A stretch of 64,000 bases of DNA, taken from positions 1,248,001-1,312,000 of the forward strand of contig CAXXVZ010000003.1 in NCBI GenBank assembly GCA_963678065.2. Direction: 5' to 3'. Both the position numbers and the translations under genes were made by a program. The notes under the pieces are model-generated. The model worked only from the letters and a program-made list of their open reading frames with translations, was not told the DNA's origin and did no database searches. Positions 1 through 64,000 of the stretch are shown one piece after another. The stretch's first letter is position 1; every line of letters begins with the position of its first letter. Origin of the DNA: Treponemataceae bacterium. Lineage in GTDB: Bacteria; Spirochaetota; Spirochaetia; Treponematales; Rectinemataceae.

Positions 1-384
1 GCCCGAGAGGTCTACGACCGCATCCGCTCCGGCGACCGGGAGGCTCTGTTCGGTTTTTCGCCGCGGCGCGTGCTGGCCTTTTATATCCGCAACCAGGTGT
101 CCACAAAGACACGTTCTCTCTTCCTCGAAGAGCGCGCGAACACCGGGAATGTTCCGCGCTTCCTCAGCGAGTACGGCGGCTTCGGGTGGTACGAGACCGA
201 AGAGAAGGACGCCGTAATCGAGAACATCGAGCGGTATACCCGCGACATAGTCGACTCGGGCCTGTTCTGTGGTTACTGCTATACGCAGCTCTACGACGTC
301 GGCGCGGAGGTCAACGGGCTCCTCGGCTTTGATCGCCGGCCCAAGGTCGACGCCGACCGCGTCAGGGCAGCGAACGGGAAATAG
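1..384 (+). CDS. Glycoside hydrolase family 2 TIM-barrel protein, C-terminal part (5' end outside window)
   Basis: Frame is open from base 1; motifs LSEYGG, GYCYTQLYDV and EVNGLL..DRRPK are typical of GH2 C-termini. Confidence 0.75.
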   Translation, partial: AREVYDRIRSGDREALFGFSPRRVLAFYIRNQVSTKTRSLFLEERANTGNVPRFLSEYGGFGWYETEEKDAVIENIERYTRDIVDSGLFCGYCYTQLYDVGAEVNGLLGFDRRPKVDADRVRAANGK

Positions 385-488
385 GAGTCAATGCCGGCAT
401 TGAGCGGGTGCGCCAGGAATCTGTACAGATTGCGCTCCGTCGTATCATTTTGTACGTTGAAATGCACAGCAGGACAATGATTTACCAA

Positions 489-517
489 TAAAAAAGACCC
501 CCGAATGGGAGCCTTTG
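489..517 (-). terminator. Intrinsic terminator downstream of the tRNA
   Basis: Minus strand AAGGCTCCC-ATTC-GGGGGTCTT hairpin followed by a T run. Confidence 0.6.
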
Positions 518-525
518 AAATTTCC

Positions 526-598
526 TAGCGGGAGAGGGACTTGAACCCACGACCGAGCGGATATGAGCCGCTTGCTCTACCGTCTGAGCTATCCCGCC
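526..598 (-). tRNA. tRNA-Met (CAT), elongator type; CCA not encoded
   Basis: Reverse complement GGCGGGATAGCTCAGACGGTAGAGCAAGCGGCTCATATCCGCTCGGTCGTGGGTTCAAGTCCCTCTCCCGCTA folds as a cloverleaf with anticodon CAT and a GTTCAAG T-loop. It lacks the initiator C1:A72 mismatch and the GGG/CCC anticodon stem. Ile2 is not fully excluded. Confidence 0.9.
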
Positions 599-761
599 AT
601 CACGTTCTTGAACCGAAAGTTTTATATCGGTTTTGGAAGCACTTCGTCAAGTGGCATCGCCCCAAGGCGCGGCGCCGGACTGGGTCCAAAGGCCGCAAAG
701 ACTCACAGCGGGAACAGGCCGGCATTGCGGGAGGGGAGCGGGGAAGGTTATAGTCACGGTC

Positions 762-1427
762 ATGGAATGCAGGCTCTGTGGCGGCGAAGCCTCCGAACTG
801 ATCCTTTCCGGAAGGAAACACGGAGATTGCCCGGAGTGCGGCTATCTCGGCGTCGACGAGAGTCTCTTTCCGGAGCCGGATGCGGAGCGCAGGCGTTACA
901 CTCTCCACAACAATGATCCCGGAGAGCCGGGCTACCGCGCATACCTCGGGACCTTCATCGATGCCGCCCTGAAACCTTTCCTGCCTGGCGGGGCGCGCAT
1001 TCTCGATTTCGGGTCGGGTCCCGTGCCTGCCCTCGGCGCGATACTCGGGCGGCAGGGGTATCGGGTTCGGTCCTGGGACCCCTTTTTCAGCCCTGAATCC
1101 AGATGGGAAGAAGAGGAATGGGATGCCGTCATCCTCCACGAAGTGGCCGAGCACCTTCACCGCCCCGCGCAGACCTTCCGGAAAATCGCCAGCCACATCG
1201 CTCCGGACGGAATCATCGCCCTCCGGACGCGATTCCGTCCCGGGACCAGGGCAGAGCTCGAATCCTGGTGGTACCGGAGCGACATGACCCACGTCGGGTT
1301 CTATTCGCCCCGAAGCTTCGCCGTTCTCGCCGCCAGGATCGGCTTTTCCCTCGCCTTGTGTGCAGCTCCCGACATGGCCGTGCTGAAACAGTATCGAGCT
1401 TGCGCTCCCGTCCGGGCAGAGCTATAG
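762..1427 (+). CDS. Class I SAM-dependent methyltransferase with N-terminal zinc ribbon
   Basis: CRLC...CPEC, ILDFGSGP motif I, HEVAEHLH, WWYRSDMTHVGFYS. Confidence 0.8.
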   Translation: MECRLCGGEASELILSGRKHGDCPECGYLGVDESLFPEPDAERRRYTLHNNDPGEPGYRAYLGTFIDAALKPFLPGGARILDFGSGPVPALGAILGRQGYRVRSWDPFFSPESRWEEEEWDAVILHEVAEHLHRPAQTFRKIASHIAPDGIIALRTRFRPGTRAELESWWYRSDMTHVGFYSPRSFAVLAARIGFSLALCAAPDMAVLKQYRACAPVRAEL

Positions 1428-1462
1428 TTCAGGAATCGTATTCCTGCCATAAGGAGGCAGAT

Positions 1463-1921
1463 ATGGCCGAGTTGCGAAGGAAATCGTCCATTATCCTCCT
1501 CGTCGAAGACAATCCCGATGACGAGGAGCTAACCCGGATGGCTCTTGCCGAGAGTAAGATTCTCAACAAGGTTGTCGTCGCCCAGGACGGTCCCGAAGCC
1601 CTCGATTACCTCCTCGCAACCGGTCCTTACGAAAATCGTGATCCCTCCCTCGATCCCGAACTCGTGCTCCTCGACCTCAAGCTTCCCAAGCTCGGCGGAC
1701 TCGAGGTTCTCCGGAGGATGCGCGCGGAGAAGCGCACACAGATGATACCGGTCGTCGTTCTCACGACATCGAGCGAGGAAGAGGACATCATCGCGAGTTA
1801 CCGTCTCGGAGCAAACAGCTATGTGCGAAAGCCCGTGGAGTTCAACCATTTCGCCGCAGCCGTGAAGCAGCTCGGAATGTACTGGCTCCTTCTCAACGAG
1901 ACACCTCAGAGTTTTTTCTGA
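1463..1921 (+). CDS. Single-domain response regulator (Rcp1-like)
   Basis: LLVEDNPDD, LLDLKLP, LTTS, ANSYVRKP, YWL; AAGGAGG RBS. Confidence 0.9.
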   Translation: MAELRRKSSIILLVEDNPDDEELTRMALAESKILNKVVVAQDGPEALDYLLATGPYENRDPSLDPELVLLDLKLPKLGGLEVLRRMRAEKRTQMIPVVVLTTSSEEEDIIASYRLGANSYVRKPVEFNHFAAAVKQLGMYWLLLNETPQSFF

Positions 1922-1932
1922 GAACATGATTC

Positions 1933-4644
1933 ATGGATCCGAATCGGCCTGCGACGATCGATCCCCCGGCTCTGCCCCTCCGGGTTCTTGTGGTGGAGGA
2001 TTCTCCCGACGACGCGGAACTCATGATCATGCATCTGTCGGAAGAAGGCTTCACCGTCGATTGGCGCAGGGTAGACAACGAGGCGGATTACCTCTCAGCC
2101 CTCAAGGGCAGGCCCGACCTGATCCTTTCCGACTGGACCCTGCCCTGCTTTTCCGGGACACGGGCGCTCTCCCTCCTGCGCGAGCGGAATCTGGACATCC
2201 CGTTCATCATAGTTTCGGGCAACATAGGCGAAGAATCCGCTATAGAGAGCCTCCACCAGGGCGCATACGATTACATTCTCAAGGACAGACCCGGGCGGAT
2301 CGGCAAAGCCGTCCAGAAAGCTCTCGCGGAGAGGGAACAGCTCGAAGCGAACCGGGAGGCGGAGCGGCGTCTTCGCGAAAGCGAAGCGCGCTATCAGGCC
2401 TTTACGGAGGCGACCGTCGACGCCGTATTCATCAAGGATACGCAGTTCCGCTTCGTGATGGTCAACAAGAAAACGCAGGAGCTCTATGCGGCTCCCCCGG
2501 AGCGGCTTATCGGGGCCACGGACTTCGACTTCCTTCCTCCCGAGACCGCGGCGCAGTGCAGGAACTCGGACAGGAAGGCTCTGGAAGAATACAGGGTCGT
2601 CATCAGCGAAGAGACTTTGGGCGAGCGCGTGTTCGAAACGACGAAATTTCCCGTAACATGGGGCGATTCCACCGGCATCGGGGGCTACATCCACGAGATC
2701 ACCGACCGCAAGAAAGCGGCCGAATCCCTCCTCCTCCAGTCCACCGCCCTCGACGCGGCACCCAACGCGATACTCATCACGGACAGATCCGGCTATGTCG
2801 AATGGGTCAACCCGGCCTTCACGAGGTTGACCGGCTACACCGCTGAGGAATGCATCGGCAGGCAGCTCTCCGCCCTGGAGGGGAAGCGGGAGCCTGATCT
2901 GGCGCAGATCGCCGGAATAGTGGATTCTCTGTCCTCGGAGCCCGTCTGGAAGGGCAAGAGCCAGCAGCGCAAAAAGGACGGATCGCTGTACATCGAAGAA
3001 CAGTCGATAACTCCGGTACGGGACGACAAGGGAACACTCCTTCACCTCGTCGTCATCAAGGAGGATGTGACCGAACGCAATCACCGCGAGCGGGAACTCG
3101 TCGCGATGGCGGTCTTCAACTCCTCACTCCGGACGGCTGTCTCCCGCGAGGCGATGCTTCCCGTAACCCTGGATCTTCTCGTCTCCATCTTCCGTACCGA
3201 GACTGCCGCCATCGACTCGATCGACCCGACCTCATGCCGATGGCTGACTGAGCAGGCCCGGGGCGCGTGGGCGGCCCTGACCGGCTCGTGCACCCCCATC
3301 CCCGAAGGCGCCTCCGTGGAAGCCACGAGCACAGGACAGTACCACGTTGCCGGCATGCCGAAAGACAGTCCCGCGCTCGCTCCGGACACGGGGGATGGAC
3401 TCCTGTCCATCGCCTCCTACCTGACAGGACAAGGGCTCGTCATAGGCAGACTCAGGGTCGGACGAAAGGAATCCTGGTCGGAGAGCGACGTCAAGCTTCT
3501 CGAAGTCATCTCCGAAATCGTGGCCACCTACATGATCACGGCCGCCCTGCGGGAGAAAACCGAGGAGAAACTTCATCAGCTCACGGCCCTGCAGAAAATC
3601 GACCACGCCATCAGCGGAAGCCTGGACCTCGAGTTCATCCTCAACGTTCTCCTGGACCAGACTCTCGGCCTCTTGTCCTGCGACGCGGCGTCCATACTCA
3701 TCTGGAATCCTGCCACACAGTACCTGGAGCACATCGCTGCCCGCGGTTTCAATGGCCTGGAAGTACTCGATGTTCACTTGCGACTGGGCGAAGGCGAATC
3801 GGGAAGGGCGGCACTGGAACGCCGCACGCGCACCATCCTCGATCTGCGGAGGGATGAAGGCATCCTCGCCAGATCGAAGCTGGTCAGGGAAGAGGGCTTC
3901 ATCACCCACCACACGACTCCTCTCATCGTCAAGGGCGAGATCAAGGGCATCCTCCAGGTCTTCCACCGGAGACTCCACGATCCCAAGCCGGGATGGTACG
4001 AATTCTTCGAGACCCTCGCGCAGCAGGCGGCCATAGCCATCGACAATGCCGGCATGTTCGAAAGCCTGCAGAAGGCCAACGCCGAGCTTTCGCGCGCGTA
4101 CGATGCCACGATCGAAGGCTGGTCCAGGGCCATGGACCTCAGGGACAAAGAGACGGAAGGTCACTCGCAGCGCGTTACTGACTTGACGGTGCGACTCGGA
4201 AGGATGCTCGGCATGGGCGAGGGCGAAATAGTACAGCTCAGAAGGGGCGCCCTCCTCCACGACATGGGCAAGATGGGCGTCCCCGACCACATCCTCTTCA
4301 AACCCGGTCCCCTGACGGAAGAAGAGTGGGTCATCATGAAGCGACATCCTGTCGACGCCTTCAACATGCTCTCATCCATCGACTACCTCGTCCCGGCTCT
4401 GGACATCCCCTACTGCCACCACGAAAAGTGGGACGGCACCGGCTACCCGAGAGGCCTCAGGGGCGAAGAGATCCCCCTTCCCGCCCGGATATTCGCCATC
4501 GTCGACGTCTGGGACGCCCTCACGAGCGATCGCCCCTACCGCAAAGCCTGGACACAGGAGCGGACCCTGGAGCACATACGGAGTCAGTCGGGGAGCCACT
4601 TCGATCCTGCCATCGTCGAGGCCTTCTTCAAGATCCTGGTCTGA
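1933..4644 (+). CDS. REC-PAS-PAS-GAF-GAF-HD-GYP c-di-GMP phosphodiesterase
   Basis: N-terminal receiver (VEDSPDD, SDWTLP), PAS (WVNPAFTRLTGY), GAF region, HDMGK, HHEKWDGTGYP and DALTSDRPYRKAW. Confidence 0.9.
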   Translation: MDPNRPATIDPPALPLRVLVVEDSPDDAELMIMHLSEEGFTVDWRRVDNEADYLSALKGRPDLILSDWTLPCFSGTRALSLLRERNLDIPFIIVSGNIGEESAIESLHQGAYDYILKDRPGRIGKAVQKALAEREQLEANREAERRLRESEARYQAFTEATVDAVFIKDTQFRFVMVNKKTQELYAAPPERLIGATDFDFLPPETAAQCRNSDRKALEEYRVVISEETLGERVFETTKFPVTWGDSTGIGGYIHEITDRKKAAESLLLQSTALDAAPNAILITDRSGYVEWVNPAFTRLTGYTAEECIGRQLSALEGKREPDLAQIAGIVDSLSSEPVWKGKSQQRKKDGSLYIEEQSITPVRDDKGTLLHLVVIKEDVTERNHRERELVAMAVFNSSLRTAVSREAMLPVTLDLLVSIFRTETAAIDSIDPTSCRWLTEQARGAWAALTGSCTPIPEGASVEATSTGQYHVAGMPKDSPALAPDTGDGLLSIASYLTGQGLVIGRLRVGRKESWSESDVKLLEVISEIVATYMITAALREKTEEKLHQLTALQKIDHAISGSLDLEFILNVLLDQTLGLLSCDAASILIWNPATQYLEHIAARGFNGLEVLDVHLRLGEGESGRAALERRTRTILDLRRDEGILARSKLVREEGFITHHTTPLIVKGEIKGILQVFHRRLHDPKPGWYEFFETLAQQAAIAIDNAGMFESLQKANAELSRAYDATIEGWSRAMDLRDKETEGHSQRVTDLTVRLGRMLGMGEGEIVQLRRGALLHDMGKMGVPDHILFKPGPLTEEEWVIMKRHPVDAFNMLSSIDYLVPALDIPYCHHEKWDGTGYPRGLRGEEIPLPARIFAIVDVWDALTSDRPYRKAWTQERTLEHIRSQSGSHFDPAIVEAFFKILV

Positions 4645-4701
4645 GGACCGGAATTGTGCCTAGTATCCTATTGCATAAACATGACACGAAGGAGGATCGG
4701 A

Positions 4702-5568
4702 GTGCGGGAACGGGAAAAACCGGTGATCGGCATCTACGAAAAGGCTCTGCCGCCAGGACTCTCATGGTCGCGCATGCTCGATACAGCGAAAGGGGCCGGT
4801 TACGATTATATCGAGATGTCGATCGACGAATCGGATACACGCCTCGCGAGGCTGTCCTGGACGGCCGGAGAGCGGGCGGAGTTCCGGAATACCGTGGCCG
4901 ATTCGGGCCTGCGGGTTCCATCCATCTGCCTTTCGGGGCACAGAAAGTACCCATTCGGCAGCGCCGATCCTGCAATCCGCCGCCGCGCCCGCGACATCAT
5001 GGAGTCGGCCATCGACTTCGCGGTGGATTGTGGCGTCCGCACGCTGCAACTCGCCGGCTACGACGTGTACTATGAGGCTTCCACCCCGGAAAGCCTCGTC
5101 CGCTTCGAGGAGGGCCTCGAGTGGGCCGTCGGGCTTGCAGAGAAGTCACAGGTCTGCCTCGCCATGGAGATCATGGACACTCCCCTCATGGGCTCGATCA
5201 CGAAGTGGCTGAGTTACGCGAACAGGATCCCGAGCGCCTGGTTCCAGGTCTACCCTGACCTCGGCAATCTCTCGGCCTGGGGCAACAACGTTCCCGTCGA
5301 ACTCGCCCTCGCGCGCGGCAGGATTGCGGCTGTCCACCTCAAGGATACCCTGGCCGTGAGGCCTGGTTTCCCGGGCCAGTTCCGGGACCTTCCCTTCGGA
5401 CAGGGCTGCGTCGACTTTCCGGCAGCCTTCAGGGCCCTGGACGCGATCGGCTACAATGGGGCATACCTCATTGAAATGTGGACCGACAAGGCACGGGACC
5501 CCGTCACGGAAATCGTGAACGCGCGGGCCTGGATGCTGGAAAGAATGCGCGAGGGAGGAATCGCATGA
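4702..5568 (+). CDS. ulaE: L-ribulose-5-phosphate 3-epimerase (L-xylulose-5-P 3-epimerase)
   Basis: [57 protein letters not shown] start after AGGAGG. Confidence 0.9.
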
Positions 5569-6263
5569 CAGTACAGGAACTTAAAGAATCAGTGCTCGAG
5601 GCCAATCTCGAACTCCCGGCATACGGACTCGCCCTGTTCACCTGGGGCAACGCCAGCGGGATCGACCGGGAGAGAGGTCTCGTGGCCATAAAACCCTCGG
5701 GAGTTCCCTACGAAGGTATGACGGCAGACGACATGGTCGTCGTCGATCTCGACGGAAAGGTCGTGGAAGGGGCATACAAACCCTCGTCGGACCTCGCCAC
5801 ACACCTCGTGCTCTACAGGGCCTTCGCGTCCTGCATGGGTGTCGTCCACACCCACTCCACCCACGCGACGGCCTTCGCGCAGGCCGCTTCGGACATCCCG
5901 GCCGAGGGCACGACCCACGCCGATCACTTCTACGGCACCATCCCCTGCACCCGCGCGATGACGCGTTCGGAAATCGGCGGGGCCTACGAGGCGGAAACCG
6001 GCACTGTCATCGTCGAGGCCTTCCGGACCCGCGGAATCGATCCCGCCATGATGCCAGCCGTCCTCGTGCGCGGCCACGGACCCTTCGCGTGGGGAAAGGA
6101 TCCCAAGGACGCCGTCCACAACGCCGTCGTTCTGGAGGAAGTCGCGCGCATGGCCATCCTCGCGAGAACGATCGGCCCGGCCGTTTCAATACCCAAGGAA
6201 CTTCTCGACAGGCACTTCCTGCGCAAGCACGGGGCGGGCGCTTACTACGGACAGTCCAAATAG
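5565..6263 (+). CDS. araD: L-ribulose-5-phosphate 4-epimerase (AraD/UlaF/SgbE)
   Basis: [53 protein letters not shown]. Confidence 0.92.
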
Positions 6264-6279
6264 GGTATGAATTTCGGGC

Positions 6280-7209
6280 ATGAAAGGCACTGACAAAAAA
6301 ATCACGGTCCTCGCCCTCGATCTCGACGGGACTGTCGTCACGCACGACTACCGGATGTCCGACCGGACAATCGCTGCCGTAGCGCGATTCAGGGAATCAG
6401 GTCGAGAAGTCCTTGTAGCCTCGGGCAGATCGGCGCGCGCCGCCTTTCCCTGGGCGCAGAGGCTCGGCGGCGTCTCGGGCATGATCTGCCACAACGGAGC
6501 CGCGGTCTATTCGATGCGGGCGGCCTATTCGCCGCGGCCGGCTCATGGCGCGACGGTTCATGGCGCGACAGCCCAAGGCGCTGACGGCCTGGATGAGGAA
6601 GCTCCGTACACACTCGTCGCCTCGACCCTCCTGCCCGAGGCGGTCGCCCGGAAACTCATAGCTTTCTCGCGGGGCAGCGGTCTCCACTTCCACGCCTTCG
6701 CGGGGGACGAGTGGCTCTATGAGCGGAAGGAGCGCGGAACGGAGATATACGCCGCCCGCGCCGGGTTCTCGGGAACAAAGACGGATTTCGATTCGATCGG
6801 GCAATACAGGTTCTTCAAGGCCATGTTCGTGGACCTTCCCGGTCCTGGCATGGAAAAGCTCGCACTCGAGCTGCGGAGCCTGCTCGGGGATGAAGCAGAA
6901 ATCATGATTACCTCGCCAGGTTTTCTTGAAGTCGTCGCTCCCGGAGTGTCCAAAGCGGAAGGGCTTTCGGAATGGCTCGCCGCGCGAGGGAAGAGCCATG
7001 GCGAACTGCTCGCCATCGGAGACGCCGACAACGACGAGGCCATGCTCCTTTCTGCAGGGATCGGCGTCGCCATGGGCAGCGCTCCGGATGCATTGAAGCG
7101 AAAAGTAGGCCGGGTCACCGGCACAGTGGACGAAGACGGGGCCGCGGCCGCGATCGAGGCCTTTCTCGAAGGGAAGTTCCAGAAAAGCTTTTCCGGGCGG
7201 GGAATGTGA
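6280..7209 (+). CDS. Cof-type HAD-IIB sugar phosphatase
   Basis: DLDGT, ASGRS, HNGA, VSKAEGL, IGDADND motifs. Confidence 0.88.
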   Translation: MKGTDKKITVLALDLDGTVVTHDYRMSDRTIAAVARFRESGREVLVASGRSARAAFPWAQRLGGVSGMICHNGAAVYSMRAAYSPRPAHGATVHGATAQGADGLDEEAPYTLVASTLLPEAVARKLIAFSRGSGLHFHAFAGDEWLYERKERGTEIYAARAGFSGTKTDFDSIGQYRFFKAMFVDLPGPGMEKLALELRSLLGDEAEIMITSPGFLEVVAPGVSKAEGLSEWLAARGKSHGELLAIGDADNDEAMLLSAGIGVAMGSAPDALKRKVGRVTGTVDEDGAAAAIEAFLEGKFQKSFSGRGM

Positions 7210-7235
7210 TGCCCCGGCCGGCCAAACTTCCCCAG

Positions 7236-8261
7236 TCAGGGCACTATTTCGTAGAGCGCCACTTCACCGATCTCGCGGTTCGCGGCGAGGATCATGTCGG
7301 AGTCGGCCTTGTGGTACACGGCGATGTTGCTGGCCCCGCCTGAGTTGTCGATCATGAATCGGTCGATGCCGCCCGAGGACGCGTTCCAGGTGAAGCAGTT
7401 GAGCTCGCGGTTGCCCTTGCGCCCTCCGATGATGAAGGCCGGTTTCCCCGCTATTTTTCCGCCCCACACGACATGGCCGAACTCGTATTCATGCTCGAGG
7501 ACAGGGATGAGCTTTTCACCCTTCTTTCTGTAGATCATGCCCTTCGAACCATGAAAAGGTTCGATCGTCGCGAGTTCGAGTTCTCCGTCGCCGTCTATGT
7601 CGCAGACGGCCATATCGCTCACCTCGTGGCCGATGATGCGCTCGCTCTCCCATGTCCCGTCGGGCGTCTGTGGGATGTAGAGCACGAAGACGCCCTCGAC
7701 GCCCGAAACGAAGTAGGCCGCCCTCCCCTTCCAGCTCGCCTTGCAGAAGCCGTGGTTCTTCGTGATGCCGCCGATCACGGGCCGTATCGCGAAGGGACCG
7801 TCCAGAACCTCGGGAAGCTCTCCGACATAGACCGAGCCGGGCTTGGTCCAGTCGTCTTTGCCCTCCTTGAAAAGGGCGAGGGTCGCCCCGACGAGGAAGC
7901 GCTTCGAACCCACCTCGCAGACGTCGAAGCGGTGCAGGTAGGGAATCGTCATGAGCGGCCTTACGGACCAGGCGCCACCAGCGTACTTCACGTGGACGAT
8001 CTTGGATTCCTTGGCCTGGAAGGTGGGCACGAAATCCTGTGTTGCGAGGAACTCATCTTTCACGCCGGGAATGGGAACGATGTTCATTGTGCCGCCGGGG
8101 CCTGTCCAGACCGTGTCGGCACTGTGGTCGACGTCGGAGTAGGCGACACAGGGGCCTACTCCCTCCGTGGCGACAATGTAGCGCGCGATGCCGCCGATCT
8201 CCATGGCACAGGTGGCGTAGCATTTGTCGAGCTGGGCGAGAACTGTTTTGGTGACGGTCAT
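7236..8261 (-). CDS. Hypothetical protein, probable beta-propeller with an FG-GAP-like repeat
   Basis: 341-aa ORF directly after ulaG with an RBS; beta-strand-rich; DIDGDGELE motif; several His residues (YLHRF, KNHGF, PFHG, FGHVV). Confidence 0.65.
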   Translation of the reverse strand: MTVTKTVLAQLDKCYATCAMEIGGIARYIVATEGVGPCVAYSDVDHSADTVWTGPGGTMNIVPIPGVKDEFLATQDFVPTFQAKESKIVHVKYAGGAWSVRPLMTIPYLHRFDVCEVGSKRFLVGATLALFKEGKDDWTKPGSVYVGELPEVLDGPFAIRPVIGGITKNHGFCKASWKGRAAYFVSGVEGVFVLYIPQTPDGTWESERIIGHEVSDMAVCDIDGDGELELATIEPFHGSKGMIYRKKGEKLIPVLEHEYEFGHVVWGGKIAGKPAFIIGGRKGNRELNCFTWNASSGGIDRFMIDNSGGASNIAVYHKADSDMILAANREIGEVALYEIVP

Positions 8262-8293
8262 GTCGGGATCTCCTTGCGCGCCGCCGATTCGAT

Positions 8294-9358
8294 TTAAAGG
8301 AAGGACGGGAAGGGAAGATCATGTTCGCCCGCGAACACGTCCTCGAAGCCGCGCGGGTGGTGGTACTCGAGCCTGTCCCGGTCGGCCGGCCAGACGAACT
8401 TGCCTCCGACCTGCCAGCTGAAGGGCTTGAACGAGTACTGAAGCCTGTCCTTGCGCATCTTCCACAGGGCGATGATTTCGGCGGGATCGGCCTGGAAGTT
8501 GGACCAGATGTCGTGGTGGAAGGGAATGACAACCTTGGTCTTCAGGCATTCGGCCATTCTGAGGATGTCCACGCTCGTCATCTTGTCGGTGATTCCGCGC
8601 GGATTCTCGCCGAAAGAGCCGAGGGCGACGTCGATCTCGTGGTCGTTGCCGTGCTTGGCGTAGTAGTTGGAGTAGTGCGAGTCGCCAGAGTGGTAGAGGC
8701 TGCCGCCCGGAGTCTTGAAGAGGTAGTTCACGGCCATCCTGTCCATGTCCATGGGCATCTGTCCCTTCAGGGTGACGCCGACGGGGGCGGTGATCTGGGC
8801 CGTGCGGTCGAAGGATTCGAGGACGACGATCTCGACATCCTTGATCTTCACACTGTCGCCGGGTTTGACCGTGATGCAGCGCTCAGGCGGCACGCCCCAG
8901 GAGGTCCAGAGCGCCACGCAGGCCGCAGGCCCTATGAAGGGCACGGTGGCCGGGCAGTTTTTCATGACAGCGGCCGCGACGTTCGCGTCGATGTGGTCGT
9001 TGTGATTGTGGGTGGACATGATCGCGTCGACATTCCTGATCGCGAAGGGATCGAGGACAAAGACCGAGTTGCGCAGGTTGGCCTGGAGCTTCTGCACGCC
9101 CGTCATTCTCTGCATCTGGTGACCGGGCGTCATGGCCGGGTTCTTCATGGAGCGCTTGCCGGTTCCGACCCAGAAGTCGACGCAGAGATTGGCTTTGCCC
9201 TCCGACTTGAGCCAGATGCCGGTGCAGCCGAGCCACCACATGGCGAAGCTTCCGGGGGCGACGACTTCGCGCTCGATCTCCTCGTTGAGCCAGGTTCCCC
9301 ATTCAGGGAAGGTGGCGAGAACCCAGGATTCCCTGGTTATCGAATCGATTTTGGACAT
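8294..9358 (-). CDS. ulaG: L-ascorbate-6-phosphate lactonase (metallo-beta-lactamase fold)
   Basis: [58 protein letters not shown] and PFHHDIW match UlaG. Confidence 0.93.
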
Positions 9359-9459
9359 TGTTTCCTCCAGTTTGTTGTGCGGGCTGTGGCCGCGGACGGA
9401 ATCGGGTCCGTCCATGCCGGCGCGGCAGTCCCTCCGGTATCAGATACTTGCCTGCTTCA

Positions 9460-10440
9460 TCAGATACTCGCCTGCTTCCTGCCGAGGCCGCCGGAACCGA
9501 ACTTTTTCGGCACGAGGTAGCCCTCGTTCAGAAGGAGAGCGAGGATGATGACGACGCCCGTGACTATCGGGTGGTAGGTAGCGGGTATGTTCAGAAGATT
9601 GAGGCCGTTGATGATGAAGGCGACCATGACGGCGCCGAGCAGTCCTCCGACGACGGAGCCCTTGCCGCCGACGGGACTCGTGCCTCCGATGACGAGGGCG
9701 GTCATGACTTCGAGCTCGATGCCGGAGGCCGCCGCCGCGAAGACCTGCTGGGTGAGCGAGGCCAGGACTACGCCGCCGACCGCGGAGGTCATGCCCGAGA
9801 TGGTGTAGGAAGCCAACCTGATCCTGTCGGGATCGATGCCGGAGAGCTTGGCGGCGACCTCGTTCGCGCCGACCGCCATCACCTTGCGTCCGAAGGCCGT
9901 CCGCTTCAGCACGAACTGGCTGACGACCACAAGGACGACCATGATGTAGATCGGATTGGGAAGCCCCATGAACCTGCCCGTCCCGATGGCTATGAAGGGT
10001 TTGGGTCCGCGGATCGCGAGCATGGCTCCCTGGGAGACAACGAGTCCCACGCCGTAAAGGTAGGTCTTCGCGGCCATGGTGACGACGAAGGCGGGCACCT
10101 TGATCTTGGCGACTATGAATCCATTGAACAGTCCGATAAGGCCACCTGTCGCGATGGTCAGGGCGATGGCGGGGACCCAGTTCATGCCGAAACGGTTCAT
10201 GAACATGTCGGCGATGATGCCGAGGAGCGCGGCCATCGAGCCGAGGGAGAGGTCGATTCCACCCGTTATGCGCGGATAGATGGCCCCCGCCGACAGGATG
10301 CCGATGAGGCAGACCGACCAGATCACGTTCGTGAGGTTGTCGATGGTGAGGAACCTCGGAGAAAGGATTGTGAGAGCCACCATGAGGGGGAGAAGGACGG
10401 CGGCGAGCTTGAGCTCGGACATCATCGGTTTACTTTTCAT
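9460..10440 (-). CDS. Monosaccharide ABC transporter permease (RbsC family)
   Basis: GGIDLSLGS, AVGANEVAAKLSGI, VIGGT..GGKGS; hydrophobic. Confidence 0.88.
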   Translation of the reverse strand: MKSKPMMSELKLAAVLLPLMVALTILSPRFLTIDNLTNVIWSVCLIGILSAGAIYPRITGGIDLSLGSMAALLGIIADMFMNRFGMNWVPAIALTIATGGLIGLFNGFIVAKIKVPAFVVTMAAKTYLYGVGLVVSQGAMLAIRGPKPFIAIGTGRFMGLPNPIYIMVVLVVVSQFVLKRTAFGRKVMAVGANEVAAKLSGIDPDRIRLASYTISGMTSAVGGVVLASLTQQVFAAAASGIELEVMTALVIGGTSPVGGKGSVVGGLLGAVMVAFIINGLNLLNIPATYHPIVTGVVIILALLLNEGYLVPKKFGSGGLGRKQASI

Positions 10441-11968
10441 CTGAGGCCTCCTCGACGATGCCCGACGCGGCTCGAAGTATTTTTTCGCCGGTCAGGACGC
10501 AGTCCTTGAACTCCGTGCATATTCTTCCCTTTCTGAGCACGAGGACTCTGTCGGAGAGCCGGGTGAGCTCGGGGAGATCCGATGAAACGAGGATGACCGA
10601 CACACCCTCGCCCGAAAGCTTTCGGATGTGGTCGTAGATCTCTTCTTTGGCGCCGATGTCGATGCCGACGGTAGGCTCGTCGATGAAAATCAGCTTCAGA
10701 TCCCGCACGAGCCACTTTGCGAGGACGACCTTCTGCTGGTTTCCGCCCGAGAGGTTGCCCACGAGCTGGTCGGGATTCGGCGGCTTGACGTTGAGCAGCT
10801 TGATTCCGCGCAGGGAATACTCACTCTCGACCCTGTTGTGGACCACGCCGCGGGGCGCGAGCTTGTCGAGGTTCGTGATGCCTATGTTCCGCGTTATGGA
10901 CTGGGTCGCGAGGATGCCCTGCAGTCGCCGCTCTTCGGGAATGAAGCCGATGCCCGAAGCGATCGCGTTTTTCACCGAAGGCATGTAGGGCCTGCCGAGG
11001 TAGGTGACGGTCCCCGAGTTCACCGGATCGATGCCGTACAGGGCGCGCACGAGCTCGGTCCGTCCCGATCCGACGAGTCCTCCGATGCCGAGGACTTCGC
11101 CGGCGTGGAGCTCGAGGCAGATGTTCTCGAACTTGCCGACCGAGGTCAGGCCTTCGACCTTGAGAACGACTTCTCCTTCCACTGCGCCGAGCCTGTGGTG
11201 CACGGCGTTCTCTTCCAGCTTGTGACCGATCATGAGCCGGATGATTTCGGCGGGAGTGATCTGTCCCTTTTCGAGAACCGAAACGAGCTTGCCGTCCCTG
11301 AGGACAGTGACCCTGTCGGAGAGCGCGTAGACCTCTTCCATGCGGTGGGAGATATACAGGACGCTGATGCCTTCGGACTTCAGGGTGTGGATGATCCTGA
11401 AAAGCATCTCGACCTCGGTCTTGGTGAGCGAACTCGTCGGCTCGTCCATGATCATCATGTAGGCCTTGTCGGAGAGAGCCTTCAGGATCTCGACGAGCTG
11501 GCGCTGCGCGATGCTGATGTGGTCGATGTAGTCGGTGGGCTTGAGGGGGAACTGGTACTTGTCGATCAGCTCCTGGGCCATCCTGTTCATCTTGCGCTTG
11601 TTGATGAGGCGCGTTCCGGGAATCAAAGGTTCCTTCGTGAGGAAGATATTCTGCGCCACCGTCATGCCCGGTATGAGGCTGAGTTCCTGATAGATGCAGG
11701 CGATGCCCATGTCCTGGGCGTCCTTGCGGGAGAGCTCCATCGGGACCCTCTCGCCGTTGAAGACGATCTCTCCGGAGTTGCGGTTCGTCGCGCCGGTAAT
11801 GATCTTGATCAGCGTGGACTTGCCCGCGCCGTTCTCCCCCACGAGGGAGTGGACTTCACCCGCCTTCACCGAGAAATCGACATTATCGAGGACGATGGGT
11901 CCGTTCCAGGACTTGGTGATATTCCGGCACTCGAGGAGAATCTCCGTGTTCGTGTTGTCGTTTTCCAT
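10430..11968 (-). CDS. Monosaccharide ABC transporter ATP-binding protein (two ABC domains)
   Basis: GENGAGKST, MDEPTSSL, LSGGNQQKV, DEPTVGID. Confidence 0.92.
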   Translation of the reverse strand: MENDNTNTEILLECRNITKSWNGPIVLDNVDFSVKAGEVHSLVGENGAGKSTLIKIITGATNRNSGEIVFNGERVPMELSRKDAQDMGIACIYQELSLIPGMTVAQNIFLTKEPLIPGTRLINKRKMNRMAQELIDKYQFPLKPTDYIDHISIAQRQLVEILKALSDKAYMMIMDEPTSSLTKTEVEMLFRIIHTLKSEGISVLYISHRMEEVYALSDRVTVLRDGKLVSVLEKGQITPAEIIRLMIGHKLEENAVHHRLGAVEGEVVLKVEGLTSVGKFENICLELHAGEVLGIGGLVGSGRTELVRALYGIDPVNSGTVTYLGRPYMPSVKNAIASGIGFIPEERRLQGILATQSITRNIGITNLDKLAPRGVVHNRVESEYSLRGIKLLNVKPPNPDQLVGNLSGGNQQKVVLAKWLVRDLKLIFIDEPTVGIDIGAKEEIYDHIRKLSGEGVSVILVSSDLPELTRLSDRVLVLRKGRICTEFKDCVLTGEKILRAASGIVEEASDEK

Positions 11969-11985
11969 GGCTTCCTGCCTTTCGC

Positions 11986-12999
11986 CTAGGCCGCGGTCTT
12001 GCAGGCGGCGGCTTCGATCTTCCGGAGTTTGGCCCTCGTGGCCATCTTCTCGGCGATCTTCTTCTGCCAGACATCGGCGATGACAGTGACGACGATGATG
12101 CCGCCGATGACGATGGGCTGGATCCAGGGAGAAATGCCGAGCTTGAGGATGCCGTTCTTTATGAGGGCGAGGAAGACGGAGCCGAGCATCGTTCCCCATA
12201 TATCGCCGACGCCGCCCGTGAAGGGAGTGCCGCCGATTACGACCGAGGCGATGACATCCATCTCGGAGCCGAGGCCGAGTTCGGGCATGGCCGTCATCAT
12301 CCGGGAGGAGATGAAGATCGCGGCGATCGAAGCGCAGACGCCGGCGAAGACGTAGACGCCGAGAACCGTCTTTTGGGTGTTGATGCCCGTCAGCTTGGCC
12401 GCGACGGGATTGGCGCCGGTCGCGTAGATGTTGGTGCCCGTCTTGGTGCTCCTGAGAAATACCTGGGTGGCGACGCCCAGGATCACGAAGGCTATCGTCG
12501 TCCTGTATATCCCTCCGAATCCTTGAGTTCCGAACCAGAGGTAGGTTTCGTTCTGGATATAGACGTTCTGGACAAATCCGAGGGAATCCTTGACCGCGAT
12601 CACGAGGGCGAGACCGGAGAGGATACCCTTGGTAGCCAGGGTCACGATGAACTCGGGCAGTTTGAACCTGGTTATGAAATAGCCATTGAAGAGGCCGGCT
12701 AATGCCCCCACGAGGAGGGTGAGGGGGATGAAAAGCGGCACGGGTATTTTCGTGTACGAGAGAAAGTTGATGCTGACCATCGCGGTGACCGCGATGATGC
12801 CGCCTATCGACATGTCGATGCCGGCGGTGATCATGACCAGGGTGAATCCGATGGCCACGATGCCCGTCTGGGACGCTTCCTGCAAAAGCTTCATCAGGTT
12901 GGGCATGGTGAGGAATACGGGATTGAAGCTGGTCAAAAGGGCGGAAATGACCAGCATGAGGCCGATCAGGATGATCCGGCGTACGGCGTGGCTCGACAT
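11986..12999 (-). CDS. Monosaccharide ABC transporter permease (RbsC family)
   Basis: AGIDMSIGG, ATGANPVAAKLTGI, VIGGTPFTGGVG. Confidence 0.88.
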   Translation of the reverse strand: MSSHAVRRIILIGLMLVISALLTSFNPVFLTMPNLMKLLQEASQTGIVAIGFTLVMITAGIDMSIGGIIAVTAMVSINFLSYTKIPVPLFIPLTLLVGALAGLFNGYFITRFKLPEFIVTLATKGILSGLALVIAVKDSLGFVQNVYIQNETYLWFGTQGFGGIYRTTIAFVILGVATQVFLRSTKTGTNIYATGANPVAAKLTGINTQKTVLGVYVFAGVCASIAAIFISSRMMTAMPELGLGSEMDVIASVVIGGTPFTGGVGDIWGTMLGSVFLALIKNGILKLGISPWIQPIVIGGIIVVTVIADVWQKKIAEKMATRAKLRKIEAAACKTAA

Positions 13000-13015
13000 G
13001 AGGGAACCTCCGGGT

Positions 13016-13050
13016 AAAAAAAGAATGGCAGGGCAGGATCTGCCCCGCCA
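13016..13050 (-). terminator. Intrinsic terminator or stabilising hairpin between binding-protein and permease genes
   Basis: Minus strand TGGCGGGGCAG-ATC-CTGCCCTGCCA hairpin followed by TTCTTTTTTT. Confidence 0.6.
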
Positions 13051-13091
13051 CTCATCGCAGGCGACCGACAGCCGGCGATCTTCAGACCGGT

Positions 13092-13156
13092 TTTGCCAGC
13101 AATCTTCGCGCCGACTTTACCAACGGTCGTCGCGCCGACTTTACCAACGGTCGTCG
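13092..13156. repeat. 24-bp tandem repeat (about 2.7 copies) overlapping the binding-protein stop codon
   Basis: TTTGCCAGCAATCTTCGCGCCGAC / TTTACCAACGGTCGTCGCGCCGAC / TTTACCAACGGTCGTCG. Confidence 0.8.
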
Positions 13157-14094
13157 GCAGCGATCTGCTTGACGGTCTCGGCGGTGGCGGCGAAGGGAGG
13201 AATCTGGATGATTTCGGTGGCGGCTGCCTTGGCCGGCCCGAGTTTCTTGGTCAGGCGCTCGAGCAGCATGGTCGCGACGAGGCTTCCCTGATCGAAGCAG
13301 TTGTTGTACGCGGTTCCGGCGATCTTTCCCTGCTCGATGAAAGCGAGGGTGCTCTTCTGGCCGTTGGCGCCCCAGACCTTGATCTGCGCGAGCCTTCCGG
13401 CTGATTCTGCGGCGATCATGGCGCCCTCGGCCATGTTGTCGTTCACGGCAAACACGCCTGCGAGCTCTTTGTTGGACTGAAGGAAGCTGTTCATGATCGT
13501 GATGGCGATCTCTTTTTTCCAGCCTTCCGCGCTCTGCGCTCCGACGATCCTGACGGCGGGGTAGAGTTCGGCCATGCCCTGGCGGAATCCCTTCTCGCGG
13601 TTGACGCCGAGGATGGCTCCGGGGGGAGACTGGATGATGACGACATTGCCCTTGCCGCCGATCTGCTTGCCCATCTCCTTGGCGACAGCGTAGCCGGCGG
13701 AAATATCGGCCATCTGCACGGAGAGCGTGTGGGACTGGATGACGGCGGTGTTGAGGGTGATGACGATGATGCCTCTCATCTCGGCCTGCTTGACTGCGGC
13801 GGAGAGGGCCGCTGCGTCTACCGGCTGGAGGACGATGGCGTTGTATTTCTGGTTGACCACGTCGTCCATGAAGGAAACCTGCATCTCGGCCTTGAGCTGG
13901 GGATCGAAGGACTGAACCTTGACGTTGGGATACTTGCGGAACACGCGCATCATGCCTTCGAGCCAGGCGTTCGTGTTCGGCTGGCCGATGCTCGTGGGAA
14001 TGTACGCGATCTTGTAGGTCTCGGCTGTCTGCGCACCGACTGAGAGGGCGATCATTACGCCCAGGACGAGAGCGATAATCCTCGCTTTCTTCAT
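13141..14094 (-). CDS. Sugar ABC transporter substrate-binding protein (RbsB-like)
   Basis: Signal peptide MKKARIIALVLGVMIALSVGAQ; REKGF, FAVNDNMAEGA. Confidence 0.88.
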   Translation of the reverse strand: MKKARIIALVLGVMIALSVGAQTAETYKIAYIPTSIGQPNTNAWLEGMMRVFRKYPNVKVQSFDPQLKAEMQVSFMDDVVNQKYNAIVLQPVDAAALSAAVKQAEMRGIIVITLNTAVIQSHTLSVQMADISAGYAVAKEMGKQIGGKGNVVIIQSPPGAILGVNREKGFRQGMAELYPAVRIVGAQSAEGWKKEIAITIMNSFLQSNKELAGVFAVNDNMAEGAMIAAESAGRLAQIKVWGANGQKSTLAFIEQGKIAGTAYNNCFDQGSLVATMLLERLTKKLGPAKAAATEIIQIPPFAATAETVKQIAADDRW

Positions 14095-14249
14095 GGATAG
14101 CCTCCTGAAAATTTTCCTATCCCTGCGTGGACCCTGGAAAAACACGGGGACGACGCCCACATATTTCTTCCGCTTCCGCCGGAATGGATACCAATTTTGT
14201 TCCCGCCACATTCCCGAACCTGATCCGTCAGGCCGTGGGTCAGAGCAAT

Positions 14250-14360
14250 AATGATCGAATTGATCTTTATGAACGTAGATTACACCGATAATGCGTATTT
14301 AGCAAGCAATAATTTTCATTTTTTTGATAAGTATAAGATATTAGACACAATTCGATCATT
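14250..14360. promoter_or_regulatory. AT-rich promoter region with a 13-bp inverted repeat pair (candidate DeoR operators)
   Basis: AATGATCGAATTG (14250-14262) and CAATTCGATCATT (14348-14360) are exact reverse complements. Confidence 0.5.
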
Positions 14361-14421
14361 TTTAGATATAATAATGATCATTTAGGTATTTATAAAACAC
14401 GTTCTACATATCTGCGCGCAC

Positions 14422-14460
14422 AAAAAAACGCCATGCCTCGCAGCGGGCCGCGGGTATGGT
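14422..14460 (-). terminator. Intrinsic terminator after the deoR-type gene
   Basis: Minus strand CCATACCCGCGG...CTGCGAGGCATGG stem followed by GTTTTTTT. Confidence 0.55.
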
Positions 14461-14483
14461 GGATCCGGCAATGAAGAATTCGT

Positions 14484-15263
14484 TTAGGCGATGATGACCT
14501 CGATCCCGAGATTCTCGAGCCCGGCCCGGAACTGCTCGGGACACTTGTCGTCGGTGATGACGATATCGACGGAGGACAGGGGCGAGGAGACGAAATTCGA
14601 CACTTTGCCCATCTTGGAATAGTCGGCGAGGACCACCACCTTCTCGTGGGTGTTCGCGATCATCGCCTGATTGATGCTGCATTCCTGGTAGACGCTGGTC
14701 GTGAGCCCGCGCTCCAGGCTGAGACCGTTCGTGCCGAGGAATGTGTAGCCGGAATATATGTTCCTGATGGTGTTGAGCGTGAATTCTCCGACGAGGGAGC
14801 GGGACTGTTCCCGGTACTCCCCTCCGAGTATAAGCAGCTCGATCCCAAGGTCATGCTCGACCATGATCGCGGCGGCATTGTTGGTGATGACCTTGACTCG
14901 CCTGTTTTTCAGCGCGCGGATAAAGGAGAGGATCGTCGATCCCGAATTCAGGAAAAGCGTATCGCCTTCTCTGACCATCTGGGCGGCCCGCTCCGCTATG
15001 CGTGTCTTCTCTTCCATGTTGATGACATCTTTTTCCTCGAGCTTCTTCTCGGGGACGCCATCCACGCCCGTGCTCACGGGCAGAGCTCCGCCGTGCCTCC
15101 TGACGAGAAATCCTTTCTTGCACAGGTAGTCGAGGTCGCGCCGCACCGTGACGGGGGAGACGGCAAGTTCGGCGCTGAGCTCCTCCACCTTGGCGGCCCT
15201 GCGCTCGTTGAGGATATCGAGAATCCGGATGCGACGGTTGTTGACGATGGAGCTGGATGCCAT
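14484..15263 (-). CDS. DeoR/GlpR family transcriptional regulator (UlaR-like)
   Basis: HTH VEELSAELAVSPVTVRRDL, RHGGA, LNSGST, ITNN, LADYSK. Confidence 0.9.
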   Translation of the reverse strand: MASSSIVNNRRIRILDILNERRAAKVEELSAELAVSPVTVRRDLDYLCKKGFLVRRHGGALPVSTGVDGVPEKKLEEKDVINMEEKTRIAERAAQMVREGDTLFLNSGSTILSFIRALKNRRVKVITNNAAAIMVEHDLGIELLILGGEYREQSRSLVGEFTLNTIRNIYSGYTFLGTNGLSLERGLTTSVYQECSINQAMIANTHEKVVVLADYSKMGKVSNFVSSPLSSVDIVITDDKCPEQFRAGLENLGIEVIIA

Positions 15264-15442
15264 AGCGGTTTCCTTCTTGTCGACGGACTGACCGGAGGGA
15301 GGATGTCGCTTCCGACCATAAATGAGTATAAACGACAATCCTGTTTTCGTAAATATGCACTATTGATCATTTATCATCTTGCGTTTTGAACATATTGAGC
15401 GAATAATTGCCCCGAGACTATCCATAACCCGGAGGAATCTAC

Positions 15443-16999
15443 ATGTCCGGAAGCGGTATCATCACCGTCGACATCGGAACCACGAGCATGCGCGCCATTC
15501 TCTTCGACGAAAACGGAATCAACAGGGCGATGAGCCAGAGGGAGAATCCTCCCATATACTACTCCGACGGGCGGGTCGAGCAGGATGCCCGCACATGGGA
15601 AGGTATCCTCGCCGAGGTCCTCTCCGGCTGCGCGCGGGCCGCACTCTCCGCGCATCTGAAAATCTCCGCCCTCTCCCTCACCGCGCAGCGATCCTCGGTC
15701 ATCCCGGTGGATCGCGAAGGAAGGCCTCTTCATCCGGCGGTCATGTGGCAGGATCTCAGGACCCAGTCGCTCTGCGGCGGCATGCGCGGCGATTCTCCGG
15801 AAGTGTACCGCCGCACGGGACTCAAGATTTCGCCCGTGTTTTCGGCCATCAAGATGCGATGGTTCCGGGAAGAGATGCCTGACCTGTATTCCCGGACATG
15901 GAAGATGGCGGGAATACAGGACTTCGCCCTCTTCCTTCTTACGGGGCGCTTCGTCACGGACCGCTGTCTCGCGAGTCGGACGAACCTCCTCAATCTCCGG
16001 ACTCTCGACTGGGATCCCGACCTGATCGAACTCTTCGGCGTGGACCGCGGCATGCTCTGCGAGCTCGTCGACCAGGGATCGGTCTGCGGCTGGCTCCTCC
16101 CCGGCTTGGCCTCCGCGACAGGGCTTCCTGCAGGGCTTCCCGTCGTCTCGGCGGGAGGAGACCAGCAGTGCGCCGCGCTCGGGCTGGGACTCCTTGCGGC
16201 TGACAGGATCGTCGCCAACACCGGCACGGGGTCCTACATAATAGGACATTCGGACCATCCCGTGCTGGACGAAAGAGAGCGGGTGTTCTGCAACCTCTCT
16301 GCGCTTCCGGGAGCCTACATACTGGAGGCGGGGACTCTCACCTCGGGTACGGTGTACAAGTGGTTTGCGCAGAATTTTTACGGCTACCCCGCGGATGGCA
16401 TTCCCGGGCAGGATCGGGAAAACGATCAGGGAAAAGGCCGCTTCTCCGATGTCAACGCGGATGCGGAGTCATCGTTGCCCGGGGCCCACGGCCTCATCCT
16501 CATCCCCCACTTCAAGGGCGCGGGAGCGCCGCACTGGAACCCGGATTCGCGCGGAGTCTTTTACAATCTGACGCTCAGCTCGACGCGCGGCGATATGGCG
16601 CGGGCCGTCCTCGAAGGCATCGCTTCCGAAATGGCGGAGAACATAGACCTCCTCGAGGAGCTCGCAGGGCCGATCGGCATGGTGAGGGTCTCGGGAGGTC
16701 TGACGCGCTTCGGGCTCTTCAACCAGATCCAGGCCGACATGTACGGCCGCCTCGTCGTCAGGCCGGGCGAAACCGAGGCGACGGCCCTCGGCGCCTGGAT
16801 ATCCGCCGCGGCCTGCACCGGCCTGTATCCGGATCACGCGCGCGCCTACGCCGCCGCTGAGGCCGGAGCCGCTACGGCGGGGCATGAAGAGACCGAATAC
16901 CGGCCCGGTCCTGCCGAGGCCCTGTACGCCGGACTCAGAAAAAAAAAGAAGATCCTGTACACAGCGCTCGAAAAAAGCGGGATTTTCGGCATGGACTGA
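15443..16999 (+). CDS. FGGY-family carbohydrate kinase
   Basis: DIGTTSMR, WQDLRT, GGDQQCAALG, NTGTG, AVLEGIA, SGGL. Confidence 0.88.
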   Translation: MSGSGIITVDIGTTSMRAILFDENGINRAMSQRENPPIYYSDGRVEQDARTWEGILAEVLSGCARAALSAHLKISALSLTAQRSSVIPVDREGRPLHPAVMWQDLRTQSLCGGMRGDSPEVYRRTGLKISPVFSAIKMRWFREEMPDLYSRTWKMAGIQDFALFLLTGRFVTDRCLASRTNLLNLRTLDWDPDLIELFGVDRGMLCELVDQGSVCGWLLPGLASATGLPAGLPVVSAGGDQQCAALGLGLLAADRIVANTGTGSYIIGHSDHPVLDERERVFCNLSALPGAYILEAGTLTSGTVYKWFAQNFYGYPADGIPGQDRENDQGKGRFSDVNADAESSLPGAHGLILIPHFKGAGAPHWNPDSRGVFYNLTLSSTRGDMARAVLEGIASEMAENIDLLEELAGPIGMVRVSGGLTRFGLFNQIQADMYGRLVVRPGETEATALGAWISAAACTGLYPDHARAYAAAEAGAATAGHEETEYRPGPAEALYAGLRKKKKILYTALEKSGIFGMD

Positions 17000-17042
17000 A
17001 AGCTGCGCGCGATACGGAGCGCACGACCCGGGCGGCGGCCCG

Positions 17043-17675
17043 CTAGAGAATGAACAGCAACCCCGCGATGTCTCCCAAAAGATGTGAAGCCCAGACGAAG
17101 AGAATGTTTCCCGAACGGGCGAAAAGTATTCCATAGAGAATGCTGTCGATGAAAATCGAGCCGAGATCGAGGACCAGGATGGCTTCCGGCGCGGGAGAGT
17201 AGTGCATGAGCGCGAAGAGCCCTGAACTCAGGATGACGGCCGCGGGCAGGCCGGCGACACGGGCGAGATTTTTCTGGTACAGGCCTCTGAAAGTCAATTC
17301 TTCGCCGACGAGGGACAGCGCAAGCATGGGGAGAAGGAGGGGCAGGCCCGTTCCCGGGCCGAACGGAAGCCTCTCGCGGACATGATCCAGGTAGGCCGGA
17401 AAGAAATACCGGGCCGCGTACGCGGTGACGCTCTGGCTGCCGATACCCGCGAAGAGGAAGAGAAACCAGGAGCCGCGGAAATCCTGCACAAACGCTGAAG
17501 GAAGAAAACCGAGATCACGCCAGCTGCGCTTCCTGAACCCCTTCTCCGCCAGGGTGTAGATGACTGGAAGCAGAAGGAATGCTGTTTTCGCCCCAGGAAG
17601 GAAAAAAGCTCCGAGCGTGGATACGGCGAGCACCGCGAGAACTTCGGGCAGAGGGCGTTCAGGAATCATGTGCAT
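17043..17675 (-). CDS. CPBP family (CAAX/Abi) intramembrane glutamic endopeptidase
   Basis: EELTFRG, FALMH, WASH motifs; hydrophobic. Start uncertain. Confidence 0.8.
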
Positions 17676-17872
17676 GATCTCCGGCAGGCAGAAATTTAGT
17701 GTACGGCATAAGCATATCACGCAATCCGGACCTACACCATATCGACCGGCTCTCTGTCACAGTCTCTGACAATTCTTTATTTTATGTCAATTCCATGATA
17801 TACTGTATTCGAGGATTTTCTGCAGGCATCCATTTCCGCATTCCGACGCGGGAAATCCTTCCAGGAGTGATC

Positions 17873-19816
17873 ATGCACAGCCCCCTCCTCTCCATACCTT
17901 TCGAGACGGCGCGGCGCTACCCCGAGCGCATATCCCACAAGTGGAAAGTCAAGGACAAGACCGAAACGCGAAGCTACGCCCAGTTCGCCCGCACGATACG
18001 GATTCTGACGGCCGGTTTCAAGGCGGCGGGCATCTCGCATGGAGACCACACGGGCTTCTTCGTCAACAATCGATTCGAGTGGACCTGCACCGATTTCGCC
18101 CTCATGGCCCTGGGATCGGTGAGCGTTCCCCGGGGTTCCGACACGCCACCCAGGGAAGTCGCTTTCATCTTCCGCCACTCCGACTCGCGCCACCTCATCG
18201 TCGAAACCGTGAGCCAGCTCGCGGAACTCGACAAGGCTTTCGATCCCGCGGATTGGGAACGATGCGCCTCGGTCTTCATCGTGGAGAAAGGCGACAGAAA
18301 TTCCGTACCCGCTCATCTCGTCGATAGGACGCGCTTCTACGGCGACCTGCTCTCCGGGGGCGAAACCGCCTTCGCTCAGGAACCCGACCTCGTCGAAAAG
18401 CTCGACGCGGACATCGAACCGGACGACCTCCTCACCATCGTCTACACTTCGGGCACGACGGGCAACCCGAAAGGAGTCATGCTCTCGCACGCCAATTTTG
18501 TGCAGAATCTCAGGGCGAATACTCCGCGCCTTCAGATCGACATCGAAAAGGCCGAGACCACGGTCGTCATGCTGCCCTCCTGGCATGTGTATGAGCGCGC
18601 CTTCGAGTACTGCGGCATCGCCTCGGGGCTGAGCTTCGTATACTCCTCGGCCGGCCGGTTCGCATCGGACCTGTCCGCCGAAAAGCCCGAGGTTCTCATC
18701 TCGGTGCCCCGTGTCTGGGAATCGGTGTACCAGAAGCTCATCAAGGCGGTGAGCGAAATGCCGGCCGCCAAGCGGAACCTCGTCCTCGCCCTCATCAAGA
18801 ACAACCAGGCCTGGATGACCTCGTCGCTCTACCTGAAAGGCTGCTACATTTCGCTGCGGAACCGGCCCGCGACGGCCAGGGCACTCGCTTTCCTGTGGCA
18901 CCTTCTCCGCCTCGTCGTCCTCTGGCCCGGCCACAAGCTGGCTGGCCTTCTCTTCAAGCCCTTCCGCGAAAAGGTGGGAGGGCGACTCCGCCTCGCGACC
19001 TGCGGAGCCGGCTCCCTTCCGAAATACCTCGACGAGCTGTTCAACGCGATCGGCATCACCCTCATCAACGCCTACGGAATGACAGAGTGTGCGCCGGGAA
19101 TCCTGTCGCGACAGCTCGGGCAGAACACTTTCGGATCGACGGGAATCCCCTTCGACAACACCGAAGTCGAGATCCGGCGCGATGACGGAACGAAGGCGGG
19201 AACCGGTGAAAAAGGCGTCCTGTATGTGCGTGGCCCCCAGGTCATGTCAGGCTACTACAAGAATCCGGAGGCCACCGCCGCCGTCCTCTCTCCCGATGGC
19301 TGGCTCAATACGGGCGACCTCGCGGTCAGGTCGGAAAATGGCGAGTACATCATCGTCGGCAGGGCCAAGGACACCATAGTCCTCATGGGCGGCGAAAATG
19401 TCGAACCCGAACCGATCGAGGACAAGCTCAAGGAGTCAGTCTACATCGACCACGCCGTCGTGTTCGGCCAGGATCAGAAACAGATCTCCGCCATCGTCGC
19501 CGTCAACGAGGAAGAGCTGATGAAGCTCGCCGCCGAACTCAAGCTGTCGCGCACCGACATCGTGGTAAGCGGCTCGGGATCGATCGAGAACGACCAGATC
19601 TACAATCATCTTCTCAAGGAAGTCGGCTCCCTCATCACGAAGGAACAGGGATTCAAGCCCTTCGAGACGATCACGAAAATTTTCCCGGTCCTGAACGATT
19701 TCTCGGTCGGAAAGGAACTCACGCAGACCCTCAAAGTCAAGCGCAAGTACGTCGAGGAGCGATTCAAGCATCTCGTGGACAGATACCTCCGGGGCGGAGA
19801 CAAAGGGACAAAGTGA
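17873..19816 (+). CDS. Long-chain fatty-acid-CoA ligase (AMP-binding enzyme)
   Basis: YTSGTTGNPKGVML, AYGMTEC, WLNTGDL, GRAKD, GGENVEP, TLKVKR. Confidence 0.9.
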   Translation: MHSPLLSIPFETARRYPERISHKWKVKDKTETRSYAQFARTIRILTAGFKAAGISHGDHTGFFVNNRFEWTCTDFALMALGSVSVPRGSDTPPREVAFIFRHSDSRHLIVETVSQLAELDKAFDPADWERCASVFIVEKGDRNSVPAHLVDRTRFYGDLLSGGETAFAQEPDLVEKLDADIEPDDLLTIVYTSGTTGNPKGVMLSHANFVQNLRANTPRLQIDIEKAETTVVMLPSWHVYERAFEYCGIASGLSFVYSSAGRFASDLSAEKPEVLISVPRVWESVYQKLIKAVSEMPAAKRNLVLALIKNNQAWMTSSLYLKGCYISLRNRPATARALAFLWHLLRLVVLWPGHKLAGLLFKPFREKVGGRLRLATCGAGSLPKYLDELFNAIGITLINAYGMTECAPGILSRQLGQNTFGSTGIPFDNTEVEIRRDDGTKAGTGEKGVLYVRGPQVMSGYYKNPEATAAVLSPDGWLNTGDLAVRSENGEYIIVGRAKDTIVLMGGENVEPEPIEDKLKESVYIDHAVVFGQDQKQISAIVAVNEEELMKLAAELKLSRTDIVVSGSGSIENDQIYNHLLKEVGSLITKEQGFKPFETITKIFPVLNDFSVGKELTQTLKVKRKYVEERFKHLVDRYLRGGDKGTK

Positions 19817-19869
19817 GTCCGCCCGGAGGATGGAGAGCGCGAAGCGGATAAAGCGGCCGGGATCTCCGG

Positions 19870-21204
19870 CTAGGAACTCCTGCCGGTCCCGTCGGGGACA
19901 AGGATCGACGACGACGCGCAGAAACTGCTCATCGGCGGGGATCCGCGCAGCTCGTCGACCATGTTGAGGGCGAGTATGTTCCAGTTGATAAAGCCGCCAT
20001 TCATCACCGGCGAGCCGCTTTGCGGATCGTAGTATTCGTGGAGGGTCCCCGTGCGCTCCAGGTCATTTCCAAGGAGAGCGAGGGTCCGCCTGCAGAGCTC
20101 CGCCGCCTCGTCCCGGAAGCCGTAGTTGAGAAGGCCGCGGAATACGACATAGTTGGCCACGATCCAGATCGGGCCGAGCCAGTTCGAGGGATTGTTCGTA
20201 GCCGAGATGTCGAACATCTTCTCGTCCATGGCGAGGCTGGTTATGCCGAAAGGCGCCCAGAAGGTCGCGGGGTCCTGGGCGTGGCGGGCGAGCGCCGCCG
20301 CCTGGTCCTCCGTCGCGAAGCCGGCGGCGAGGGGAAGAAATCCGGTCCACGCCCTGATCTTGATGGGCAGGGTTTTCCAGAACACGCCGAGTCCTTTGTG
20401 GAACCAATCGAAGCGCCGCGTTTTGACGTCGACGTCGACCGAATAGAAAAACCGGTCCCGCCTGTCCCAGCACTCGGCCTGTACGCTCTTTGCGAGGGCC
20501 GCAGCTTTCGCCTCGTATAGGGCGGACGCGGCCTCGTCCCCGAGTCCCTCCACGAGGAGAGACATCGCCCGGAGCTCCTGCACCATGAAGCCGTTGAGGA
20601 ACATGTTGGCCGTCGAGAAGCGCGGACGGCCGAAGCTCGCCGGATCGTTGTCCATGCCGATCATGATGTCGTCCGCCCAGACGTAGAGGCCGCACTCAGG
20701 TCTGTAGTAGTAGCGGTCGTAGCAGGCGAGGTAGCGCTCCAGGCCCGCCCTGAAGGGGGCCGCCCATGGCGGCTCTCCCCGGTATCCGGCGATCAGGGCC
20801 ACCTGCTGGCAGAGAAAGGGCTTGTGCATGTTCATGACGAGGCCCTCGCGGTGCCGGGCGTTGAGGTAGGGTTCCTCCTTGTCGGAGACCTCGATCATCA
20901 TGGGGATGTAGCCGTCTTCGAGCTGGTGGTCGAGGAAATTCCGCACATTGCCTTCTGCGTGTTCGAGTATGCGGGCGCCGAGCGCGGCCTTCGCCGCGGG
21001 GTCGGCGCCGAGGAAGGCGAGGGAGCCGTAGACTGCCCAGAAGGAGTCCCAGTCCCAGAGGTTGCCGTCGTATATCGACCCCGGGTCGATGAAGGAGTAT
21101 TTGAGACAGGCCTTGGGCGCCTTGAGCACGCGCGAAAGATTTTCCCCTATGAAGGCTCGCAGGGCCTTCTCATGCCGCTCGCTCGTCCGGTCAAGTTCCA
21201 TCAT
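19870..21204 (-). CDS. MGH1-like / trehalase-like (alpha/alpha)6 glycoside hydrolase (GH63/GH37-like)
   Basis: LWDWDS, GMDND, NWLGPIW, LHEYYDP motifs; last gene of a carbohydrate ABC operon. Confidence 0.75.
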   Translation of the reverse strand: MMELDRTSERHEKALRAFIGENLSRVLKAPKACLKYSFIDPGSIYDGNLWDWDSFWAVYGSLAFLGADPAAKAALGARILEHAEGNVRNFLDHQLEDGYIPMMIEVSDKEEPYLNARHREGLVMNMHKPFLCQQVALIAGYRGEPPWAAPFRAGLERYLACYDRYYYRPECGLYVWADDIMIGMDNDPASFGRPRFSTANMFLNGFMVQELRAMSLLVEGLGDEAASALYEAKAAALAKSVQAECWDRRDRFFYSVDVDVKTRRFDWFHKGLGVFWKTLPIKIRAWTGFLPLAAGFATEDQAAALARHAQDPATFWAPFGITSLAMDEKMFDISATNNPSNWLGPIWIVANYVVFRGLLNYGFRDEAAELCRRTLALLGNDLERTGTLHEYYDPQSGSPVMNGGFINWNILALNMVDELRGSPPMSSFCASSSILVPDGTGRSS

Positions 21205-21262
21205 GAGCTCCTTCCAGGTTCGTGCGCTGCCCCGATTCCGGCCGCGCCGCCGCGCCGCGCGG

Positions 21263-22108
21263 TCATCCCTTCACCGCCCCGGCAGTCATCCCGTCGATGA
21301 CCAGCTTGTTGAGCCCGGCGTAGAGCCCCAGAGTGGGCATGACACCGATCGCGATGGCCGCAAAGATGGCGCCCCAGTTCTTGTTGCCCCACTCGTCGGA
21401 GAAGTACATGAGGCCGGTCTGCACCGTCTTCATGGCGGTCCTTGAGATGAAGGTCATGGAGAAGATCATGTCGTTCCAGCGGAAGAAGAATTGGATGACC
21501 ACGACGGTGATGATGGCGTTCATCGAGAGGGGGACGACGATCTTCCAGAACACGGTGTAGATATCGCAGCCGTCTATCACCGCCGCTTCGATGAGCTCGT
21601 CGGGCAGGCTCATCATGTATCCTGAGATGAGGTACACGGAGAGGGAGAGCCCGAAACCCGTGTAGGTAATGATGAGGCTCCAGTAGGTGTTGAGGAGATG
21701 GAGCGACTTGTACATCGTGAAGAGGGGTATGAGGACGATGGTCACCGGAACCATGATGCCGCTCATGAAGAAGGACATCGCTGCCTTGCGCAGCTTCCAG
21801 CGCATCTTCACGAGCGCGAAGGAGACGCTCGTGCTGAGGAGGACGATGAGGACGAGGGAGGTCGCGGTCGTGATGAGGCTGTTCTTGAAGAAGATGCTCA
21901 TCTTTCCGGTCGTCCACGCGTCGACGTAGTTCTTGAGGTAGAGCCCCTCGGGAAGGGCGTAGGAGGGATTGACGGTGAACTCCCGCGTCGCCTTGAAAGA
22001 GGACAGGAGCATCCACAGTATCGGGTAGACCTCGACTGCGAGAAAGAGGAGCACGAGGACCTTGAAAAGCGCGGAAGAGAACCGCGCGCCGAATTTCGAT
22101 CTGATCAT
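21263..22108 (-). CDS. Carbohydrate ABC transporter permease (MalG-like)
   Basis: LPDELIEAAVIDG EAA loop, WND. Confidence 0.9.
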   Translation of the reverse strand: MIRSKFGARFSSALFKVLVLLFLAVEVYPILWMLLSSFKATREFTVNPSYALPEGLYLKNYVDAWTTGKMSIFFKNSLITTATSLVLIVLLSTSVSFALVKMRWKLRKAAMSFFMSGIMVPVTIVLIPLFTMYKSLHLLNTYWSLIITYTGFGLSLSVYLISGYMMSLPDELIEAAVIDGCDIYTVFWKIVVPLSMNAIITVVVIQFFFRWNDMIFSMTFISRTAMKTVQTGLMYFSDEWGNKNWGAIFAAIAIGVMPTLGLYAGLNKLVIDGMTAGAVKG

Positions 22109-22118
22109 GGCGCCCCCT

Positions 22119-23003
22119 TCAGGACTGACTGCGGCCGAAGAGGCCGTTCAGCGCCCCGCTCAGGAGGACGCACTCGAGGAGGATGAACACGGCTATGGCG
22201 CTGCCGTACCCGTATTGGCTGTGCAGGAAGGAGGAGTCATACATGTACATCGAAAGGGTCTTCGTCGCCGTGCCGGGACCGCCGCGCGTGAGGGCGAGGG
22301 CCGACTCGAAGACCTTCAGCGTGCCGGTGAAGCTGAAAACGAGGCAGGTCACCGTGATCGGCCTCAGCGAGGGCAGAAGGATGTGGCGCAGAAGCCGCGG
22401 CCCGCTCGCCCCGTCGATCCTCGCCGCCTCGATAATCTCCTGCGGGATGTCCATGAGGGCGGCGTAGAAGATGATCGCGTAGAAGCCCATGGCCGTCCAG
22501 GTGTCCATCGAGCAGAGCACGAGGAAGGCGCTCGTCGGCTGCCCCATCCAGGGCTGGACCCAGGATCCGAGGCCGAGGAGGACGAGAAGGCTGTTGACGA
22601 GGCCGTTGTTGGGCGTTATCTCGAACATCTTGTTGAAGAGTTGCCCCACCGCGACGACGGGAAGAACGACCGGGAAAAACACGATGGTGCGGACTGTCGT
22701 CTTGAACTTCCTGATCCCGAACATGAAGAGAAGCGACAGAAGGAGCCCGAGCCCCACCTGTCCCGTCACCACGATGGCGACATACGCAAGATTCATCCTG
22801 AAAGCGCCGAGGAATATTCGGTCGCCCCACATCTTGAGATAGTTCGAGAGCCCGACGAACTTGAAATTGATCCCCGGCAAACCCGAGAAGAGCGAGTAGT
22901 ACGCGGACCAGATGATGGGGATGAACACCGAAAAAAGATAGATCAGAGCGGCCGGGAGTACGAAAACGAGGATGGCCTTCTTGTCCCTTAACAATCGTTC
23001 CAT
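22119..23003 (-). CDS. Carbohydrate ABC transporter permease (MalF-like)
   Basis: IPQEIIEAARIDGAS, TRGGPG. Confidence 0.9.
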   Translation of the reverse strand: MERLLRDKKAILVFVLPAALIYLFSVFIPIIWSAYYSLFSGLPGINFKFVGLSNYLKMWGDRIFLGAFRMNLAYVAIVVTGQVGLGLLLSLLFMFGIRKFKTTVRTIVFFPVVLPVVAVGQLFNKMFEITPNNGLVNSLLVLLGLGSWVQPWMGQPTSAFLVLCSMDTWTAMGFYAIIFYAALMDIPQEIIEAARIDGASGPRLLRHILLPSLRPITVTCLVFSFTGTLKVFESALALTRGGPGTATKTLSMYMYDSSFLHSQYGYGSAIAVFILLECVLLSGALNGLFGRSQS

Positions 23004-23078
23004 GGAGTTACCTGAAGGGAAAAGTGCGCGTTTGCCGGGCTCGCTTTCGCGGCCGCGGCAAACGTGTCAGTCTGTTTG

Positions 23079-24362
23079 TTACTTGGAAGCCTGGTATTCT
23101 TTGTTGGCGGCGTCGATCTCCTTCCAGTACTGTTCGGGGGTGATCGTGCCCATGAAGAGGGATTGGATGTTGTCCTGGGCGACCTGGGAAGTCTTGCTGT
23201 CGAAGTTGGCCTCGAACCACAGTCCGGCGTTCTTCACTTTCTTGAGCTCGGCCTGGATTATCTTGGTGTAGCTGGGGAGGTTCGTGTTGGTCGACGTGAC
23301 CTTGTATCCCTTGAGAGCGCCGAAATCCTTCATGGCCTTGTCGCCCAGCCGGGTGAACACGTACTTGACCCAGTCCGCGGTTTCGGCGTTGTACTTGGCC
23401 TGGGAGAGGCAGAGGATCGTCCCGCAGTTGACCGAGTAATCGTCCATGGTTCCGACACCGCCCTTGACGAGGGGGATGTTGAAGAAGCCGATTCCGTCGG
23501 GTCCGGCGACGTTGCGCTTAGAGTCGTTGAGGTTCTCGGCGAACCAGGAGCCGTTGTAGAGCATGGCGGCCTTGCCGGAGAAGAGGGTATCCGCCGCGGT
23601 CGCGTAATCGACCGTGGTGATGCCGACGCCGAAATATCCCTTCTTGGCCATATCCTGGACGACGCGGGCCGACTCGGTGAAGGCGGGGTCGGTGAAGGAG
23701 AGCTTGCCGTTCACGCCCTTCTCCATGGCGTCCACGCCGAGCTTGCGCATGACGTACATGTTGAGAACGCGGGAGAGAGGCCACTTATCCTTGCCGCCCG
23801 CGGTGAAGGGCTGGATTCCCTTCGCCTTGAGTTTCTCGCAGGCGACCATGAGTTCGTCCCAGGTTTTGGGCGGGGCGGATATGCCGGCCGCCGCGAAATC
23901 TTTCTTGTTGTACCAGATTCCCTCGACGTTCATGCCGAGGGGAAGGTCGTACAGACCCTTGTTGGAGGCGAGGCGCTTGAGGAGGGAGACGGCGCCCGGA
24001 TCGAGGTACTCGGAAATTCCGAGATCCTTGAAGGCCTTCTCGATGTTGACGATCTTGCCCGCGTCGATCAGTTCGAGGATGGGCGTGCCGGACTCGTAGG
24101 CGAAAACATCGGGCAGGTCGTCGCTCGCGAGGAGAACCTTGACCTTCTGCTGGAGGGAATTCGTGTCGACGAGCTCGAAATCGACCTTGAAATTCGGGTG
24201 AGTCGCCTGGTATTCCTTGGTCAGGTCGAGTATGAGCTTGGAGTTGTCGTTGGTCTCGGGCCAGATCGAAAGGAAAGACAGGGTCTTGGCTTTCGTCTGG
24301 GCGCCGGCAAAGCCGACAGCGACGATAAGCGCGGCAAGGAACAGCATGAATCTTTTGGACAT
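23079..24362 (-). CDS. Oligosaccharide ABC transporter substrate-binding protein
   Basis: Signal peptide ending AGAQ; DLPDVF, WYNK, PKTWDEL, GKAAMLYNGSW. Confidence 0.88.
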   Translation of the reverse strand: MSKRFMLFLAALIVAVGFAGAQTKAKTLSFLSIWPETNDNSKLILDLTKEYQATHPNFKVDFELVDTNSLQQKVKVLLASDDLPDVFAYESGTPILELIDAGKIVNIEKAFKDLGISEYLDPGAVSLLKRLASNKGLYDLPLGMNVEGIWYNKKDFAAAGISAPPKTWDELMVACEKLKAKGIQPFTAGGKDKWPLSRVLNMYVMRKLGVDAMEKGVNGKLSFTDPAFTESARVVQDMAKKGYFGVGITTVDYATAADTLFSGKAAMLYNGSWFAENLNDSKRNVAGPDGIGFFNIPLVKGGVGTMDDYSVNCGTILCLSQAKYNAETADWVKYVFTRLGDKAMKDFGALKGYKVTSTNTNLPSYTKIIQAELKKVKNAGLWFEANFDSKTSQVAQDNIQSLFMGTITPEQYWKEIDAANKEYQASK

Positions 24363-24392
24363 TCTCGCTACCTCCTGAATCGTGTTCTACGC

Positions 24393-24436
24393 AATGAGCG
24401 TTTCACCAGTGTAGGAGGACAATTCGAATAAGTCAA
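24393..24436 (-). promoter_or_regulatory. Sigma70 promoter (TTGACT-N17-TACACT) with a LacI-type operator-like site at the start site
   Basis: -35 at 24431-24436, -10 at 24408-24413; GTGAAACGCTCAT just downstream on the minus strand. Confidence 0.55.
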
Positions 24437-24662
24437 GAAAAAATAGAAAATATTCGAAAGCCTATTTCTATCGATAATCCTGCATTTATCCGCGTAATTC
24501 AGTGTTTTTATTTTCTATTTTTTTCGAAATAGCCAAATGCAGGAAAATGGGGAAGCGCGGGAGGCGTGGCCGCCATGGCGGCGGCCGACAGCATGGTGGC
24601 CACAGGAGGGCGATCGCCCTCTGCCGGCGGCAGAGGGGTCGGGCCATTCTACCCGGAGATAT

Positions 24663-26789
24663 TCAATCCGGTCGGGGCGAAGGCTGGAGCGGCCCTTTGC
24701 CGGCGGATGGCAGCGTCTGTCGCCCTAGCCAGAGCACCGAGGTGACGAGGCGTGGATAGAGGCGGGATCCCAGGTCTTTGCCGGTCGAGGAATCGACCTG
24801 GTCGGTCGCGGCGAAGTCGGCGCTGCCCGTTCTGAGCCAGCGCGCGTGCACTGTGTCCCGTCTCGTCCGCTCATCGGCGAATCCGAGGACGGTTTCGGCC
24901 ACGTACTGGTTCAGGAAAATCTTGCTGAGCCAGGTGTTCCTGCTCGTGGAGGAGAGTTTCCATCCGCCCGAGGCGGCGTCGAGGCAGAGCCCGGGTACGA
25001 GCACTGTGTCGAGGTGGCGCCTGAGGGCGCACACGAAAAGGCCGTACGGGCCGTCGGGCTCGACCGCCTCCGGGGCGCCACAGAAGCCCGGGTAGGCCAG
25101 CCCTTCCACCGCGGGAATGATGGAGGAGCGGTTGTCGCTCTCGAAGACGGCGGGGATGTAGCCCTCGGGTTCCAGCATCTTGTCGGTTATGGTGGCGGCT
25201 GCCGCCTGAGCCGCCGAGCCCGCGTCCCTCGCTTCGGCTGAGCCTGAGCCGTCCATCCTGCGGAAAAGCGCCTCGAGACAGACCAGGGCCGCCCAGGCCT
25301 TCACGGCCAGATAGAGGTTGTTGCGCGCCTGGCCGAGACTTATGTCGAGCGAATCGTAGGTTGTGATTTCTGCCCCACCCTCGCAGCGGTCCGAATCGCA
25401 GTCCATCACGCCGTCGCCGTTCGCGTCCCGCGCCCGTATCGAGCGCAGGCAGGAAAGGAGGGTGGATCGACGATTGCGGGCCCAGCCGAGGTCGTCGGCG
25501 AGGCTCGCGTAGAGGCATGCCGAAATCGACCAGTTGAGGGTTTCCTCGTAGCTCATGAAACTGAAGCAGTCCGTGAGCCCCGGCATCTCGTAGGCCGAGC
25601 AGCCGGGAGGAGTAAAACAGTCGTCGATTCCCTGATCGTGTGCGAAGGCGATGCCGAGCGAGTCCTCGTATGAGGAATGCTCCGCGAAGGACTCGAGTTC
25701 GTTGCGCAGCGTCCAGGGCGAAAAACGGACTTCCCAGAAAGCCTGGTCGACGGTGAGGTCGAGGGTGTTCATCATCTGGTACTCGCCCTCGTTGACCACG
25801 AAGACCGGCTCGCCCGATTCGGAGAGGAGGAGCTCGGTGCTGGCCGTGTAGCTGTGGGCCGCGTGCGCGAGAAGAAAGCTGCGATCCTCCGAGAGACCGG
25901 AATCTTCCATCGCACTGTCGAGACGCTCGGCCCTGAACAACGATTCCGCCTGCTCGTCGAGGGCGCTCTCGAGCACGTCTTCCAGGTCCTTGAAAAGACA
26001 GCTGTAATAGCTGTGCGCCGGCCGCCCGGCGGTCACGATGCCGTCCCGGAACACGCCGAGGGCTATCACGTACTCGGCTCTCTCTCCGGGGGCGATCCTG
26101 AAGCGGAGGCCGCCCTCGGAGGCCAGGCGCCTGAGGGGGCGGTCGCCGTTGAACGCCGCGTCGACGACGGACCAGTCCATCACCTCTTCGATCCCGGCTC
26201 CGGGCCGCGTCGCGAAACCGAACGCGGTGTCGGCGGCCATGCCGAGGAGTCCGCTTCCCGTGGAGTCGGAGAGCGGCCGGCAAAGGCCCTGCATGCCGAA
26301 GAGCCCGGTCATCGGGCTTTTCCCCTTGGAATTGTCAAACCGCAGGCGAAGAAGGAGGGAAGGCCGGAGCGAAGAGCGGGCGGACGCAGGATCCACCGAC
26401 TGCGGGTCGGGCACCTCGCCGAAGAAGGAGAAGACCCGGAACGAGAGGGCGCCGGCCCGCCATTCTTCGCCGGAGAGGGAGACCCATCGCTCGATTTCAC
26501 TTGGGACAAAGTATGCGGCGTGGCGCTGGTTGTCGCTCCGGCTCGAATCGACCTCGTCCTCGCGATACGCCGAGGCGCCGAGGCCGAAGCGCATGCCGGC
26601 GGAAAAGGGGAGCAGGCGAGGCTCGCCGCGCCCGATCCGGTAGCCGACGAAGAGTCCCGAGCGGGGCGGGCGAACATCGCCGATGACGACTCCCGCGCCC
26701 CTGCCGACCCGGCCCAGGACGAGGGAGGCGTACGCACCCCACATTCCGTGCTGCGAGTAATAGTCTATTTCGGGTACACGTACTGCCAT
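24663..26789 (-). CDS. Beta-xylosidase, glycoside hydrolase family 52
   Basis: YSQHGMWGAYAS, VNEGEYQMMNTLDLTVD, CFSFMSYEE, EITTYDSLD.SLGQARNNLYLA, KLSSTSRNTWLSKIFL, YPRLVTS. Confidence 0.9.
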   Translation of the reverse strand: MAVRVPEIDYYSQHGMWGAYASLVLGRVGRGAGVVIGDVRPPRSGLFVGYRIGRGEPRLLPFSAGMRFGLGASAYREDEVDSSRSDNQRHAAYFVPSEIERWVSLSGEEWRAGALSFRVFSFFGEVPDPQSVDPASARSSLRPSLLLRLRFDNSKGKSPMTGLFGMQGLCRPLSDSTGSGLLGMAADTAFGFATRPGAGIEEVMDWSVVDAAFNGDRPLRRLASEGGLRFRIAPGERAEYVIALGVFRDGIVTAGRPAHSYYSCLFKDLEDVLESALDEQAESLFRAERLDSAMEDSGLSEDRSFLLAHAAHSYTASTELLLSESGEPVFVVNEGEYQMMNTLDLTVDQAFWEVRFSPWTLRNELESFAEHSSYEDSLGIAFAHDQGIDDCFTPPGCSAYEMPGLTDCFSFMSYEETLNWSISACLYASLADDLGWARNRRSTLLSCLRSIRARDANGDGVMDCDSDRCEGGAEITTYDSLDISLGQARNNLYLAVKAWAALVCLEALFRRMDGSGSAEARDAGSAAQAAAATITDKMLEPEGYIPAVFESDNRSSIIPAVEGLAYPGFCGAPEAVEPDGPYGLFVCALRRHLDTVLVPGLCLDAASGGWKLSSTSRNTWLSKIFLNQYVAETVLGFADERTRRDTVHARWLRTGSADFAATDQVDSSTGKDLGSRLYPRLVTSVLWLGRQTLPSAGKGPLQPSPRPD

Positions 26790-27057
26790 GGTTCATTTTC
26801 CTCGTTCGCGCTGTCTTCGCCTTCGGCGCCGCCGTTGGCGTCGCTGGCAGCGGCATCAACGGCGGCGACATTCTCCGGTGATGATACCGCCGGATTCGGG
26901 CTTTGCTCATCGGGATTGCGGCCATTTAATCCATCGGTCTTTTTACCTATGCCTGTCCTCTGCCCTCGCCCGGACCGCCGCCAGTCCGTGGCCTGCCTAG
27001 GCTCGCCTGGCCCACCCGGTTCGCCAGGCCATCGGATCCCCCGGAGGCGGCCGCGGC

Positions 27058-27702
27058 CTAGTCGCGCGAGGCCCACTCGACCGCGAACTTGCGCAGGTCG
27101 GCGGCGGATGGCAGGCCGAGTTTGTCCTTGATGTGGTCGCGGTAGGCGTTGACGGTCTTCACGGATATCCCGAGACGCTCCGCGATCTCGGCCGCGCCGC
27201 AGCCCTTGCCGATGAGGGTGAAGACCTCCAGTTCCCGGTCCGAGAGCCTCGTCACGGGATCGACGTCGGATTTGCCCCCGACGATACCCTCGAGCATGCG
27301 CTGGCGCAGCTCCTCGCTCACCGCGATCCGCCCTTCGAGGACGGTTCGCACCGCGGCCAGAAGGACGCTGGGACTCTCGTGTTTCATCACGAAGCCGCGG
27401 GCTCCAGCCTTGAGCGCCCGCTCTCCGTAGAGGTTCTCTTCGTGCATGGACACGATCAGAACGAGAATCTCCGGGTAGTCGCGCCTGATCACGTGCACGA
27501 GTTCGAGGCCGCTTTGCCCTTGCAAGGATATGTCGACGATCGCGAGCCTCGGCCGGGATGCACCGAGGAGTCCGATCGCCTCGGCGACGCTTCCGGCCTC
27601 GCCCGCGCAGTCGAGGTGCAGCTCCTGGCTTATGAGCATCGTAACCCCGTGGCGATAGAGAGGATGGTCGTCGACGACAATGAAAGTCGGCCGTATCGAC
27701 AT
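27058..27702 (-). CDS. NarL/LuxR family response regulator
   Basis: VDDHP, VDISL, SMH, FVMK, LSDRELEV and KTVNAYRDHIKDKL. Confidence 0.92.
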   Translation of the reverse strand: MSIRPTFIVVDDHPLYRHGVTMLISQELHLDCAGEAGSVAEAIGLLGASRPRLAIVDISLQGQSGLELVHVIRRDYPEILVLIVSMHEENLYGERALKAGARGFVMKHESPSVLLAAVRTVLEGRIAVSEELRQRMLEGIVGGKSDVDPVTRLSDRELEVFTLIGKGCGAAEIAERLGISVKTVNAYRDHIKDKLGLPSAADLRKFAVEWASRD

Positions 27703-27705
27703 ATT

Positions 27706-29952
27706 CTACCTCGCCATCTTGCAGGTGATCGTCGTGCCCTGGTTCTTCGACCAGATGTGCAGCTCGCCGCCTATGACGCTCGCCCTGTACTTGAGTATCT
27801 GGAGCCCCATGCCGTTTTCCTCCCTGGCGCCCGCGGGAATGCCGATTCCGTCATCGCTCACCTCTACCGTGACGTTTTCGCGGTCCATGTAGAGCCCCAC
27901 CCTGATCTCCGTGGCCTGCGCGTGTTTGACCGCGTTGCTCAGAGCTTCCTGCACGATCCTGTACAGGTGGAGAGCCTTCCGGGAATCGCGCACCACGAAT
28001 CCTTTCGTAAGCTCGAATTTGATCTCGACTTCGTTCTGCTCGCGCGCCGCCTGGACGAGGCGCTCCACCGCCGAAACTATGCCCTTAGCCTCGAGTTCCG
28101 CCGGGTAAAGGCCCCTGGCGATGCCTTTCGCCTTGGCCGCCGTCTCGCCGGAGCGCCTGGCGATGGCGGCTGCGGCCTCAGCCTCCTCCGGCAGGCCTGC
28201 ACGAACGAGCTTGCCCTCGAGGACGGCGGCCATAATGCCGAGAACGGCGATGTCCTGACAGAGATTGTCGTGGAGATCGCGCCCGATGTCGCCCATGATG
28301 AGATTGGATATCTCCAGAAGCTCGCGCTCGAGGTTCTTCCGGCGGGCCATCTCGTCGACGAGGCGGGCGTTCGCCATCGAGAGTTCGAGAGTGCGGATGC
28401 GCACGTTCCGCTCGAGGTTCCGCTCCCTGTCGCGCTCGGCCGCCATGAGCATGGCGCCCTTGATGGCGCTCGACACCTGGTCGCGGAGGGCGTTGTACAC
28501 GCGTCTGTCGGTCGAATCGGCCGTGCAGATGAGGTATCCCAGTCTGTCGTCGCCGAAGCACAGAGGCTCGCAGACGTAGGCGCTCCAGTTCCCCGGCAGG
28601 CCGCCGGGTATGAGCTCCGCCGTTCTGAAGCGCATGCCGCAAGGAGCGAGGATGCGGACGCCGGCGCCGTCCGCCGCGAGGAAAAGCTTCGACCACTCCG
28701 GCGAGGCGCCCTTCGATTCGAAGAGGCTGAGCCAGCAGCCGCTCATCCCGAGCTCCCGCGTGCTGCGGGCTATCTCCTTGAGAATGACCTCGATCCTGAA
28801 GGACGAGACGAGGGAAGCTTCGATCTCGCCGAGCACCGCCGCCCGTTTCTCGGTGAGAAGGCTCTGGGAGGCGAGATAGCGGCATTCGCCTTCGGCGACG
28901 GCGAGGAGAACCTCGTCCCGCAGCTCGGGGGATATCGTCCGCCTGCGGAGCCAGCCGGGGTTCCTGCCCTCGCGTATCTCCCGGTTCACTTCGGACGAGA
29001 TAGTCGCGAGGGATGTGATCGGGTGTCCGTCGCCCGCCTTTCGCGGCCCTTCGGGCTCGGGAGCGTAGAGGCAGCCGCAGGACTCCCGTATCACGAAGGA
29101 TACGGGAAGATGGACCGCGGGCTCACTCTGCGCGAGGCCAAGTTTCGCGGCCATGCGGCGGACCGCCATGCGGCCGAGTTCGGCGGCGGGCTGCCGCACC
29201 GTAGTGAGGGGAGGCACGGAAAACCGGCTGTCCTCGGTGTCGTCGAAGCCGGTGACGGAGACCGCGCGCGGGACCTCGATGCCACGATCGGCGAGGGCGA
29301 TCATCGCGCCGAAAGCCATGAGATCGTTGGCCGCGACGATCGCGTCCACCTGGCCACCGGACTCAAGGAAGCGGGCTACCTTCCCGTAGGCCTCCTCTTT
29401 GCTGAAGTCGCCGTAGAGAACATCGATCGTGCCCGAACCCAGGACGAGGTCGGAGGCCCTGCGCAGGAACTCGGCCTTGCGGGCCTCGGATTCGATGTGT
29501 CCCTTGGGCCCGGCCAGAAAGAGGAAACGGCTCCTTCCATGGACCCGCACCAGATGCTCCGCGATGGAGCTCATCCCTCCCGACGCGTCGATCCGGACAC
29601 TCTCTACGCCCGGGAACTCTATCCCGACCGTGACGAGCTCCATGCCGCGGAATCGCCCTAGAAACGCGATCTGCTCCTCGTTCGATATGTATGTGCCGAT
29701 GACATTCGACATGACGATGAGGCCGGCGATTTCGCTGTGTTCGGCGAGGTCGAAGGCGATATTGTCGAGGGCTTCGTACCCGATGGGGCTGCCGATCCGC
29801 TGACCGCCGAAGAAGACGAGGGCGGCGCCCAGACGCTCCGCCTCGGCCACCGCGCCGGTCCAGACGGCGTGCTGGTAGGCTTCGTCGAAGCGCGCCGCGA
29901 GGAAGCCGATCGCCGGCGATTTCCTGGCCTTCCGCGCTGAGTCGACTCGCAT
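27706..29952 (-). CDS. Histidine kinase (HisKA_3/HATPase) with an N-terminal LacI/GalR-type sugar-binding domain
   Basis: AIVAANDLMAFG, VTGFDD, PPLTTVRQP and VIRESCGC, then RDLHDNLCQ, RIVQEALSNAVKHA, DDGIG, GMGL. The chosen ATG overlaps the GH43 stop; alternative start at 29970. Confidence 0.85.
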   Translation of the reverse strand: MRVDSARKARKSPAIGFLAARFDEAYQHAVWTGAVAEAERLGAALVFFGGQRIGSPIGYEALDNIAFDLAEHSEIAGLIVMSNVIGTYISNEEQIAFLGRFRGMELVTVGIEFPGVESVRIDASGGMSSIAEHLVRVHGRSRFLFLAGPKGHIESEARKAEFLRRASDLVLGSGTIDVLYGDFSKEEAYGKVARFLESGGQVDAIVAANDLMAFGAMIALADRGIEVPRAVSVTGFDDTEDSRFSVPPLTTVRQPAAELGRMAVRRMAAKLGLAQSEPAVHLPVSFVIRESCGCLYAPEPEGPRKAGDGHPITSLATISSEVNREIREGRNPGWLRRRTISPELRDEVLLAVAEGECRYLASQSLLTEKRAAVLGEIEASLVSSFRIEVILKEIARSTRELGMSGCWLSLFESKGASPEWSKLFLAADGAGVRILAPCGMRFRTAELIPGGLPGNWSAYVCEPLCFGDDRLGYLICTADSTDRRVYNALRDQVSSAIKGAMLMAAERDRERNLERNVRIRTLELSMANARLVDEMARRKNLERELLEISNLIMGDIGRDLHDNLCQDIAVLGIMAAVLEGKLVRAGLPEEAEAAAAIARRSGETAAKAKGIARGLYPAELEAKGIVSAVERLVQAAREQNEVEIKFELTKGFVVRDSRKALHLYRIVQEALSNAVKHAQATEIRVGLYMDRENVTVEVSDDGIGIPAGAREENGMGLQILKYRASVIGGELHIWSKNQGTTITCKMAR

Positions 29953-31529
29953 CACTGCCGAGGATAGCATAATGGACTGACCGCGTCCACGCAGGCGCAG
30001 TCGCGGAAGAGGGCCTTCCCCTGAACACAGTAGAGACCGAAGAAGACAGCTGTGAACGTCATCCTGTACGTCCCTTCGGTGCACAGGCCGGCGGTCATGC
30101 CCGAGCCGATCTCGCCGGACAGACTGCCGCACTCGTAGAAGAAGCGGTAGCGCTCGCGGTCGGCAGCGATACGCAGGCGAAGGGAGCCAGTCTCCGGGAG
30201 GGGAGCGGACGCGACGATGGCCTCGAGGTCGTGTACCCGCTTTCTGAGGCAGACGACCCGGGAGCGAGAGCGCGCGGTCACGAAGATTTCGTAGTGGTAG
30301 GCGTCGTCGTAGTAGGCCGCGATGCCGGCCTCGGAGCCCTCGCTCTCGGGATGGAACTCGAGGCTGGCCCCGAATGTGCAGTCGAAAGAGGTCTGGGGCC
30401 TCCCGACGAAAGCCGGGGCCGCAGAGGGATCGGAGAGATCCGCCCTCTCGCCCCGGAGGATGAGTCCTCCCTCCGGAGCTATGTCCGCCGTTCCGGGCAG
30501 GCGGGAGCGCACGAAACTCCACTGCCGCGAGAGATCTGGCGGTCCGAAGGCATCGGACCACCCCGGCGCGGGGGAAGCGGGCGAAGGGGAATCGTGGGAA
30601 TTGGAGGAAGCCGGAAAAAGGGGAAGAGGTCCTTCCATCTCGGGATCGATGACCCCCTTCCTGCCCATGACCGGCCAGCCCTCCTCATCCCAGGTCACGG
30701 GGGCGAGAAAGGTCTCTCTTCCGAGATTGTGGAGGAGCGGACCGAGAGGCCTGACGCCGAGGCAGACGAGCCACCAGTTGCCCATCACGTCGTCCACGAT
30801 GTCGGCGTGGCCGACGCACTGGATAGGATGCAAGCCTGAATCGCGGTGGCTCAGGACAGGATTGCGCGGGCAGGCTTCGTAGGGTCCCCATGGAGTCGGG
30901 GCGCGAAAGGCGGTGACCATATGGCCGTACTCCGTGCCTCCCTCCGACATCAGTAGGTAATACATCCCGCCGATCCGGTAGAGATGGGGGCCTTCGGGCC
31001 AGCGTCCGCCCGAGCCTGCGCAGATGTGCCGCGGCCCCTTGGTTATCGCGCCCGAACCGGGGTCGATGACCGAGAGGGCCACCCCGCCGGCCCCGTCGAC
31101 CTCGCCGTTGGAACAGAGGTAGGCGGTTCCGTCTACGTCGAAAAAGAGCGAGGGGTCTATGCCGCCGATTCCGATCCCTCCTGCGCGGATCAGGATCGGA
31201 TCGGACCAGGGCCCCTCGATGCTCGGCGCCGCGATGATGAAGTTCCCTCTACGGTCGACTTCGGTGCAGGTAATATAAAACATTCCCTCCCTGTGCCTGA
31301 TCGTCGGGGCGTAGAGCCCCCGCGAGGCGCCCGTTCCCGCGAGGTCTATCTGCGAGGGACGGGTGATGCCGTGCCCGACGAGCTCCCAGTCGACCAGGTT
31401 CTTCGAGCGCCAAAGGGGGATGCCGGGGAAAAAATGGAAACTCGATGTCGCGAGGTAGAATGTGTCTCCGACCCGGCAGACGCTCGGATCGGGGTGGAAA
31501 CCGGGAAGAACAGGGTTTTGGTAGCGCAT
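29952..31529 (-). CDS. GH43 beta-xylosidase / alpha-L-arabinofuranosidase
   Basis: NPVLPGFHPDPSVCRVG, YAPTIR, GIDPSLF, EGPHLY, EGGT, GHADIV, LGRETFL; C-terminal lectin-like domain. Confidence 0.9.
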   Translation of the reverse strand: MRYQNPVLPGFHPDPSVCRVGDTFYLATSSFHFFPGIPLWRSKNLVDWELVGHGITRPSQIDLAGTGASRGLYAPTIRHREGMFYITCTEVDRRGNFIIAAPSIEGPWSDPILIRAGGIGIGGIDPSLFFDVDGTAYLCSNGEVDGAGGVALSVIDPGSGAITKGPRHICAGSGGRWPEGPHLYRIGGMYYLLMSEGGTEYGHMVTAFRAPTPWGPYEACPRNPVLSHRDSGLHPIQCVGHADIVDDVMGNWWLVCLGVRPLGPLLHNLGRETFLAPVTWDEEGWPVMGRKGVIDPEMEGPLPLFPASSNSHDSPSPASPAPGWSDAFGPPDLSRQWSFVRSRLPGTADIAPEGGLILRGERADLSDPSAAPAFVGRPQTSFDCTFGASLEFHPESEGSEAGIAAYYDDAYHYEIFVTARSRSRVVCLRKRVHDLEAIVASAPLPETGSLRLRIAADRERYRFFYECGSLSGEIGSGMTAGLCTEGTYRMTFTAVFFGLYCVQGKALFRDCACVDAVSPLCYPRQ

Positions 31530-31543
31530 GGTGTCCTCGGAGC

Positions 31544-32419
31544 CTATTCCTTGATGGCCCCCGCCAGCGTTCCCTGGATGATCCAGCGGTGACCGAGGAT
31601 GTACAGGAAGACCGTCGGAGCCGCCGAAATGATGGCGGCCGCGGCGTAGCGGGGCATCCTGTCCGTCCCGTAGGCGTTCAGGAAGGAAGCGACACGGAGC
31701 TGCATCGTGAAGTTGTTCTGATTCGAGAGGAGGATGAGGCTGAGAAGATAGTCGCTCCATGCGCCGATGAAGACGAGGAGAACCGCCAGGATCGTGGCTG
31801 GCCGGGCGAGGGGCAGCATGACGCGGAAGAAGGTGCCCGCGTGGCCCGCGCCGTCCATGCGGGCCGCCTCCGCGAGCTCGCCCGGAAGGCTCTTGAAAAA
31901 AGAACGGTAGATAAGGGTCCAGAATGGTATGCCGAAGGCCGCCATGGGAAGGAAAAGACCGTGGAGCGTATCATTCAGCCCGAGGCTCACCTCCATCTTG
32001 TAGAGAGGGACGAGGACCATCTGGGCCGGCACGAAATAGCCGATGAGTATGGCGTAGAACAGACTCTCCGTTACCTTGCTCCTGTACCGGGCAAAAGCGT
32101 AGCCCGCGAGACTGGCCGGAGGGATAGTGCAGACGATGGCGCCGAGGCAGACCACGAGGGTGTTGAAAAGACCCTGGTCTATCCTCACCGCCTTCCACGC
32201 CTCGGCGAAATTGTTCCAGCGGATCGCTTTGGGCAGAGACCAGGGATGGTAGGCGAACTCGAGCTGGGTTTTGAACACGAAGAGGAAAGGCAGGACGAGG
32301 GGAAATATCACGACGAGCGCCACTATGATAAGTATGAGCGTGGCGACGATTTCGGGGAGTCCGTGGCGTACGCGCAGGGCGCTCCGCACACGGGCGATCG
32401 CGGTTTTGGCCGGCTTCAT
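31544..32419 (-). CDS. Carbohydrate ABC transporter permease (MalG-like)
   Basis: LPGELAEAARMDGA EAA loop. Confidence 0.88.
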   Translation of the reverse strand: MKPAKTAIARVRSALRVRHGLPEIVATLILIIVALVVIFPLVLPFLFVFKTQLEFAYHPWSLPKAIRWNNFAEAWKAVRIDQGLFNTLVVCLGAIVCTIPPASLAGYAFARYRSKVTESLFYAILIGYFVPAQMVLVPLYKMEVSLGLNDTLHGLFLPMAAFGIPFWTLIYRSFFKSLPGELAEAARMDGAGHAGTFFRVMLPLARPATILAVLLVFIGAWSDYLLSLILLSNQNNFTMQLRVASFLNAYGTDRMPRYAAAAIISAAPTVFLYILGHRWIIQGTLAGAIKE

Positions 32420-33354
32420 ATGGTCCCGCTCTCCTTCTTGCCCAGAGTGAACTGCAGGATGGTGAAGACGAGCGAGAGAACGAAGATCACGACGCCGATG
32501 GCAGCCGCCTTGCCGTAGTTCCAGTTCACGAAGCCGTGGCGGTACAGCGTGATGCCGAGGGTCACCGTCGCGTTGCCGGGCCCTCCCGTTGTCATCATGT
32601 TGGGCAGATCGAAGAGTTTGAGGCTTCCGACCGTGCAGAGCACGGCGAGTATGCGGAAGGGGTAGTTGAGATCGGGGAGGACCACGCTCCAGGCGTATCG
32701 CCATCCAGACGCCCCGTCGAGCTGTGCGGCCTCCCGCACTTCGCGGGGGATCTGCTCGATTCTCGCCATGAGATAGATGATGGGAAAGCCGGTGTAGGCC
32801 CAGGTGGCGAGCGCGAAGATGGACCAGAAGGCGAGATTCGGGTTCCCGAGGAAATCTATCGATGCGAGCCACTTCCATCCCAAGGCTTTGGCGGCGCTCG
32901 CGATGATGCCGTACTTGGGCGCGAAGATGAACTTGCCGAGCATGGCCGTGATGGCCGAAGGCAGGACGTTGGACAGGTAGAAGATAGTCCTTAAGGGGCC
33001 CGTGAACGTGTTCGCGTAGTAGGTCAGACAGAAGGCTATGGCGAAGGCGAGAGGAAGCTGTATGACGATGCTCCAGAATGCCCAGGCGAAGACGTGAAGG
33101 AGTCCCGCGAGGAATTCCTCATTGGCGAAGAGTTTCGCATAGTTGTCCACGCCGATGAACACCTCGTCGGAGAGCCCCGTCGACTTCATGAGGGATAAGC
33201 GGAAGGTCTCCTCGATGGGGTAATAGAGGAATACGACAAGAAAGGCGATGGCGGGAAGCACGCAGAGGAAGACGAACACGGATCTTCCCGGATCGCGCTT
33301 TCGCCTGCGTCCTCGCCCCGCCAGGGACGCGGGTTTCCCTTGTCTCTTGTTCAC
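32416..33354 (-). CDS. Carbohydrate ABC transporter permease (MalF-like)
   Basis: IPREVREAAQLDGAS, TTGGPG. Confidence 0.88.
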   Translation of the reverse strand: MNKRQGKPASLAGRGRRRKRDPGRSVFVFLCVLPAIAFLVVFLYYPIEETFRLSLMKSTGLSDEVFIGVDNYAKLFANEEFLAGLLHVFAWAFWSIVIQLPLAFAIAFCLTYYANTFTGPLRTIFYLSNVLPSAITAMLGKFIFAPKYGIIASAAKALGWKWLASIDFLGNPNLAFWSIFALATWAYTGFPIIYLMARIEQIPREVREAAQLDGASGWRYAWSVVLPDLNYPFRILAVLCTVGSLKLFDLPNMMTTGGPGNATVTLGITLYRHGFVNWNYGKAAAIGVVIFVLSLVFTILQFTLGKKESGTI

Positions 33355-33583
33355 GTCGCGCGACCTCCGTCGGGAATACTGTAATGTGGAAGAAAGATTT
33401 GCTCAATCGACACGCTCGCGGCACGTTGCGAGGCATGATCCCGCCCGCGAATCGACACACTTTGCAGCGAGCCGCGGGGCATGGAACCCACTTCCACATC
33501 AAAATGCGATTGCGGCACAAAGCCGCCGGAGGTGGGATGCGGCGGGAGGTGGGGAAAGCCCCCTCCCGCCGACCGACTTGCGT

Positions 33584-34843
33584 TTACTTTTTGACCGGAC
33601 CCATGCTTTCTACACACAGGGCTTCGAACGACGAGAGAGATTTCTTTGCGTCGGAGTCGGGGAGGAAGAAGGTCTGAATCGTGTCGTTGAGCGGCGACGT
33701 GACGGTGGGCGGAAGGTCCTGATCCCACCAGAAGGTGACAGTCTTGGCCGTGGCGAAGACGGCTGCGGCCTGGGTGGTGAGGGCGGTCTTCGCCTTCACG
33801 CCGGGCACGGAGCAGATGCGGCCGGGTTCGGCCTGGCAAGCCTCGGCGCTCATCGCGTACTTCATGAATTTGACGACGGCGTCCTTCTTGGATGCGGAGG
33901 CCTTGGTGGCTGCGAAGCCGATATCCGTCATTCCCATGATGTCGGCGGCCGTGCCGACTCCGCCTGTCTTCAGGGCAGGGAAGGCGTAGAAGCCGATGGT
34001 CTGGTCGGTGAACTCTTTGTTGGAATACTGGGCGCACATCCATGATCCCGTGACATGCATGGCGGCTGAGCCCGTGGCCATGAGCTGCTGGGCGTCGCCG
34101 TAGCTCTCGCCTAAGGGGGTCGCGCCGAAGTAGCCCTTCTTGATCCAGGTCTGGTAAAGCTGGGCGGCCTTCTCGAAGGCATCGGAGTTGTATGCGAGTT
34201 TCCTGGCCGCTGCCTTGGCCGAAGCGTCTCCGCCGAAGCGGTTCGTCAGGTACATGTACATGGCGAGGGCCGGCCACTTGTCCTTCTCGCCGCAGGCGAA
34301 GGGCTGTATCCCCTTGGCCTTGAGCGCGTCGCAGACCTTCTCGAAGTCCTCGACGGTGGCCGGAACCTTGAGGCTGTTGGCCTTGAAGATGCCTTCGTTG
34401 ACGAATATGCCGGCGACCGCGAAGAAGGGCGCGACACCGTAGATCTTGCCCTTCCACGTCATCGCTTGTTGGGCTGCCGCGCTGCCGGGGACGGTTTTGA
34501 GCTCGGCCGTGAGATCGAGAAGTTGACCTGCGTCCGCGTAGCCGCCCATGACCGAGCCGCCCCAGGACTGGAAGATATCCGGGAGACCGGAGCCCGAGGC
34601 CATCGTGATCTTGGTTTTGTCCGCGAGTCCTGGATCGCCAAGCGCGATGTAGTCGAGCTGGATCTCCGGATACTTGGCCATGAAGCCGCTCACGAGGGCT
34701 TTTACGTAGGCGTGATCGGCCGAGTCGTCGGGGATATCCCGTCCCCAGATCGTCAGTTTGGTGGTCTTCTGCGCGAATAGCGTAGGTGTGAAAAACAGGC
34801 TGAAGACGAAAAGGGTCAATGCGAAGATACTTCGTTTCTTCAT
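33584..34843 (-). CDS. Oligosaccharide (probably xylo-oligosaccharide) ABC substrate-binding protein
   Basis: Signal peptide ending LFAQ; LPDIFQSWGG, KDKWP, WWDQ; upstream of GH43 and GH52. Confidence 0.87.
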   Translation of the reverse strand: MKKRSIFALTLFVFSLFFTPTLFAQKTTKLTIWGRDIPDDSADHAYVKALVSGFMAKYPEIQLDYIALGDPGLADKTKITMASGSGLPDIFQSWGGSVMGGYADAGQLLDLTAELKTVPGSAAAQQAMTWKGKIYGVAPFFAVAGIFVNEGIFKANSLKVPATVEDFEKVCDALKAKGIQPFACGEKDKWPALAMYMYLTNRFGGDASAKAAARKLAYNSDAFEKAAQLYQTWIKKGYFGATPLGESYGDAQQLMATGSAAMHVTGSWMCAQYSNKEFTDQTIGFYAFPALKTGGVGTAADIMGMTDIGFAATKASASKKDAVVKFMKYAMSAEACQAEPGRICSVPGVKAKTALTTQAAAVFATAKTVTFWWDQDLPPTVTSPLNDTIQTFFLPDSDAKKSLSSFEALCVESMGPVKK

Positions 34844-35028
34844 GAAAGCTCCTCCGTATGCGGGGAATAGATTCGCGGCGTTTGCCGCGTTCTCTGCTAC
34901 CTACCTTACCCCCCATCCGCATATCCCAAAATAGGGTAAACATCGCATTCAGGGATAGGATATTTCACCTATGCGGTCGCGCAGATACACAGTGTACATG
35001 CATCACCCAGCGCACTATCCTCGTGCGT

Positions 35029-35820
35029 ATGAGCACTTCGAGTTGTGTATTCGATTTTCGGGACAGCACTGTCCTCGTCACAGGGGCGTCGGGAGGCCTC
35101 GGGGCGGGCATCTGCCGCGTCTTCGCCGAGGCGGGCGCGCGGCTCGCGATTCATTACCATTCGGGCCGCGAGCGCGCAGAGGCTCTGGCGGCCACCCTCC
35201 CCCACCCCGAACGCCACATTCTCGTATGCGCCGAGGCGGGGGATGAATCCTCGGTCGCGGCATGCATGGAGCGCGTGGCCGAGGCCCTTGAAAGCGATCA
35301 TCTCGACGTTCTCATCAACAACGCGGGGATCTATCCGGTCGCCCCCCTCGAGAAAATCACGGAAGCATCGTGGCGCGAGGTTCTCGACGCCAGCCTCACG
35401 GCGGCCCACCTTTTCACGCGGTCCGCCCTTCGACTCATGGGCAGCGGCTCATCGATCGTCAATGTGGCCTCGATCGAGGCCTACAGGCCCGCGGCGGGTC
35501 ACGCCCACTATGCCGCGGCTAAGGCCGCCCTTATCCAGTACACGAAATCGACGGCCCTCGAGCTCGGCCCCAAGGGCATACGGGCCAATTCCATATCGCC
35601 GGGGCTCGTGTGGCGCGAGGGCCTCGAGGAAGCGTGGCCCGAAGGCTACCGGCGCTACGTCCAGGTCGCTCCTCTCGGGAGGACTGCTTTGCCCGAGGAA
35701 GTCGGCGCGGCCTGCCTCTTCCTCGCTTCAGGCGCCGCCTCCTTCATCACGGGCGCAGACCTCGCGGTGGATGGAGGGACGAGCGTGGTGGCTGCGCAGG
35801 ATCTTTTCAGACCTGTCTGA
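35029..35820 (+). CDS. SDR family NAD(P)-dependent oxidoreductase
   Basis: TGASGGLG, NNAG, NVAS, YAAAK, NSISPG, VDGG. Confidence 0.9.
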   Translation: MSTSSCVFDFRDSTVLVTGASGGLGAGICRVFAEAGARLAIHYHSGRERAEALAATLPHPERHILVCAEAGDESSVAACMERVAEALESDHLDVLINNAGIYPVAPLEKITEASWREVLDASLTAAHLFTRSALRLMGSGSSIVNVASIEAYRPAAGHAHYAAAKAALIQYTKSTALELGPKGIRANSISPGLVWREGLEEAWPEGYRRYVQVAPLGRTALPEEVGAACLFLASGAASFITGADLAVDGGTSVVAAQDLFRPV

Positions 35821-35865
35821 GCGCCGCCGTGGCGGGCGGGCTCAGGCAGGTCCCGCGCAAGCCTC

Positions 35866-37134
35866 TTATGCCCGCGCAAAGAGGAGGGCCGCGCGGCGGC
35901 GGGCCTCCCCGAGAACTTCCTCCTCTCCCTCGATCCGCCCCTTCCGCATGAGGACGGCGCCTGCGCAGATCGTGGTGTCCACCGACGCGCCCGATCCTGC
36001 GTACACGAGATTGGAGGCCAGGTCGTGGCAGGGCGTCATGGCGGCCCGCCTGAGGTCGATGAGGAGGATGTCGGCCGTCGCTCCTGCCTCGATCCTGCCG
36101 CCGCCTGTCTCAAAGAGCTCGTGACCCCTCGTCGAGGCAGCGTCGAGGATCTCGTTCACGGGCAGACGCCGGGAGTCCCGATAGTGCTGTTTCTGGAGCA
36201 GTCCCGCGATCTTCATGTCCGAAAAGAGATCCAGCGAGTTGTTCGAGGCCGCCCCGTCCGTGCCGAGGAGGACGCGGATGCCTCTCTTCCTCGCCGCCTC
36301 ATAGTCGAAGGCGGGCCCCGAGGCGAGCTTCATGTTGGAGACAGGGTTGTGGGCCACCGTGACTCCCCGCGCGGCGAGGATGTCGAAGTCCCTTTCGTCC
36401 AGCCACAGACAATGCGCGGCGATGGTCCTGGGCCCAAGGGCTCCGAGGGAGTCGAGGTAGGCCGCGGGCGACAGCCCCGTCCTCTTGCGGCACTCCCTGT
36501 CCTCCTCCTCGGTCTCGGCGAGGTGGAGCTGGAGGAAAAGTCCGCGCTCGCGGGAGAGTTCTCCGAGGAACCGGAGGCTCTCGCTCGCGGTCGCGTAGAC
36601 CGAGTGCGCGGCGAGGCAGAAGCGCGACAGAGACCCGCAGTCGGGCCGGGCGTCGAGGAAAGACAGGCAGGCAGCCCGCTGCTCAGCCGCCCTCCCCTCG
36701 TCGAGCCCATCGATGAGCGCGTAGGAGAGGATGAAGCGCATCCCCGAATCGCGGGCCGCGCGCGCCTGGGCCTCAGGGTAGATATACATATCGCAGCAGA
36801 CCGTCGTGCCGCTCTTCGCCATCTCGAGCGCGGCGAGGCGCATACCCCAGTAAACGTCTTCCTCCGTCATCCGGGCCTCGCGGGGCCATACGGCCTCCCG
36901 CAGCCAGGGCAAAAGTTCCATATCCTCGGCCACGCCGCGCAGAAGGGTCATGGCGGAATGGGCGTGGGCGTTCACGAGCGAAGGGATGGCCGCCATTCCC
37001 CGGGCGTCGATGACCTCGAGCCCCCCGGGCAGAGAGTCCTCTATCCGCGGCTCCAGGCGGGTTATGCGGTCGCCTTCTATGAGAATATCGGCCTCTGCGC
37101 CGCCGATGAGCGCGCTCCGTATCAGGATGCCCAT
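35866..37134 (-). CDS. mtaD: Amidohydrolase, MTA/SAH/5'-deoxyadenosine deaminase-like
   Basis: NAHAHSAMTLLRG, DMY, LHLAET..E, AAHC, HNPVSNMKLASG, GTDGAASNNSLD. Confidence 0.78.
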   Translation of the reverse strand: MGILIRSALIGGAEADILIEGDRITRLEPRIEDSLPGGLEVIDARGMAAIPSLVNAHAHSAMTLLRGVAEDMELLPWLREAVWPREARMTEEDVYWGMRLAALEMAKSGTTVCCDMYIYPEAQARAARDSGMRFILSYALIDGLDEGRAAEQRAACLSFLDARPDCGSLSRFCLAAHSVYATASESLRFLGELSRERGLFLQLHLAETEEEDRECRKRTGLSPAAYLDSLGALGPRTIAAHCLWLDERDFDILAARGVTVAHNPVSNMKLASGPAFDYEAARKRGIRVLLGTDGAASNNSLDLFSDMKIAGLLQKQHYRDSRRLPVNEILDAASTRGHELFETGGGRIEAGATADILLIDLRRAAMTPCHDLASNLVYAGSGASVDTTICAGAVLMRKGRIEGEEEVLGEARRRAALLFARA

Positions 37135-37152
37135 GATTTCCCCTTTTTCCGC

Positions 37153-37971
37153 CTACGAGGCGAGTTCGATTATCCGGCGAATGAGGGCAGAGAACTCGGG
37201 ACGGCGACGCGCCGAAATCTCGAGGACTTCCTCGCTCGTGATGGGCTGATCGAGCATTCCGGCGCCCATGTTCGTGATGCACGATATGCCGAGCGTCCTG
37301 AGTCCGCAGTGGACGGCGGCGATGGCTTCGGGCACCGTCGACATGCCGACGGCGTCCGCGCCCAGGATGCGTGCCATCCTGATTTCGGCGGGCGTTTCGA
37401 AGCTGGGGCCGAGGAACCACGCGTAAACGCCCTCCCGCAGGCCGATTCCCAGCTCATCTCCCGCTCGCCGGGCCAGGGCGCGGAGCGCGGGATCGTAAAC
37501 GCGGGACATGTCGGGGAAGCGGGGCCCGAGACTGTCGTCGTTCGGTCCGACGAGGGGATTCCTGCCCGCGAGGTTGACGTGATCGCGTATGATCATGAAA
37601 TCCCCGGGAGCGTAGTCGGAATTCACTCCTCCCGCCGCGTTCGTCAGAACGAGACACTTTACGCCGAGGAGCCGGAAGGTCCGCACGGGGAAGGTCACGC
37701 GATCGAGGGGATGCCCTTCGTAGCAGTGGAATCGTCCCTGCATCAGGAGGATTGGTTTCCCGGCGAGGCGGCCTGCCACGAGGCGGCCGGCATGTCCGGG
37801 CGCAGTCGACGCGGGAAAGCCGGGTATCGACGTGTAGGGTATGACGACGGGAGACTCGACCTCGTCGGCGAGGCCCCCGAGACCGGAGCCGAGAACGAGG
37901 GCCATGTCCGGCACCTCGCGTATTCTGGAGCGGATATAGTCGGCCGCCACCTGAATTTCTTCCTGAGACAT
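37153..37971 (-). CDS. punA: Purine-nucleoside phosphorylase (trimeric, inosine/guanosine type)
   Basis: LGSGLG, GHAG, QGRFHCYEG, TNAAGG, GPSFETPAE, VGMSTVPE, CITN. Confidence 0.9.
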   Translation of the reverse strand: MSQEEIQVAADYIRSRIREVPDMALVLGSGLGGLADEVESPVVIPYTSIPGFPASTAPGHAGRLVAGRLAGKPILLMQGRFHCYEGHPLDRVTFPVRTFRLLGVKCLVLTNAAGGVNSDYAPGDFMIIRDHVNLAGRNPLVGPNDDSLGPRFPDMSRVYDPALRALARRAGDELGIGLREGVYAWFLGPSFETPAEIRMARILGADAVGMSTVPEAIAAVHCGLRTLGISCITNMGAGMLDQPITSEEVLEISARRRPEFSALIRRIIELAS

Positions 37972-37985
37972 GTTCCCTCCGCAGT

Positions 37986-38026
37986 AAAAGCCGCCCCAAA
38001 GGCTTTTTTTTAGTCTTTGGGGCGGC
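37986..38026 (-). terminator. Hairpin or terminator between the BMP gene and PNP
   Basis: GCCGCCCCAAAG (37990-38001) and CTTTGGGGCGGC (38015-38026) form a perfect 12-bp inverted repeat, followed by TTTT on the minus strand. Confidence 0.6.
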
Positions 38027-38101
38027 GTGATTCGTGTCGCCCTGGGGCGCAGATCCGGGCGATGCCCAGCGCTGATGCCGCCGGACACCACCCGATGTGG
38101 G

Positions 38102-39133
38102 TCACTTCTTGATGCCGAGCTCGGCGAGAGTCGCGGGGACTTTCACTTTGCCGGAGGCGATGTCCGTTTTGGCCTTGGACACCGCGCTCTTCACGTCCGC
38201 CGGGACGATGCTGTCGTGCTGGTGGAAGGGAGCGATGTCGATCGCGCCTTCCGCGATGCCGAAGACGCGGTTCTGCCCGCCCTTGAGCTTCCCGTTGACG
38301 AGATCCTTGATCGCGAGATATGCCGACATGGTCGTACCTTTGAGGGCGGAGGTGAGAACGTAGGCCGGGGCCGCGGCGTTCTGATCGACGTCGGCGCCCA
38401 TCGCGAAGATCTTCCGCTCGCGGGCAGCGTCGATGACGCCCATGCCGGTGAGCCCGGCGATCTGGAGGACGATGTCCGCGCCCTGATCGATGAGGGCGAT
38501 CGTCGCTTCCTTGCCCTTGGCGGGGTCGCCGAAGGTGCCTGTCACGATGTAGCGCACATCGACGGTGGGATTGACCGATTTCGCGCCCGCGATAAAGCCG
38601 GCGAGGTAGCGCTCGACGGGGGGAATGTCCATGCCGAGCACGGCGCCGATCACGTTCTTGTCGTTGAGGAGGGGGGAATTCTTGTAGTATTTCTTCGTCA
38701 TGGAGCCCGCGACGATACCGGCAAGGTAGCCCGCCTCCTGCTCGCGCCAGCTGATACCGATGAGATTCGCGGGAATGTTGTCCCCGTAGGTGTGGTCGAT
38801 GCCGGCGTACATGGTCTGCGGATTGGCCTTGGCCGCTTCCTGGATCTGCTCCACCATGAGGAAACCTACACCGAACACCAGCTTGGCGCCGTCCTCGGCG
38901 AGGCCCGTGAGATTCGGGACATAGTCGGTCATGGCGTGGGCTTCGACGACCTTCACCTTCGCGAGGCCTTCGGCTTCGGCTTTCTTGAGACCGGCCCAGA
39001 CGCCATCGTTGAAGGAACCGTCGCCGAGGCCGTTGGCGTCGGTCGTCATAGCCACGAGTGGCTTGCCCTGGGCGCTTGCGGCTGTCGCGAAGACCGTGGC
39101 GATGATGAGCATCGCGATGAGAACTCTCTTCAT
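38102..39133 (-). CDS. BMP family nucleoside ABC transporter substrate-binding protein
   Basis: GLGDGSFND, GVGF, EQEAGYLAG, GADIV..AGLTGMG, GADVDQ, TSALK. Confidence 0.9.
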   Translation of the reverse strand: MKRVLIAMLIIATVFATAASAQGKPLVAMTTDANGLGDGSFNDGVWAGLKKAEAEGLAKVKVVEAHAMTDYVPNLTGLAEDGAKLVFGVGFLMVEQIQEAAKANPQTMYAGIDHTYGDNIPANLIGISWREQEAGYLAGIVAGSMTKKYYKNSPLLNDKNVIGAVLGMDIPPVERYLAGFIAGAKSVNPTVDVRYIVTGTFGDPAKGKEATIALIDQGADIVLQIAGLTGMGVIDAARERKIFAMGADVDQNAAAPAYVLTSALKGTTMSAYLAIKDLVNGKLKGGQNRVFGIAEGAIDIAPFHQHDSIVPADVKSAVSKAKTDIASGKVKVPATLAELGIKK

Positions 39134-39209
39134 TCTATGCCTCCTTGAACACTAAAAAATTCCCCCGTGGGGGATCTTGGCCGGTCTCCTACGAGCCGGC
39201 GCTGTCGCC

Positions 39210-40169
39210 TCATTCGCCCTCTCCCTCGACAGTGAAGTCCTTCCCTACGGCGGCTGGCGGCCTGGATTTCCGGACGAGGCCGGCCACCGCGATTATCGTC
39301 ATGACGTAGGGGAAAACCAGGAATATCTCGGAGGGAAGTTTCAGGATTCCGATGCTCTGAGCGCGCAGCTGGAGCGCGTCGACGAAACCGAAGAACAGCG
39401 AAGCGAGGAATGCGCCCACAGGGCGCCAGCCTCCGGCGATGTTGGCGGCGAGAGCTATGAAACCGCGGCCGTCCGTCATGCCTTCGGTGAAGGAATTCGA
39501 GTTTTCTATCGAGAGGAAGGCGCCGGCGATGCCACACAGAAGGCCGGAGAAGGCGAGAGCCACGTAGCGCACGCGCACGACGGAACGGCCGAGTGTTTCG
39601 AGCGCCATGGGATGCTCGCCTGAGGCCTCCATGGAGAGGCCGAGGCGGGTCCTCTTGAATATCCAATACCAGACGAAGACAGAGAGCAGCGCGATGTACA
39701 CGATGGGTGTCTGGTTGAAAAACGCGGGCCCGATGAAAGGTATGTCCGAGAGCAAGGGGATGGCGAATTTAAAATCATGGAGGGTGCGCGCGACCGCGTT
39801 CGAGGTGCCTTGCCGCCCGAAGACTACCATCATGAGGTAGCGCGTGAGGCCGAAGGCGAGAATGTTCATGATGGCGCCGGCGACAACGTGGTTTATGTGA
39901 AGGGAGATGGCGGCCCAGGCGAAGAACAGGGAGAAGAGAAGACCTGCGGCCATGCCGGCCGCGAGACCGATCCAGGGGTTGCCCGTCGCCCAGCCCGCCC
40001 AGGCGGCGAAGAAGGCGCCGACGAGCATGACACCCTCCATGGCGATATTCGTGATCCCGCTTCTCTCGCAGATCACGGCTGCGAGGGCGGCGAGGGTCAC
40101 CGGCGTCGCCAGCCGCACCGTGGCCTCGAGGAGTTGGGGCGTAAAAAGAGCGATCAAGAGTCCTGTCAT
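39210..40169 (-). CDS. Nucleoside ABC transporter permease (NupC/NupQ-like)
   Basis: ERSGITNIAMEG, GEHP, GRGFIALAA, FPYVMT. Confidence 0.88.
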   Translation of the reverse strand: MTGLLIALFTPQLLEATVRLATPVTLAALAAVICERSGITNIAMEGVMLVGAFFAAWAGWATGNPWIGLAAGMAAGLLFSLFFAWAAISLHINHVVAGAIMNILAFGLTRYLMMVVFGRQGTSNAVARTLHDFKFAIPLLSDIPFIGPAFFNQTPIVYIALLSVFVWYWIFKRTRLGLSMEASGEHPMALETLGRSVVRVRYVALAFSGLLCGIAGAFLSIENSNSFTEGMTDGRGFIALAANIAGGWRPVGAFLASLFFGFVDALQLRAQSIGILKLPSEIFLVFPYVMTIIAVAGLVRKSRPPAAVGKDFTVEGEGE

Positions 40170-41392
40170 GCCTTGGCTCCTTTCCGGCCGCGGAAGAGGC
40201 GTTCGTAGATCGTCTCGGCGAGCATGAGAAAGAGGATGGTGCCTTTGACAATCTCTATGATCGCGTTGGGCGTCTGAACCGTCCTCGCCATGTATTGGCC
40301 GCCCGAATCGAGAACGCCCCAGAGCAGCGCGGTGAAAATGATGGCTATGGGATCGTTCCTCGCGAGCAGCGCGATGGAAATGCCGTTCCAGCCGTAGCCG
40401 GCGTTGAGGTTCTGGAACATGCGGTGATCGAGACCGAGCACCTGTGTCACTCCCGAAAGCGCCGCGAGCGACCCCGATATGAGGAGGCTCGCCGCGGTTA
40501 TCCACGGAACAAAGATGCCCTGGGTGCGCGCGGCTGCGGGGTTGGCGCCCACCGCGCGCACCTTGAAGCCCAGGTCCGTCTTCTCGAGGATGAAGCGTAC
40601 GAGAAAGCAGGTGGCGATGGCGATGAGGATGCCGATGTGGAGGCGGTAGTTGGCGTTGGGGAGAAAATCCTTGAAAAGGGGGAGGAAAAAGGTCTCCCTG
40701 ATGGGGTCCGTCGTGTAGGGATGGGTGGTGAGAGCAGGATCGCCGCCGTTCGCCCTGATGAACATCGACGAGAGGGTGCGTGTGGCGTAGGCGAACATCA
40801 TCGTCGTGATCACTTCGTGCGCGCCCGTCTTGACCTTGAGTATCGCGGGGATGGCGTTGAGGGCCGCGCCGAAAAGGGCGCCCGCGACGAAGACGAGGGG
40901 TATGGCGACAAGGGGCGGCAGGTTGAGGTTGAGACCGAGCCAGGTCGCGACCATGACGCCAATGTAGTATTGCCCCTCGGCGCCGATGTTGAAGAGGCCT
41001 CCCTTGAACGCGAAGGCGATCGCGAGGCCGGTGAAGATGAGCGGCGTCGCGTTGAGGATGGCGATGTGCCAGTTTTTTACGAGGCCGCCGTAGAAGAGAG
41101 CCTTGTAGGACGCGATGGGGTCGAAGCCCGTGAAGGCCATGATGGCGGCGCCGATGATGAGGGCCGAGCATATGCCAGCGACGGGGATCGCCGCGCGGAC
41201 GAGGATGCGGCGCGCCGCGCGCCCGGTCTCGACCGCTCCGAGGGCGGCAAACCTTTCGATGCATACCAGAATCAGAGCAGCCGCGATGAGCCACAGCCCC
41301 CGGAAATACGAGGCCAGGTACAGAATCGCCCCCGCGACACCGAGGAGCGCCGCGAAAACACCCAGCAGCCGTCTGGGAAGTGGCATTTTCAC
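40166..41392 (-). CDS. Nucleoside ABC transporter permease (NupB/NupP-like)
   Basis: GGLFNIGAEGQ, HEVITTMM, GYGWNGISIALLA. Confidence 0.88.
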   Translation of the reverse strand: MKMPLPRRLLGVFAALLGVAGAILYLASYFRGLWLIAAALILVCIERFAALGAVETGRAARRILVRAAIPVAGICSALIIGAAIMAFTGFDPIASYKALFYGGLVKNWHIAILNATPLIFTGLAIAFAFKGGLFNIGAEGQYYIGVMVATWLGLNLNLPPLVAIPLVFVAGALFGAALNAIPAILKVKTGAHEVITTMMFAYATRTLSSMFIRANGGDPALTTHPYTTDPIRETFFLPLFKDFLPNANYRLHIGILIAIATCFLVRFILEKTDLGFKVRAVGANPAAARTQGIFVPWITAASLLISGSLAALSGVTQVLGLDHRMFQNLNAGYGWNGISIALLARNDPIAIIFTALLWGVLDSGGQYMARTVQTPNAIIEIVKGTILFLMLAETIYERLFRGRKGAKA

Positions 41393-42933
41393 GATGCGCT
41401 CCTTTCCGCCTTGCCGCGTATCATGTACTCGCCGACTTCCACTACGCTCGTGCGGGAGATGGCGCTCTCGAAGACGATCTCGCCTCCGTGGAGGACTGCG
41501 ACGCGGTCGGAGAGGGTGAAGATTTCCTCGAGTTCCATAGAGACGAGCAGAATGGCCGCGTTCCGCTCTTTGAGTTCGAGTATGCGTCGGTAGACGTACT
41601 CGATGGCTCCGACGTCGAGGCCCCGCGTCGGCTGAGATATGAGGAGGAAGGCGGGATCGCGCGAGAACTCCCGCGCGAGGATGACTTTCTGCTGATTCCC
41701 GCCCGAAAGCGTCGACGCGTGGGCCTCCGGTCCGGCCGCCCTGATGTCGTAGCCCTCCATGAGCCGCCCGGCCTGGGCCCGCATGGCCACAAAATCGAGA
41801 AAACCGCCGCGGCAGAGCGGCGGACGGTCGCTCCGTCCGAGCGCGAGGTTCTCCTCCACCGAGAAGGACAGGACGAGCCCTGAACCGCGGCGGTCCTGGG
41901 GCACATAACCCATGCCTTCGTCCATACGCCGCCTGACATCCCAGCGGGAAACATCCCTGCCCTTGAAAAGGACGCGCCCCGAATCAGGCGCCCGCAGACC
42001 GACGAGGGCCTCGCAGAGCTCGCTCTGGCCGTTGCCTTCGACGCCAGCGATGCCCAGTATCTCTCCGGGGCCGACGCCGAGGCTCGCCGCCTTGAGTGCG
42101 GAAAGGCCGCGGGAATTCCTCACGGAGAGCCTTTCGACGCGCAGGATCGGCTCCGGCGTCGGCTTGGCCGCGGGCCGCTCGACATCCAGGACGACCTCCC
42201 GGCCCACCATGAGCTTCGCGAGCTCGGCTGAGCTCGCCTCCGCCGTGCGGCGCTCGCCCTTCAGCTCGCCCTTGCGCAGAATGTAGACCCGCCCGGAAAG
42301 GTGCCGGACTTCCTCGAGTTTGTGCGTGATGATTATGATCGAGGTCCCATCCGCGGCGAGGCGCCGGAGGACGGCGAACAGCTCTTCCACCTCGCGCGGC
42401 GTGAGAACCGCCGTCGGCTCGTCGAGTATGAGAACCCGCGCCGAGCGGTAGAGCGCCTTGAGTATCTCGACGCGCTGCTGGAGTCCCACGGAAAGATCCT
42501 CGAGGCGGGCGTCGGGGTCCACGGCGAGGCCGTAGCGGTCGGAGAGCTCGACGACTCTCTGTCTGGCCCTCTTGTAGAGTACATGTCCGAGGCGGACAGG
42601 CTCGTCGCCGAGAATTATGTTCTGGGTGACGCTGAGCGTGGGGACGAGCATGAAATGCTGGTGCACCATGCCCAGCCCCCTGGATATGGCGTCCCGGGGC
42701 GAGGAGAAGCTCACGGGCTTTCCGTCGAGCAGTATCTCGCCGGAAGTCGGCTTGTAGAGGCCGAAGAGTATGTTCATGAGCGTGGTCTTGCCCGCGCCGT
42801 TCTCGCCGAGGAAGGCGATGATCTCTCCAGGGTAGAGTTTCACGGATATGTCGCGGTTCGCGACCACCCTCGAGAATGCTTTCGTGATATTGCGTGTCTC
42901 AAGGACAGGCGATATCCCTGCCTGCGTCCTCAT
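41389..42933 (-). CDS. Nucleoside ABC transporter ATP-binding protein
   Basis: GENGAGKTT, MVHQHFMLV, DEPTAVLTP, LSGGNQQK, QPTRGLD. Confidence 0.92.
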   Translation of the reverse strand: MRTQAGISPVLETRNITKAFSRVVANRDISVKLYPGEIIAFLGENGAGKTTLMNILFGLYKPTSGEILLDGKPVSFSSPRDAISRGLGMVHQHFMLVPTLSVTQNIILGDEPVRLGHVLYKRARQRVVELSDRYGLAVDPDARLEDLSVGLQQRVEILKALYRSARVLILDEPTAVLTPREVEELFAVLRRLAADGTSIIIITHKLEEVRHLSGRVYILRKGELKGERRTAEASSAELAKLMVGREVVLDVERPAAKPTPEPILRVERLSVRNSRGLSALKAASLGVGPGEILGIAGVEGNGQSELCEALVGLRAPDSGRVLFKGRDVSRWDVRRRMDEGMGYVPQDRRGSGLVLSFSVEENLALGRSDRPPLCRGGFLDFVAMRAQAGRLMEGYDIRAAGPEAHASTLSGGNQQKVILAREFSRDPAFLLISQPTRGLDVGAIEYVYRRILELKERNAAILLVSMELEEIFTLSDRVAVLHGGEIVFESAISRTSVVEVGEYMIRGKAERSAS

Positions 42934-42936
42934 CCC

Positions 42937-43998
42937 TCAGCTCCCGGCCAGCGTCGAGAGGGCGGGGCCGAAGGGCGGATAGGCTACGCCGCGTTCGGTG
43001 ACGATGGCGGTTATGAGGTCGGCGTCAGTGACGTCGAAGGCGGGGTTGCAGACCTTCACGCCAGCAGGAGCCATGCGCCGCGCATACCATTTTTCGGTGA
43101 CTTCCTCGGCCGGCCTCTGTTCGATGCGGATATTTTCGCCCGAAGCGCAGCCGAAGTCGATCGTCGAAAAGGGCGCGTGGATGTAAAAAGGAATCCCGTA
43201 GTGCCGCGCGAGGATAGCCACCCCCGAGGTGCCTATCTTGTTCGCGGCGTCCCCGTTCGCGGCCACGCGGTCGCAGCCGACGAGAACTGCCTGGACGAGG
43301 CCGCTCTTCATGACGATCGAGGCCATGTTGTCGCAGATGAGCGTCACGTCGATTCCCGCCTGCATGAGCTCCCAGGCAGTCAGGCGCGCGCCTTGGAGGA
43401 GGGGGCGCGTCTCGTCGGCGTAGACCTTGAAGCCGTAACCCCGCTCGGCGCCGAGGTATATCGGGGCGAGGGCCGTACCATAGCGCGCGGTCGCGATCGC
43501 CCCCGCGTTGCAGTGCGTGAGGAGCCCCCATCCTCTTCCAAGGAGGGTGAGCGAGTTTTCGCCTATTCGTCGGCAGGTCTCTTCGTCGTCGTCCCTGATC
43601 GCCTCGGCCTCGAGCATCAAGGCTTTCTTCGCTGCGTCCGGGCTCTCGCCCTCCAGGCAAAGAAGTTTCGCCTCCATCCTGTCGAGAGCCCAGAAGAGGT
43701 TGACCGCCGTCGGCCGCGAAGAGGCGAGGTAGGCCTTGGCCGCGCGGAACTCCGCGAGGAGAGAGGCGAAGTCGCCCGCGGGAAAGTCGCGGACAGCGAG
43801 ATAGACGCCGTATGCCGCGGCTATGCCTATGGCGGGTGCGCCCCTCACTTTCAGTTCGTATATGGCCTCCCATATTTCCCTCTGGGTCTTGAGCCTGAGG
43901 AACGCGACTTCGTTCGGCAGGAGGGTCTGGTCGAGGATCACGAGAGATCCGTCGTCATCGTCGAGCCTCACCGGCTCCGGGCCTTTGATTTCACTCAT
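42937..43998 (-). CDS. mtnA: S-methyl-5-thioribose-1-phosphate isomerase (also 5-deoxyribose-1-P isomerase family)
   Basis: LDQTLLP, VRGAPAIG, SRPTAVNL, LTHCNAG, DETRPLLQGARLTAWEL, ANKIGT, NPAFDVT. Confidence 0.93.
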   Translation of the reverse strand: MSEIKGPEPVRLDDDDGSLVILDQTLLPNEVAFLRLKTQREIWEAIYELKVRGAPAIGIAAAYGVYLAVRDFPAGDFASLLAEFRAAKAYLASSRPTAVNLFWALDRMEAKLLCLEGESPDAAKKALMLEAEAIRDDDEETCRRIGENSLTLLGRGWGLLTHCNAGAIATARYGTALAPIYLGAERGYGFKVYADETRPLLQGARLTAWELMQAGIDVTLICDNMASIVMKSGLVQAVLVGCDRVAANGDAANKIGTSGVAILARHYGIPFYIHAPFSTIDFGCASGENIRIEQRPAEEVTEKWYARRMAPAGVKVCNPAFDVTDADLITAIVTERGVAYPPFGPALSTLAGS

Positions 43999-44978
43999 CG
44001 CGCGTACCTCTCATTCGTGCCGCCAGCCAGCGGCCCTTCTTTTTCATCCGGCACCCCGAGCAGAGCCTCCGCGGTCGGGCGATCGGTGACCAGACCGTTG
44101 ATCACGCCGCCGCGCAGGGCGCCGAGAATGGTGGCCAGCTTCCCCGGCCCGAAGGCCATGGCGATCACGTGCGGCAATCGCCGTATACTCTCCCACTCGA
44201 GGGAGACCGTCCGGTCGGCGAAGGACATGGGCACATACCTTCCCGCAGCGTCGTAATACCGCATGAGGATGTCGCCCACAGCTCCCTTCGCATTGAGCTC
44301 CTCGAGCTGTTCGGCGCCGATGTAGCCCGTCTTCATGATACTCGAATCCCGGGTGACGCCGCCAAGCCCGACGAAGGCCAGATCGACTTTCGCCGCGTTT
44401 TCGAGCGCCCTTCCTATGGCGGGTTCCTTGATCATCATCTCCTTGACCCGCCCGCTCCGCACGAGGACGGGCATGGGGATGCTCTCGATCGGCACGCCCA
44501 GCTTCTCCGCGAGTGGAGATGATAAGCCATACGGGGTGCTGGGCTCCAGGTAGGTCCCCGCCAACTCATTGATGCGGGAGGGAAGCGAGGCCGGGCGTCT
44601 CACAAAGGGAAGCATCGCGCTCACCGTGGTGCTCCAGGCCACTCCGATCCTGCAACCCGGCGTTATGAGACGCCCAAGAAGCTCGGCGCCCCCCATGCCC
44701 ACGGCTTCCCTGCTCTCCTCCAACGTAGCGCCAGTGGAGACGACGATCGCGGTCTTGAGCCCATAGCGCTGCTCAAGCCGGAGGCCGAGCGCGAAGAGTT
44801 CCGGAAGCGGTTTCTTGACCGTTATCTGTACAAGTCCCTCCTCGCGGGCCCTCTTGAGCATCCTCGTCACGGCGACGCGGGAGAGTCCCATCTTCGCGGC
44901 GACCTCCTCCTGGCTTAAGCCCTCGATGTAATACAGATTCGCGATCACCGTGAGAGCCTCATCCGCGTATCCGCCCAT
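43995..44978 (-). CDS. SorC/DeoR family sugar-phosphate-binding transcriptional regulator
   Basis: LYYIEGLSQEEVA..MGLSRVAVTRML..AREEGLVQI HTH; GAVGDI, GLVTD. Confidence 0.88.
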   Translation of the reverse strand: MGGYADEALTVIANLYYIEGLSQEEVAAKMGLSRVAVTRMLKRAREEGLVQITVKKPLPELFALGLRLEQRYGLKTAIVVSTGATLEESREAVGMGGAELLGRLITPGCRIGVAWSTTVSAMLPFVRRPASLPSRINELAGTYLEPSTPYGLSSPLAEKLGVPIESIPMPVLVRSGRVKEMMIKEPAIGRALENAAKVDLAFVGLGGVTRDSSIMKTGYIGAEQLEELNAKGAVGDILMRYYDAAGRYVPMSFADRTVSLEWESIRRLPHVIAMAFGPGKLATILGALRGGVINGLVTDRPTAEALLGVPDEKEGPLAGGTNERYAR

Positions 44979-44989
44979 TCCGCCACCTC

Positions 44990-46135
44990 TCACAAAGATT
45001 CGAGCAAAGCGAGGAAATGCCTGGCGTTTTCCGCGAGGTCCGCGCTCCGGCGATGGAGTCCGCCACCGATAAGGAGGATGAAGTCCTTTCCGTAGACATC
45101 GAGCATCTCCCTGGCGCGGTCTGTCGTCATGCCCCCGCCCGGCGCGGGGAAAATGGGCTTGATATCTCCCATCGCCTCTCGTGAGGCCCGGGCGATGCCG
45201 AGGCACTCCTCGCGGGTGAAGGCGAAACGCCCGCCGAAATTCGGATACACAGTGGCGTCGGCTCCCGCAAGCCGCATGAGGCCGCCGTAGAGCGCGGCGT
45301 GGCTGAAGCCGCTCTCCGGGGAAGTCACGAACGAGCCTCCGAACGAGGGGTGCGCCATGATGGGCAGCCCGACTGAGTCGTCGTCGGCGATGAGGCGCAT
45401 CGCGTCGAAACCGACGAGGGCCGGGCAAATAAGGAGAGCCCCCGCCCCGAGTTCTCTGGCCCGCCGCGCAGAGGGCAGGAGCCTGTCCGCCCTCGCGGTG
45501 ATGTTGGGCATGTAGACGCTTCTCCGTCCGGTCTCGCGGTTCGCCCTCTCCACAGCCTCGACGCAGCGCGCGACCCTCTCCTCGAAGGGACAGAAGACCT
45601 GGTCGGCGATGCCGTGGTCGTCCTTGATGAGGTCGATGCCCCCGAGGGCGAATCGGTATGCCTGGTCGGCCAGCTCCGCGGGGGACAAGCCCATGGGCTT
45701 GAGCGCGGTGCACAGGAGGGGGCGGGAGTCCTGGCCGAGGAGGGCCCGAAGGCCGGACCGGCCGAAGCGGGGTCCGCGGAACCGGCGGAGGATGGATTCG
45801 GGGAGCGTCATACGCTCGACCTTGATGCCCGGCTTTATGCTGATGTTCCCGTAGACAACATTGAGAAGCTGAACGAGGTCCGGCCCGGCGACCTCCGCGG
45901 CGAAGCTGATCCTCGCGCGGTAAAGGCCCGGTCGGGAAGGCTCGAGGAGCTCGACCTTCCCGACTATTCCGTCTCTGATGGGGCCCTCCGGCACGAGATC
46001 CGCCGGAAACTCGACCGTCTGCTCCAGACAGATATCCTCCGCTTTGGCCCGGGCCTCGGCCTCGTCGCCTGCAAGGAGATAGGTGACGGCGAAGCGCTCC
46101 CCCCCGAGAATTCCGGACAGATGATCGCCCGCCAT
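44990..46135 (-). CDS. RuBisCO-like protein (form IV), Rhodospirillum rubrum / deep-YkrW type (MTRu-1-P 1,3-isomerase-like)
   Basis: EQTVE, YGNISI, ALKPMGLS, GGIDLIKDDHGIADQ, AHPS, GADATVYPNFGGRF, PAPGGG, LIGGGL. KDDH replaces the KDDE of carboxylating RuBisCO. Confidence 0.88.
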   Translation of the reverse strand: MAGDHLSGILGGERFAVTYLLAGDEAEARAKAEDICLEQTVEFPADLVPEGPIRDGIVGKVELLEPSRPGLYRARISFAAEVAGPDLVQLLNVVYGNISIKPGIKVERMTLPESILRRFRGPRFGRSGLRALLGQDSRPLLCTALKPMGLSPAELADQAYRFALGGIDLIKDDHGIADQVFCPFEERVARCVEAVERANRETGRRSVYMPNITARADRLLPSARRARELGAGALLICPALVGFDAMRLIADDDSVGLPIMAHPSFGGSFVTSPESGFSHAALYGGLMRLAGADATVYPNFGGRFAFTREECLGIARASREAMGDIKPIFPAPGGGMTTDRAREMLDVYGKDFILLIGGGLHRRSADLAENARHFLALLESL

Positions 46136-47142
46136 CAGAGGGCCTCGGCTTTGGCCGCGCTGTGGACCGCCTCGATGCGCTGGGCCGCGAGTTCCGAATC
46201 GTCGATGCCGAAGCTCATGCCGGTCAGACTCTCGACCTTCGAGACGAGAGCCGAGGCGTCGAGTCCGTATTCTCTCATCAAATACCCCTTGGAGCCGCCG
46301 TGGGCGAAGCTGTCCTGTAGGCCCATGCGGATAAGGCGCTTTCCGATGCCCTTTTCCGCGATAATCTCGGCCACTTCGGCGCCGAGACCGCCTATGACGC
46401 TGTGATTCTCCATTGTAATGACACCGTAGCGCGGCTTGCACAGAGCCTCCTCGAGGGCCGCGTCGCCGGAGGGCTTGTGCGTCGACACATGGAGGTGCTG
46501 GATCGAGAGGCCCCTTCTGCGCAGCGAGGCGGTGGCGCGCATCGCCTCCTCGGTGGAAATACCCGCCGTGACGATGCTGATGTCGGAGCCGACGGACAGA
46601 ACCCGCGACTTTCCCGCGACGAAGGGCTCTTCCCGGGGGAAGAGCCGGGGGAGCTCGCCGCGCAGCATGCGGATGTAGACCGGCCCTTGCGCATCGAGAA
46701 CGGGATCGAGGACGGTCTCGACCTCGGTGGCGTCTCCCACCTCGAAGACTGTCATGTTCGGAACCGCGCGCATGACGGCGATGTCCTCGATAGCCTGATG
46801 GGTCGCCCCCCCGGGAGTGGTTATCCCTGGAAGAAAGCCGAAAAACTTGACGGGCAGATTGGAATAGGCCACCGAGCTCACGATCTGATTGAGCGCCTGC
46901 CGGTAGATGAAAACCGCGAATGTGTGGATGAGCGGTATGAAGCCCTCGCGGGCGAGCCCCGCCGCGAAACTCACCATGTTCTGCTCGGCGATGCCCATGG
47001 AGAAAAAACGCTCCGGATAGGCTTCCTTGAACTCGGCTATCTCGGTGGAGCCCGTCAAGTCCGCGGAGAGCACGACGACGCGCGGCTTGTCCGCGGCCCA
47101 CGAGACGAGATTCCGCGCGTGCACCTTGCTGAGGATTTCCAC
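46135..47142 (-). CDS. Transketolase-like ThDP enzyme, C-terminal (pyrimidine-binding) subunit
   Basis: SADL..S, FSMGIAEQNM, FAVF..R, GGATHQAIED, GPVYIR, ENHSVIGGLG. Confidence 0.88.
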   Translation of the reverse strand: MEILSKVHARNLVSWAADKPRVVVLSADLTGSTEIAEFKEAYPERFFSMGIAEQNMVSFAAGLAREGFIPLIHTFAVFIYRQALNQIVSSVAYSNLPVKFFGFLPGITTPGGATHQAIEDIAVMRAVPNMTVFEVGDATEVETVLDPVLDAQGPVYIRMLRGELPRLFPREEPFVAGKSRVLSVGSDISIVTAGISTEEAMRATASLRRRGLSIQHLHVSTHKPSGDAALEEALCKPRYGVITMENHSVIGGLGAEVAEIIAEKGIGKRLIRMGLQDSFAHGGSKGYLMREYGLDASALVSKVESLTGMSFGIDDSELAAQRIEAVHSAAKAEAL

Positions 47143-47145
47143 GGT

Positions 47146-48093
47146 CTACTCCTTTTCCGCGCGGCGCTTCATCTCCGCCTCGTAAAACTTCGCATACTCC
47201 TTTCGCTCCCCGGACGAGGCGAAACGAAGGTAATGGAACTTGGGCCGGCGCGCGTCGAGGATGCCAAGGCCCCGACATGGGTCCGTGCGGCAGAGGACGA
47301 AGGTGGGCCTGCCATCGGGCTTTCGGCCGCAGGCGGCGTCGATGGCGAAGGGATCGTGCCCGTCCACGACAGAGGCGTGCGCGCCGAAGGATTCGATTCG
47401 CGCATCGAGGGGCTCGATCCCCATGACGTCCTTCATCTCGCCGTCGCACTGCTGACCGTTCACGTCGACGCAGACGATCATGTTGTCGAGTTTATAGAAG
47501 GACATCGTCTGAATGGCCTCCCATGTCTGCCCCTCCTGGAATTCGCCGTCGGAGAGGAAAACGACTACCCTACCCCTCTCGCGCTTCAGTTTTTTGGCGA
47601 GGGCTATCCCCGCAGCCTGGCTCAAGGTCTGCGCGAGAGCCCCGCCCATCATCTCGAAACCGGGAGAATGCTCGGCGCCTATCATCTCGACCGTGCTGCC
47701 GTCTTTATTGAACTGGGCGAGTCCCTCGGGAGCCATCCTGCCCGTCTCAACGAGGGTGGCGTAGAGAACGAGGGCGTAGTGGGCCGGACTCAGGAAGAAG
47801 CGGTCATCGTCCGCCTTTCCGGGGCCATTGTAGCCCGCACCTGAGAGGGACCGGCCGCGTCCCTTGCCTGGCACAGCGCTGAAAGGCGACGGAACCAGGG
47901 GAGCGATGCTTGGCCCCAGGCGCATGACCTTCAGATAGAGAGTGGAAAGGATCTCCGCCGCGGAGCAAGCCTGGCTCATGTAGCCACCGTCGTTGGCGAG
48001 CGTGTGCTCCAGCACTCGCAGCCTGATTCCGCGCGCGGCGCGCGAGACATCGTCGATCCATCCGCTGGAGGGCGCGCCCCCGGGAACTGCCAT
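47146..48093 (-). CDS. Transketolase-like ThDP enzyme, N-terminal (diphosphate-binding) subunit, divergent
   Basis: DRFFLSPAHYA, SDGEFQEGQTWEA...DVNGQQCDG ThDP motif, VDGHD. Confidence 0.85.
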   Translation of the reverse strand: MAVPGGAPSSGWIDDVSRAARGIRLRVLEHTLANDGGYMSQACSAAEILSTLYLKVMRLGPSIAPLVPSPFSAVPGKGRGRSLSGAGYNGPGKADDDRFFLSPAHYALVLYATLVETGRMAPEGLAQFNKDGSTVEMIGAEHSPGFEMMGGALAQTLSQAAGIALAKKLKRERGRVVVFLSDGEFQEGQTWEAIQTMSFYKLDNMIVCVDVNGQQCDGEMKDVMGIEPLDARIESFGAHASVVDGHDPFAIDAACGRKPDGRPTFVLCRTDPCRGLGILDARRPKFHYLRFASSGERKEYAKFYEAEMKRRAEKE

Positions 48094-48173
48094 GAATAGC
48101 CTCCGACCTCGGGGACCGCCTTAAAAATCAAGCGTTTTTCATCGGTCCGCCGGCTGAAGAATATGCTTACTGG

Positions 48174-48228
48174 ACTATATGACGGGATCGAAAATCTGTC
48201 AAATTGTTTATCACGGAACTTTTGTTCA
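48174..48228 (-). promoter_or_regulatory. Sigma70 promoter of the transketolase-RLP operon with an upstream GAAC-N4-GTTC palindrome
   Basis: Minus strand TTGACA (48197-48202)-N17-TATAGT (48174-48179); GAACTTTTGTTC at 48216-48227. Confidence 0.65.
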
Positions 48229-48879
48229 GTTCAGTCCGAGCACGATCCCGCAGACCGCCTCCACGGAGCAGCCCCACGCGATTATGCCGCCCCGATGTCC
48301 GGCCATACAGATCGCGCCCTCTTCGGGGCGGCCGTTCTCGACGAATATGCGCCGTATCTCCCCGGCCATGGCAGGCGTCCCGTACGCGACATTTTCGCGC
48401 GTGCGCCTTTGCGCGTCCGGCCAGCCCGACCAGAGAGCTTCGCTGTGCACATGCAGGACAGCGAGGATTTCCGTCGACAACTCATAGAACGCTGCGTGCG
48501 TCAGACTCTCCGAAGAAGCCCGGCAAAGGCCGGCGCAATCCAGTCGGTTCCCCCGGATATCCCAGTCGGAGACATATGAATACGCTTCGGGCCCCGGATC
48601 GATCAAATGCCCTGTCTGGCTCCCCGTGATCAGGAAACCCTCGTGATCCGGCCCATCGGCCTCCCCGCAGCCCGGTATGCACATCCGCTTGCTGAGATTC
48701 CCGTAACCGATGCCGTCCGGCCCGATGCCGATGAGCCCGCGACTCCACATCGCCCTGCGGACGGGGCGCAACTCCGCTATCATCTCTTCGGAGACGCATT
48801 CCTGCCTTCTCCAGACACACTCGAACTTGATGACCCCTTCGTTCGCGTTCCTCGCGGGGTCAGCGTAATCGGGCATCAT
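48226..48879 (-). CDS. Class II aldolase/adducin family protein
   Basis: GNLS.R, FLITGS, SSESLTH, VLHVHS, YGTP, GH; GGAGG RBS. Confidence 0.78.
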   Translation of the reverse strand: MMPDYADPARNANEGVIKFECVWRRQECVSEEMIAELRPVRRAMWSRGLIGIGPDGIGYGNLSKRMCIPGCGEADGPDHEGFLITGSQTGHLIDPGPEAYSYVSDWDIRGNRLDCAGLCRASSESLTHAAFYELSTEILAVLHVHSEALWSGWPDAQRRTRENVAYGTPAMAGEIRRIFVENGRPEEGAICMAGHRGGIIAWGCSVEAVCGIVLGLN

Positions 48880-49007
48880 CCCTCCACTGAACGTATGTTC
48901 ATTTGACAACATTAGAACACCATTTCATGATAACGGTCAATCCAGGGAAAAACACGATGGGCGATACTCTCGTCGTCCCACACACTATCCCCGGAAACGG
49001 AGGATTC

Positions 49008-50291
49008 ATGTTCAAGAAACAGCTTCCCATCGCCAAAGCGCTTGCCCTCATCATCTTCATCGGGTTCATCGCGCTGCCGGCCATGCAGGCCCAGGAAATG
49101 CCCCGGGTGGATCAGTCCATCGAGGCGATCCGTTCCGAGGAGTACGGGGCCTTCATCAACGAGGAATTCGGTGTCGCCTTCAAGCCGATCGTCGGAAAGG
49201 AGGACTTCCTCGCCGCCATCGCGATCTCGACCGGCGCCGCGGTCGGTTCGCTCGAGCCCGCCACGACAGCAGACGGGCCCTTCGACTCTCTGGCCGCTGT
49301 CTCCATCGCGCTCAAGGCCGCGAATATGAAGGAGCTCGCCTACAGCTATCCTGCGGAGAAAGTCGGGAAAAACCTCGCCCGCGCAGGGTTCGGCTCCCTG
49401 GGGCTCGACGCCCGCTCTGCGCAGGAGCTCGCCGCCGCCGTCGACACGGGACTGATTCCACCCGCGCTCTACGCCACATTCGATCCCAAGGCCGCACCGG
49501 GCGCGGACCTGGCGAACAGCCTCGTGGGCGGAGTCCTCTCCGCGAGAGGTCTCTACAAGCACTATATCGGCTTTGTGCGCGAGATCGACATCTACGCAAA
49601 GGTAAGCGACGCATTCAGGCGCTCCAGCATCATAAAAGCGCCGGAGCTTCGCGCCATCGTCGATTCGGCCCTCAGGCAGAACCTCGTGACGGGCTACAAC
49701 CTCAAAGATTCCCGCTACGACCCGCATTTCATCGACGCGCTGACCCTCACCTACGGACACTCGGACCTCGCACACGCGATCCAGCTCCTCGGACTCCTCA
49801 AGAGCGAGAGCATCGACGCCAAGGTTCAGCTCGAACCGAAGACCTCCGCCTTCGTCTTCATGAAGGAATGGGGCGATCCGGGTCCGTCGAACGAGGACTA
49901 CGAGGTTGTCCGGATCGAGAACGGCAACTATATCGAATACGCCAGGGAATACGACATATCTTTCGAGTTCAGGATGGTACAGGACAAAGAGCGCTTCCAA
50001 CCCCTCATCTACGCCTACGCGAAGAAGAACCAGAAGAATCAGGCCGGCCTGCTGATTCAATCCTGGTGGCAGCCGCTCTATCATTCCATGACGACCATGG
50101 ACGGCTACCTCGTAATCACGAACCAGCTCATCGCCAAAGGGCCCTACTACGCGCAGTCCTTCTCGCTCAACGAGCAATCGGCCGCGATAATTCAAGGCTT
50201 CAAGTCGATCGACCCGAGTCTGGCCGTCAAAACCTATCAGTTCTGGGTGGACGAGCCGTTCTTCCGCTATCTTCAGGGAATGGCAAAGTAG
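49008..50291 (+). CDS. Hypothetical exported protein
   Basis: 427-aa ORF with GGAGG RBS, host-like codon usage and a signal peptide ending MQAQ; upstream TTGACA-N17-CATGAT. Confidence 0.75.
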   Translation: MFKKQLPIAKALALIIFIGFIALPAMQAQEMPRVDQSIEAIRSEEYGAFINEEFGVAFKPIVGKEDFLAAIAISTGAAVGSLEPATTADGPFDSLAAVSIALKAANMKELAYSYPAEKVGKNLARAGFGSLGLDARSAQELAAAVDTGLIPPALYATFDPKAAPGADLANSLVGGVLSARGLYKHYIGFVREIDIYAKVSDAFRRSSIIKAPELRAIVDSALRQNLVTGYNLKDSRYDPHFIDALTLTYGHSDLAHAIQLLGLLKSESIDAKVQLEPKTSAFVFMKEWGDPGPSNEDYEVVRIENGNYIEYAREYDISFEFRMVQDKERFQPLIYAYAKKNQKNQAGLLIQSWWQPLYHSMTTMDGYLVITNQLIAKGPYYAQSFSLNEQSAAIIQGFKSIDPSLAVKTYQFWVDEPFFRYLQGMAK

Positions 50292-50438
50292 GAATGTGCA
50301 GAGCCGGAGGGGCGCAAGATTCAGGAAAATCCGGCAGCACGAACCGATTGGACAGAACAGGGCGCGGCGAAGGAGAGGCTTTGCGGAAGGAGCTTCCGCA
50401 AAATGATCTCCCTTAAGCCGCGCCCGCACAAGAGTTTT

Positions 50439-50945
50439 TTACCTCTCCGGAGCCTTGACCAGCCCGAGACCTTGCCGCACTGCACCGAGGTGCCAGGCCC
50501 CATGGGCTACGAGACCGAGAAGACCCGTCATGAATTCGGCATCGTCCCAGGACTTCTCGGAGGCGATGACTTTCCTGAAGGCCTCGTATTCTGCCCTGAG
50601 TCCCGACAGGAGAGCCTTCCATTCCGATTCGTTCACCGTCCTCGTGTCCCAGCTTCGCGCCCAGTTCGCGTCCGCGTAGGGATTCTCGCCCTTCGCGGCG
50701 CGGTTGGCGAGTTCGAGGGTGAAGCGGACGTGATTCGCGTGCGAAGCGGCGCTGATCGGGTCGCCCGCGCAAAGCGGCGCGCTCGCCCTGGCGGCGTCGA
50801 TGCCCTCGAGTGTTCCGAGAAGACCGCTGCGCGGATCATTGTCGGTGAACCAGGTACTCGTCGTCGCCGGCCCGACATGGGCCTCGTCGAAAAGGGCCAG
50901 AGCCGCATCGGCCACTACACGCTTCTCGATCGTCGTTCCACTCAT
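50439..50945 (-). CDS. DinB/YfiT family protein
   Basis: SAASHANH...W...HGAWHLGAVRQ His pattern; AGGAGG RBS. Confidence 0.7.
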   Translation of the reverse strand: MSGTTIEKRVVADAALALFDEAHVGPATTSTWFTDNDPRSGLLGTLEGIDAARASAPLCAGDPISAASHANHVRFTLELANRAAKGENPYADANWARSWDTRTVNESEWKALLSGLRAEYEAFRKVIASEKSWDDAEFMTGLLGLVAHGAWHLGAVRQGLGLVKAPER

Positions 50946-51131
50946 ACCATTCCTCCTTCTTTTCTTTCCACGATTATCTCAAGCGATCTGCTTGATACAT
51001 GAAGGATACGACCCGATCGCGACAGACTATGTCATACTTTTCCGCAGATGCGCGTCTTTTGCGCTTTCCAGGCAAGGCGGTCGCGGATGCAGCGAAGGCA
51101 TATATTGCATCTCCACGAATTGCAGGTAAGC

Positions 51132-52043
51132 CTAGCGTGTTATAAGTTTCCCCGGAATTTTGTACATCTGCTGTGCCGGCTTGTCGCCCCTGAAACCAGC
51201 TTCGATGAGATCGGCGAGCTTCGCAGCCATGGCATCGAAATCCTGGGCGACCGTCGCGATGAAGGGACCCTGCTTAGCGATCTCGGCGCGGGCGAAGGCT
51301 GTACCGTCGATACCCACGACCTTGATCTCCTGCCTGCCGGCAGCATTGATCGCCTGCACCGCGCCCATCGCGGGCTCGTCCCATCCTGCCCAGATGCCTG
51401 CCATCGAGCCTTTGGCGGGATTTGCGGTCAGGATGTCCTGAGTAAGCTTGCGGGCGAAATCGAGAGGACCGGGCACTTCAATGTGTTTTTTGTCGACAAC
51501 CTTTATGCCGGGGATCGTGGCGAAATATGCAGCAGCAGCGGCAGCCCGCTCTCTGACTCCCGGATGGGGATCGTGCGTGAACATGTAGACCCTGCCCTTG
51601 TTCCCGATCGCGTCTGCGAGCGCCTTGGCGCTCGCCTTGCCGAGATCCGAGTTGTCGGAGGTCACGTTCAGGAGAACACCCTTCACGATGCCGGCGTCGA
51701 GGCCATAGACGGGGATGTTCACCTTCGCGGCGGCGTCGAGGCCGGCCGTCATCTGGGTGGGATCGCCCATGCCGAGCACGATGGCATCGACTTTCTGGAC
51801 GACGGCATCCTGGATCCGGCCGACGAGGAGGCCAAAATCGCCAGCCGTATCGGTGACGGTCACCTTCCAACCTCTCTTCTCGCCAATCTCCTTGAATTGA
51901 TCGATAACGTACTTGGTGGTCTCGTTAGCCATATAGGGCGTGACCACAGCCACCGTCTTCGCCTTTGGCGCGCAGAAACCGGCTGCGAGAACGACGAACG
52001 CAAAGGCCATCGTCAAGGCAGTCATCTTTCCAAACCTGCTCAT
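51132..52043 (-). CDS. Sugar ABC transporter substrate-binding protein (RbsB-like)
   Basis: Signal peptide; VTSDN, RER, WAGWDEPA.G, VGIDG, TVAQD. Confidence 0.88.
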   Translation of the reverse strand: MSRFGKMTALTMAFAFVVLAAGFCAPKAKTVAVVTPYMANETTKYVIDQFKEIGEKRGWKVTVTDTAGDFGLLVGRIQDAVVQKVDAIVLGMGDPTQMTAGLDAAAKVNIPVYGLDAGIVKGVLLNVTSDNSDLGKASAKALADAIGNKGRVYMFTHDPHPGVRERAAAAAAYFATIPGIKVVDKKHIEVPGPLDFARKLTQDILTANPAKGSMAGIWAGWDEPAMGAVQAINAAGRQEIKVVGIDGTAFARAEIAKQGPFIATVAQDFDAMAAKLADLIEAGFRGDKPAQQMYKIPGKLITR

Positions 52044-52110
52044 ACAACCCTCCTTCCATAATCGCCACCTCTACAGGCGGCGCAATAGCCTATTGGTGTC
52101 GTCCGGGGAC

Positions 52111-53619
52111 TCATGAAGATTCACTCGCCTTTGCGAGAGCCTCCCAAGTCGGCGCCAGAATCCGGTGAAGATCCTCGAAGGCGCCGGAAAGACCCCGATA
52201 CGTCCGGGACCACTCCAATTCGGGCGAATACCGCTTCGAAATACGGATGAAACCTGGTCCCGGGTCCCAGGAGGAGAACCAGCCGAGGGCTCTTCCTGCA
52301 AGAATGGCGGCGCCCCGCAGCCCGGCATCTTCGGGCTTCTCGGGCACGGCGACGGGACATTCGAATACCGACGCGATAATCCTGCACCACAATTCGGACC
52401 CTGCCCCGCCACCCACAAGGGTTACCTCATGTGCGTGAGCTCCTGATCCGCCCAAAGCCCTGAATGCATGGAGAAGCGAAAAGGCGACGCCCTCGAGGAC
52501 GGCCCGCGCGAGCTCAGCCCTCCCCGTTTCCCTTCCGATTCCTATGAAGCCGCCGCGTGCGCGCGGGGCGCGGAAGGGCATGCGTTCACCCGCAAGATAA
52601 GGAAGAAAGAGGAGCCCGGATGAGCCCGCAGCCGCAGACTCTGCCTCGCGGTTGAGGACGGAAAAGGCTTCGTCGCGCGAGGTTTCGGCGAGAAGGGCAT
52701 TCCGGAACCAGTCGTAGTTGCCCGCCGCTGTCGTGACCGCACCTATCATGATGAGATCGATTCCGTTCGGATGGCGCAGATTGAATGCGCCCAGAGCCGG
52801 ATCGACGGGAGGGCCATCGCTTGTCATCGCCACCCAGCCCGAAGTTCCAAGGTTTATGGAGAGGCGTCCCGGCACGCCGGCGCCTGAACCCAAGGTCGCG
52901 GTTGCGGCGTCGCCCGCCCCATGAATGACGGGAAGACCTTCGGGAAGTCCTGTGATGTGCGCCGCCTCGTGGGACAAAACACCAGCCACTTTATCCGCGC
53001 GCACAATCTCCGGAAAGAGATCGGTCCTGATGCCGAGACTCGCCATCAGGTCATCGTTCCATCGATTCTTGTCGAAAAGGAGGAGGCCCGTCGTCGAAGC
53101 AGTCGTGAGGTCGGTCGCGGACGCGCCGCAGAGGCGCCAGGCCAGATAATCATGAGCGCCGAGGAAGATCCACCGAGCTGAATCGAGCGTCATTTTCGCG
53201 TTGCGCGACATCCAAAGAAGCTTCGGAGCGAGCCCGCCCGCGTCCTGGGCATTCCGCGCCTCGGCTGCATGACGATCCGCGCCGTAGGTCAGCGCAATCT
53301 CCTGAGCCTCCGCCGCCGCGCGGGTATCCGAGTAGAGGATCGCCCTCGGCTGGGGCCCTGAGCCGACAATTATGAGATCCTGCATCTGGCCACTCAGGAC
53401 AAGAGCTTCGGGAACCAGATCGGAGGCACAGGCAATTTCCGAGAATGCGGAAACGCAGGCCGACCACCACTCCTCAGGGTCCTGCTCCATCTCGGCACCG
53501 TGGGCCCAGGTCCTGTATCCCCGCGAAGCCGAGGCGAACACATGCCCATCCCGGCCGATGAGGGCGACTTTTACGCCGGTAGTTCCGATGTCGGCAGCGA
53601 TCACGCATTCTACGCTCAT
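52111..53619 (-). CDS. FGGY-family sugar kinase (xylulokinase-like)
   Basis: DIGTTGVK, SGQMQ, YSDTRA, GAGDAA, NLGTSGW, PYLAGER, AVLEGVA, VGGGA.S. Confidence 0.88.
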   Translation of the reverse strand: MSVECVIAADIGTTGVKVALIGRDGHVFASASRGYRTWAHGAEMEQDPEEWWSACVSAFSEIACASDLVPEALVLSGQMQDLIIVGSGPQPRAILYSDTRAAAEAQEIALTYGADRHAAEARNAQDAGGLAPKLLWMSRNAKMTLDSARWIFLGAHDYLAWRLCGASATDLTTASTTGLLLFDKNRWNDDLMASLGIRTDLFPEIVRADKVAGVLSHEAAHITGLPEGLPVIHGAGDAATATLGSGAGVPGRLSINLGTSGWVAMTSDGPPVDPALGAFNLRHPNGIDLIMIGAVTTAAGNYDWFRNALLAETSRDEAFSVLNREAESAAAGSSGLLFLPYLAGERMPFRAPRARGGFIGIGRETGRAELARAVLEGVAFSLLHAFRALGGSGAHAHEVTLVGGGAGSELWCRIIASVFECPVAVPEKPEDAGLRGAAILAGRALGWFSSWDPGPGFIRISKRYSPELEWSRTYRGLSGAFEDLHRILAPTWEALAKASESS

Positions 53620-54401
53620 GTTTTCCTCCCCGAGGCCGCAGCCCGGAGCGAAGCCACGTACCGCTTCATCCGCTCGCTGTCTTTGGCCGCTTCGACAAGA
53701 GCCGTTCCGACGATGGCGCCATCGGCGCCGAAGCGCCTTAAGTCATCGATATCTTTGGGCGTGTTGACTCCGAACCCCACGGCGACAGGCAGGCCCTCGA
53801 CGGCTTCTTTCACCGTGGCGATCCGGGAGCCAAGTTCAGATCCAAAGGATCGTCTATCGCCTGTCTTGCCCCCGTGGCTCGGGAGGTAGATGAACCCGGC
53901 CGCATCGCCTGCGAGGAATGCAAGGGTCTCTCTGGACATGTCAGCTGCGAAACCGATCGGCTCAAGGCCCGCCTCCCGCGACGCGCGCGCAATCGCCAAT
54001 CGGTTTTTTTCCTGAATGCCGACGACAAGGATGCCCGCGAACCCCGCGGCAGCCAGGGCTCGCGCAGCGCTCTGCCCGCCAAGTTCGTCCCAGGTTTTCG
54101 CGTACATCATCGCAATAAGCGGCCGGCCCTTTGCCACGGCCGGCGCGGCGAGATGCAAGGCCATGCTCGAGTCGAGTCCGGCGCGGCGAAGGTAACCCAT
54201 GGCGTCGCGAATCACCTTTCCATCCAGGAATGGATCGTCGATGGGGAATCCTATTTCGAGAATATCGAGGCCAGCCTCGAAAGCGAGGTCTGCGACGGTC
54301 GGGAATTCCTCAGGCGAAGGATACCCCGCAGGAAGGTAACCGATGAGTGCGATCCGCCCTTCCTGGCGGGTCTTCGCGAAAACATCCCCGATCGCGCCCA
54401 T
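53616..54401 (-). CDS. trpA: Tryptophan synthase alpha-subunit paralogue (stand-alone)
   Basis: GYLPAGYP, LEIGFP.DDPFLDG, MMY, GFIYL.S.GG.TG, VGFGV, DGAIVGTALV; no trpB or other trp gene in the window. Confidence 0.8.
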   Translation of the reverse strand: MGAIGDVFAKTRQEGRIALIGYLPAGYPSPEEFPTVADLAFEAGLDILEIGFPIDDPFLDGKVIRDAMGYLRRAGLDSSMALHLAAPAVAKGRPLIAMMYAKTWDELGGQSAARALAAAGFAGILVVGIQEKNRLAIARASREAGLEPIGFAADMSRETLAFLAGDAAGFIYLPSHGGKTGDRRSFGSELGSRIATVKEAVEGLPVAVGFGVNTPKDIDDLRRFGADGAIVGTALVEAAKDSERMKRYVASLRAAASGRKT

Positions 54402-54403
54402 GA

Positions 54404-55378
54404 TCAGCCCCGTTTCCTTCCGCTGAGCCCCGAAAGGAGCACGGCGCCGACGATGATGACCCCGGTGAGAATCTGCTGAATATAAGAATTGACGCCGAGG
54501 ATGTTCATGCCGTTTCCGAGCACGCCCATGATCAGAACCCCGAGAAGAGTGCCGCCAACGTGCGGTTCACCCTCGCGGAATGCCGTTGCGCCGAGGAAGA
54601 CAGCCGCAGCCGCATTGAGCATGAAGGGATTGCCTGCCTGGGGATGGGCCGAGAACAGTCGACTTGTAAGCACGATACCAGCGATCGCGGCGCCGAGTCC
54701 CGAGATCATGAAGCCGCCGAGCCTGACGAGTCTGACATTGATGCCGGCGAGACGGGTTGCCTCAGGGTTGCCTCCGATGGCATAGAGTTTCCGGCCCAAA
54801 AGAGTCCTCTCCATGATCGTCCACACGATGGCCACGATTATCAACATGATAATGACTGCTATCGGAACAGGGCCGACGCTCCCCTGACCAATGAACCTGA
54901 ATGACTCGGGGATGCCATTGAAGAGTGTCGACCCGCCGGTAGACAGGAGAGCAAGCCCGCCGATGCTTGTCATCGTTGCCAGGGTCGCCACAAATGCGGA
55001 GAGGTTTCCATAGGCCACGAGCGCGCCATTCAGCATACCGACAAGAATTCCGACCCCGGACCCTGCCGCGAGGCCGAGTATGACGCTGCCGCTTGCAGTC
55101 ATGGTCGAGACGCACGCGACCCCCGCCAGACTCGCAATCGCTCCTATCGAGAGGTCGAAATCGCCCGTTGCCATGACCAGAGTAACTGCCGCCGCCGCGA
55201 TCGCGAGGGTCGCCGCCTGTTCCACGACATTCTTGAGATTTCCTATAGTGGGAAAGACGTCGGGCTTGAGCGCGGCGAAGACCGCGCAGAGGACGACAAA
55301 TCCGCCGAGTGTTCCCCATTTCCTGAGCAGATCCGCGAAACGCACGCGGCCATCTGATCCTGCGATGGAATTCGCCAT
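54404..55378 (-). CDS. Monosaccharide ABC transporter permease
   Basis: GDFDLSIG, AIGGNPEATRLAGI, AAVFLG. Confidence 0.88.
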   Translation of the reverse strand: MANSIAGSDGRVRFADLLRKWGTLGGFVVLCAVFAALKPDVFPTIGNLKNVVEQAATLAIAAAAVTLVMATGDFDLSIGAIASLAGVACVSTMTASGSVILGLAAGSGVGILVGMLNGALVAYGNLSAFVATLATMTSIGGLALLSTGGSTLFNGIPESFRFIGQGSVGPVPIAVIIMLIIVAIVWTIMERTLLGRKLYAIGGNPEATRLAGINVRLVRLGGFMISGLGAAIAGIVLTSRLFSAHPQAGNPFMLNAAAAVFLGATAFREGEPHVGGTLLGVLIMGVLGNGMNILGVNSYIQQILTGVIIVGAVLLSGLSGRKRG

Positions 55379-55379
55379 G

Positions 55380-56891
55380 TCATTCACTCCCTTTTCCGTA
55401 GCATTGCGCAAGGACAGTCTCCTGATCGAGGCCACGCGCATCGAGAATCGCCTCGACGCCGCCCTCCCTCATTACCATCACTCTGTCCGCGAGACCCAGA
55501 ACCTCGCCGAGATCCGAGGATGCGAGGATGATCCCCGCGCCCCGGGCCGCCATGTCCCTTACGATCTTGTAGATCTCGTAACGCGCGCCCACATCGACAC
55601 CCCGGGTCGGTTCATCGAGGAGGAGCACTTTTGCGTCGCGGGGGATCCACTTCGCGAAGACCACCTTCTGCTGATTCCCTCCCGATAATTCTCCGACTGC
55701 CTGTCGCATCGATGACGCCTTGAGCCTGACAGACTCCGCCGAAGCCTTTGCCGTTTCCAATTCCTTGCGACGATCGACGAAGACGGCCCAGCGCGACAGA
55801 CTCCGCAAGTTAGGCAGGGCGATGTTCTCCGCTATTCCTCTGCGAAGGACCAGGCCATGCTGCCTTCTCTCTTCGGGAACGAGGAGGACACCGGCATGTA
55901 TGGCAGCCAGGGGAGAAGAAGGCGAATAACGTTTCCCCAAGAGGCTTATCTCGCCACCACGCGGCCGGATCGCGCCTCCCAGAGCTTTGAGCAAGGAGGA
56001 GCGACCCGAGCCGACGAGTCCCGCCACTCCCAGTATCTCGCCTGCCCGAAGCGTGAAAGAAACGGGGCGGCCTTTCCCGCGGTCGAGGCCCTCGACACAG
56101 AGGATGTCCTCTGCCGGCGATGATTTCGACTCCGGGAAGTTGTCCACGAGGCTCCTTCCGATCATAAGCTTTATGAGCGAGCGCGGATCGGTATCGGCGA
56201 TGTCAGTGACTGCGACCGTTTCCCCGTCCTTCATGACGGTCACTCGATCGCAGAGTTCGAATATCTCGTCGAGCCGGTGGGAGACATAGAGGATGGTCTT
56301 GCCTCGGGCCCTGAGCTTTTCGATAACTGCGAACAGGTTACGGATCTCATGATCGGTCAGAGAGGCCGTCGGTTCGTCCATCACGTAGAGACGGGCTTCG
56401 TCTGCGAAGGCGCGGGCTATAGCGATCATGGACTGTTGCCCGCGCGACAACCTCGACACCGGTTGACGAAGTGGAAGTTCTACGTCGAGTTGGGCAAGGC
56501 AGGCCGCGGAGCGCCGTTCGAGCTCCCGTCGGTCGATGAGACCAAGGGCGTTCGTCGGATAGCGTCTGCCGAGGAAGATGTTTTCGCTGGCATTGAAATA
56601 CGGGACCAGGTTGAGCTCTTGATGAATGAAGCTGAAACCCAGGCGAAGGGCATCTGAGCCTGACGCAATCTCCACCTTCCTCCCGTCGAGGACGATTTTG
56701 CCTTCGTCGGGCCTCTGTATTCCCGCGATGATCTTGATCAAGGTCGATTTGCCCGCGCCGTTTTCGCCGACGAGGGCGTGGACTTCGCCCGGCTGAAGTG
56801 AAAGCGATCCTCCCTTGAGCGCATGAACTCCTCCGAAGCTTTTTCGGATACCGGAGATCTCGAGCATGGGGGGGACGGTGTCTTTTGCCAT
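55380..56891 (-). CDS. Monosaccharide ABC transporter ATP-binding protein
   Basis: GENGAGKST, MDEPTASL, LSGGNQQKV, DEPTRGVD. Confidence 0.92.
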   Translation of the reverse strand: MAKDTVPPMLEISGIRKSFGGVHALKGGSLSLQPGEVHALVGENGAGKSTLIKIIAGIQRPDEGKIVLDGRKVEIASGSDALRLGFSFIHQELNLVPYFNASENIFLGRRYPTNALGLIDRRELERRSAACLAQLDVELPLRQPVSRLSRGQQSMIAIARAFADEARLYVMDEPTASLTDHEIRNLFAVIEKLRARGKTILYVSHRLDEIFELCDRVTVMKDGETVAVTDIADTDPRSLIKLMIGRSLVDNFPESKSSPAEDILCVEGLDRGKGRPVSFTLRAGEILGVAGLVGSGRSSLLKALGGAIRPRGGEISLLGKRYSPSSPLAAIHAGVLLVPEERRQHGLVLRRGIAENIALPNLRSLSRWAVFVDRRKELETAKASAESVRLKASSMRQAVGELSGGNQQKVVFAKWIPRDAKVLLLDEPTRGVDVGARYEIYKIVRDMAARGAGIILASSDLGEVLGLADRVMVMREGGVEAILDARGLDQETVLAQCYGKGSE

Positions 56892-56892
56892 C

Positions 56893-57693
56893 TCATTCCT
56901 CCTCAAGGAGTGTCCCGACGAGCGGCTCGGCCCCGCCCTTCCTGAAATTGAAATCGTAACTGTGTCGTTTGCCAATTCGCTCTGTCGTCATGAAGAAAGA
57001 ATCCCCTGCGATGATGGCTTCGTCGTACATGAGCGCCTCGCCCTCGCCCGAACGGCTCAACCTGACAGAGAGCATCGCGGGATTGCCGGCCGCACGTCCG
57101 AGAACTGCGGCGTCAGCCTCATCGAGCAGAATCGGGACGAGGAGCTCGCGGGTCATCGCGATCGCTACGCCGCAGGTCGCCGAGATCTGGTCATAGAGCG
57201 ACAGCGCCGGGTCGTATGATTCGAGAAACGAGGCAAGCCGCGTCGCCAAGAAGGAAGACTGGAGGACGATAGGAACGCCGGCGAGTTTTCTGAGGCGCTT
57301 GATCCTGGGCAGGAGCGTCCCTGCGGGATACCCGAGAGCCTGTGCGGCCTGACTCGAAGCGACGAGGGAAGGTACTTCAAGGACGACAGTCTCGACTCGC
57401 TGATTCCGCGCCCCCATCTCTCGATCAAAACCGTATAGCCGCTCCCTTTCGAATTCGCCGACGCAGGGGGCCGTAACGAACATGCCGATACCATGGTCGG
57501 TCCTGATCAGTTCTTCCTCTTCAAGAAACTCGAGGGCACGCCGCACGGTCATAACCGTCGTCGAGAATTCCGCGGCCAGCTCCCGCTGGGTTGGGATTTT
57601 GACCCCGTCCGCCCATTGGCCGCTCGTTATCCTTGACCTGATTTCCGTGGCGATAGCGATATAGAGCGGCAATCCTTTGTTTCCCGAGATCAT
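56893..57693 (-). CDS. GntR family regulator (HutC/UTRA subfamily)
   Basis: PLY..IA, KIPTQRELAAEF.TTVMTVRRAL..L, GIGMFV; C-terminal UTRA-like domain. Confidence 0.88.
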   Translation of the reverse strand: MISGNKGLPLYIAIATEIRSRITSGQWADGVKIPTQRELAAEFSTTVMTVRRALEFLEEEELIRTDHGIGMFVTAPCVGEFERERLYGFDREMGARNQRVETVVLEVPSLVASSQAAQALGYPAGTLLPRIKRLRKLAGVPIVLQSSFLATRLASFLESYDPALSLYDQISATCGVAIAMTRELLVPILLDEADAAVLGRAAGNPAMLSVRLSRSGEGEALMYDEAIIAGDSFFMTTERIGKRHSYDFNFRKGGAEPLVGTLLEEE

Positions 57694-57701
57694 CAGCTAC
57701 C

Positions 57702-57766
57702 CTCTAAGTGTTATAGTGTTCTATAACACTTAGAGCAAGTCTAAATGCGAAATCGAAATCTGTCAA
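57702..57766 (-). promoter_or_regulatory. Sigma70 promoter (TTGACA-N17-TAGACT) followed by a perfect 34-bp palindrome (GntR operator)
   Basis: CTCTAAGTGTTATAG-TGTT-CTATAACACTTAGAG at 57702-57735; -10 at 57738-57743, -35 at 57761-57766. Confidence 0.75.
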
Positions 57767-57859
57767 TCAAAAATCCGCTTTAGTGGAGATCAGCGCTCCC
57801 TGGCCAGCAGGTCAAAAACCCGGATTGAGTCAAAGGATTCTGCGTACGCAGTTGTTTCC

Positions 57860-59110
57860 TTATTGGGATGCTTTCTCAAATGCCAGAACCGCATTATGAC
57901 CGCCGAAACCGAAGCCGTTCGACAGGACTCGACACAGATCGACATTTCGGGCTTTCAAGGGAACATAGTCGAGATCGCAATCCGGATCGGCCTCAATGAG
58001 GTTCAATGTCGGAGGAACCTGCCCGTACCGGATCGCCTGTACGGAAAGAATCGCCTCGATTCCTCCGGCCGCGCCGAAAAGGTGCCCTGTCGCGCCTTTG
58101 GTGGAGCTGATCAGTGGAATCCGATTCCCTTTGCCCGCAAAAAGTTTAATGGCCTTTGTTTCTGCTATATCTCCTACAGGTGTTCCGGTACCGTGGGCGT
58201 TGATGTAGTCGACGCTACCCAACTTCCAGTCCGCCATTCTCGCGGCCTGGCTCATGGCTGCCGCGGCCCCTCTTCCTTCGGGATCGGGAGAGGTCAGATG
58301 AAATGCATCGGCCGTCGAGCCATATCCCACAACTTCCGCCAAGATCACTGCTCCGCGCGCTCTGGCTGTTTCCCACTCCTCCAATATCAGAACGCCAGCC
58401 CCTTCTCCCATGACAAATCCGTCTCTGCCTAATGCGAAAGGCGCACATGCCGCCGCTGGATCCTCATTTCGCGTGGACATCGCGCGCATGCTATTGAACC
58501 CCGAGAAGGCGACAGGCAAAACGGGCGCCTCAGCCCCACCAGCGACAGCCATGTCGACCCGACTGTCCCTGATCGCCAGGAAAGCCTCGCCTATAGCGTT
58601 GTTGCCCGTTGCGCAGGCGCTGACAGGCGCCAGGCAAGGGCCGCGAGCCCCTATGGCCATCGAAACGAGGCCCGCGCCCATGTTCGCTATCATCATGGGA
58701 ATCGTGAAGGGACTGGTCCGCCATCCCTCCCCTCTGCCAAGCGAATCCTGAGCCCGCAACAGCGTCTCGGCACCTCCGATTCCCGTACCCAGCCAGACGC
58801 CGATCCTTTCGCCGTCGATCCCGGCTTGACCTGCCTTCGCATGCTCCCAGGCCTGCAGCGAGGCCCACACCGCAAAGCGGGCGAAGCGGTCCCAATTCTT
58901 TGATTCTTTCCGATCCAGATACCGGTCTTCGGGAAAATCGACGACGGTAGAGGCTATTCGGGTAGGGAAGCGTGAAAAATCGGCCCGGTCGATTGTCGTA
59001 ATCCCTGACCTACCGGATACGACTGAATCCCAAAAGCTATCGGCGTCCTTTCCCAGAGCATGGATAACGCCCATTCCAGTTATGGCGACACGGCGATGGG
59101 ATGTGTTCAT
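57860..59110 (-). CDS. fabF: Beta-ketoacyl-ACP synthase II
   Basis: RRVAITGMG, SACATG, RDGFVMGEG, INAHGTGT, KGATGHLFGAAG, SNGFGFGGHN. Confidence 0.92.
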   Translation of the reverse strand: MNTSHRRVAITGMGVIHALGKDADSFWDSVVSGRSGITTIDRADFSRFPTRIASTVVDFPEDRYLDRKESKNWDRFARFAVWASLQAWEHAKAGQAGIDGERIGVWLGTGIGGAETLLRAQDSLGRGEGWRTSPFTIPMMIANMGAGLVSMAIGARGPCLAPVSACATGNNAIGEAFLAIRDSRVDMAVAGGAEAPVLPVAFSGFNSMRAMSTRNEDPAAACAPFALGRDGFVMGEGAGVLILEEWETARARGAVILAEVVGYGSTADAFHLTSPDPEGRGAAAAMSQAARMADWKLGSVDYINAHGTGTPVGDIAETKAIKLFAGKGNRIPLISSTKGATGHLFGAAGGIEAILSVQAIRYGQVPPTLNLIEADPDCDLDYVPLKARNVDLCRVLSNGFGFGGHNAVLAFEKASQ

Positions 59111-59121
59111 CGGTTACTCCT

Positions 59122-59724
59122 TTATTGCGTCGAGCTGATCAGCAATCCGTCGATAACACTATTCAACACACGTACTACTGCCTGTAATGGATCAGAGGTT
59201 CCGTGAAGCTTCGCGAGCATGATTCCCCCTTCCAGAGAAGCCAGGAAAAAGAAGGACAAGGTCTCGGCATCCTCATCTCTCTTGAGCCGCCCCGACTTCT
59301 GCGCTTGACCTATTTGCGTCCTGATCAGAGCGCGAAGCCTCTTTGCAGCTTCGGCAGCCTCCTCGCGCATGAAAGGAATCGCATCGTCGGATTCAATGGC
59401 GGCGTTCAGTATAGGGCAGCCACCGGCGACTACACTTCCGGCAGCGATAGACAGACTGGCATTGAGTAGCAGGCGGAGTCGTTCTACGGGATCATCCTTT
59501 CCCTCTATCGCCTTTGTAAAGAAGGAGGATATTGAAGAGACGTTGAAACGAAAGGCCTCGATCGCCAACTCTTCCTTTGACCCGAAGTGATTGTACAGTC
59601 CGCCTTTTTGCATCCCCGTCGCCTGCATGATCGCCGATACAGGCGTGGAGCCGTATCCGAACTGGTTAAATACCTCACCGGCTTGCCGAACTATGCGCTG
59701 GTGCGTCTTTTCTCCTTTGTTCAT
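59122..59724 (-). CDS. TetR/AcrR family regulator (LmrA/YxaF/NemR-like)
   Basis: GYGST..SAIM.ATG..KGGLYNHFGSKEEL HTH; GGCP..N. Confidence 0.9.
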   Translation of the reverse strand: MNKGEKTHQRIVRQAGEVFNQFGYGSTPVSAIMQATGMQKGGLYNHFGSKEELAIEAFRFNVSSISSFFTKAIEGKDDPVERLRLLLNASLSIAAGSVVAGGCPILNAAIESDDAIPFMREEAAEAAKRLRALIRTQIGQAQKSGRLKRDEDAETLSFFFLASLEGGIMLAKLHGTSDPLQAVVRVLNSVIDGLLISSTQ

Positions 59725-59734
59725 ATCAGCATTT

Positions 59735-59760
59735 AAGACCGATCGGTCTTTTTTTGTCAA
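59735..59760 (-). promoter_or_regulatory. TetR operator palindrome directly downstream of a TTGACA -35 element
   Basis: Perfect AAGACCGATCGGTCTT (59735-59750); TTGACA on the minus strand at 59755-59760. Confidence 0.7.
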
Positions 59761-59846
59761 GCTCAGTGCGATGAGGTTTTCCAGCTTGACAGGTCCGAGG
59801 GACGGGCGATACTGTAACGCATCAACTCATGAGAAGGAGGTCGTTC

Positions 59847-59882
59847 ATGTCCGCTCTTGCCATCCAGGATGCCCTGTATTAG
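59847..59882 (+). CDS. Putative leader peptide MSALAIQDALY
   Basis: AAGGAGG at 59834-59840, 6 nt before the ATG; upstream TTGACA (59786-59791)-N18-TACTGT. Confidence 0.45.
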   Translation: MSALAIQDALY

Positions 59883-60107
59883 GGATACGGCAGGATACGC
59901 GCCCAAAAGAGTAAACTGGCTGACGATCTATTATCGATCGTAGGCATATCATGACTCTGGAGCCATAGGCTCGCTTCGTCGCACCTTCCGTTCCACACTC
60001 ACCCGATACAGGACATCAACAGGACTTGCTCGTCTCACGGCTGGCGGTATCGTACGCGTTGCGGTAGCCGTCTGAAGCGCGCACACACCATAATCGAGAG
60101 TCAAACG

Positions 60108-60503
60108 ATGTCGAGACCAGACAAGAGCGTATCGGAACCAAACTTTTTCACATGCGGGCACTGCGGACGCGCGGTGCCGCCACCAGACTCGGGCTCACGC
60201 CAGAGGAATCATTGCCCGGCCTGCCTCAGAAGCTCCCACAGGGACATCCGGGTCGGCGACCGCCAGAGCGGTTGTCGCGGGATAATGGACCCGATAGGGA
60301 TATGGGTCAAGGAAGATGGCGAATGGGCCATCATCCATCGCTGCAGGAAATGCGGTTTTGTACGGACAAACCGGGTGGCGGCGGACGACAATGAAGTACT
60401 GCTTCTGACCATGGCGGCGCTGCCGCTGAGCCGCCTGCCCTTCCCCGGGGGCAAGACCCTGGAACTGCTGCAGGATCGCGAAGTCGCCGGAGGCAGGGCA
60501 TGA
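60108..60503 (+). CDS. RNHCP domain protein
   Basis: FTCGHCG, RNHCPACLRSSH.D..GDR.SGC.G.M, IIHRCRKCG, NRVAADD. Confidence 0.9.
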   Translation: MSRPDKSVSEPNFFTCGHCGRAVPPPDSGSRQRNHCPACLRSSHRDIRVGDRQSGCRGIMDPIGIWVKEDGEWAIIHRCRKCGFVRTNRVAADDNEVLLLTMAALPLSRLPFPGGKTLELLQDREVAGGRA

Positions 60504-61594
60504 GCATCGCGGATTGGGGATGGGACCAGGCCTTCGAGTCCAGTGCCCAGGCGACAATGTGCGAAGGCTATGGGATCCGGCGCGTGATTGGCCAGGGCCG
60601 GGGCCTGTATGTCCTGACCGACGGAGACTCCACGCGGCAGGCAGTTCTGTCCGGAGCCTTCAGCTATAGGGCGGCGCTGCCGTCGGATTATCCGGTCACC
60701 GGCGATTTCGTCGCCTGCCGCGAAGAGGGAGAAGCCTGGGTCATCGAGGCCCTGCTCCCGCGCCGGAGCCTCCTTTCCCGCAAGGCCGCCGGGGAAAAGG
60801 AAGAGAGACAGGCCCTCGCGGCCAATGTCGACACGGTGTTTCTGGCCTTCGCTCTCGATGGCGGTCGAGGCTTCCTGCCCCGCCTCCTGGAACGCCTGCT
60901 GACCTTGGTGAACGACAGCGGGGCCGCGCCTGCGATCCTGCTGAACAAGGCGGATCTGGCCGAGAACCCTGGCCAGTACATCGAAGAGGCCGAGGCTGCG
61001 GCTCCGGGGGTACCGATATTCCTCGTATCGGCGCGGACCGGACAGGGGCTGGAGCAGCTCCGGAGCCACCTCGAGCCGGGCAAGACCTATTCTTTCCTCG
61101 GGAAATCCGGGGTAGGCAAGTCCTCGCTGATCAACGCCCTCTTCGGCAAGGACATCATGAAGACCTCCGAGATCCGGGATCAGGACAAGCGCGGTCGCCA
61201 TACGACCTCCAGCCGCGACCTCTTTCTCCTGCCGGGCGGCGCCCTCCTCATGGACAACCCCGGCCTGCGGGAGGCGGCCCTCTGGGTCGACGAGAGGAGC
61301 GTGGACGAGAGCTTCCCGGAGATATCTGCCCTGGCCGCCGAATGCCGGTTCAGGGACTGCGGCCATTCGGGCGAGCCGGGCTGCGCCGTGCAGGAAGCGC
61401 TGGTGGATGGCCGCCTGGACTATCGCCGCTATGAAAGCTACCTGGAGTACCGGCGGGAAGCGCGCTATCACCAGCTGATGAGCAACGGGAACGCGCAACG
61501 CGTCGAACGTATCCGCTGGAAGGCCATATCGAAGAGTGTAAGGAACATGGCCAAGGGGAGGGATGATCCGGTGCCTCGGGATAGTGCCGAATGA
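60500..61594 (+). CDS. rsgA: Ribosome small subunit-dependent GTPase A (circularly permuted GTPase), probably a paralogue
   Basis: PVTGDFV, AANVD, LNKADL, GKSGVGKSSLIN, GRHTT, DNPGLRE, CRFRDC.H..EPGCAV. Confidence 0.92.
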   Translation: MSIADWGWDQAFESSAQATMCEGYGIRRVIGQGRGLYVLTDGDSTRQAVLSGAFSYRAALPSDYPVTGDFVACREEGEAWVIEALLPRRSLLSRKAAGEKEERQALAANVDTVFLAFALDGGRGFLPRLLERLLTLVNDSGAAPAILLNKADLAENPGQYIEEAEAAAPGVPIFLVSARTGQGLEQLRSHLEPGKTYSFLGKSGVGKSSLINALFGKDIMKTSEIRDQDKRGRHTTSSRDLFLLPGGALLMDNPGLREAALWVDERSVDESFPEISALAAECRFRDCGHSGEPGCAVQEALVDGRLDYRRYESYLEYRREARYHQLMSNGNAQRVERIRWKAISKSVRNMAKGRDDPVPRDSAE

Positions 61595-61822
61595 CTCCTG
61601 CAAAGTGCTCGCAAGGCACGGGGATGGAGTCAGGACGGAGCGGGCAAGCTGGTAGGACTCCTCCCCAAGACGATCTCGGCCCTCGAGAATCATCCGGCCT
61701 CCGCGACCATCGACAGCCTCATGAAACTCCTCTCGGCACTCGAGCTGGAGCTCGTGCTCATGCCCAAAGAGCGTGGCGAATCCCCGAACCAGAAGGCCTA
61801 CCCTTCCAATGAGGAGTGGTGA
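61595..61822 (+). pseudogene. hipB: HipB-like XRE antitoxin lacking a canonical start, in frame directly after the rsgA stop
   Basis: Manual translation: LLQSARKARGWSQDGAGKLVGLLPKTISALENHPASATIDSLMKLLSALELELVLMPKERGESPNQKAYPSNEEW*. It has the XRE helix-turn-helix and terminal Trp of HipB and lies upstream of hipA. Confidence 0.75.
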
Positions 61823-61824
61823 CC

Positions 61825-63153
61825 GTGGCCAGACCCTCACAGCGACGCGCCCTCGGCGTTTGGCTTAACCGTATTCGCATCGGAACCTGGTCCATAGACG
61901 CGCGCAAAGGTCATGAGTTCCGCTATGAGGATTCCTGGCTCGTCCATCCCCAGGCCAGGCCGGTCTCGCTCTCCCTCCCTCTCGCGGAGGCTGGATACGC
62001 GTACCGCGGCGGCGTGGTGGCAGCCTTCTTCGACAACCTACTCCCGGATTCGAGCGAGATCCGCCAGAGGATCAGGAGTCGGTACAAAGCGATCTCCCTC
62101 TCTGCTTTCGACCTCCTAGCAGAAATTGGCAGGGATTGCGTCGGCGCGATCCAGCTCCTTCCTGAGGACGAAGCGCCCTCCCCTATCGATCGCATCGAAG
62201 GCAGGCCGATCGACGAACATGAAATAGCGGCGATACTGAAGGGACTGACAGCCATGGGGACGGACGGGCGCGTGACCGATGAGGAGTTCCGCATCTCCCT
62301 GGCCGGGGCGCAGGAAAAGACCGCCTTGCTGCGGCATGAGGGACGATGGCTCGTTCCTCACGGCTCGACGCCCTCGACTCACATCGTGAAGCTGCCCCTT
62401 GGAAGGATAGGCGGGCTCGGGCTCGATATGGCCGGCTCCGTGGAAAATGAATGGCTTTGCGCACAGATCGCGGCCGCCTTGGGGCTGGAAGTGGCGCAAT
62501 GCGAGATAGCCCGCTTCGAGGACGTGACGGCCCTGGTCGTGGAACGCTTCGATAGGCGGAGGGCCGAAGACGGTAAGCGAATCCTCCGGCTCCCGCAGGA
62601 GGACTTCTGCCAGCTCACGGGTACGCCGCCTGGCGGCAAATACGAATCCGATGGAGGACCGGGGATCGAGACCATCATGCGGGTCCTTCTTGGCTCCCAG
62701 GAGGCCTCCAAGGATCGCGAGGCCTTCTTCACCGCCCAAGTCCTGTTCTGGCTCCTGGCCGCTCCCGACGGACACGCGAAGAACTTCTCTGTCTTCGTCG
62801 AACGCGGAGGTAGGTTCAGGTTGACGCCCTTGTACGACATCATGTCGGCCTACCCCGTGTTGGGGCATGGAAGCGGAACGATCCCGCCTGAGAAGTTGAA
62901 GCTGGCCATGGTCTTCGGGGGCAAGAGCCGGCATTACGAGTGGGACAAGATCGGCCCTCGCCACATCAGGGAGACTGCACGCCTCTGTGGCTTCGAGGGC
63001 TTCATCGATACGGTGATGGAGCGCCTGGAGAAGGAGGTTCCGAAGGCCACCCAGGAAGTAGCCAGGCATTTGCCCGGCGATTTCCCGAGCGCGATCTCCG
63101 ACTCGATCCTTCGAGGGGTCGAGGCACGCGCAAGGCTGCTGAACAATGCCTAG
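61825..63153 (+). CDS. hipA: HipA family Ser/Thr kinase toxin
   Basis: SLSLP, FFDNLLPD, IGRDCVGA, ISLAGAQEK, HIVKLP, ERFDR, QEDFCQ, DGHAKNFS, PLYDIMS; GAGGAG RBS before GTG 61825. Confidence 0.92.
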   Translation: MARPSQRRALGVWLNRIRIGTWSIDARKGHEFRYEDSWLVHPQARPVSLSLPLAEAGYAYRGGVVAAFFDNLLPDSSEIRQRIRSRYKAISLSAFDLLAEIGRDCVGAIQLLPEDEAPSPIDRIEGRPIDEHEIAAILKGLTAMGTDGRVTDEEFRISLAGAQEKTALLRHEGRWLVPHGSTPSTHIVKLPLGRIGGLGLDMAGSVENEWLCAQIAAALGLEVAQCEIARFEDVTALVVERFDRRRAEDGKRILRLPQEDFCQLTGTPPGGKYESDGGPGIETIMRVLLGSQEASKDREAFFTAQVLFWLLAAPDGHAKNFSVFVERGGRFRLTPLYDIMSAYPVLGHGSGTIPPEKLKLAMVFGGKSRHYEWDKIGPRHIRETARLCGFEGFIDTVMERLEKEVPKATQEVARHLPGDFPSAISDSILRGVEARARLLNNA

Positions 63154-63224
63154 GGCCTTAGCCTACTGCGCTCCAGAGATCTCTGGTATAATTCTCCTTG
63201 GATGAAAGTCCGACAGGCTGCTAG

Positions 63225-63851
63225 CCCGGATTTCTCGCAAAAACAACGGGAGTTCCGAATTTCGGTGTATAATCTGTTGTACCACCAACAAATGAACATA
63301 GAAAACGGAGACCCCGTATGCAGACAGACGGTATCCTGTTTGGACTCCCCATGCAAGCAGGAAAAGCCCGAAAATCCCGCAGATTCGAGGTCACCAGCGA
63401 TGGGAACCTGAGTTCGAGCGACGGCGGATTGTTGTTGCTCGCAGAGATCGAACGGCGACGAGGATCTCAATGATCATGACCGGTGGCGTAGCGATCCGCT
63501 TCTGTGTGCGATCTGTTGACACGAAGCCGCGGATGACGCACTCGCGGGGAAGAGCACCCTGAACCGGCTCGAGCTGGGCAGGGAAAAATGAGCGAGAGCG
63601 ACCGCTACAAACGGATCGAGTGGGATGAGGGAAAACTGCGCACTGTGTTTGTCGATGCATTTCTGGACTCGTACGAACGCGAGCCCGACGAGATCGTGAT
63701 CGATTTCGACACGACGGACGATCCCATTCACGGCGAACAGGAAGGCCGCTTCTTCCAGGGATACTACGACGAGTACTGTTTTCTGCCGCTCTATGCATTC
63801 TGTGGCGACCATATTCCCGCGGCGACCTTGCGGCCTGCCGATCAGGACGCC
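63225..63851 (+). mobile_element. IS1380-family element remnant (frameshifted, internally deleted transposase)
   Basis: ATG 63318 MQTD...; fragments in different frames: EDLNDHD, LAGKSTLNRLELG, IVIDFDTTDDPIHGEQEGRFFQGYYDEYCFLPLYAFCG. Left end at CCCGGATT is tentative. Confidence 0.8.
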
Positions 63852-64000
63852 GAGATATTGTCAATCTTTGTGGATAGGGGAAAGGACGAAGGTCCTCATC
63901 AGGCAGCAGTCTCATCGACCAATTCTCCATTCCTGAATATCTTTCCCGCCACTATGAGCGGGATGAACGTGAACCCTTGTAGTTTTCTCCAGCCCTTCTC
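63852..64000 (-). mobile_element. IS256-family element end with transposase C-terminus (63899-64000, partial)
   Basis: Minus strand EKGWRKLQGFTFIPLIVAGKIFRNGELVDETAA*, then a terminal-repeat-like GAGATATTGTCAATCTTTGTGGAT exactly where IS1380 similarity stops. Confidence 0.6.

Follow-up and report, generated by a model that had tools for sequence, protein, structure and literature searches.

A RuBisCO-like protein (RLP) and a two-piece transketolase (TK)-like pair, encoded side by side in an operon of a Treponemataceae bacterium, likely degrade, independently of oxygen, the sugar moiety of by-products derived from S-adenosylmethionine. The operon also likely imports purine nucleosides, mainly the S-adenosylmethionine by-products 5'-methylthioadenosine (MTA) as well as 5'-deoxyadenosine. 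Across related loci, the TK-like enzyme and a cupin are alternative partners for one RLP clade. We consider it rather probable that 5'-substituted purine nucleosides are converted to a 1-substituted xylulose-5-P, which the ThDP enzyme would cleave to glyceraldehyde-3-P and a C2 unit. An RLP-transketolase route, presented in the earlier note as not already characterised, has indeed no description in the searchable full-text literature, a scope outside which several key subscription papers lie.

Pfam and NCBIfam assignments placed eleven co-oriented genes on the minus strand at 35866-48093 of the window (the whole 64,000-nucleotide stretch that was analysed), with the gene number and family names given in the earlier note. 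The features are as follows, with the genes in operon order:

48226..48912, minus strand: class II aldolase-like orphan gene, co-oriented, directly upstream of the promoter (PF00596, 31.2 bits)
48180..48201, no strand assigned: inverted repeat TGACAGATTTTCGATCCCGTCA, a 7-pair stem overlapping the promoter
48174..48202, minus strand: sigma-70-like promoter TTGACA-17 nt-TATAGT (11/12 matches), within the 132-nt gap that precedes TktN
47146..48093, minus strand: TktN (PF00456)
46135..47142, minus strand: TktC (PF02779, 113.8 bits; PF02780, 57.9 bits)
44990..46135, minus strand: RLP (PF00016; motif K171-D-D-H174)
43995..44978, minus strand: SorC/DeoR-family regulator (PF04198, 194 bits)
42937..43998, minus strand: MtnA, S-methyl-5-thioribose-1-phosphate isomerase (NF004326, 453 against a cut-off of 271; TIGR00512, 419.4 against 279)
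41389..42933, minus strand: ABC transporter ATPase with two ATP-binding domains (PF00005, two stretches)
40166..41392, minus strand: ABC permease 1 (PF02653)
39210..40169, minus strand: ABC permease 2 (PF02653)
39162..39174, minus strand: GC stem-loop and, behind it, a T-run, both within the 76-nt gap ahead of the BMP gene
38102..39133, minus strand: BMP/PnrA-like substrate-binding lipoprotein, the fourth of the BMP-type ABC genes (PF02608, 196.9 bits)
37153..37971, minus strand: PunA-type PNP, trimeric inosine/guanosine type (NF006054, 387.4 against a cut-off of 218; TIGR01700, 341.2 against 293.35)
35866..37134, minus strand: MtaD/DadD-like amidohydrolase, the MtaD-type deaminase (PF01979)

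At seven junctions out of ten, the genes overlap or are separated by short gaps (+3, -1, +11, -4, +3, -4 and -4 nt), as the earlier description of the genes as mostly abutting had it, and the other three gaps measure 76, 130 and 18 nt. The TktC stop and the RLP start share one base in TGATG; the earlier note had described the ThDP enzyme as translationally coupled to the RLP. TTGACA-17-TATAGT is the sole minus-strand promoter-like site within 35500-49200, consistent with the single promoter described ahead of the operon; on both strands of this interval, 2 promoter-like sites were found against a shuffle mean of 1.9. The inverted repeat is a candidate operator for the SorC/DeoR regulator, and the stem-loop with its T-run is a possible internal attenuator or processing site. 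For the PNP, a GTG start at 38091 was set aside, the ATG at 37971 giving the better family fit. The class II aldolase-like gene had no homologue in 80 related loci or the rest of the genome at E 1e-6, and its membership of the pathway is uncertain.

The RLP, the single one in the genome, matched 3qfw_A best among PDB entries (281.8 bits, E 8.4e-83), whereas the MtnW enolase 2zvi scored 187.9 bits. In the tree, it was grouped with 19 cupin-linked RLPs in one 100* clade, and three outgroup RLP/RuBisCO sequences fell outside. These scores and the grouping with cupin-linked RLPs speak against an enolase and support the R. rubrum-type assignment of the earlier note. The protein belongs to the R. 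rubrum-type (DeepYkr-like) clade and is predicted to be a 5-substituted ribulose-1-P 1,3-isomerase. Sixty-six alignment columns are at least 90% conserved and identical in TK-linked (61) and cupin-linked (19) RLPs, and no column is differently fixed between the two sets. The operon RLP has six residues between HPxxxG and RLAGAD that are missing in the alphaproteobacterial cupin-linked clade and in 3qfw.

According to the Pfam domains, TktN contributes the ThDP/Mg-binding half of the TK-like enzyme, and TktC supplies its other half, with the pyrimidine-binding and C-terminal domains. The fold and the two-gene split are those of split transketolases such as that of Carboxydothermus hydrogenoformans (6yak/6yaj), and the C chain 6yaj is the best solved relative of TktC. 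As in canonical and split transketolases and DXP synthase, the ligands of ThDP/Mg and the catalytic Glu are retained, with the Mg ligands D182 and N212 in 52/52 sequences and TktC Glu53 in 98%. Alignment with canonical (human) transketolase revealed that (i) His37 corresponds to Tyr38 of TktN, with Tyr in 51 of 52 family members and a gap in the remaining row; (ii) His110 corresponds to Ile138, with Ile in all 52, and His77 corresponds to His105; (iii) GDG is replaced with SDG in 51/52; and (iv) His416 and Asp424 correspond to Leu104 and Gly111 of TktC. By contrast, the equivalents of both His37 and His110 are kept by all 11 further split TKs of the genome and by its full-length TK. TktN scored about 70-72.2 bits on PF00456 (TK_N), compared with 141-193 for the 11 other split TKs, and 154.3 on the transketolase model NF004559 against a cut-off of 488. 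Roughly 27 extra residues are inserted in TktN, whereas TktC ends in a tail that is conserved and contains a signature, GFLPGxxTPGGxTHQ, that is near-invariant among 57 sequences; the tail is C-terminal. New residues His142, Tyr288 and Arg290 are invariant, and Cys43 and Cys216 occur in 51/52 and 50/52 sequences. Judged by these residues, TktN/TktC looks catalytically competent but altered, and it is no canonical transketolase, since every gap-free member examined has substitutions at two catalytic histidines. His110 (yeast His103) of transketolase forms a hydrogen bond to the C1 hydroxyl of the donor, and loss of its equivalent would fit a 1-deoxy or 1-thioether donor. Because the equivalents of the phosphate-binding His416 and Asp424 are also changed, it is not certain that the enzyme binds a substrate resembling xylulose-5-P.

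A survey of RLP plus tkt versus RLP plus cupin, proposed in the earlier note, revealed that the linkage is kept: in 56 of the 80 related loci, from at least 10 phyla, the gene directly upstream of the RLP is TktC, and a cupin accompanies the RLP in 3; 15 loci have neither partner and 6 were too short to judge. None of the 56 TK-linked loci contains a cupin. Among 401 Alphaproteobacteria, 18 have the RLP; in 16 of them a cupin gene follows it directly downstream, and in 2 it is accompanied by a TK. The 33 longer homologues include 19 that combine Cupin_2 with the RLP and four diatom-type RLP-TktN-TktC fusions, in which the motifs GGYLSQ, AEHSPG and SDGE are present. MtnA occurs in 14 of the TK-linked loci, an MtnK-like kinase in 8, a PNP-family gene in 2, and a deaminase and a BMP gene in 1 each. 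The nucleoside front end is rare (1/56) and lies outside the conserved module. A SorC/DeoR gene follows the RLP also in the relatives G010, G018 and G022.

MtnA is the sole IF-2B family gene of the genome. The regulator comprises an HTH and a sugar-phosphate-binding domain, and its nearest NCBIfam models, B. subtilis-type DeoR and LsrR, both scored under cut-off. All PDB matches of the PNP are themselves PNPs, and its score on the MTAP model TIGR01694 (76 against a cut-off of 274.85) places it outside the MTAP family. For the deaminase, 4f0r ('5-methylthioadenosine/S-adenosylhomocysteine deaminase') and TM0936 are among the closest proteins of solved structure, and every NCBIfam equivalog score was under cut-off. 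The amidohydrolase is predicted to be a 5'-substituted adenosine deaminase, and the BMP/PnrA-like lipoprotein a purine-nucleoside receptor. The entry of 5'-modified nucleosides postulated earlier is favoured by the deaminase relatives and weakened by the PNP, which is of the ordinary inosine/guanosine type, and by the rarity of the front end.

The absence of a cupin, MtnC and MtnD, seen earlier in the window, extends to the whole genome (completeness, 99.94%): five RLP-adjacent cupins used as tblastn queries had no match below E 1e-3, and searches yielded no MtnK, MTAP/MtnP, MtnC or MtnD (ARD), nor an MtnB scoring above cut-off. LuxS is present, and a Pfs-like ORF falls slightly under cut-off (66.7 against 73.8); together they point to a nucleosidase route for endogenous MTA that probably exists in this genome, so the operon would not be the sole way of MTA removal.

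Each activity in the proposed route is one that we infer from a family assignment made by sequence. The BMP-type ABC system would take up the nucleoside, the MtaD-like deaminase would convert the adenine nucleoside to its inosine form, and the PNP would release hypoxanthine and a 5-substituted ribose-1-P. MtnA would then form the ribulose-1-P, and the RLP would shift the carbonyl to yield a 1-substituted xylulose-5-P (1-methylthio-xylulose-5-P, or DXP if the sugar is 5-deoxy). TktN/TktC, in place of the cupin methylsulfurylase of known bacteria, would attack C2 and break the bond between C2 and C3, giving free glyceraldehyde-3-P and a ThDP-bound C2 unit, which may leave as an aldehyde, be passed to an acceptor, or come off as an acetyl unit once methanethiol is lost. 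The SorC/DeoR protein may repress the operon until a sugar-phosphate intermediate is present.

Ordinary purine-nucleoside catabolism that bypasses phosphopentomutase is an unlikely alternative, in which inosine or guanosine would yield ribose-1-P, MtnA ribulose-1-P, and the RLP xylulose-5-P (and ribulose-5-P) for the split transketolase and the pentose-phosphate pathway. The genome has no DeoB match at 99.94% completeness, and therefore plain ribose-1-P would be in need of an outlet as well; the PunA-type PNP exceeds the inosine/guanosine cut-offs, the binding protein is BMP/PnrA-like, and PMC6302742 mentions that methionine-salvage enzymes are promiscuous for ribose derivatives. This plain ribose-1-P reading is nevertheless disfavoured because (i) the TK-like enzyme has Ile for His110 and Tyr for His37 and scores far under transketolase equivalog cut-offs, whereas the genome's 12 other transketolases keep both His and could process xylulose-5-P; (ii) the module is elsewhere supplied by MtnK-like kinases (8/56 loci) rather than by ribokinase; (iii) a canonical Add adenosine deaminase is present elsewhere in the genome, so that plain adenosine could be deaminated without the MtaD-like enzyme; and (iv) in G010 and G018, an O-acetylhomoserine-sulfhydrylase-like PLP gene directly precedes TktN, a setting of sulfur salvage.

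Two unrelated adjoining modules without common flux, with purine-nucleoside uptake and base salvage (ABC, PNP, deaminase) inserted behind an RLP/TK/MtnA unit acting on a sugar of other origin, are clearly improbable. They would agree with the front end in just 1/56 TK-linked loci, with the stem-loop and the 76- and 130-nt gaps around the BMP gene, and with G010 and G018, where the PNP-deaminase pair is kept on another contig and nothing similar follows MtnA. However, MtnA and the ABC ATPase are 3 nt apart with no further minus-strand promoter-like site, the genome has neither MtnK nor MTAP to feed MtnA, the operon PNP is an obvious source of a ribose-1-P derivative, and the Chloroflexota locus L031 independently joins TktN-TktC-RLP-SorC to a PNP-family gene and a deaminase.

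The cupin methylsulfurylase uses glutathione for methylthio removal, and ThDP chemistry is not known to provide a reductant. That the TK-like enzyme is a DXP-forming cupin analogue, which would convert 1-methylthio-xylulose-5-P to DXP and methanethiol for isoprenoid synthesis, deserves hardly any credence: it occupies the genomic position of the cupin, excludes it mutually, and has a TktC about equally similar to DXS (TIGR00204, 171.8 bits; DXS structures matched) and transketolase, but methylthio removal to DXP is a reduction, a canonical DXS is already present (634.6 bits against a cut-off of 465.95), and TktN scored just 19 bits on the DXS model.

The favoured route, from 5'-substituted nucleosides to glyceraldehyde-3-P and a C2 unit, can be compared with three known systems. 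The MTA-isoprenoid shunt of Rhodospirillum rubrum and Rhodopseudomonas palustris comprises MtnP, MtnA, the DeepYkr RLP and the cupin methylsulfurylase (PMC5893883). The operon would share with it an oxygen-independent design without the canonical MtnB, MtnC and MtnD steps, and the order of MtnA and a same-clade RLP (KDDHG motif); it differs in the remodelled split ThDP enzyme that replaces the cupin, and in entry through a deaminase and a PunA-type PNP rather than MtnP. The DHAP shunt, consisting of MtnK or MtnP, MtnA and the class II aldolase Ald2, is able to support growth on exogenous 5'-deoxynucleosides (PMC10986504, PMC5893883). The logic would be the same, in that a 5-substituted ribulose-1-P ends up as a triose phosphate plus a C2 fragment, with growth on exogenous 5'-deoxynucleosides possible. 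In the operon route, however, RLP isomerisation would come first and ThDP-dependent cleavage second, the predicted triose is glyceraldehyde-3-P and not DHAP, and the one class II aldolase-like gene in the vicinity is an orphan that is not kept alongside the module.

Deaminase-first routes, which set a precedent for a deaminase and a phosphorylase acting on MTA or 5'-deoxyadenosine, include the MTA deaminase and MTI phosphorylase of P. aeruginosa and DadD and MtiP of M. jannaschii (PMC6302742). The operon likewise combines an MtaD-type amidohydrolase, whose best solved relatives are MTA/SAH deaminases, with a phosphorylase predicted to yield hypoxanthine and a ribose-1-P derivative, and the pairing is kept in relatives; unlike in those routes, the phosphorylase is PunA-type and not MTAP-family. 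As for the transporter, judged by family name alone, the BMP family comprises ordinary purine-nucleoside binders.

ORF listing, translation, and Pfam and NCBIfam scans bear out the eleven co-oriented genes that the earlier note had read at 35866–48093. In order along the operon these are:

TktN, minus strand: one half of a split transketolase-like ThDP enzyme (PF00456)
TktC, minus strand: the other half (PF02779 and PF02780)
RLP, minus strand: RuBisCO-like protein (PF00016, 98.4 bits) with K171-D-D-H174
SorC, minus strand: SorC/DeoR regulator (PF04198)
MtnA, minus strand: NF004326, 453 bits against a cut-off of 271; TIGR00512, 419.4 against 279
ABC ATPase, minus strand: operon member
Two ABC permeases, minus strand: PF02653 each
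BMP, minus strand: BMP/PnrA-like binding protein (PF02608)
PNP, minus strand: NF006054, 387.4 bits against a cut-off of 218; TIGR01700, 341.2 against 293.35
Deaminase, minus strand: amidohydrolase deaminase (PF01979)

The junctions from TktN to the deaminase measure +3, −1, +11, −4, +3, −4, −4, +76, +130, and +18 nt, and at the −1 junction the TktC stop and the RLP start overlap as TGATG. The operon was said to have a single promoter, and TTGACA-17-TATAGT (48202–48174, 11 of 12 matches) is indeed the only promoter-like minus-strand site in 35500–49200; an inverted repeat of 22 nt (48180–48201) overlaps it. The 76 nt that separate the second permease gene from BMP contain a GC stem-loop with a T-run behind it (39162–39174, minus strand), a possible internal attenuator or site of mRNA processing. 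GC3 in the operon genes ranges from 0.79 to 0.85. Metatranscriptome contigs of 151–264 nt (2 libraries from one study) match the operon genes with 0–3 differences, which speaks for presence only and for neither a transcript nor its ends or level, DNA carry-over being possible and uncovered stretches carrying no information; the covered regions lie in the deaminase, PNP/BMP, MtnA/SorC, RLP, TktC/TktN, and the aldolase-like gene described below.

The RLP carries the catalytic domain of the RuBisCO large subunit but not all of the carboxylase residues: KPK is replaced by KPM and KDDE by KDDH, within the motifs ALKPMG and IKDDHG. Its H174 is invariant among 26 homologues, and it scores below the cut-offs of the RuBisCO form III and form I-III models. 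The closest solved structure is 3qfw_A (281.8 bits, E = 8.4e-83), which we take to be R. palustris RLP1 and which has the KDDHG motif in common with the window RLP; the MtnW enolase 2zvi gives 187.9 bits and the Chlorobium-type RLP 1ykw 151.4 bits. For the phylogeny, 104 rows, three distant outgroups among them, went into a quick maximum-likelihood tree (LG+G4, SH-aLRT support only). In this tree, whose sampling is biased to the query, whose outgroup branches are long, whose rooting is uncertain, and whose named rows are RLPs other than the experimentally characterised ones, (i) all 101 RLPs, including the window RLP and 19 cupin-linked RLPs, form one clade apart from the 3 outgroups (support 100); (ii) the window RLP clusters with same-family relatives and a Treponemataceae MAG (98); and (iii) the 16 RLPs of Alphaproteobacteria that are cupin-linked group as a single long-stemmed subclade (100, stem 1.21) within the diversity of RLPs linked to the transketolase-like (TK-like) pair. 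The shared clade and the best match to 3qfw_A agree with the class proposed earlier, R. rubrum-type and not enolase, and the protein is predicted to be a 5-methylthioribulose-1-P 1,3-isomerase (DeepYkr).

The TK-linked (n = 61) and cupin-linked (n = 19) RLPs share 66 alignment columns that are identical and at least 90% conserved, and no alignment column holds a fixed difference between the two sets. A six-residue deletion is confined to the alphaproteobacterial cupin-linked clade and 3qfw; it was rejected as a specificity marker because three cupin-linked RLPs of Chloroflexota keep the long form. More than 5,500 database proteins match the window RLP at E ≤ 1e-20, many at 60–72% identity, from Spirochaetota, Chloroflexota, Holophaga, and others. 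The genome of the window (G000; 5.27 Mb, 5 contigs, 99.94% complete) holds only one RLP and one MtnA, and an RLP occurs in 4 of 41 related genomes, G000 included.

Linkage was assessed by tblastn with the window proteins over the best 80 of at least 593 stretches with an RLP relative in GTDB species representatives. The TktN-TktC-RLP linkage proposed for the window proved to be conserved: TktC lies directly upstream of RLP in 56 of these best 80 loci, against 3, all from Chloroflexota, with a cupin_2 gene upstream, so that the TK-linked form is the commoner one in this nearest sample. Another 15 have room upstream and neither partner, and 6 are too short for an upstream call. TktN accompanies TktC in 51 of the 56 TK-linked loci, and tblastn found a cupin in none of the 56. 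Judged by record titles, the arrangement spans at least 10 bacterial phyla (Spirochaetota, Chloroflexota, Bacillota, Pseudomonadota, Planctomycetota, Myxococcota, Methylomirabilota, Elusimicrobiota, Verrucomicrobiota, Deinococcota, and candidate division FCPU426), and it occurs in diatoms as a fusion. The same titles place the module in culturable bacteria such as Alkalispirochaeta alkalica DSM 8900, Lamprocystis purpurea DSM 4197, Alicyclobacillus sp. ALC3, and Pseudovibrio sp. A sample of 401 Alphaproteobacteria yielded 18 with an RLP at E ≤ 1e-60; 2 of these RLPs (46–51% identity) have TktN-TktC upstream, and the other 16 (36–43% identity) are followed directly by a cupin, in the order given for R. 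palustris in PMC5893883.

Both partners also occur fused to RLP. Among 33 longer RLP homologues, 19 combine Cupin_2 with RLP according to precomputed Pfam domains (two confirmed by BLAST), and 4 are RLP-TktN-TktC fusions, including Cyclotella atomus, Thalassiosira exigua, and one EukProt entry. These four fusions share 51–52% identity with the window TktN and 48–52% with TktC, the alignment of the T. exigua fusion (P0150) covering only the first 67 TktC residues, and all four carry the motifs GGYLSQ, AEHSPG, and SDGE. Judged by these neighbourhoods and fusions, one RLP clade has the cupin and the TK-like enzyme as alternative partners, which exclude each other and are in some cases fused to RLP, and it is mainly for this reason that we assign the TK-like enzyme to the step after RLP.

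The RLP-linked enzyme stands apart from the other transketolases of G000. Transketolase_N has 15 matches in this genome: one full-length transketolase at 439.5 bits, eleven split ones at 141–193 bits, the RLP-linked TktN at only 70.4 bits, and two weaker matches at 50.7 and 31.2 bits. For comparison with the other transketolases of G000, we aligned the RLP-linked sequences of TktN (n = 52) and TktC (n = 57), with HMMER alignments to human transketolase and the C. hydrogenoformans split transketolase as references. The comparison revealed that (i) human His37 is replaced by Tyr38 of TktN (51/52) and human His110 by Ile138 (52/52); (ii) Ser takes the place of the first Gly in the GDG motif, giving SDG (51/52); (iii) human His416 and Asp424 correspond to Leu104 and Gly111 of TktC, within a near-invariant GFLPGxxTPGGxTHQ; (iv) about 27 extra residues follow residue 60 of TktN, and TktC has a conserved C-terminal tail; and (v) His142, Tyr288, and Arg290 are new invariant residues, with Cys43 (51/52) and Cys216 (50/52) near-invariant. 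The Mg ligands D182 and N212 are kept (52/52), as are His287 (human His258; 52/52), His105 (human His77; 42/52), the catalytic Glu53 of TktC (98%), and the His of THQ (57/57). By contrast, the equivalents of human His37, His77, His110, and His258 are all kept in 12 of 12 other transketolases of G000. Both halves also fall below the cut-off of the transketolase model NF004559 (488; TktN 154.3, TktC 217.6). With the ThDP/Mg motif and the Glu kept and the histidine set broken, the enzyme is not an ordinary transketolase (EC 2.2.1.1). In the structures of yeast and human transketolase, the histidine equivalent to His110 forms a hydrogen bond with the donor ketose at its C1 hydroxyl; Ile, being hydrophobic, would at this position fit a donor with H or S-methyl, not OH, at C1.

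We consider it fairly likely that the operon converts 5′-substituted purine nucleosides to a 1-substituted xylulose-5-P, which the TK-like enzyme splits into glyceraldehyde-3-P and a C2 unit. The operon proteins would import, deaminate, and phosphorolyse the nucleosides, MtnA and then RLP would isomerise the product to the 1-substituted xylulose-5-P, and the TK-like enzyme would carry out the final cleavage. For this route, as put forward in the earlier note, the protein families, the gene linkage, and the residue patterns are now established, and every enzyme activity is predicted from them. A more specific proposal, which we regard as unlikely, is that the TK-like enzyme is a phosphoketolase-like ThDP lyase and that the TK-linked form is the main and older partner of the RLP clade: after C2-C3 cleavage of 1-methylthio-xylulose-5-P, the ThDP-bound enamine would lose methanethiol to give acetyl-ThDP. 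With such a lyase, and with neither oxygen nor glutathione, MTA would yield glyceraldehyde-3-P and an acetyl unit, and its methanethiol would be set free for the resynthesis of methionine; the 5-deoxy analogue (DXP) would yield acetaldehyde. The characterised cupin form would then not be the main or older partner, the TK-linked form being the one found in at least 10 phyla and in the diatom fusion.

The rest of the genome bears on where the substrate of MtnA would come from. MtnC and ARD (MtnD), reported as missing from the operon, were found nowhere in G000, nor were MtnK, DeoB, and AhcY; nothing in G000 exceeds the MtnB cut-off, and its only match to the MTAP model TIGR01694 is the operon PNP (75.6 against a cut-off of 274.85). 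On these results, the MtnA product lacks a canonical methionine-salvage continuation in G000, and the operon PNP is the evident supplier of MtnA. G000 encodes a canonical Add deaminase and LuxS (C2:43784-44227, the match sitting within a 526-aa open frame), and its only MTA/SAH nucleosidase candidate is a Pfs-like ORF (C5:441838-442612; 66.7 against a cut-off of 73.8). A nucleosidase route for endogenous MTA and SAH thus probably exists, so the operon may serve mainly imported nucleosides.

The operon deaminase scores below the cut-offs of all equivalog models (NF005557, 264 against 522; NF012037, 208 against 779). Its best solved relatives are 4dyk/4gbd, 4f0r (deposited as an MTA/SAH deaminase), and TM0936, of which 4gbd is presumably the MTA deaminase of P. 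aeruginosa. According to PMC6302742, P. aeruginosa and M. jannaschii have routes for MTA and 5′-deoxyadenosine in which a deaminase acts before a phosphorylase; the phosphorylases there are of the MTAP type, whereas the operon phosphorylase is a PunA-type PNP. This PNP is the weakest link in a reading based on SAM by-products, and it leaves room for a route in which plain ribose-1-P would be converted to xylulose-5-P, which we hold to be quite unlikely given an enzyme with Ile in place of His110.

Feeder genes vary across the 56 TK-linked loci, which identifies TktN-TktC-RLP as the conserved core. MtnA occurs in 14 of these loci, an MtnK-like kinase in 8, a DeoC/LsrF-like aldolase in 7 (L015, L034, and L035, upstream of TktN; L018, L020, L041, and L048), SorC in 6, a Cys/Met PLP enzyme in 3, a PNP-family gene in 2, and an MtaD-like deaminase (L031) and BMP in 1 each. 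The nucleoside front end of the window is therefore a rare variant, and the sugar-phosphate feeders vary. In the relatives G010 and G018, a Cys/Met PLP gene, whose best NCBIfam match is the OAH/OAS sulfhydrylase subfamily (below cut-off), is followed by TktN-TktC-RLP-SorC-MtnA, with a sulfonate-type ABC permease near the module, and PNP and the deaminase are a conserved pair that sits on a different contig. In G022, TktN-TktC-RLP-SorC occupies one short contig and permease-BMP-PNP a second, and no MTAP above cut-off was found in G010, G018, or G022. The scarcity of the front end beside the core could suggest that the operon joins two abutting but unrelated modules; with all eleven genes behind one promoter and the PNP as the evident supplier of MtnA, we find this very doubtful. 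Hardly credible is a DXP-forming analogue of the cupin: TktN/TktC does take the cupin's place beside RLP, and both halves lie far below the cut-off of the DXS model TIGR00204 (465.95; TktN 19.2, TktC 171.8), with a true DXS (634.6 bits) elsewhere in G000.

To our knowledge, every SAM-using cell must dispose of MTA and 5′-deoxyadenosine, and the oxygen-independent routes known to us are the MTA-isoprenoid shunt (RLP and cupin) and the DHAP shunt (aldolase). G000 has MtnA in common with the MTA-isoprenoid shunt and differs from it in the cupin methylsulfurylase, which, as claimed for the operon, is missing there and elsewhere: tblastn with five RLP-adjacent cupins gave no match in G000 below E 1e-3. 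The results indicate a candidate third oxygen-independent arrangement, namely RLP with a remodelled ThDP enzyme. The premise that the route had not already been described held in the full-text-searchable literature, a scope outside which some subscription-only key papers lie: no paper there links RLP to a transketolase-like enzyme, and the word “transketolase” is absent from PMC5893883, from PMC6302742, and from the July 2026 review PMC13474568. Within this searchable literature, the RLP and TK-like module is undescribed; it is widespread and is a putative variant of SAM by-product salvage without oxygen. Defining the TktN/TktC reaction would add a new ThDP-enzyme activity, give a function to hundreds of genes labelled “transketolase” and “RuBisCO large subunit”, and explain how the sulfur or the carbon of SAM by-products is recycled in many anaerobes. 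In the window variant, the imported substrate would be whole nucleosides, not free sugar, and this nucleoside-level entry would be a new element.

Two genes that flank the operon were set aside as pathway members. A class II aldolase-like gene (48226–48912, minus strand; HVH metal motif; PF00596, 31.2 bits) lies directly upstream of the operon promoter; because it has no homologue in the 80 RLP loci, the relatives, or the rest of G000, it is not conserved with the module and was set aside as a candidate Ald2, MtnB, or epimerase partner, its place in the pathway being uncertain. The other class II aldolases of G000 (AraD, a FucA-like protein, and an aldolase-domain protein) all score below the MtnB cut-off. 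The convergent SDR at 35059–35820, considered as a reductase for an aldehyde product, is a generic SDR; tblastn with it gave no match above 40% identity, either in the 80 loci or elsewhere in G000.

Several further observations concern the surroundings of RLP. In L015, L034, and L035, the DeoC/LsrF-like aldolase is accompanied by an SDR and a class II aldolase; the recurrence of this aldolase hints at a second, thiolase-type splitting of the same C5 phosphate. In the closest relatives (L119 of G010, 2594–7014), the genes ahead of the module encode an ABC permease of the sulfonate/taurine type, an M20-type amidohydrolase, and an O-acetylhomoserine-sulfhydrylase-like protein, a sulfur-scavenging neighbourhood; the window is without such genes. 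The long RLP homologues P0121, with a ThiF domain, and P0123, with a SorC sugar-binding domain, could be genuine fusions or could result from read-through in gene calling. A 462-aa ORF (48903–50291, plus strand) that diverges from the aldolase-like gene is coding-like, with GC3 of 0.80, and has no Pfam or NCBIfam match. At 4654–7209 (plus strand), an L-ribulose-5-P 3-epimerase, an L-ribulose-5-P 4-epimerase (AraD), and a Cof-type HAD phosphatase stand in tandem in what looks like an ascorbate/L-xylulose-type sugar cluster. At 52111–55441 (minus strand), a TrpA-like protein (TIGR00262, 122.9 bits) has a xylulokinase-like FGGY kinase on one side and an ABC permease of the ribose type on the other, an odd location for a tryptophan synthase alpha homologue. 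The transketolase expansion of G000 over contigs C1–C5, one full-length enzyme and eleven further split TktN/TktC pairs (e.g., C1:38148-40223, C5:569489-570463, and C2:241721-242602), is unusually large, and substrate-channel residues differ among the pairs.

Follow-up and report, generated by a model that had tools for sequence, protein, structure and literature searches.

Genes at the locus

The window, i.e., the whole stretch of 64,000 nucleotides that was analysed, holds a row of genes on the minus strand that includes a split transketolase. tkN (47146..48093) is an ORF for the ThDP (PP) domain subunit of 315 aa, and tkC (46135..47142) encodes the pyrimidine-binding and C-terminal domain subunit of 335 aa. 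The matches of tkN to Transketolase_N (PF00456; 72.2 bits, cut-off 22) and of tkC to Transket_pyr (PF02779; 113.8 bits, cut-off 27) and Transketolase_C (PF02780; 57.9 bits, cut-off 25.9) place the pair in the transketolase superfamily. The adjacent gene encodes a form IV, DeepYkr-like RuBisCO-like protein (RLP) of 381 aa (44990..46135; Pfam RuBisCO_large), the only RuBisCO-family gene of the genome. The GTG start of tkC, with AGGAG upstream, lies 3 nt past the tkN stop, and the ATG of the RLP overlaps the TGA stop of tkC by 1 nt; the pair is translationally coupled to the RLP.

The 132-nt gap upstream of tkN contains a sigma-70-like promoter match (TTGACA-17-TATAGT; 48174..48202, minus strand; 11 of 12 matches). 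As the scan gave two sites in 13.7 kb versus 1.9 from shuffled sequences, the count by itself is not significant. This candidate promoter suggests that tkN is the first gene of the transcription unit.

All further genes of the row are on the minus strand as well. A SorC/DeoR-type sugar-phosphate-binding transcription regulator (43995..44960, start approximate; Pfam Sugar-bind 194 bits plus an HTH) scores below cut-off on the NCBIfam models DeoR (176 bits) and LsrR (133 bits). S-methyl-5-thioribose-1-phosphate isomerase, MtnA (42937..43998; TIGR00512 419 bits, cut-off 279), is present as the sole copy, with a single match in the genome. A BMP/PnrA-type (nucleoside-type) ABC importer (38102..42933; Pfam Bmp (PnrA-like) 197 bits) consists of an ATPase (41389-42933) and two permeases (40166-41392 and about 39210-40170), named from reading their translations, and a binding protein (38102-39133). 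A purine-nucleoside phosphorylase (PNP) of the PunA type (37153..38091; NF006054 387 bits, cut-off 218) comes next. The row closes with an MtaD-like amidohydrolase (35866..37134; TRZ/ATZ, 5'-deoxyadenosine/MTA deaminase group; Pfam Amidohydro_1 184 bits), whose top NCBIfam scores of 381, 264 (5'-deoxyadenosine deaminase) and 208 bits (MTA/SAH deaminase) are all below cut-off.

The best solved relative of the RLP is 3QFW (281 bits), which we take to be the Rhodopseudomonas palustris DeepYkr RLP; the enolase-type RLPs of Bacillus and Geobacillus (2zvi, 2oek, 2oej) reach 184-189 bits. On the NCBIfam MtnW models, the RLP scores 237 and 198 bits versus cut-offs of 409 and 514. In this genome, which is 99.94% complete, no match to MtnB, MTAP or MtnN exceeds the curated cut-offs. 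The best MtnB match has 44 bits (cut-off 137), ARD and MtnK have no match at all, and the only MTAP-like match is the PNP of the row (75.6 bits versus 274.85). By these cut-offs, neither universal methionine salvage (MtnB/C/D or MtnW) nor the MTA phosphorylase MtnP of the R. rubrum-type shunt is recognised in the genome. It encodes two O-acetylhomoserine sulfhydrylases.

Active-site residues of tkN and tkC

Residue numbers follow E. coli TktA and were checked in the alignment. Conservation was evaluated in the best 80 of 349 relatives from species-representative genomes (MAGs and isolates). These orthologues have 55-70% identity and come from Spirochaetota, Chloroflexota, Myxococcota, Acidobacteriota, Planctomycetota, Bacillota, purple sulfur bacteria and others. 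The initial annotation had proposed four motif replacements, and ORF reading and alignments located each of them.

At H26, tkN has Y38 in the motif GGYMSQACS, and Tyr is found in 80/80 orthologues. In E. coli, the H26Y variant showed reversed C3 stereoselectivity (88% ee R), and D469 variants accepted non-hydroxylated aldehydes (PMC3657141, excerpt).

At H100/P101, M137 or I138 of the motif VEMIGAEHSPG is found beside a one-residue deletion. All 80 orthologues have Met or Leu at 100, so that the canonical binder of the donor C1-hydroxyl is absent, and Ile at 101. According to an excerpt of PMC7661550, the donor-binding residues of transketolase are H66, H100, G114 and H473; the H100 position is Phe in DXS, and H100F or H100L in a Geobacillus transketolase resulted in DXS-like activity on pyruvate. 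With Leu in place of His102, a hydrophobic alkyl chain is preferred, and H462I creates a hydrophobic niche (PMC11997939, excerpt). As far as the excerpts of PMC7661550 and PMC3657141 go, they bear out the roles that had been assigned to these residues, namely that H100 contacts the donor C1-hydroxyl, that H26 and D469 bind substrate, and that a hydrophobic residue at 100 favours donors lacking this hydroxyl. His142, the His of AEHSPG, lies 4 or 5 residues past the H100 position. It is nearly invariant in the family, so H100 may have moved rather than been lost; from its place in the sequence, His142 might come close enough to the C1 pocket to take over the contact made by H100.

G154 is replaced by S181 in the motif SDGE, and D182 (=D155) is retained; Ser takes the place of this first GDG glycine in 78/80 orthologues.

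In the tkC segment FLPGITTPGGATHQ, F103 or L104 is found at H461, P110 at E468 and G111 at D469, and H115 (=H473) is retained. The C-subunit orthologues have Phe at H461 in 76/76, Pro at 468 in 73/76 and Gly at 469 in 76/76 cases, so that both canonical C3/C4-hydroxyl binders, H26 and D469, are absent from the family. The loss of H461 is an addition to the residues listed in the initial annotation. This counts against a simple release of G3P in the reaction predicted below: equivalents of H26 and D469 would be expected if released G3P were bound as in DXS, and tkN-tkC has lost both.

The cofactor and core catalytic residues H66, D155, G156, N185, H261, E411 and H473 are retained, as probably are most phosphate binders. 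In tkN, the equivalents are H105 (=H66), S181-D182-G183 (=GDG), N212 (=N185), C216 (=I189) and H287 (=H261); in tkC, they are K6 (=R358), D28 (=D381), S32 (=S385), E53 (=E411), H115 (=H473) and R161 (=R520). H105, D182, G183, N212 and H287 are invariant in 62 aligned sequences, seven canonical paralogues included, and E53 and H115 are each found in 76/76 C-subunit orthologues. Apart from the first Gly of GDG, the ThDP/Mg motif is thus intact, and so are the activating Glu (E411) and the two His residues that bind the diphosphate (H66, H261). Among the phosphate binders, S385 (75/76) and R520 (76/76) are kept and H461 is changed to Phe or Leu. Position 358 depends on the alignment, with Ser in one and Lys or Arg in 75/76 sequences of the family alignment; R358 is thus probably retained. 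The replacement of the substrate-binding residues is not due to chance.

The AF2 model of the tkN ORF has a pLDDT of 91.1 and a pTM of 0.91. It includes a conserved 27-residue insertion (residues ~61-88, after the H26 helix; block-mean pLDDT 94, 68 and 86). The best fold match is 6yak_A (TMt 0.85), the split transketolase ChTK of Carboxydothermus hydrogenoformans (6YAK/6YAJ; PMC7661550), which is also the best sequence match (131 bits for the N chain and 216 bits for the C chain; 6yaj/6yak are the best solved relatives of tkC). The ThDP and metal ligands are alike. However, ChTK has His at H26 (alignment) and at H100 (PMC7661550, excerpt), where tkN has Tyr and Met; its C chain has His, Glu and Asp at H461, E468 and D469, where tkC has Phe/Leu, Pro and Gly; and it lacks the insertion. 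ChTK acts as a genuine transketolase, with hydroxypyruvate and aldehydes as its substrates.

On the NCBIfam equivalogs of canonical transketolase (EC 2.2.1.1), tkN and tkC score 154 and 218 bits (NF004559, cut-off 488) and 63 and 46 bits (TIGR00232, cut-off 682). More divergent split transketolases with Tyr at H26 and no His at H100 are not linked to an RLP in 4/4 actinobacterial genomes, so this signature is not exclusive to the RLP pathway.

Linkage to the RLP and the cupin slot

The order tkN-tkC followed by the RLP recurs in 65/80 loci by phmmer and in 71/80 by clustering. In 401 genomes of the phylum to which the window belongs, tkC lies directly upstream of 11/11 close RLP orthologues and of 0/13 distant RLPs. 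A diatom transcriptome contains a protein of 1130 aa (P0153) in which RuBisCO_large, Transketolase_N, Transket_pyr and Transketolase_C are fused, and its RLP part has 44% identity to the RLP of the window.

In R. rubrum, the MTA-isoprenoid shunt consists of MtnP, MtnA, a DeepYkr RLP and a cupin, MTXu-5-P methylsulfurylase, which forms methanethiol and DXP from MTXu-5-P (PMC4958253, excerpt). An alphaproteobacterial sample (401 genomes, class of G401) contained 18 genomes with an RLP of the DeepYkr-like type. A cupin lies directly downstream of the RLP in 16 of them and tkN-tkC in two; none has both, and all 16 transketolase-less RLPs have the cupin. The 16 cupins score 188-354 bits to the L128 cupin, and Pfam Cupin_2 was confirmed on two. 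Conversely, the 80 tkN-tkC loci yielded a single weak cupin match about 7 kb away. The transketolase-like pair occupies the slot of the cupin beside the RLP. Identity to the RLP of the window is 45-61% for transketolase-linked and 38-44% for cupin-linked RLPs; the former are a set apart and may make another product than the R. rubrum enzyme does.

In common with the R. rubrum shunt, the genome of the window has MtnA, an RLP of broadly the same type and O-acetylhomoserine sulfhydrylases, and its route would likewise need no oxygen. Unlike R. rubrum, it has no cupin homologue by tblastn and carries the transketolase-like pair beside the RLP instead. Entry would be via the MtaD-like deaminase and the PunA-type PNP rather than MtnP, and the predicted products are G3P and a C2 unit rather than DXP.

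Predicted reaction and alternatives

Methylthioadenosine and 5'-deoxyadenosine arise in every cell that uses S-adenosylmethionine. To our knowledge, the known anaerobic routes, i.e., the RLP/cupin shunt and the DHAP shunt, reach only some organisms. The literature searched gave no description of an RLP-coupled transketolase salvage step.

As the pair is coupled to an RLP of methylthioadenosine recycling, it likely cleaves the sulfur-bearing sugar phosphate made by that RLP. On balance, we lean towards tkN-tkC being a two-subunit ThDP enzyme that kept its cofactor and catalytic set, exchanged four substrate binders, and cleaves the 1-methylthio-pentulose-5-phosphate of the adjacent RLP to G3P and a two-carbon ThDP-bound fragment. 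This compound is the most likely substrate, and perhaps DXP is used too. By analogy, the engineering data on H100, H26 and D469 match a donor without a C1-hydroxyl (PMC7661550, PMC11997939 and PMC3657141, excerpts). The positions changed in G. stearothermophilus H102L/(L118I)/H474S, E. coli H26Y and the D469 variants are altered naturally here; according to these excerpts, the engineers aimed at non-hydroxylated donors (H100), reversed C3 stereochemistry (H26Y) and non-alpha-hydroxylated aldehydes (D469). The natural family differs in that H473 is kept, all changes are combined, and the insertion and the motifs YLSQACS, AEHSPG and NGQQCDG are present.

In the predicted pathway, the MtaD-like enzyme would deaminate imported or internal methylthioadenosine, probably also 5'-deoxyadenosine, and the PNP would phosphorolyse the product. 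MtnA would isomerise the resulting sugar phosphate to 5-methylthioribulose-1-phosphate, which the RLP would convert to 1-methylthio-xylulose- or -ribulose-5-phosphate. The remodelled transketolase would then attack C2 and break the C2-C3 bond, with the hydrophobic M/L-I pair at H100/P101 lining a pocket for CH2-S-CH3 (or CH3) instead of CH2OH.

The initial annotation had regarded the enzyme as tuned for 1-deoxy- or 1-methylthio-xylulose-5-phosphate. Use of the RLP product fits the tkN-tkC-RLP order, the overlap of the genes, the mutual exclusion with the cupin and the fusion with the RLP. A tuned C1 pocket, however, does not account for H26Y, D469G and H461F/L, and DXS keeps the equivalents of H26 and D469. 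Nor is xylulose singled out, as the C3 reversal by H26Y (PMC3657141, excerpt) points as much to the ribulo (3R) epimer.

For the C2 unit, two enzymes provide a chemical analogy only; neither is among the Pfam and NCBIfam matches listed at E <= 0.001. In phosphoketolase, the C2 enamine loses water, and in sulfoacetaldehyde acetyltransferase, it loses sulfite; both give acetyl-ThDP and acetyl phosphate. By this analogy, the continuation that we tentatively favour is that the bound enamine would eliminate methanethiol, leading to acetyl-ThDP and on to acetyl phosphate or acetate, and the methanethiol could return to methionine through O-acetylhomoserine sulfhydrylase. We tentatively propose, as a possibility, a "methylthio-ketolase" that converts both C3 epimers of 1-methylthio-pentulose-5-phosphate to G3P, methanethiol and acetyl phosphate or acetate. 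Paired with the RLP, such an enzyme would allow a salvage of methionine sulfur that needs no oxygen, is carbon-complete and possibly yields ATP; this salvage would replace the cupin branch in many bacterial phyla and exist as a single fused protein in diatoms.

It is rather unlikely that the pair acts as a lyase or transferase and releases no sulfur, a reading for which the same RLP coupling speaks. The RLP product would then be split into G3P and a free aldehyde, 2-methylthioacetaldehyde (or acetaldehyde in the case of DXP), with a subsequent reduction like that of the DHAP shunt; alternatively, the C2 unit would pass to an aldehyde acceptor, as in a true transketolase. SDR genes in 9/80 loci and Zn-alcohol-dehydrogenase genes in 5/80 are consistent with this reading, and so are the retained H473 and H66, by which transketolase keeps the dihydroxyethyl intermediate in place. 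No sequence feature was found that separates elimination to acetyl-ThDP from aldehyde release or acceptor transfer. In the DHAP shunt, however, a single enzyme, an aldolase, already deals with the same precursor, so a two-enzyme detour would gain little, and transfer to a sugar acceptor would end in a dead-end 1-methylthio-ketose. Moreover, methanethiol would not be recovered, yet the pair is in the slot of a methanethiol-releasing cupin (PMC4958253, excerpt).

A synthetic, DXS-like direction or a step upstream of the RLP, in which a non-hydroxylated C2 donor (pyruvate, a methylthio-keto acid) and a triose or other aldehyde form the ketose phosphate for the RLP, is improbable. DXS belongs to the same superfamily and handles G3P and a C2 unit that lacks the C1-hydroxyl. 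The hydrophobic residue at the H100 position, seen in the alignment, is the state of DXS and of the engineered pyruvate-using enzymes (PMC7661550 and PMC11997939, excerpts), and tkC reaches 172 bits on a dxs model (TIGR00204). This residue is the sole agreement: the equivalents of H49 (=H26) and D427 (=D469), kept in DXS, are Tyr and Gly here. tkN scores 19 bits on the same model (cut-off 466), and every NCBIfam dxs model is below cut-off for the pair. DXS is one chain with the active site inside the monomer (PMC7661550, excerpt), whereas the enzyme of the window is split into two genes. In addition, a separate DXS-like ORF is present in the genome, the alternative partner cupin acts after the RLP, and a synthetic step is not needed because PNP and MtnA supply the RLP substrate.

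Slightly more improbable still is an ordinary sugar-phosphate transketolase for imported pentose or hexose, whose residue changes would be due to neutral drift or made good by His142, with the RLP linkage a matter of shared regulation only. The genome has 12 split transketolase pairs in sugar loci, positions 461, 468 and 469 also vary among its other C-subunits and are not unique to tkC, and His142 is nearly invariant. Against this reading, the N-subunit changes H26Y and H100M/L are fixed in 80/80 orthologues across phyla and unique among the 12 pairs; the 11 other N-subunits and the full-length transketolase all retain H26 and H100. The linkage in 11/11 RLP-centred cases and the fusion protein argue in the same direction. 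As this full-length enzyme is canonical (766 bits), the pentose-phosphate pathway can do without the pair. Finally, a non-catalytic, regulatory RLP partner, suggested by the four missing canonical active-site residues, is hardly credible given the invariant ThDP/metal ligands, activating Glu and H473, the identity maintained across phyla and the confident AF2 model.

The pair is an uncharacterised RLP partner with 349 relatives in species-representative genomes and a diatom fusion. If our preferred cleavage of the RLP product is correct, tkN-tkC fills a pathway hole in genomes like the present one, in which MtnA and an RLP are present, cupin and ARD are missing and MtnB does not reach the cut-off. 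It would also add to the methanethiol formed in anoxic and marine environments, and be a natural scaffold for biocatalysis that is pre-adapted to the non-hydroxylated donors for which engineers evolved transketolase by hand.

The neighbourhoods of the 80 loci include MtnA in 20, MtnK in 14, an MtaD-like gene in four and a methionine-gamma-lyase-family PLP enzyme in six. An LsrF-like thiolase and SDRs are collinear with MtnA-tkN-tkC in five loci, which hints at extra or alternative steps.

Active-site residues of the pair and their conservation

The window pair consists of an N-subunit, tkN (47146-48093, minus strand), and a C-subunit, tkC (46135-47142, minus strand). E. coli TktA (K-12 record), whose textbook residue numbers were checked against the named residues, served as the reference and was aligned with the pair, the full-length transketolase of the same genome and 11 other split pairs. 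Scanning species-representative genomes yielded 349 relatives of the pair. The conservation counts refer to the best 80 of these (55-70% identical), whose source MAGs and isolates carry the labels Spirochaetia, Anaerolineae, Myxococcota, Acidobacteriota, Planctomycetota, Bacillota and Chromatiaceae, among others. Cultured carriers are Alkalispirochaeta alkalica DSM 8900 (locus L023) and Thiocystis minor DSM 178 (L088).

In tkN, Y38 occupies the H26 position, M137 and I138 stand at H100 and P101 with a one-residue deletion, and S181 replaces the first Gly of GDG. All 80 loci have Tyr at H26, Ser and Gln at positions 28 and 29, Met or Leu at H100 and Ile at P101. G154 is Ser in 78/80, I187 is Gln in 75/80 and I189 is Cys in 73/80. 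H66, D155, G156, N185 and H261 are retained in tkN, and the first four of these are unchanged in 80/80 loci each. The (M/L)IGAEHSPG stretch, including its His, is almost invariant in the family alignment.

In tkC, F103/L104 align with H461, P110 with E468 and G111 with D469; the family has Phe (76/76), Pro (73/76) and Gly (76/76) at these positions. D381, S385, E411, F434, F437, H473 and R520 are retained. Ser is found at S385 in 75/76 loci, and E411, H473 and R520 are unchanged in 76/76 each. The R358 position of tkC is alignment-dependent (S5 in one alignment, K6 in the family alignment), and the family has Arg or Lys there in 75/76.

With HMMER, alignment to the split transketolase structure 6YAK/6YAJ reproduced these correspondences. 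The initial annotation, which had reported by eye that the motifs and substrate residues of a canonical transketolase are replaced, is borne out by the alignments to TktA and to 6YAK/6YAJ and by conservation across the 80 loci. The pattern is clean: residues holding ThDP and the metal or activating the cofactor are intact, and those touching the sugar alone have been exchanged and then frozen.

The alignment also shows 27 extra residues in tkN after the first helix pair. In an AlphaFold2 model built from a 62-sequence alignment (pLDDT 91.1, pTM 0.91), this insertion is mostly ordered. A whole-chain fold search with the model gave the 6YAK alpha chain as the closest fold, followed by human transketolase. 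By domain models and cofactor motifs, the pair is assigned to the transketolase superfamily. It scores below the cut-offs of the transketolase and DXS equivalog models and lacks three of the substrate contacts by which EC 2.2.1.1 is defined.

The genome encodes one full-length transketolase and 12 split pairs. H26 and H100 are present in 11/11 paralogous N-subunits. The paralogous C-subunits differ among themselves at 461, 468 and 469, and thus only the N-subunit changes are unique within this genome. As the C-subunits differ widely at these three positions, the genome seems to hold many sugar-specific transketolases.

Tyr at H26 without His at H100 is not an exclusive mark of RuBisCO-like protein (RLP) partners. 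In a divergent actinobacterial subgroup of split transketolases (L135, L137, L140, L141 and L142-L145), H26 is likewise replaced by Tyr (GFGY) and His is missing at H100 (EAIG), and neither the AEHS His nor the insertion is present. RLP, MtnA and MtnK were absent from the 5-9 kb examined on either side in 4/4 genomes. The neighbours of this subgroup are a 3-hydroxyisobutyrate-dehydrogenase-like gene, an enoyl-CoA hydratase and a branched-chain-type ABC importer.

The family also has a single-chain N+C form, the representative protein P0001 (661 aa), with a Lys/Pro-rich linker; its cluster includes a protein from a Nitrospirota MAG. It carries Gln at the H66 position (SPAQYA), in contrast to the His of all 80 loci.

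Coupling to the RLP and exchange with the cupin

From ORFs and Pfam/NCBIfam family models, a single row of genes on the minus strand runs from tkN through tkC to the RLP (44990-46135), a SorC/DeoR-type regulator, MtnA (42937-43998), a BMP/PnrA-type ABC importer (38102-42933), a PunA-type purine-nucleoside phosphorylase (PNP, 37153-38091) and an MtaD-like amidohydrolase (35866-37134). The GTG start of tkC lies 3 nt past the tkN stop and is preceded by AGGAG, and the TGA stop of tkC shares one base with the ATG of the RLP. These junctions point to co-expression. Within the 132-nt gap that precedes tkN, a sequence scan found a TTGACA-17-TATAGT match. In two lake-water metatranscriptome runs, contigs of ~150-210 nt (90-100% alike) cover RLP, tkC and tkN in fragments and may include DNA; the sole reported joint rests on 24-nt matches.

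tkC follows tkN in 76-79 of the 80 tkN-centred loci. An RLP is present in 65/80 (phmmer) to 71/80 (clustering), and the next commonest neighbours, an ABC ATPase (24-25/80) and MtnA (20/80), are far behind. Among 401 genomes sampled from the same phylum, 24 have an RLP match, the window's genome counted. Leaving that genome aside, tkC lies directly upstream of the RLP in 11/11 close orthologues (45-61% identity), with tkN in view in eight, and in 0/13 of the distant RLP-like genes.

Among 1.84 billion representative proteins, 89 matched at E <= 1e-30; the top matches include P0001 and RLP-transketolase fusion fragments. P0153 (1130 aa, a cluster member) is a single chain from the transcriptome of the diatom Conticribra weissflogii (MMETSP/EukProt) with the domains RuBisCO_large, Transketolase_N, Transket_pyr and Transketolase_C, and over its RLP part it shares 44% identity with the window RLP. 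The RLP comes first in this fusion, in contrast to the bacterial order tkN-tkC-RLP. The same fusion occurs in metagenome fragments (P0002, P0006 and P0007). These partial chains retain GGYLSQACS, ELIGAEHSPG, SDGEFQEGQTWE and N(G/K)QQCDG, and the two that reach the relevant part of the C-domain (P0006 and P0007) retain FLPG(L/I)(TT/IS)PGG.THQ. In the phylum sampled around L041 (labelled Nitriliruptoraceae), one core-family locus (L138) has the order RLP-tkN-tkC, like the diatom fusion.

The RLP of R. rubrum yields 1-methylthioxylulose-5-P, which a cupin turns into methanethiol and DXP, as given in passages of PMC4958253. For comparison, 401 genomes were sampled from the class of G401, the genome that holds L089 and is labelled an alphaproteobacterial MAG. 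This RLP type was found at E <= 1e-60 in 18/401 genomes. In 16 of the 18 (RLPs of 38-44% identity), a cupin ORF abuts the RLP downstream; measured against one member of the set, the 16 ORFs score 188-354 bits, and two representatives were confirmed as Pfam Cupin_2 proteins. For the other two RLPs (46-47% identity), tkN-tkC lies upstream and a cupin is absent. Within these samples, a single RLP lineage is thus partnered either by the cupin (16/18) or by the transketolase-like pair (2/18), and never by both. The cupin query gave no match in the window's genome by tblastn and a single weak, distant one in the 80 loci. No other observation indicates as strongly as this exchange that the RLP product is what the pair acts on.

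Substrate supply and proposed reaction

In the genome, which is 99.94% complete, MtnA and the RuBisCO family are each represented by a single gene, and both genes lie in the tkN operon. Genome searches gave no ARD and no MtnK match, and none to MtnB, MTAP or MtnN above the cut-off; the sole MTAP match is the operon's PNP (75.6 bits, below cut-off). Two O-acetylhomoserine sulfhydrylases are present. Among the 80 loci, MtnK is found in 14 (the representative tested scored 445 bits, above cut-off), MtaD-like genes in four, PNP in four and a methionine-gamma-lyase-family PLP enzyme in six. The likely flow would be from methylthioadenosine (MTA) or 5'-deoxyadenosine by deamination to the inosine form, then to the pentose-1-P, the pentulose-1-P and the RLP product. 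This pathway is like the MTA-isoprenoid shunt, but it is without that shunt's cupin and MtnP. In the full-text papers searched, we found no description of a transketolase-type enzyme linked to an RLP, either for MTA or for 5-deoxyribose metabolism.

Passages of PMC7661550 name H66, H100, G114 and H473 as donor-binding residues of transketolase and state that Phe invariably occupies the H100 position of DXS; with H100F and H100L, a Geobacillus transketolase reached one tenth and one third, respectively, of the activity of DXS on pyruvate. For the E. coli enzyme, passages of PMC3657141 report that H26Y reversed C3 selectivity (88% ee R) and that D469 variants take aliphatic aldehydes. The natural family thus unites the changes by which engineers turned transketolase from 1-hydroxylated, D-threo donors. 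Convergence on DXS was rejected: in E. coli and in the window's genome, DXS is without a conserved His at H100 and retains H49 (=H26) and D427 (=D469), so that the agreement is at the H100 position alone.

The hydrophobic Met/Leu-Ile pair at the C1 pocket fits a CH2-S-CH3 or CH3 group, and Tyr at H26 may allow the ribulo (3R) epimer to be accepted too. Products of the R. rubrum RLP are xylulo and ribulo forms at 3:1 (passages of PMC6302742). Cleavage between C2 and C3 of either epimer would give D-glyceraldehyde-3-P. We consider it somewhat more probable than the contrary that ThDP attacks C2 of the RLP product and that this triose phosphate is released. The bound C2 fragment would then lose methanethiol by beta-elimination, and the acetyl-ThDP formed would yield acetyl phosphate or acetate. 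Phosphoketolase and sulfoacetaldehyde acetyltransferase are precedents for such chemistry. Elimination is favoured because of these precedents, because the pair replaces a methanethiol-freeing enzyme and because sulfhydrylases are present. Alternatively, the C2 fragment may leave as methylthioacetaldehyde or go to an acceptor; no testable sequence feature separates these outcomes from methanethiol elimination.

Four points speak against so simple a picture. One is the nearly invariant His142 of tkN, the His of AEHSPG; the loss of D469 and H461 is without explanation, and the RLPs linked to the pair form a sequence set of their own. The fourth is that LsrF-like thiolase and SDR genes are collinear with MtnA-tkN-tkC in five loci. 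In these (L018, L045, L053, L056 and L060, labelled Anaerolineales, Anaerolinea or Anaerolineae), the order MtnA-LsrF-like thiolase-SDR-SDR-tkN-tkC recurs, and the RLP comes after tkC where the contig continues. The thiolase representative tested (L012) scored 484 bits, above cut-off. Chemically, a 1-substituted pentulose-5-P could undergo oxidation followed by or combined with thiolysis.

The initial annotation had proposed that the pair is tuned for 1-deoxy- or 1-methylthio-xylulose-5-P, the expected RLP product. This proposal is partly supported: its direction agrees with the cupin exchange, the coupling to the RLP and the engineered positions, and it is incomplete on the aldose side, where D469 and H461 are lost.

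Neighbouring genes outside the conserved module

Directly 5' of the operon, upstream of the 132-nt gap, lies a gene for a class-II-aldolase-like protein of 228 aa (48226-48912, minus strand; Pfam Aldolase_II at E 2.5e-7 only). By eye, it has SSE...H, HVH and GH motifs, which could be a metal/catalytic set. The gene was considered as MtnB, which with an enolase-type RLP would make up a diketone route, or as the aldolase of a DHAP shunt. It has no homologue among the 80 loci even at E <= 10 or elsewhere in the genome at E <= 1e-3, a sequence search of solved structures gave no relative, and the promoter-like site lies between it and tkN. Hence, it was not counted in the conserved module.

ORFs without a Pfam match at E <= 1e-5 are found at 48903-50291 (plus strand, 462 aa), 50439-50945 (minus strand, 168 aa) and 33351-34943 (minus strand, 530 aa); the last has no NCBIfam match at E <= 1e-10 either. 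A second class-II aldolase family ORF, at ~5646-5885 on the plus strand (G000:C3:1253646-1253885, G000 being the window's genome), is the genome's best MtnB match (44 bits, sub-threshold) and could be a DHAP-shunt-type aldolase. Within the operon, a terminator-like hairpin with a T run lies at 39162-39174 (minus strand), between the second permease and BMP binding-protein genes, and could serve attenuation or set the ratio of binding protein to transporter.

Follow-up and report, generated by a model that had tools for sequence, protein, structure and literature searches.

A stand-alone TrpA paralog within a sugar-importer and FGGY-kinase cassette: a candidate catabolic lyase module

Organization of the cassette

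The window analyzed here is a 64,000-nucleotide stretch of a Treponemataceae genome (contig C3, positions 1248001 to 1312000). A densely packed six-gene cassette occupies its minus strand at 51132-57693 and encodes, in order, a GntR regulator, an ABC ATPase, a permease, a TrpA-like protein, an FGGY kinase, and a binding protein (Table 1). The open reading frames and gene families proposed in an earlier sequence-only reading were borne out by Pfam and NCBIfam. The tight spacing around the TrpA-like gene was also found as described: its start (54401) lies 2 nt past the permease stop (54404), and the kinase ATG (53619) overlaps its stop by 4 nt. The ATPase and permease frames were listed with longer extents (55380-56975 and 54404-55441). 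Their likely starts are the ATG at 56891, 1 nt past the gntR stop, and the ATG at 55378, 1 nt past the ATPase stop. The window carries no trpB, as had been claimed; the TrpB-family matches of the genome lie at C2:272337, C3:671470, and C3:1413369.

Table 1. Genes and predicted control elements of the cassette
Feature	Position in window	Strand	Basis
GntR/UTRA regulator (HutC subfamily), 266 aa	56893..57693	-	Pfam GntR + UTRA
Sugar-type ABC ATPase, two ABC_tran domains, 503 aa	55380..56891	-	Pfam; ATG at 56891
RbsC/AraH-like permease, 324 aa	54404..55378	-	Pfam BPD_transp_2; ATG at 55378
Stand-alone TrpA paralog (P0001), 261 aa	53616..54401	-	PF00290 + TIGR00262
FGGY-family carbohydrate kinase, XylB-like, 502 aa	52111..53619	-	Pfam FGGY_N + FGGY_C
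RbsB-like solute-binding protein, 303 aa	51132..52043	-	Pfam Peripla_BP_4
Sigma-70-like promoter upstream of gntR (predicted)	57738..57766	-	Consensus scan
Candidate operator for a GntR/HutC-type repressor	57702..57735	-	Perfect inverted repeat in sequence

The regulator has the layout of the HutC subfamily, with an N-terminal GntR winged helix (residues 11-73, 60.4 bits) and a C-terminal UTRA domain (residues 96-233, 75.3 bits; Pfam). Orthologs that are 39 to 57% identical head the cassette in L006, L086, and L088, three other loci of the TrpA-like clade described below. Upstream of gntR, TTGACA-17 nt-TAGACT agrees with the consensus at 10 of 12 positions, a level at which 2 matches were found against 2.0 expected by chance; the promoter assignment comes from its position and is suggestive only. 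A perfect inverted repeat, CTCTAAGTGTTATAG-AACA-CTATAACACTTAGAG, begins 3 nt past the -10 hexamer and stops 9 nt short of the gntR ATG. Related TATAG/TCTAGA palindromes occupy the same site in L006, L086, and L088, which are all of the loci that extend there, and a TTGAC-type hexamer lies upstream of the palindrome in each of them. The palindrome is a putative binding site for the GntR/UTRA repressor.

The ATPase contains two ABC_tran stretches (183.3 bits; Pfam) and resembles AraG, RbsA, and XylG, scoring under every equivalog cut-off in NCBIfam. It is 56 to 69% identical across the other clade loci. The permease (BPD_transp_2, 123.3 bits; Pfam) scores 213 bits on the RbsC model, with a cut-off of 398, and is 66 to 83% identical across six other clade loci. 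The best conserved cassette protein is the binding protein (Peripla_BP_4, 121 bits; Pfam), at 68 to 81% across other loci, which starts with a signal- or lipoprotein-like segment ending in Cys. Its fold matches ribose-, allose-, and polyol-binding proteins, with identities of 28% or less, and its neighbors in sequence and fold bind ribose, allose, arabinose, xylitol, threitol, and methylthioribose.

Among named families, the kinase comes closest to XylB and the binding protein to RbsB, both of Escherichia coli. An assignment of the binding protein as RbsB was rejected, because it scores 77.9 bits on the RbsB model (NF007936) against a cut-off of 337 and ribose-contact residues are replaced. 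Of the ribose contacts of RbsB, Asp89, Asp215, and Gln235 are aligned, whereas Phe15, Phe16, Arg90, and Asn190 are substituted, the last by Trp; the protein has also gained an invariant THDPHPG segment. The kinase (FGGY_N, 144.2 bits; FGGY_C, 111.1 bits; Pfam) is 28 to 32% identical to E. coli XylB, with the catalytic Asp233 aligned and GQMHG changed to GQMQD. Since it scores 302.8 bits on the XylB model (TIGR01312) against an equivalog cut-off of 380.25, the name xylulokinase was rejected for it, while its membership in the FGGY family holds. Thus, with the ribose contacts changed and both proteins under their equivalog cut-offs, neither xylulose nor ribose is the expected ligand. Both proteins look like ordinary monosaccharide or polyol types.

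An extra TrpA copy and its clade

PF00290 matches the genome twice. On contig C2, the other copy comes directly after trpB and downstream of trpE and trpC, in a complete trp operon (trpE..C..B-A), so that a separate canonical trpBA is present and the cassette gene is not the only trpA. The paralog is an extra, TrpB-less TrpA copy. The genome also encodes a TrpB2-type enzyme (707 bits on NF009057) besides TrpB.

Membership of the paralog in the TrpA family is clear from its scores on PF00290 (Trp_syntA; 137.3 bits, E value 5.6e-40, cut-off 27) and TIGR00262 (122.9 bits versus a cut-off of 102.35). Its AlphaFold model, a (beta/alpha)8 barrel (pLDDT 93, pTM 0.92), superimposes on Salmonella TrpA (1cw2_A) with a TM score of 0.90 and an rmsd of 1.9 Å. 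The best 50 structure matches are all TrpA or BX1 (TM 0.85-0.91), and identity to solved TrpAs is 25 to 32%.

Alignment with E. coli TrpA upheld both sides of the residue pattern noted earlier: Glu49 (LEIG), Asp60 (LDG), the loop-6 G-K-T-G, GFG, and G-T are retained, while YAN is changed to YAK, ADVP to VGIQ, and CPPN to AA-D. The same pattern runs through 60 clade sequences. Glu49, Tyr175, Gly184, Gly211, Phe212, Gly213, Gly234, and Ile64 are each present in 60/60; Tyr22 and Leu127 in 59/60; and Asp60 (Glu in the other 2), Thr183, and Tyr102 in 58/60. Ser235 is replaced by Thr in 58 of the 60. Canonical TrpA was represented by 54 rows, chosen as the best scorers against the clade profile rather than as a random sample, and against these rows the clade has lost Ser55 (53/54 canonical versus 6/60 clade), Asp56 (51/54 versus 26/60), Pro57 (54/54 versus 40/60), and Asp130 (54/54 versus 14/60). 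Asn104, present in 53/54 canonical rows, is not among the clade's five commonest residues at that position. The paralog itself has Asp55, Asp56, Pro57, Lys104, and Gly130. These five canonical positions are taken to serve TrpB contact or loop closure. Near the site the clade has gained polar residues (Arg65, 43/60; Gln177, 39/60; Arg, Asn, His, or Gln at 215, 53/60) and bulkier ones (Tyr or Phe at 58, 38/60; Leu, Met, or Phe at 59, 58/60; Phe153, 58/60).

In a FastTree analysis of 127 sampled rows, the paralog fell in a 56-row clade (support 98) nested in one of 68 rows (support 99, branch 0.4) and did not group with canonical TrpA. A quick IQ-TREE run of 83 sampled rows, with groups carried over from the FastTree result, grouped 38 clade rows to one side of a branch whose SH-aLRT is 99. 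Judged from these trees, the paralog clade is a separate, well-supported one within the TrpA family. At about 40 clusters at 50% identity and with its own fixed substitutions, it is old and diverse. The cassette is rare: none of 400 further genomes sampled from the phylum has it.

The linkage of the TrpA-like gene to the ABC and kinase genes recurs elsewhere. All six other readable clade loci (L006, L086, L087, L088, L167, and L170) share the gene order permease, TrpA-like, FGGY, down to 36% identity, and gntR and the binding-protein gene are present wherever a clade locus extends far enough (3/3 and 4/4, respectively). Cassette junctions are 4-nt overlaps or gaps of 2 to 12 nt in all loci examined. 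The flanking genes are unrelated between loci, and thus the cassette is self-contained; aromatic-compound genes are absent from the flanks of all loci examined. In addition, a natural fusion (P0143, 759 aa) joins a TrpA-like domain (residues 13-247) to FGGY_N/FGGY_C. Its 90% cluster has 26 members, Sphaerochaeta records included. The TrpA-like half is 32% and the kinase half 40% identical to the window proteins, and a comparison across 401 genomes of the phylum gave the window kinase as by far the best match to the fusion (369 bits versus at most 254).

Proposed function and alternatives

The cassette is best read as an inducible module for import, phosphorylation, and TrpA-type retro-aldol cleavage with release of glyceraldehyde 3-phosphate, which we consider somewhat probable. 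With no substrate present, the GntR/UTRA repressor would occupy the palindrome that lies just past the -10 hexamer. Judging from their families, the RbsB-like binding protein and the ABC permease and ATPase would import a small polyol-bearing compound, R-CH(OH)-CH(OH)-CH2OH, and the XylB-like kinase would phosphorylate its terminal hydroxyl; the kinase product would be the likely inducer. The conserved residues suggest that the TrpA paralog would then cleave the R-C1' bond through Glu49 and Asp60, the loop-6 Thr183, and the Gly-rich phosphate loops, yielding R-H and glyceraldehyde 3-phosphate, the latter entering glycolysis. Glu49 acts as both proton donor and acceptor in TrpA (PMC11574760). 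Because the hydrophobic pocket residues and Asp60, which in TrpA takes the indole N1 hydrogen (PMC11574760), are kept, the simplest candidate for R would be indole or another ring with an N-H or O-H, carried on a (hetero)aryl-glycerol such as indole-3-glycerol.

Within this lyase reading, a (hetero)aromatic leaving group, indole-3-glycerol itself included, is only slightly favored over a sugar-derived enol leaving group. It is conceivable, though doubtful, that fermenting bacteria use the FGGY kinase and the repurposed TrpA to recover the three-carbon side chain of imported (hetero)aryl-glycerols in the form of glyceraldehyde 3-phosphate, while the ring stays intact; indole-3-glycerol or lignin-derived arylglycerols are candidate substrates. 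We know of no abundant natural aryl-glycerol substrate. The earlier idea of a catabolic module stood in part. Of the grounds for dropping it that were checked, none applies: the genome has another trpA, the linkage recurs in other genomes, and residues near-invariant in TrpB-partnered TrpA are not conserved. The extra TrpB-less paralog, the conserved ABC/FGGY linkage, the fusion, and the retained TrpA residues favor the module, but the aryl- or heteroaryl-polyol or C-glycoside substrate that went with it does not sit easily with a binding protein and kinase of ordinary sugar types, which would also suit the repurposed sugar-phosphate aldolase or epimerase that the earlier reading gave as an alternative. 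Against the lyase reading stand the plain monosaccharide or polyol type of the transporter and kinase, the lack of aromatic-compound genes in the flanks, and the polar residues gained at 65, 177, and 215, which could serve a polar substrate instead.

The main alternative, which we regard as unlikely but worth weighing, is a proton-transfer enzyme. Here the paralog would be an aldose-ketose isomerase or an epimerase whose substrate is a short ketose phosphate supplied by the kinase, for example from an imported tetrulose or pentulose, with erythrulose 4-phosphate going to erythrose 4-phosphate. Glu49 would be the base on the carbon occupying the place of indole C3/C1', and kinase and isomerase would form a complete two-step entry to the pentose-phosphate pathway. 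Such a route would agree with binding-protein and kinase families that normally handle plain sugars and polyols, with a self-contained cassette of only two enzymes, and with bulkier residues at 58, 59, and 153 that, with the polar gains, could shrink and polarize the indole pocket. Triosephosphate isomerase likewise runs enediol chemistry from a Glu base without a metal. However, we know of no change of reaction type within the TrpA family, and a carboxylate at position 60 would be a better match to a cationic N-H intermediate than to an enediolate. The hydrophobic pocket is moreover at least as conserved as in the canonical rows (Ile64, 43/54 there; Leu127 and Phe212 nearly or fully invariant in the clade), which is unexpected if it touches nothing. 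Of the bulkier residues, Phe153 is present in 6/54 canonical rows and Leu59 occurs in genuine maize IGP lyases (PMC11574760).

A true indole-3-glycerol-phosphate lyase in salvage is improbable; it is counted inside the lyase reading as a special case. Imported indole-3-glycerol would be phosphorylated to IGP and split to indole and glyceraldehyde 3-phosphate, and the resident TrpB or TrpB2, both encoded in the genome, would take up the freed indole. Every residue listed as binding IGP or taking part in catalysis is either retained or replaced conservatively (F22Y, L100M, and S235T), and these variants occur in canonical rows too. Yet a full trp operon makes salvage unneeded for growth. Nor do TrpB2 and the cassette co-occur specifically: of 36 genomes of the family, 27 carry TrpB2 and 1 carries the cassette. 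The age and diversity of the clade, with its own fixed substitutions, also argue against this special case, and indole-3-glycerol is not known to us as an environmental nutrient. An ordinary redundant TrpA that serves TrpB and lies among sugar genes by chance, or a decaying copy, is very improbable. The paralog does pass the NCBI trpA equivalog cut-off, and public sources label its relatives as tryptophan synthase subunit alpha, but the linkage in six of six loci, the kinase fusion, the separate clade, the loss of near-invariant canonical residues, the intact frame, the conserved catalytic residues, and the confident model all speak against this reading.

Significance and comparison with known systems

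Apart from its BX1/IGL offshoots in plants, TrpA is a textbook enzyme known for one reaction in one pathway. A full-text literature search found no description of a TrpA-like/FGGY breakdown route. If true, the lyase reading would clearly exemplify the recruitment of a biosynthetic lyase to catabolism, and it would point to a nutrient nobody has named. In its doubtful (hetero)aryl-glycerol version, tryptophan-synthase-alpha chemistry would serve catabolism for the first time, and aromatic polyols would yield energy by a new oxygen-free route. In public annotation, clade genes are called tryptophan synthase subunit alpha and the fusion xylulokinase, and thus pathway reconstructions that count trpA will be misled. 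A small self-contained cassette of six genes with one repressor and a candidate operator makes the question directly testable.

With canonical bacterial TrpA (PF00290, TIGR00262; Salmonella 1cw2/1qop, Thermus 1ujp), the paralog shares family, fold, Glu49/Asp60, Thr183, and the phosphate loops. It differs in its neighbors, which are a permease and an FGGY kinase instead of trpB, and in the clade's own Leu59, Arg65, Phe153, Gln/Pro177, and Thr235. An assignment as a TrpB-partnered alpha subunit proper was rejected on trpB adjacency, on conservation of Ser55-Asp56-Pro57, Asn104, and Asp130, and on its branching outside canonical TrpA among the sampled rows. Plant BX1/IGL (PDB 1rd5, 1tjr) are likewise TrpA paralogs; they act independently of TrpB and set their product free, and BX1 is among the matches to the paralog (85.8 bits by sequence; TM 0.85-0.86 by fold). 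The plant IGP lyases derive from plant TSA and are 63% identical to ZmTrpA (PMC11574760). Whereas the plant enzymes use IGP from biosynthesis, the clade described here is bacterial and belongs to an operon for import, and it would therefore receive an external substrate via the kinase.

A parallel in overall logic is the lsr operon for autoinducer-2, with the LsrACDB importer, the FGGY kinase LsrK, the TIM-barrel enzyme LsrF, and a repressor. Both that system and the cassette combine an RbsABC-like importer, an FGGY kinase, and a phosphate-binding barrel enzyme that cleaves (in the cassette, would cleave) the phosphorylated product, under repressor control. Orthology was rejected, with 133.6 bits on the LsrK model (cut-off, 528), 373.5 bits on the LsrA model (cut-off, 586), and no match of the cassette binding protein to the LsrB model in NCBIfam. 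LsrF belongs to a different barrel family from TrpA, and the barrel enzyme of the cassette is of the TrpA family, not of the LsrF type.

The six-gene operon and its putative control region

The six ORFs of the cassette lie on the minus strand, from 57693 down to 51132 of the window, and were assigned with Pfam and NCBIfam. The coordinates, overlaps, and motifs that the sequence-only reading had described for them were all correct when checked by ORF reading and alignment. At the junctions, the ATG codons of the ATPase and permease genes each lie 1 nt past the stop of the preceding gene. Only 2 nt separate the permease stop from the start of the TrpA-like gene, which in turn shares 4 nt with the kinase gene, the stop of the former overlapping the ATG of the latter. 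Between the kinase and binding-protein genes there are 67 nt.

Features of the cassette and neighboring genes (window coordinates)
Feature	Position	Strand	Basis or remark
GntR regulator with UTRA effector domain	56893-57693	-	Pfam/NCBIfam
Sugar-type ABC ATPase, two-domain	start, ATG at 56891	-	Pfam/NCBIfam; start from junction reading
RbsC/AraH-like permease	start, ATG at 55378	-	Pfam/NCBIfam; start from junction reading
TrpA-family protein, 261 aa	53616-54401	-	PF00290, 137.3 bits; TIGR00262, 122.9 bits (cut-off, 102.35)
FGGY carbohydrate kinase	52111-53619	-	XylB model, 302.8 bits (below cut-off of 380.25)
RbsB-like binding protein	51132-52043	-	RbsB model, 77.9 bits (versus 337)
Amidohydrolase, PNP_UDP_1 phosphorylase, Bmp/PnrA-type nucleoside-binding protein, ABC ATPase and permease	within 35866-48912	-	
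IF-2B/MtnA-like isomerase, SorC-type regulator, class II aldolase-like protein	within 35866-48912	-	
Split transketolase	within 35866-48912	-	N and C halves are separate genes
HipA-like kinase	61816-63153	+	Couple_hipA and HipA_C; just upstream of cassette
RsgA GTPase	60500-61594	+	just upstream of cassette
Beta-ketoacyl synthase with TetR regulator	57860-59760	-	just upstream of cassette

A promoter-like TTGACA-17-TAGACT lies 5' of gntR, and a perfect inverted repeat of 15 + 15 nt (57735-57702) begins 3 nt past it. Related TATAG/TCTAGA palindromes occupy the same place in all three other loci that include gntR. The cassette is read as an autoregulated operon under repressor control, in which the repressor would bind the palindrome. 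No RNA datasets containing the 6.5-kb cassette stretch were listed; the DNA datasets listed for it are labeled groundwater, sludge, and biofilm metagenomes, and we claim no habitat from these labels.

The kinase is 28 to 32% identical to E. coli XylB, with the catalytic Asp233 aligned, and its substrate-side motifs are altered relative to XylB (GQMHG to GQMQD and WNDGR to YSDTR). The best match to it among solved proteins, at 216 bits, carries a xylulokinase annotation. When the binding protein was compared with the positions that we take to be the RbsB contacts, Asp89, Asp215, and Gln235 were retained, and Phe15, Phe16, Arg90, and Asn190 were replaced, the last by Trp; the protein also has an invariant THDPHPG segment. 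Its sequence and fold neighbors are all monosaccharide or polyol binders at no more than 28% identity; the fold search of its model, run for a ligand hint, gave only generic binders of this kind. Thus, the features of the kinase and binding protein suggest a small ligand rich in hydroxyl groups, other than ribose or xylulose.

Beside the cassette, the window holds a second catabolic or salvage cluster, which looks like an imported 5'-deoxy- or methylthio-nucleoside route ending in an aldolase and/or transketolase step. Two ORFs, at 48903-50291 (plus strand) and 50439-50945 (minus strand), have coding-like codon-position GC (GC3 of 0.80 and 0.76, respectively) and no Pfam or NCBIfam match. The 168-aa one of the two has a strong AAGGAGG site, and 186 nt separate it from the binding-protein gene upstream; it was not found beside the cassette in L006, a Treponemataceae MAG locus, where a histidine-kinase gene stands instead. 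The HipA-like, RsgA, and beta-ketoacyl synthase/TetR genes showed no link to the cassette in the other loci examined.

A separate TrpA clade and the canonical trp genes

The genome contains two PF00290 matches. The stronger one (192.5 bits) lies directly after trpB (580.1 bits) on contig C2, where the trpB and trpA ORFs overlap and trpE and trpC are located just upstream; this canonical TrpA carries the usual SDP, YLNP, and PDCP motifs. In the genome-wide search, no TrpB-family match fell within the window (C3:1248001-1312000). Both results agree with the sequence-only reading, which had seen no trpB near the cassette and had raised the question of a separate canonical trpBA pair. The TrpA-like gene of the cassette is thus additional to the canonical one. 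A stand-alone TrpB2-type enzyme is also encoded (G000:C3:671290-672540, L004:1261-2655; NF009057, 707 bits), and a nitrilase-like gene comes next to it on the downstream side. Co-occurrence of TrpB2 with the cassette was considered as a pointer to an indole product and rejected as uninformative, because 27 of the 36 other genomes of the family carry TrpB2 regardless of the cassette.

A word-index search with P0001, the TrpA-like protein of the window, gave one near-identical relative (97%), a group at 45 to 56% identity, and a group at 36 to 42%; ordinary TrpAs came next, scoring no more than about 135 bits. A profile built from 23 clade members and run over 1.84 billion representatives gave a graded list that included further members, and an ESM Atlas search gave TrpA clusters only. 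At 50% identity, the whole clade amounts to about 40 clusters. In the FastTree phylogeny of 127 rows, P0001 fell in a 56-row clade (support, 98) nested in a 68-row clade (support, 99; stem, 0.4), outside which lay the canonical TrpAs, including those of E. coli and of the genome itself. In an IQ-TREE quick run of 83 rows, a branch with an SH-aLRT of 99 set 38 clade rows apart; this was a check of method and not an independent definition, because the groups came from FastTree. Two candidate loci were rejected as canonical: L089 (39% identity) by its SDP/YAN/GFGVS signature, and L092 (37% identity), with a trpF-B-A-like arrangement judged from ORF sizes.

In the residue table, 60 clade rows and 54 canonical rows were aligned to E. 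coli TrpA, the canonical rows being the part of TrpA diversity that scored best against the clade profile. Glu49, Ile64, Tyr175, Gly184, Gly211, Phe212, Gly213, and Gly234 were each kept in 60/60 clade rows; Tyr22, Leu127, and Ile/Val232 in 59; Asp60 (Glu in the other two), Tyr102, and Thr183 in 58; and Met100 in 56. According to the available part of PMC11574760, Glu49 serves as proton donor and acceptor, the indole N1 hydrogen goes to Asp60, and catalysis needs loops 2 and 6 closed. Other positions were relaxed in the clade relative to the canonical rows: Ser55 (6/60 versus 53/54), Asp56 (26/60 versus 51/54), Pro57 (40/60 versus 54/54), Asp130 (14/60 versus 54/54), and Asn104, which was outside the five commonest clade residues versus 53/54, as well as Pro132, Pro156, and the aromatic residue at 54. 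New in the clade were Leu/Met/Phe59 (canonical Ala, 47/54), Tyr/Phe58, Arg65 (43/60; canonical Gln, 49/54), Gly/Ala152, Phe153 (58/60; canonical Leu, 38/54), Gln/Pro177 (60/60), Arg/Asn/His/Gln215 (53/60; canonical Ser, 39/54), and Thr235 (58/60; canonical Ser, 46/54). The AlphaFold model of the paralogue (pLDDT, 93) gave TM scores of 0.85 to 0.91 to Salmonella and Mycobacterium TrpA and maize BX1. We read the alignment as a sign that selection in the clade acts on the catalytic apparatus, on the site for the glycerol phosphate, and on a hydrophobic pocket, and not on the relaxed features, which presumably serve TrpB contact.

Conserved linkage, fusion, and rarity of the cassette

Among the representative genomes and metagenome contigs scanned, clade loci with flanks were L006, L086, L087, and L088, and a same-family genome, G422, contributed L167 and L170, so that genomic context was read at seven loci in all, the window included. 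The order permease, TrpA-like, FGGY was found by tblastn in all six other loci, with junctions of 4-nt overlaps or 2- to 12-nt gaps; where the loci extended far enough, gntR was present in 3/3 and the binding protein in 4/4. Identity to the window proteins was 68 to 81% for the binding protein, 66 to 83% for the permease, 44 to 56% for the kinase, and 36 to 56% for the TrpA paralogue. The flanking genes were completely different between loci, and the six genes therefore form a self-contained cassette. At the metagenome locus L086, an inosine-uridine nucleoside hydrolase and an ECF-type transporter (CbiQ and two ATPases) lie divergently ahead of the cassette (3511-4536 and 30-2500, both minus strand), neighbors that may be due to chance, because they were found in one of four loci only. 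The G422 genes lie as two permease/TrpA-like/FGGY stretches on separate short contigs (C243 and C441), with proteins in both about 56% identical to those of the window; given an assembly of 500 contigs with about 7% contamination, they may represent two strains rather than a duplication.

A word-index search for longer proteins gave no fused forms of P0001, which is weak evidence, and the full HMM scan of the representatives later gave P0143, a natural fusion of 759 aa in which Trp_syntA spans residues 13-247 and FGGY_N/FGGY_C span 267-704. Its parts follow the gene order and are 32% (TrpA-like) and 40% (kinase) identical to the window proteins. Among 401 phylum genomes, the window kinase was by far the best match of the kinase half (369 bits versus at most 254). 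The 90% cluster of P0143 has 26 members on many contigs, and source names, from Sphaerochaeta, are "xylulokinase" or "tryptophan synthase subunit alpha." Other TrpA fusions among the representatives were a tandem double TrpA (P0126, 630 aa), NUDIX-TrpA (P0174, 424 aa), TrpF-TrpA (P0192, 473 aa), and TrpB-TrpA (P0243, 686 aa); in a tree without P0243, the first three, cut to their TrpA part, grouped with the canonical rows.

The cassette is rare: searches for the TrpA paralogue gave hits in 1 of the 36 other genomes of the family and, at an E value of ≤1e-30, in none of the searched stretches of 400 other sampled phylum genomes. In the searched parts of 400 sampled phylum genomes, the fusion gave kinase-part matches only, at about 30% identity.

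Proposed reaction and known systems

Its sequence, fold, and catalytic residues place P0001 in the TrpA family; its context, its phylogeny, and the loss of conservation at near-invariant residues set it outside the canonical TrpB-partnered group. That it is an ordinary redundant TrpA is very improbable. The most economical reading is a lyase, and we lean slightly toward the view that the paralogue has retained this partial reaction of its ancestor. After import, the kinase would phosphorylate a terminal CH2OH of the compound, and the TrpA paralogue would break the C-C bond beside the resulting glycerol-3-phosphate tail to release glyceraldehyde 3-phosphate. Such a route accounts for two enzymes being enough, for both being translationally coupled or fused, and for the invariant G3P-binding and acid/base residues.

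The conserved Asp60 carboxylate and hydrophobic pocket favor, as the leaving group, a C-protonatable ring with N-H or O-H, and they weigh against the rival view of the paralogue as a proton-transfer enzyme that isomerizes or epimerizes a short ketose phosphate. Either this activity, which we regard as unlikely, or a sugar-derived leaving group is favored by the transporter, which is of the sugar type, and by the polar residues newly gained in the clade. Within the lyase reading, an aromatic leaving group is slightly more likely than a sugar-derived one, though on the whole it has less than even odds; the default choice is indole, since both Leu59 and Phe153 are known from genuine IGP lyases or canonical rows (residue table and the available part of PMC11574760). 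IGP itself as the substrate, one case of an aromatic leaving group, seems quite unlikely. A remainder of the probability is given to none of these readings. Two candidates were considered on chemical grounds alone, lignin arylglycerols as substrates and isomerization of erythrulose phosphate as the role of the enzyme.

In the full-text literature searched (main texts), no description of the operon or of an arylglycerol kinase/lyase route was found, and a term search of the FGGY family paper PMC3245297 gave no mention of tryptophan or TrpA. Like the plant stand-alone lyases BX1/IGL, the TrpA paralogue would work free of TrpB, judging from the genes; unlike them, it has a bacterial origin of its own and would act downstream of an importer and a kinase. 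The proteins of the lsr operon are not orthologous to those of the cassette, but its logic is alike, with an importer, an FGGY kinase, and a phosphate-binding barrel enzyme.
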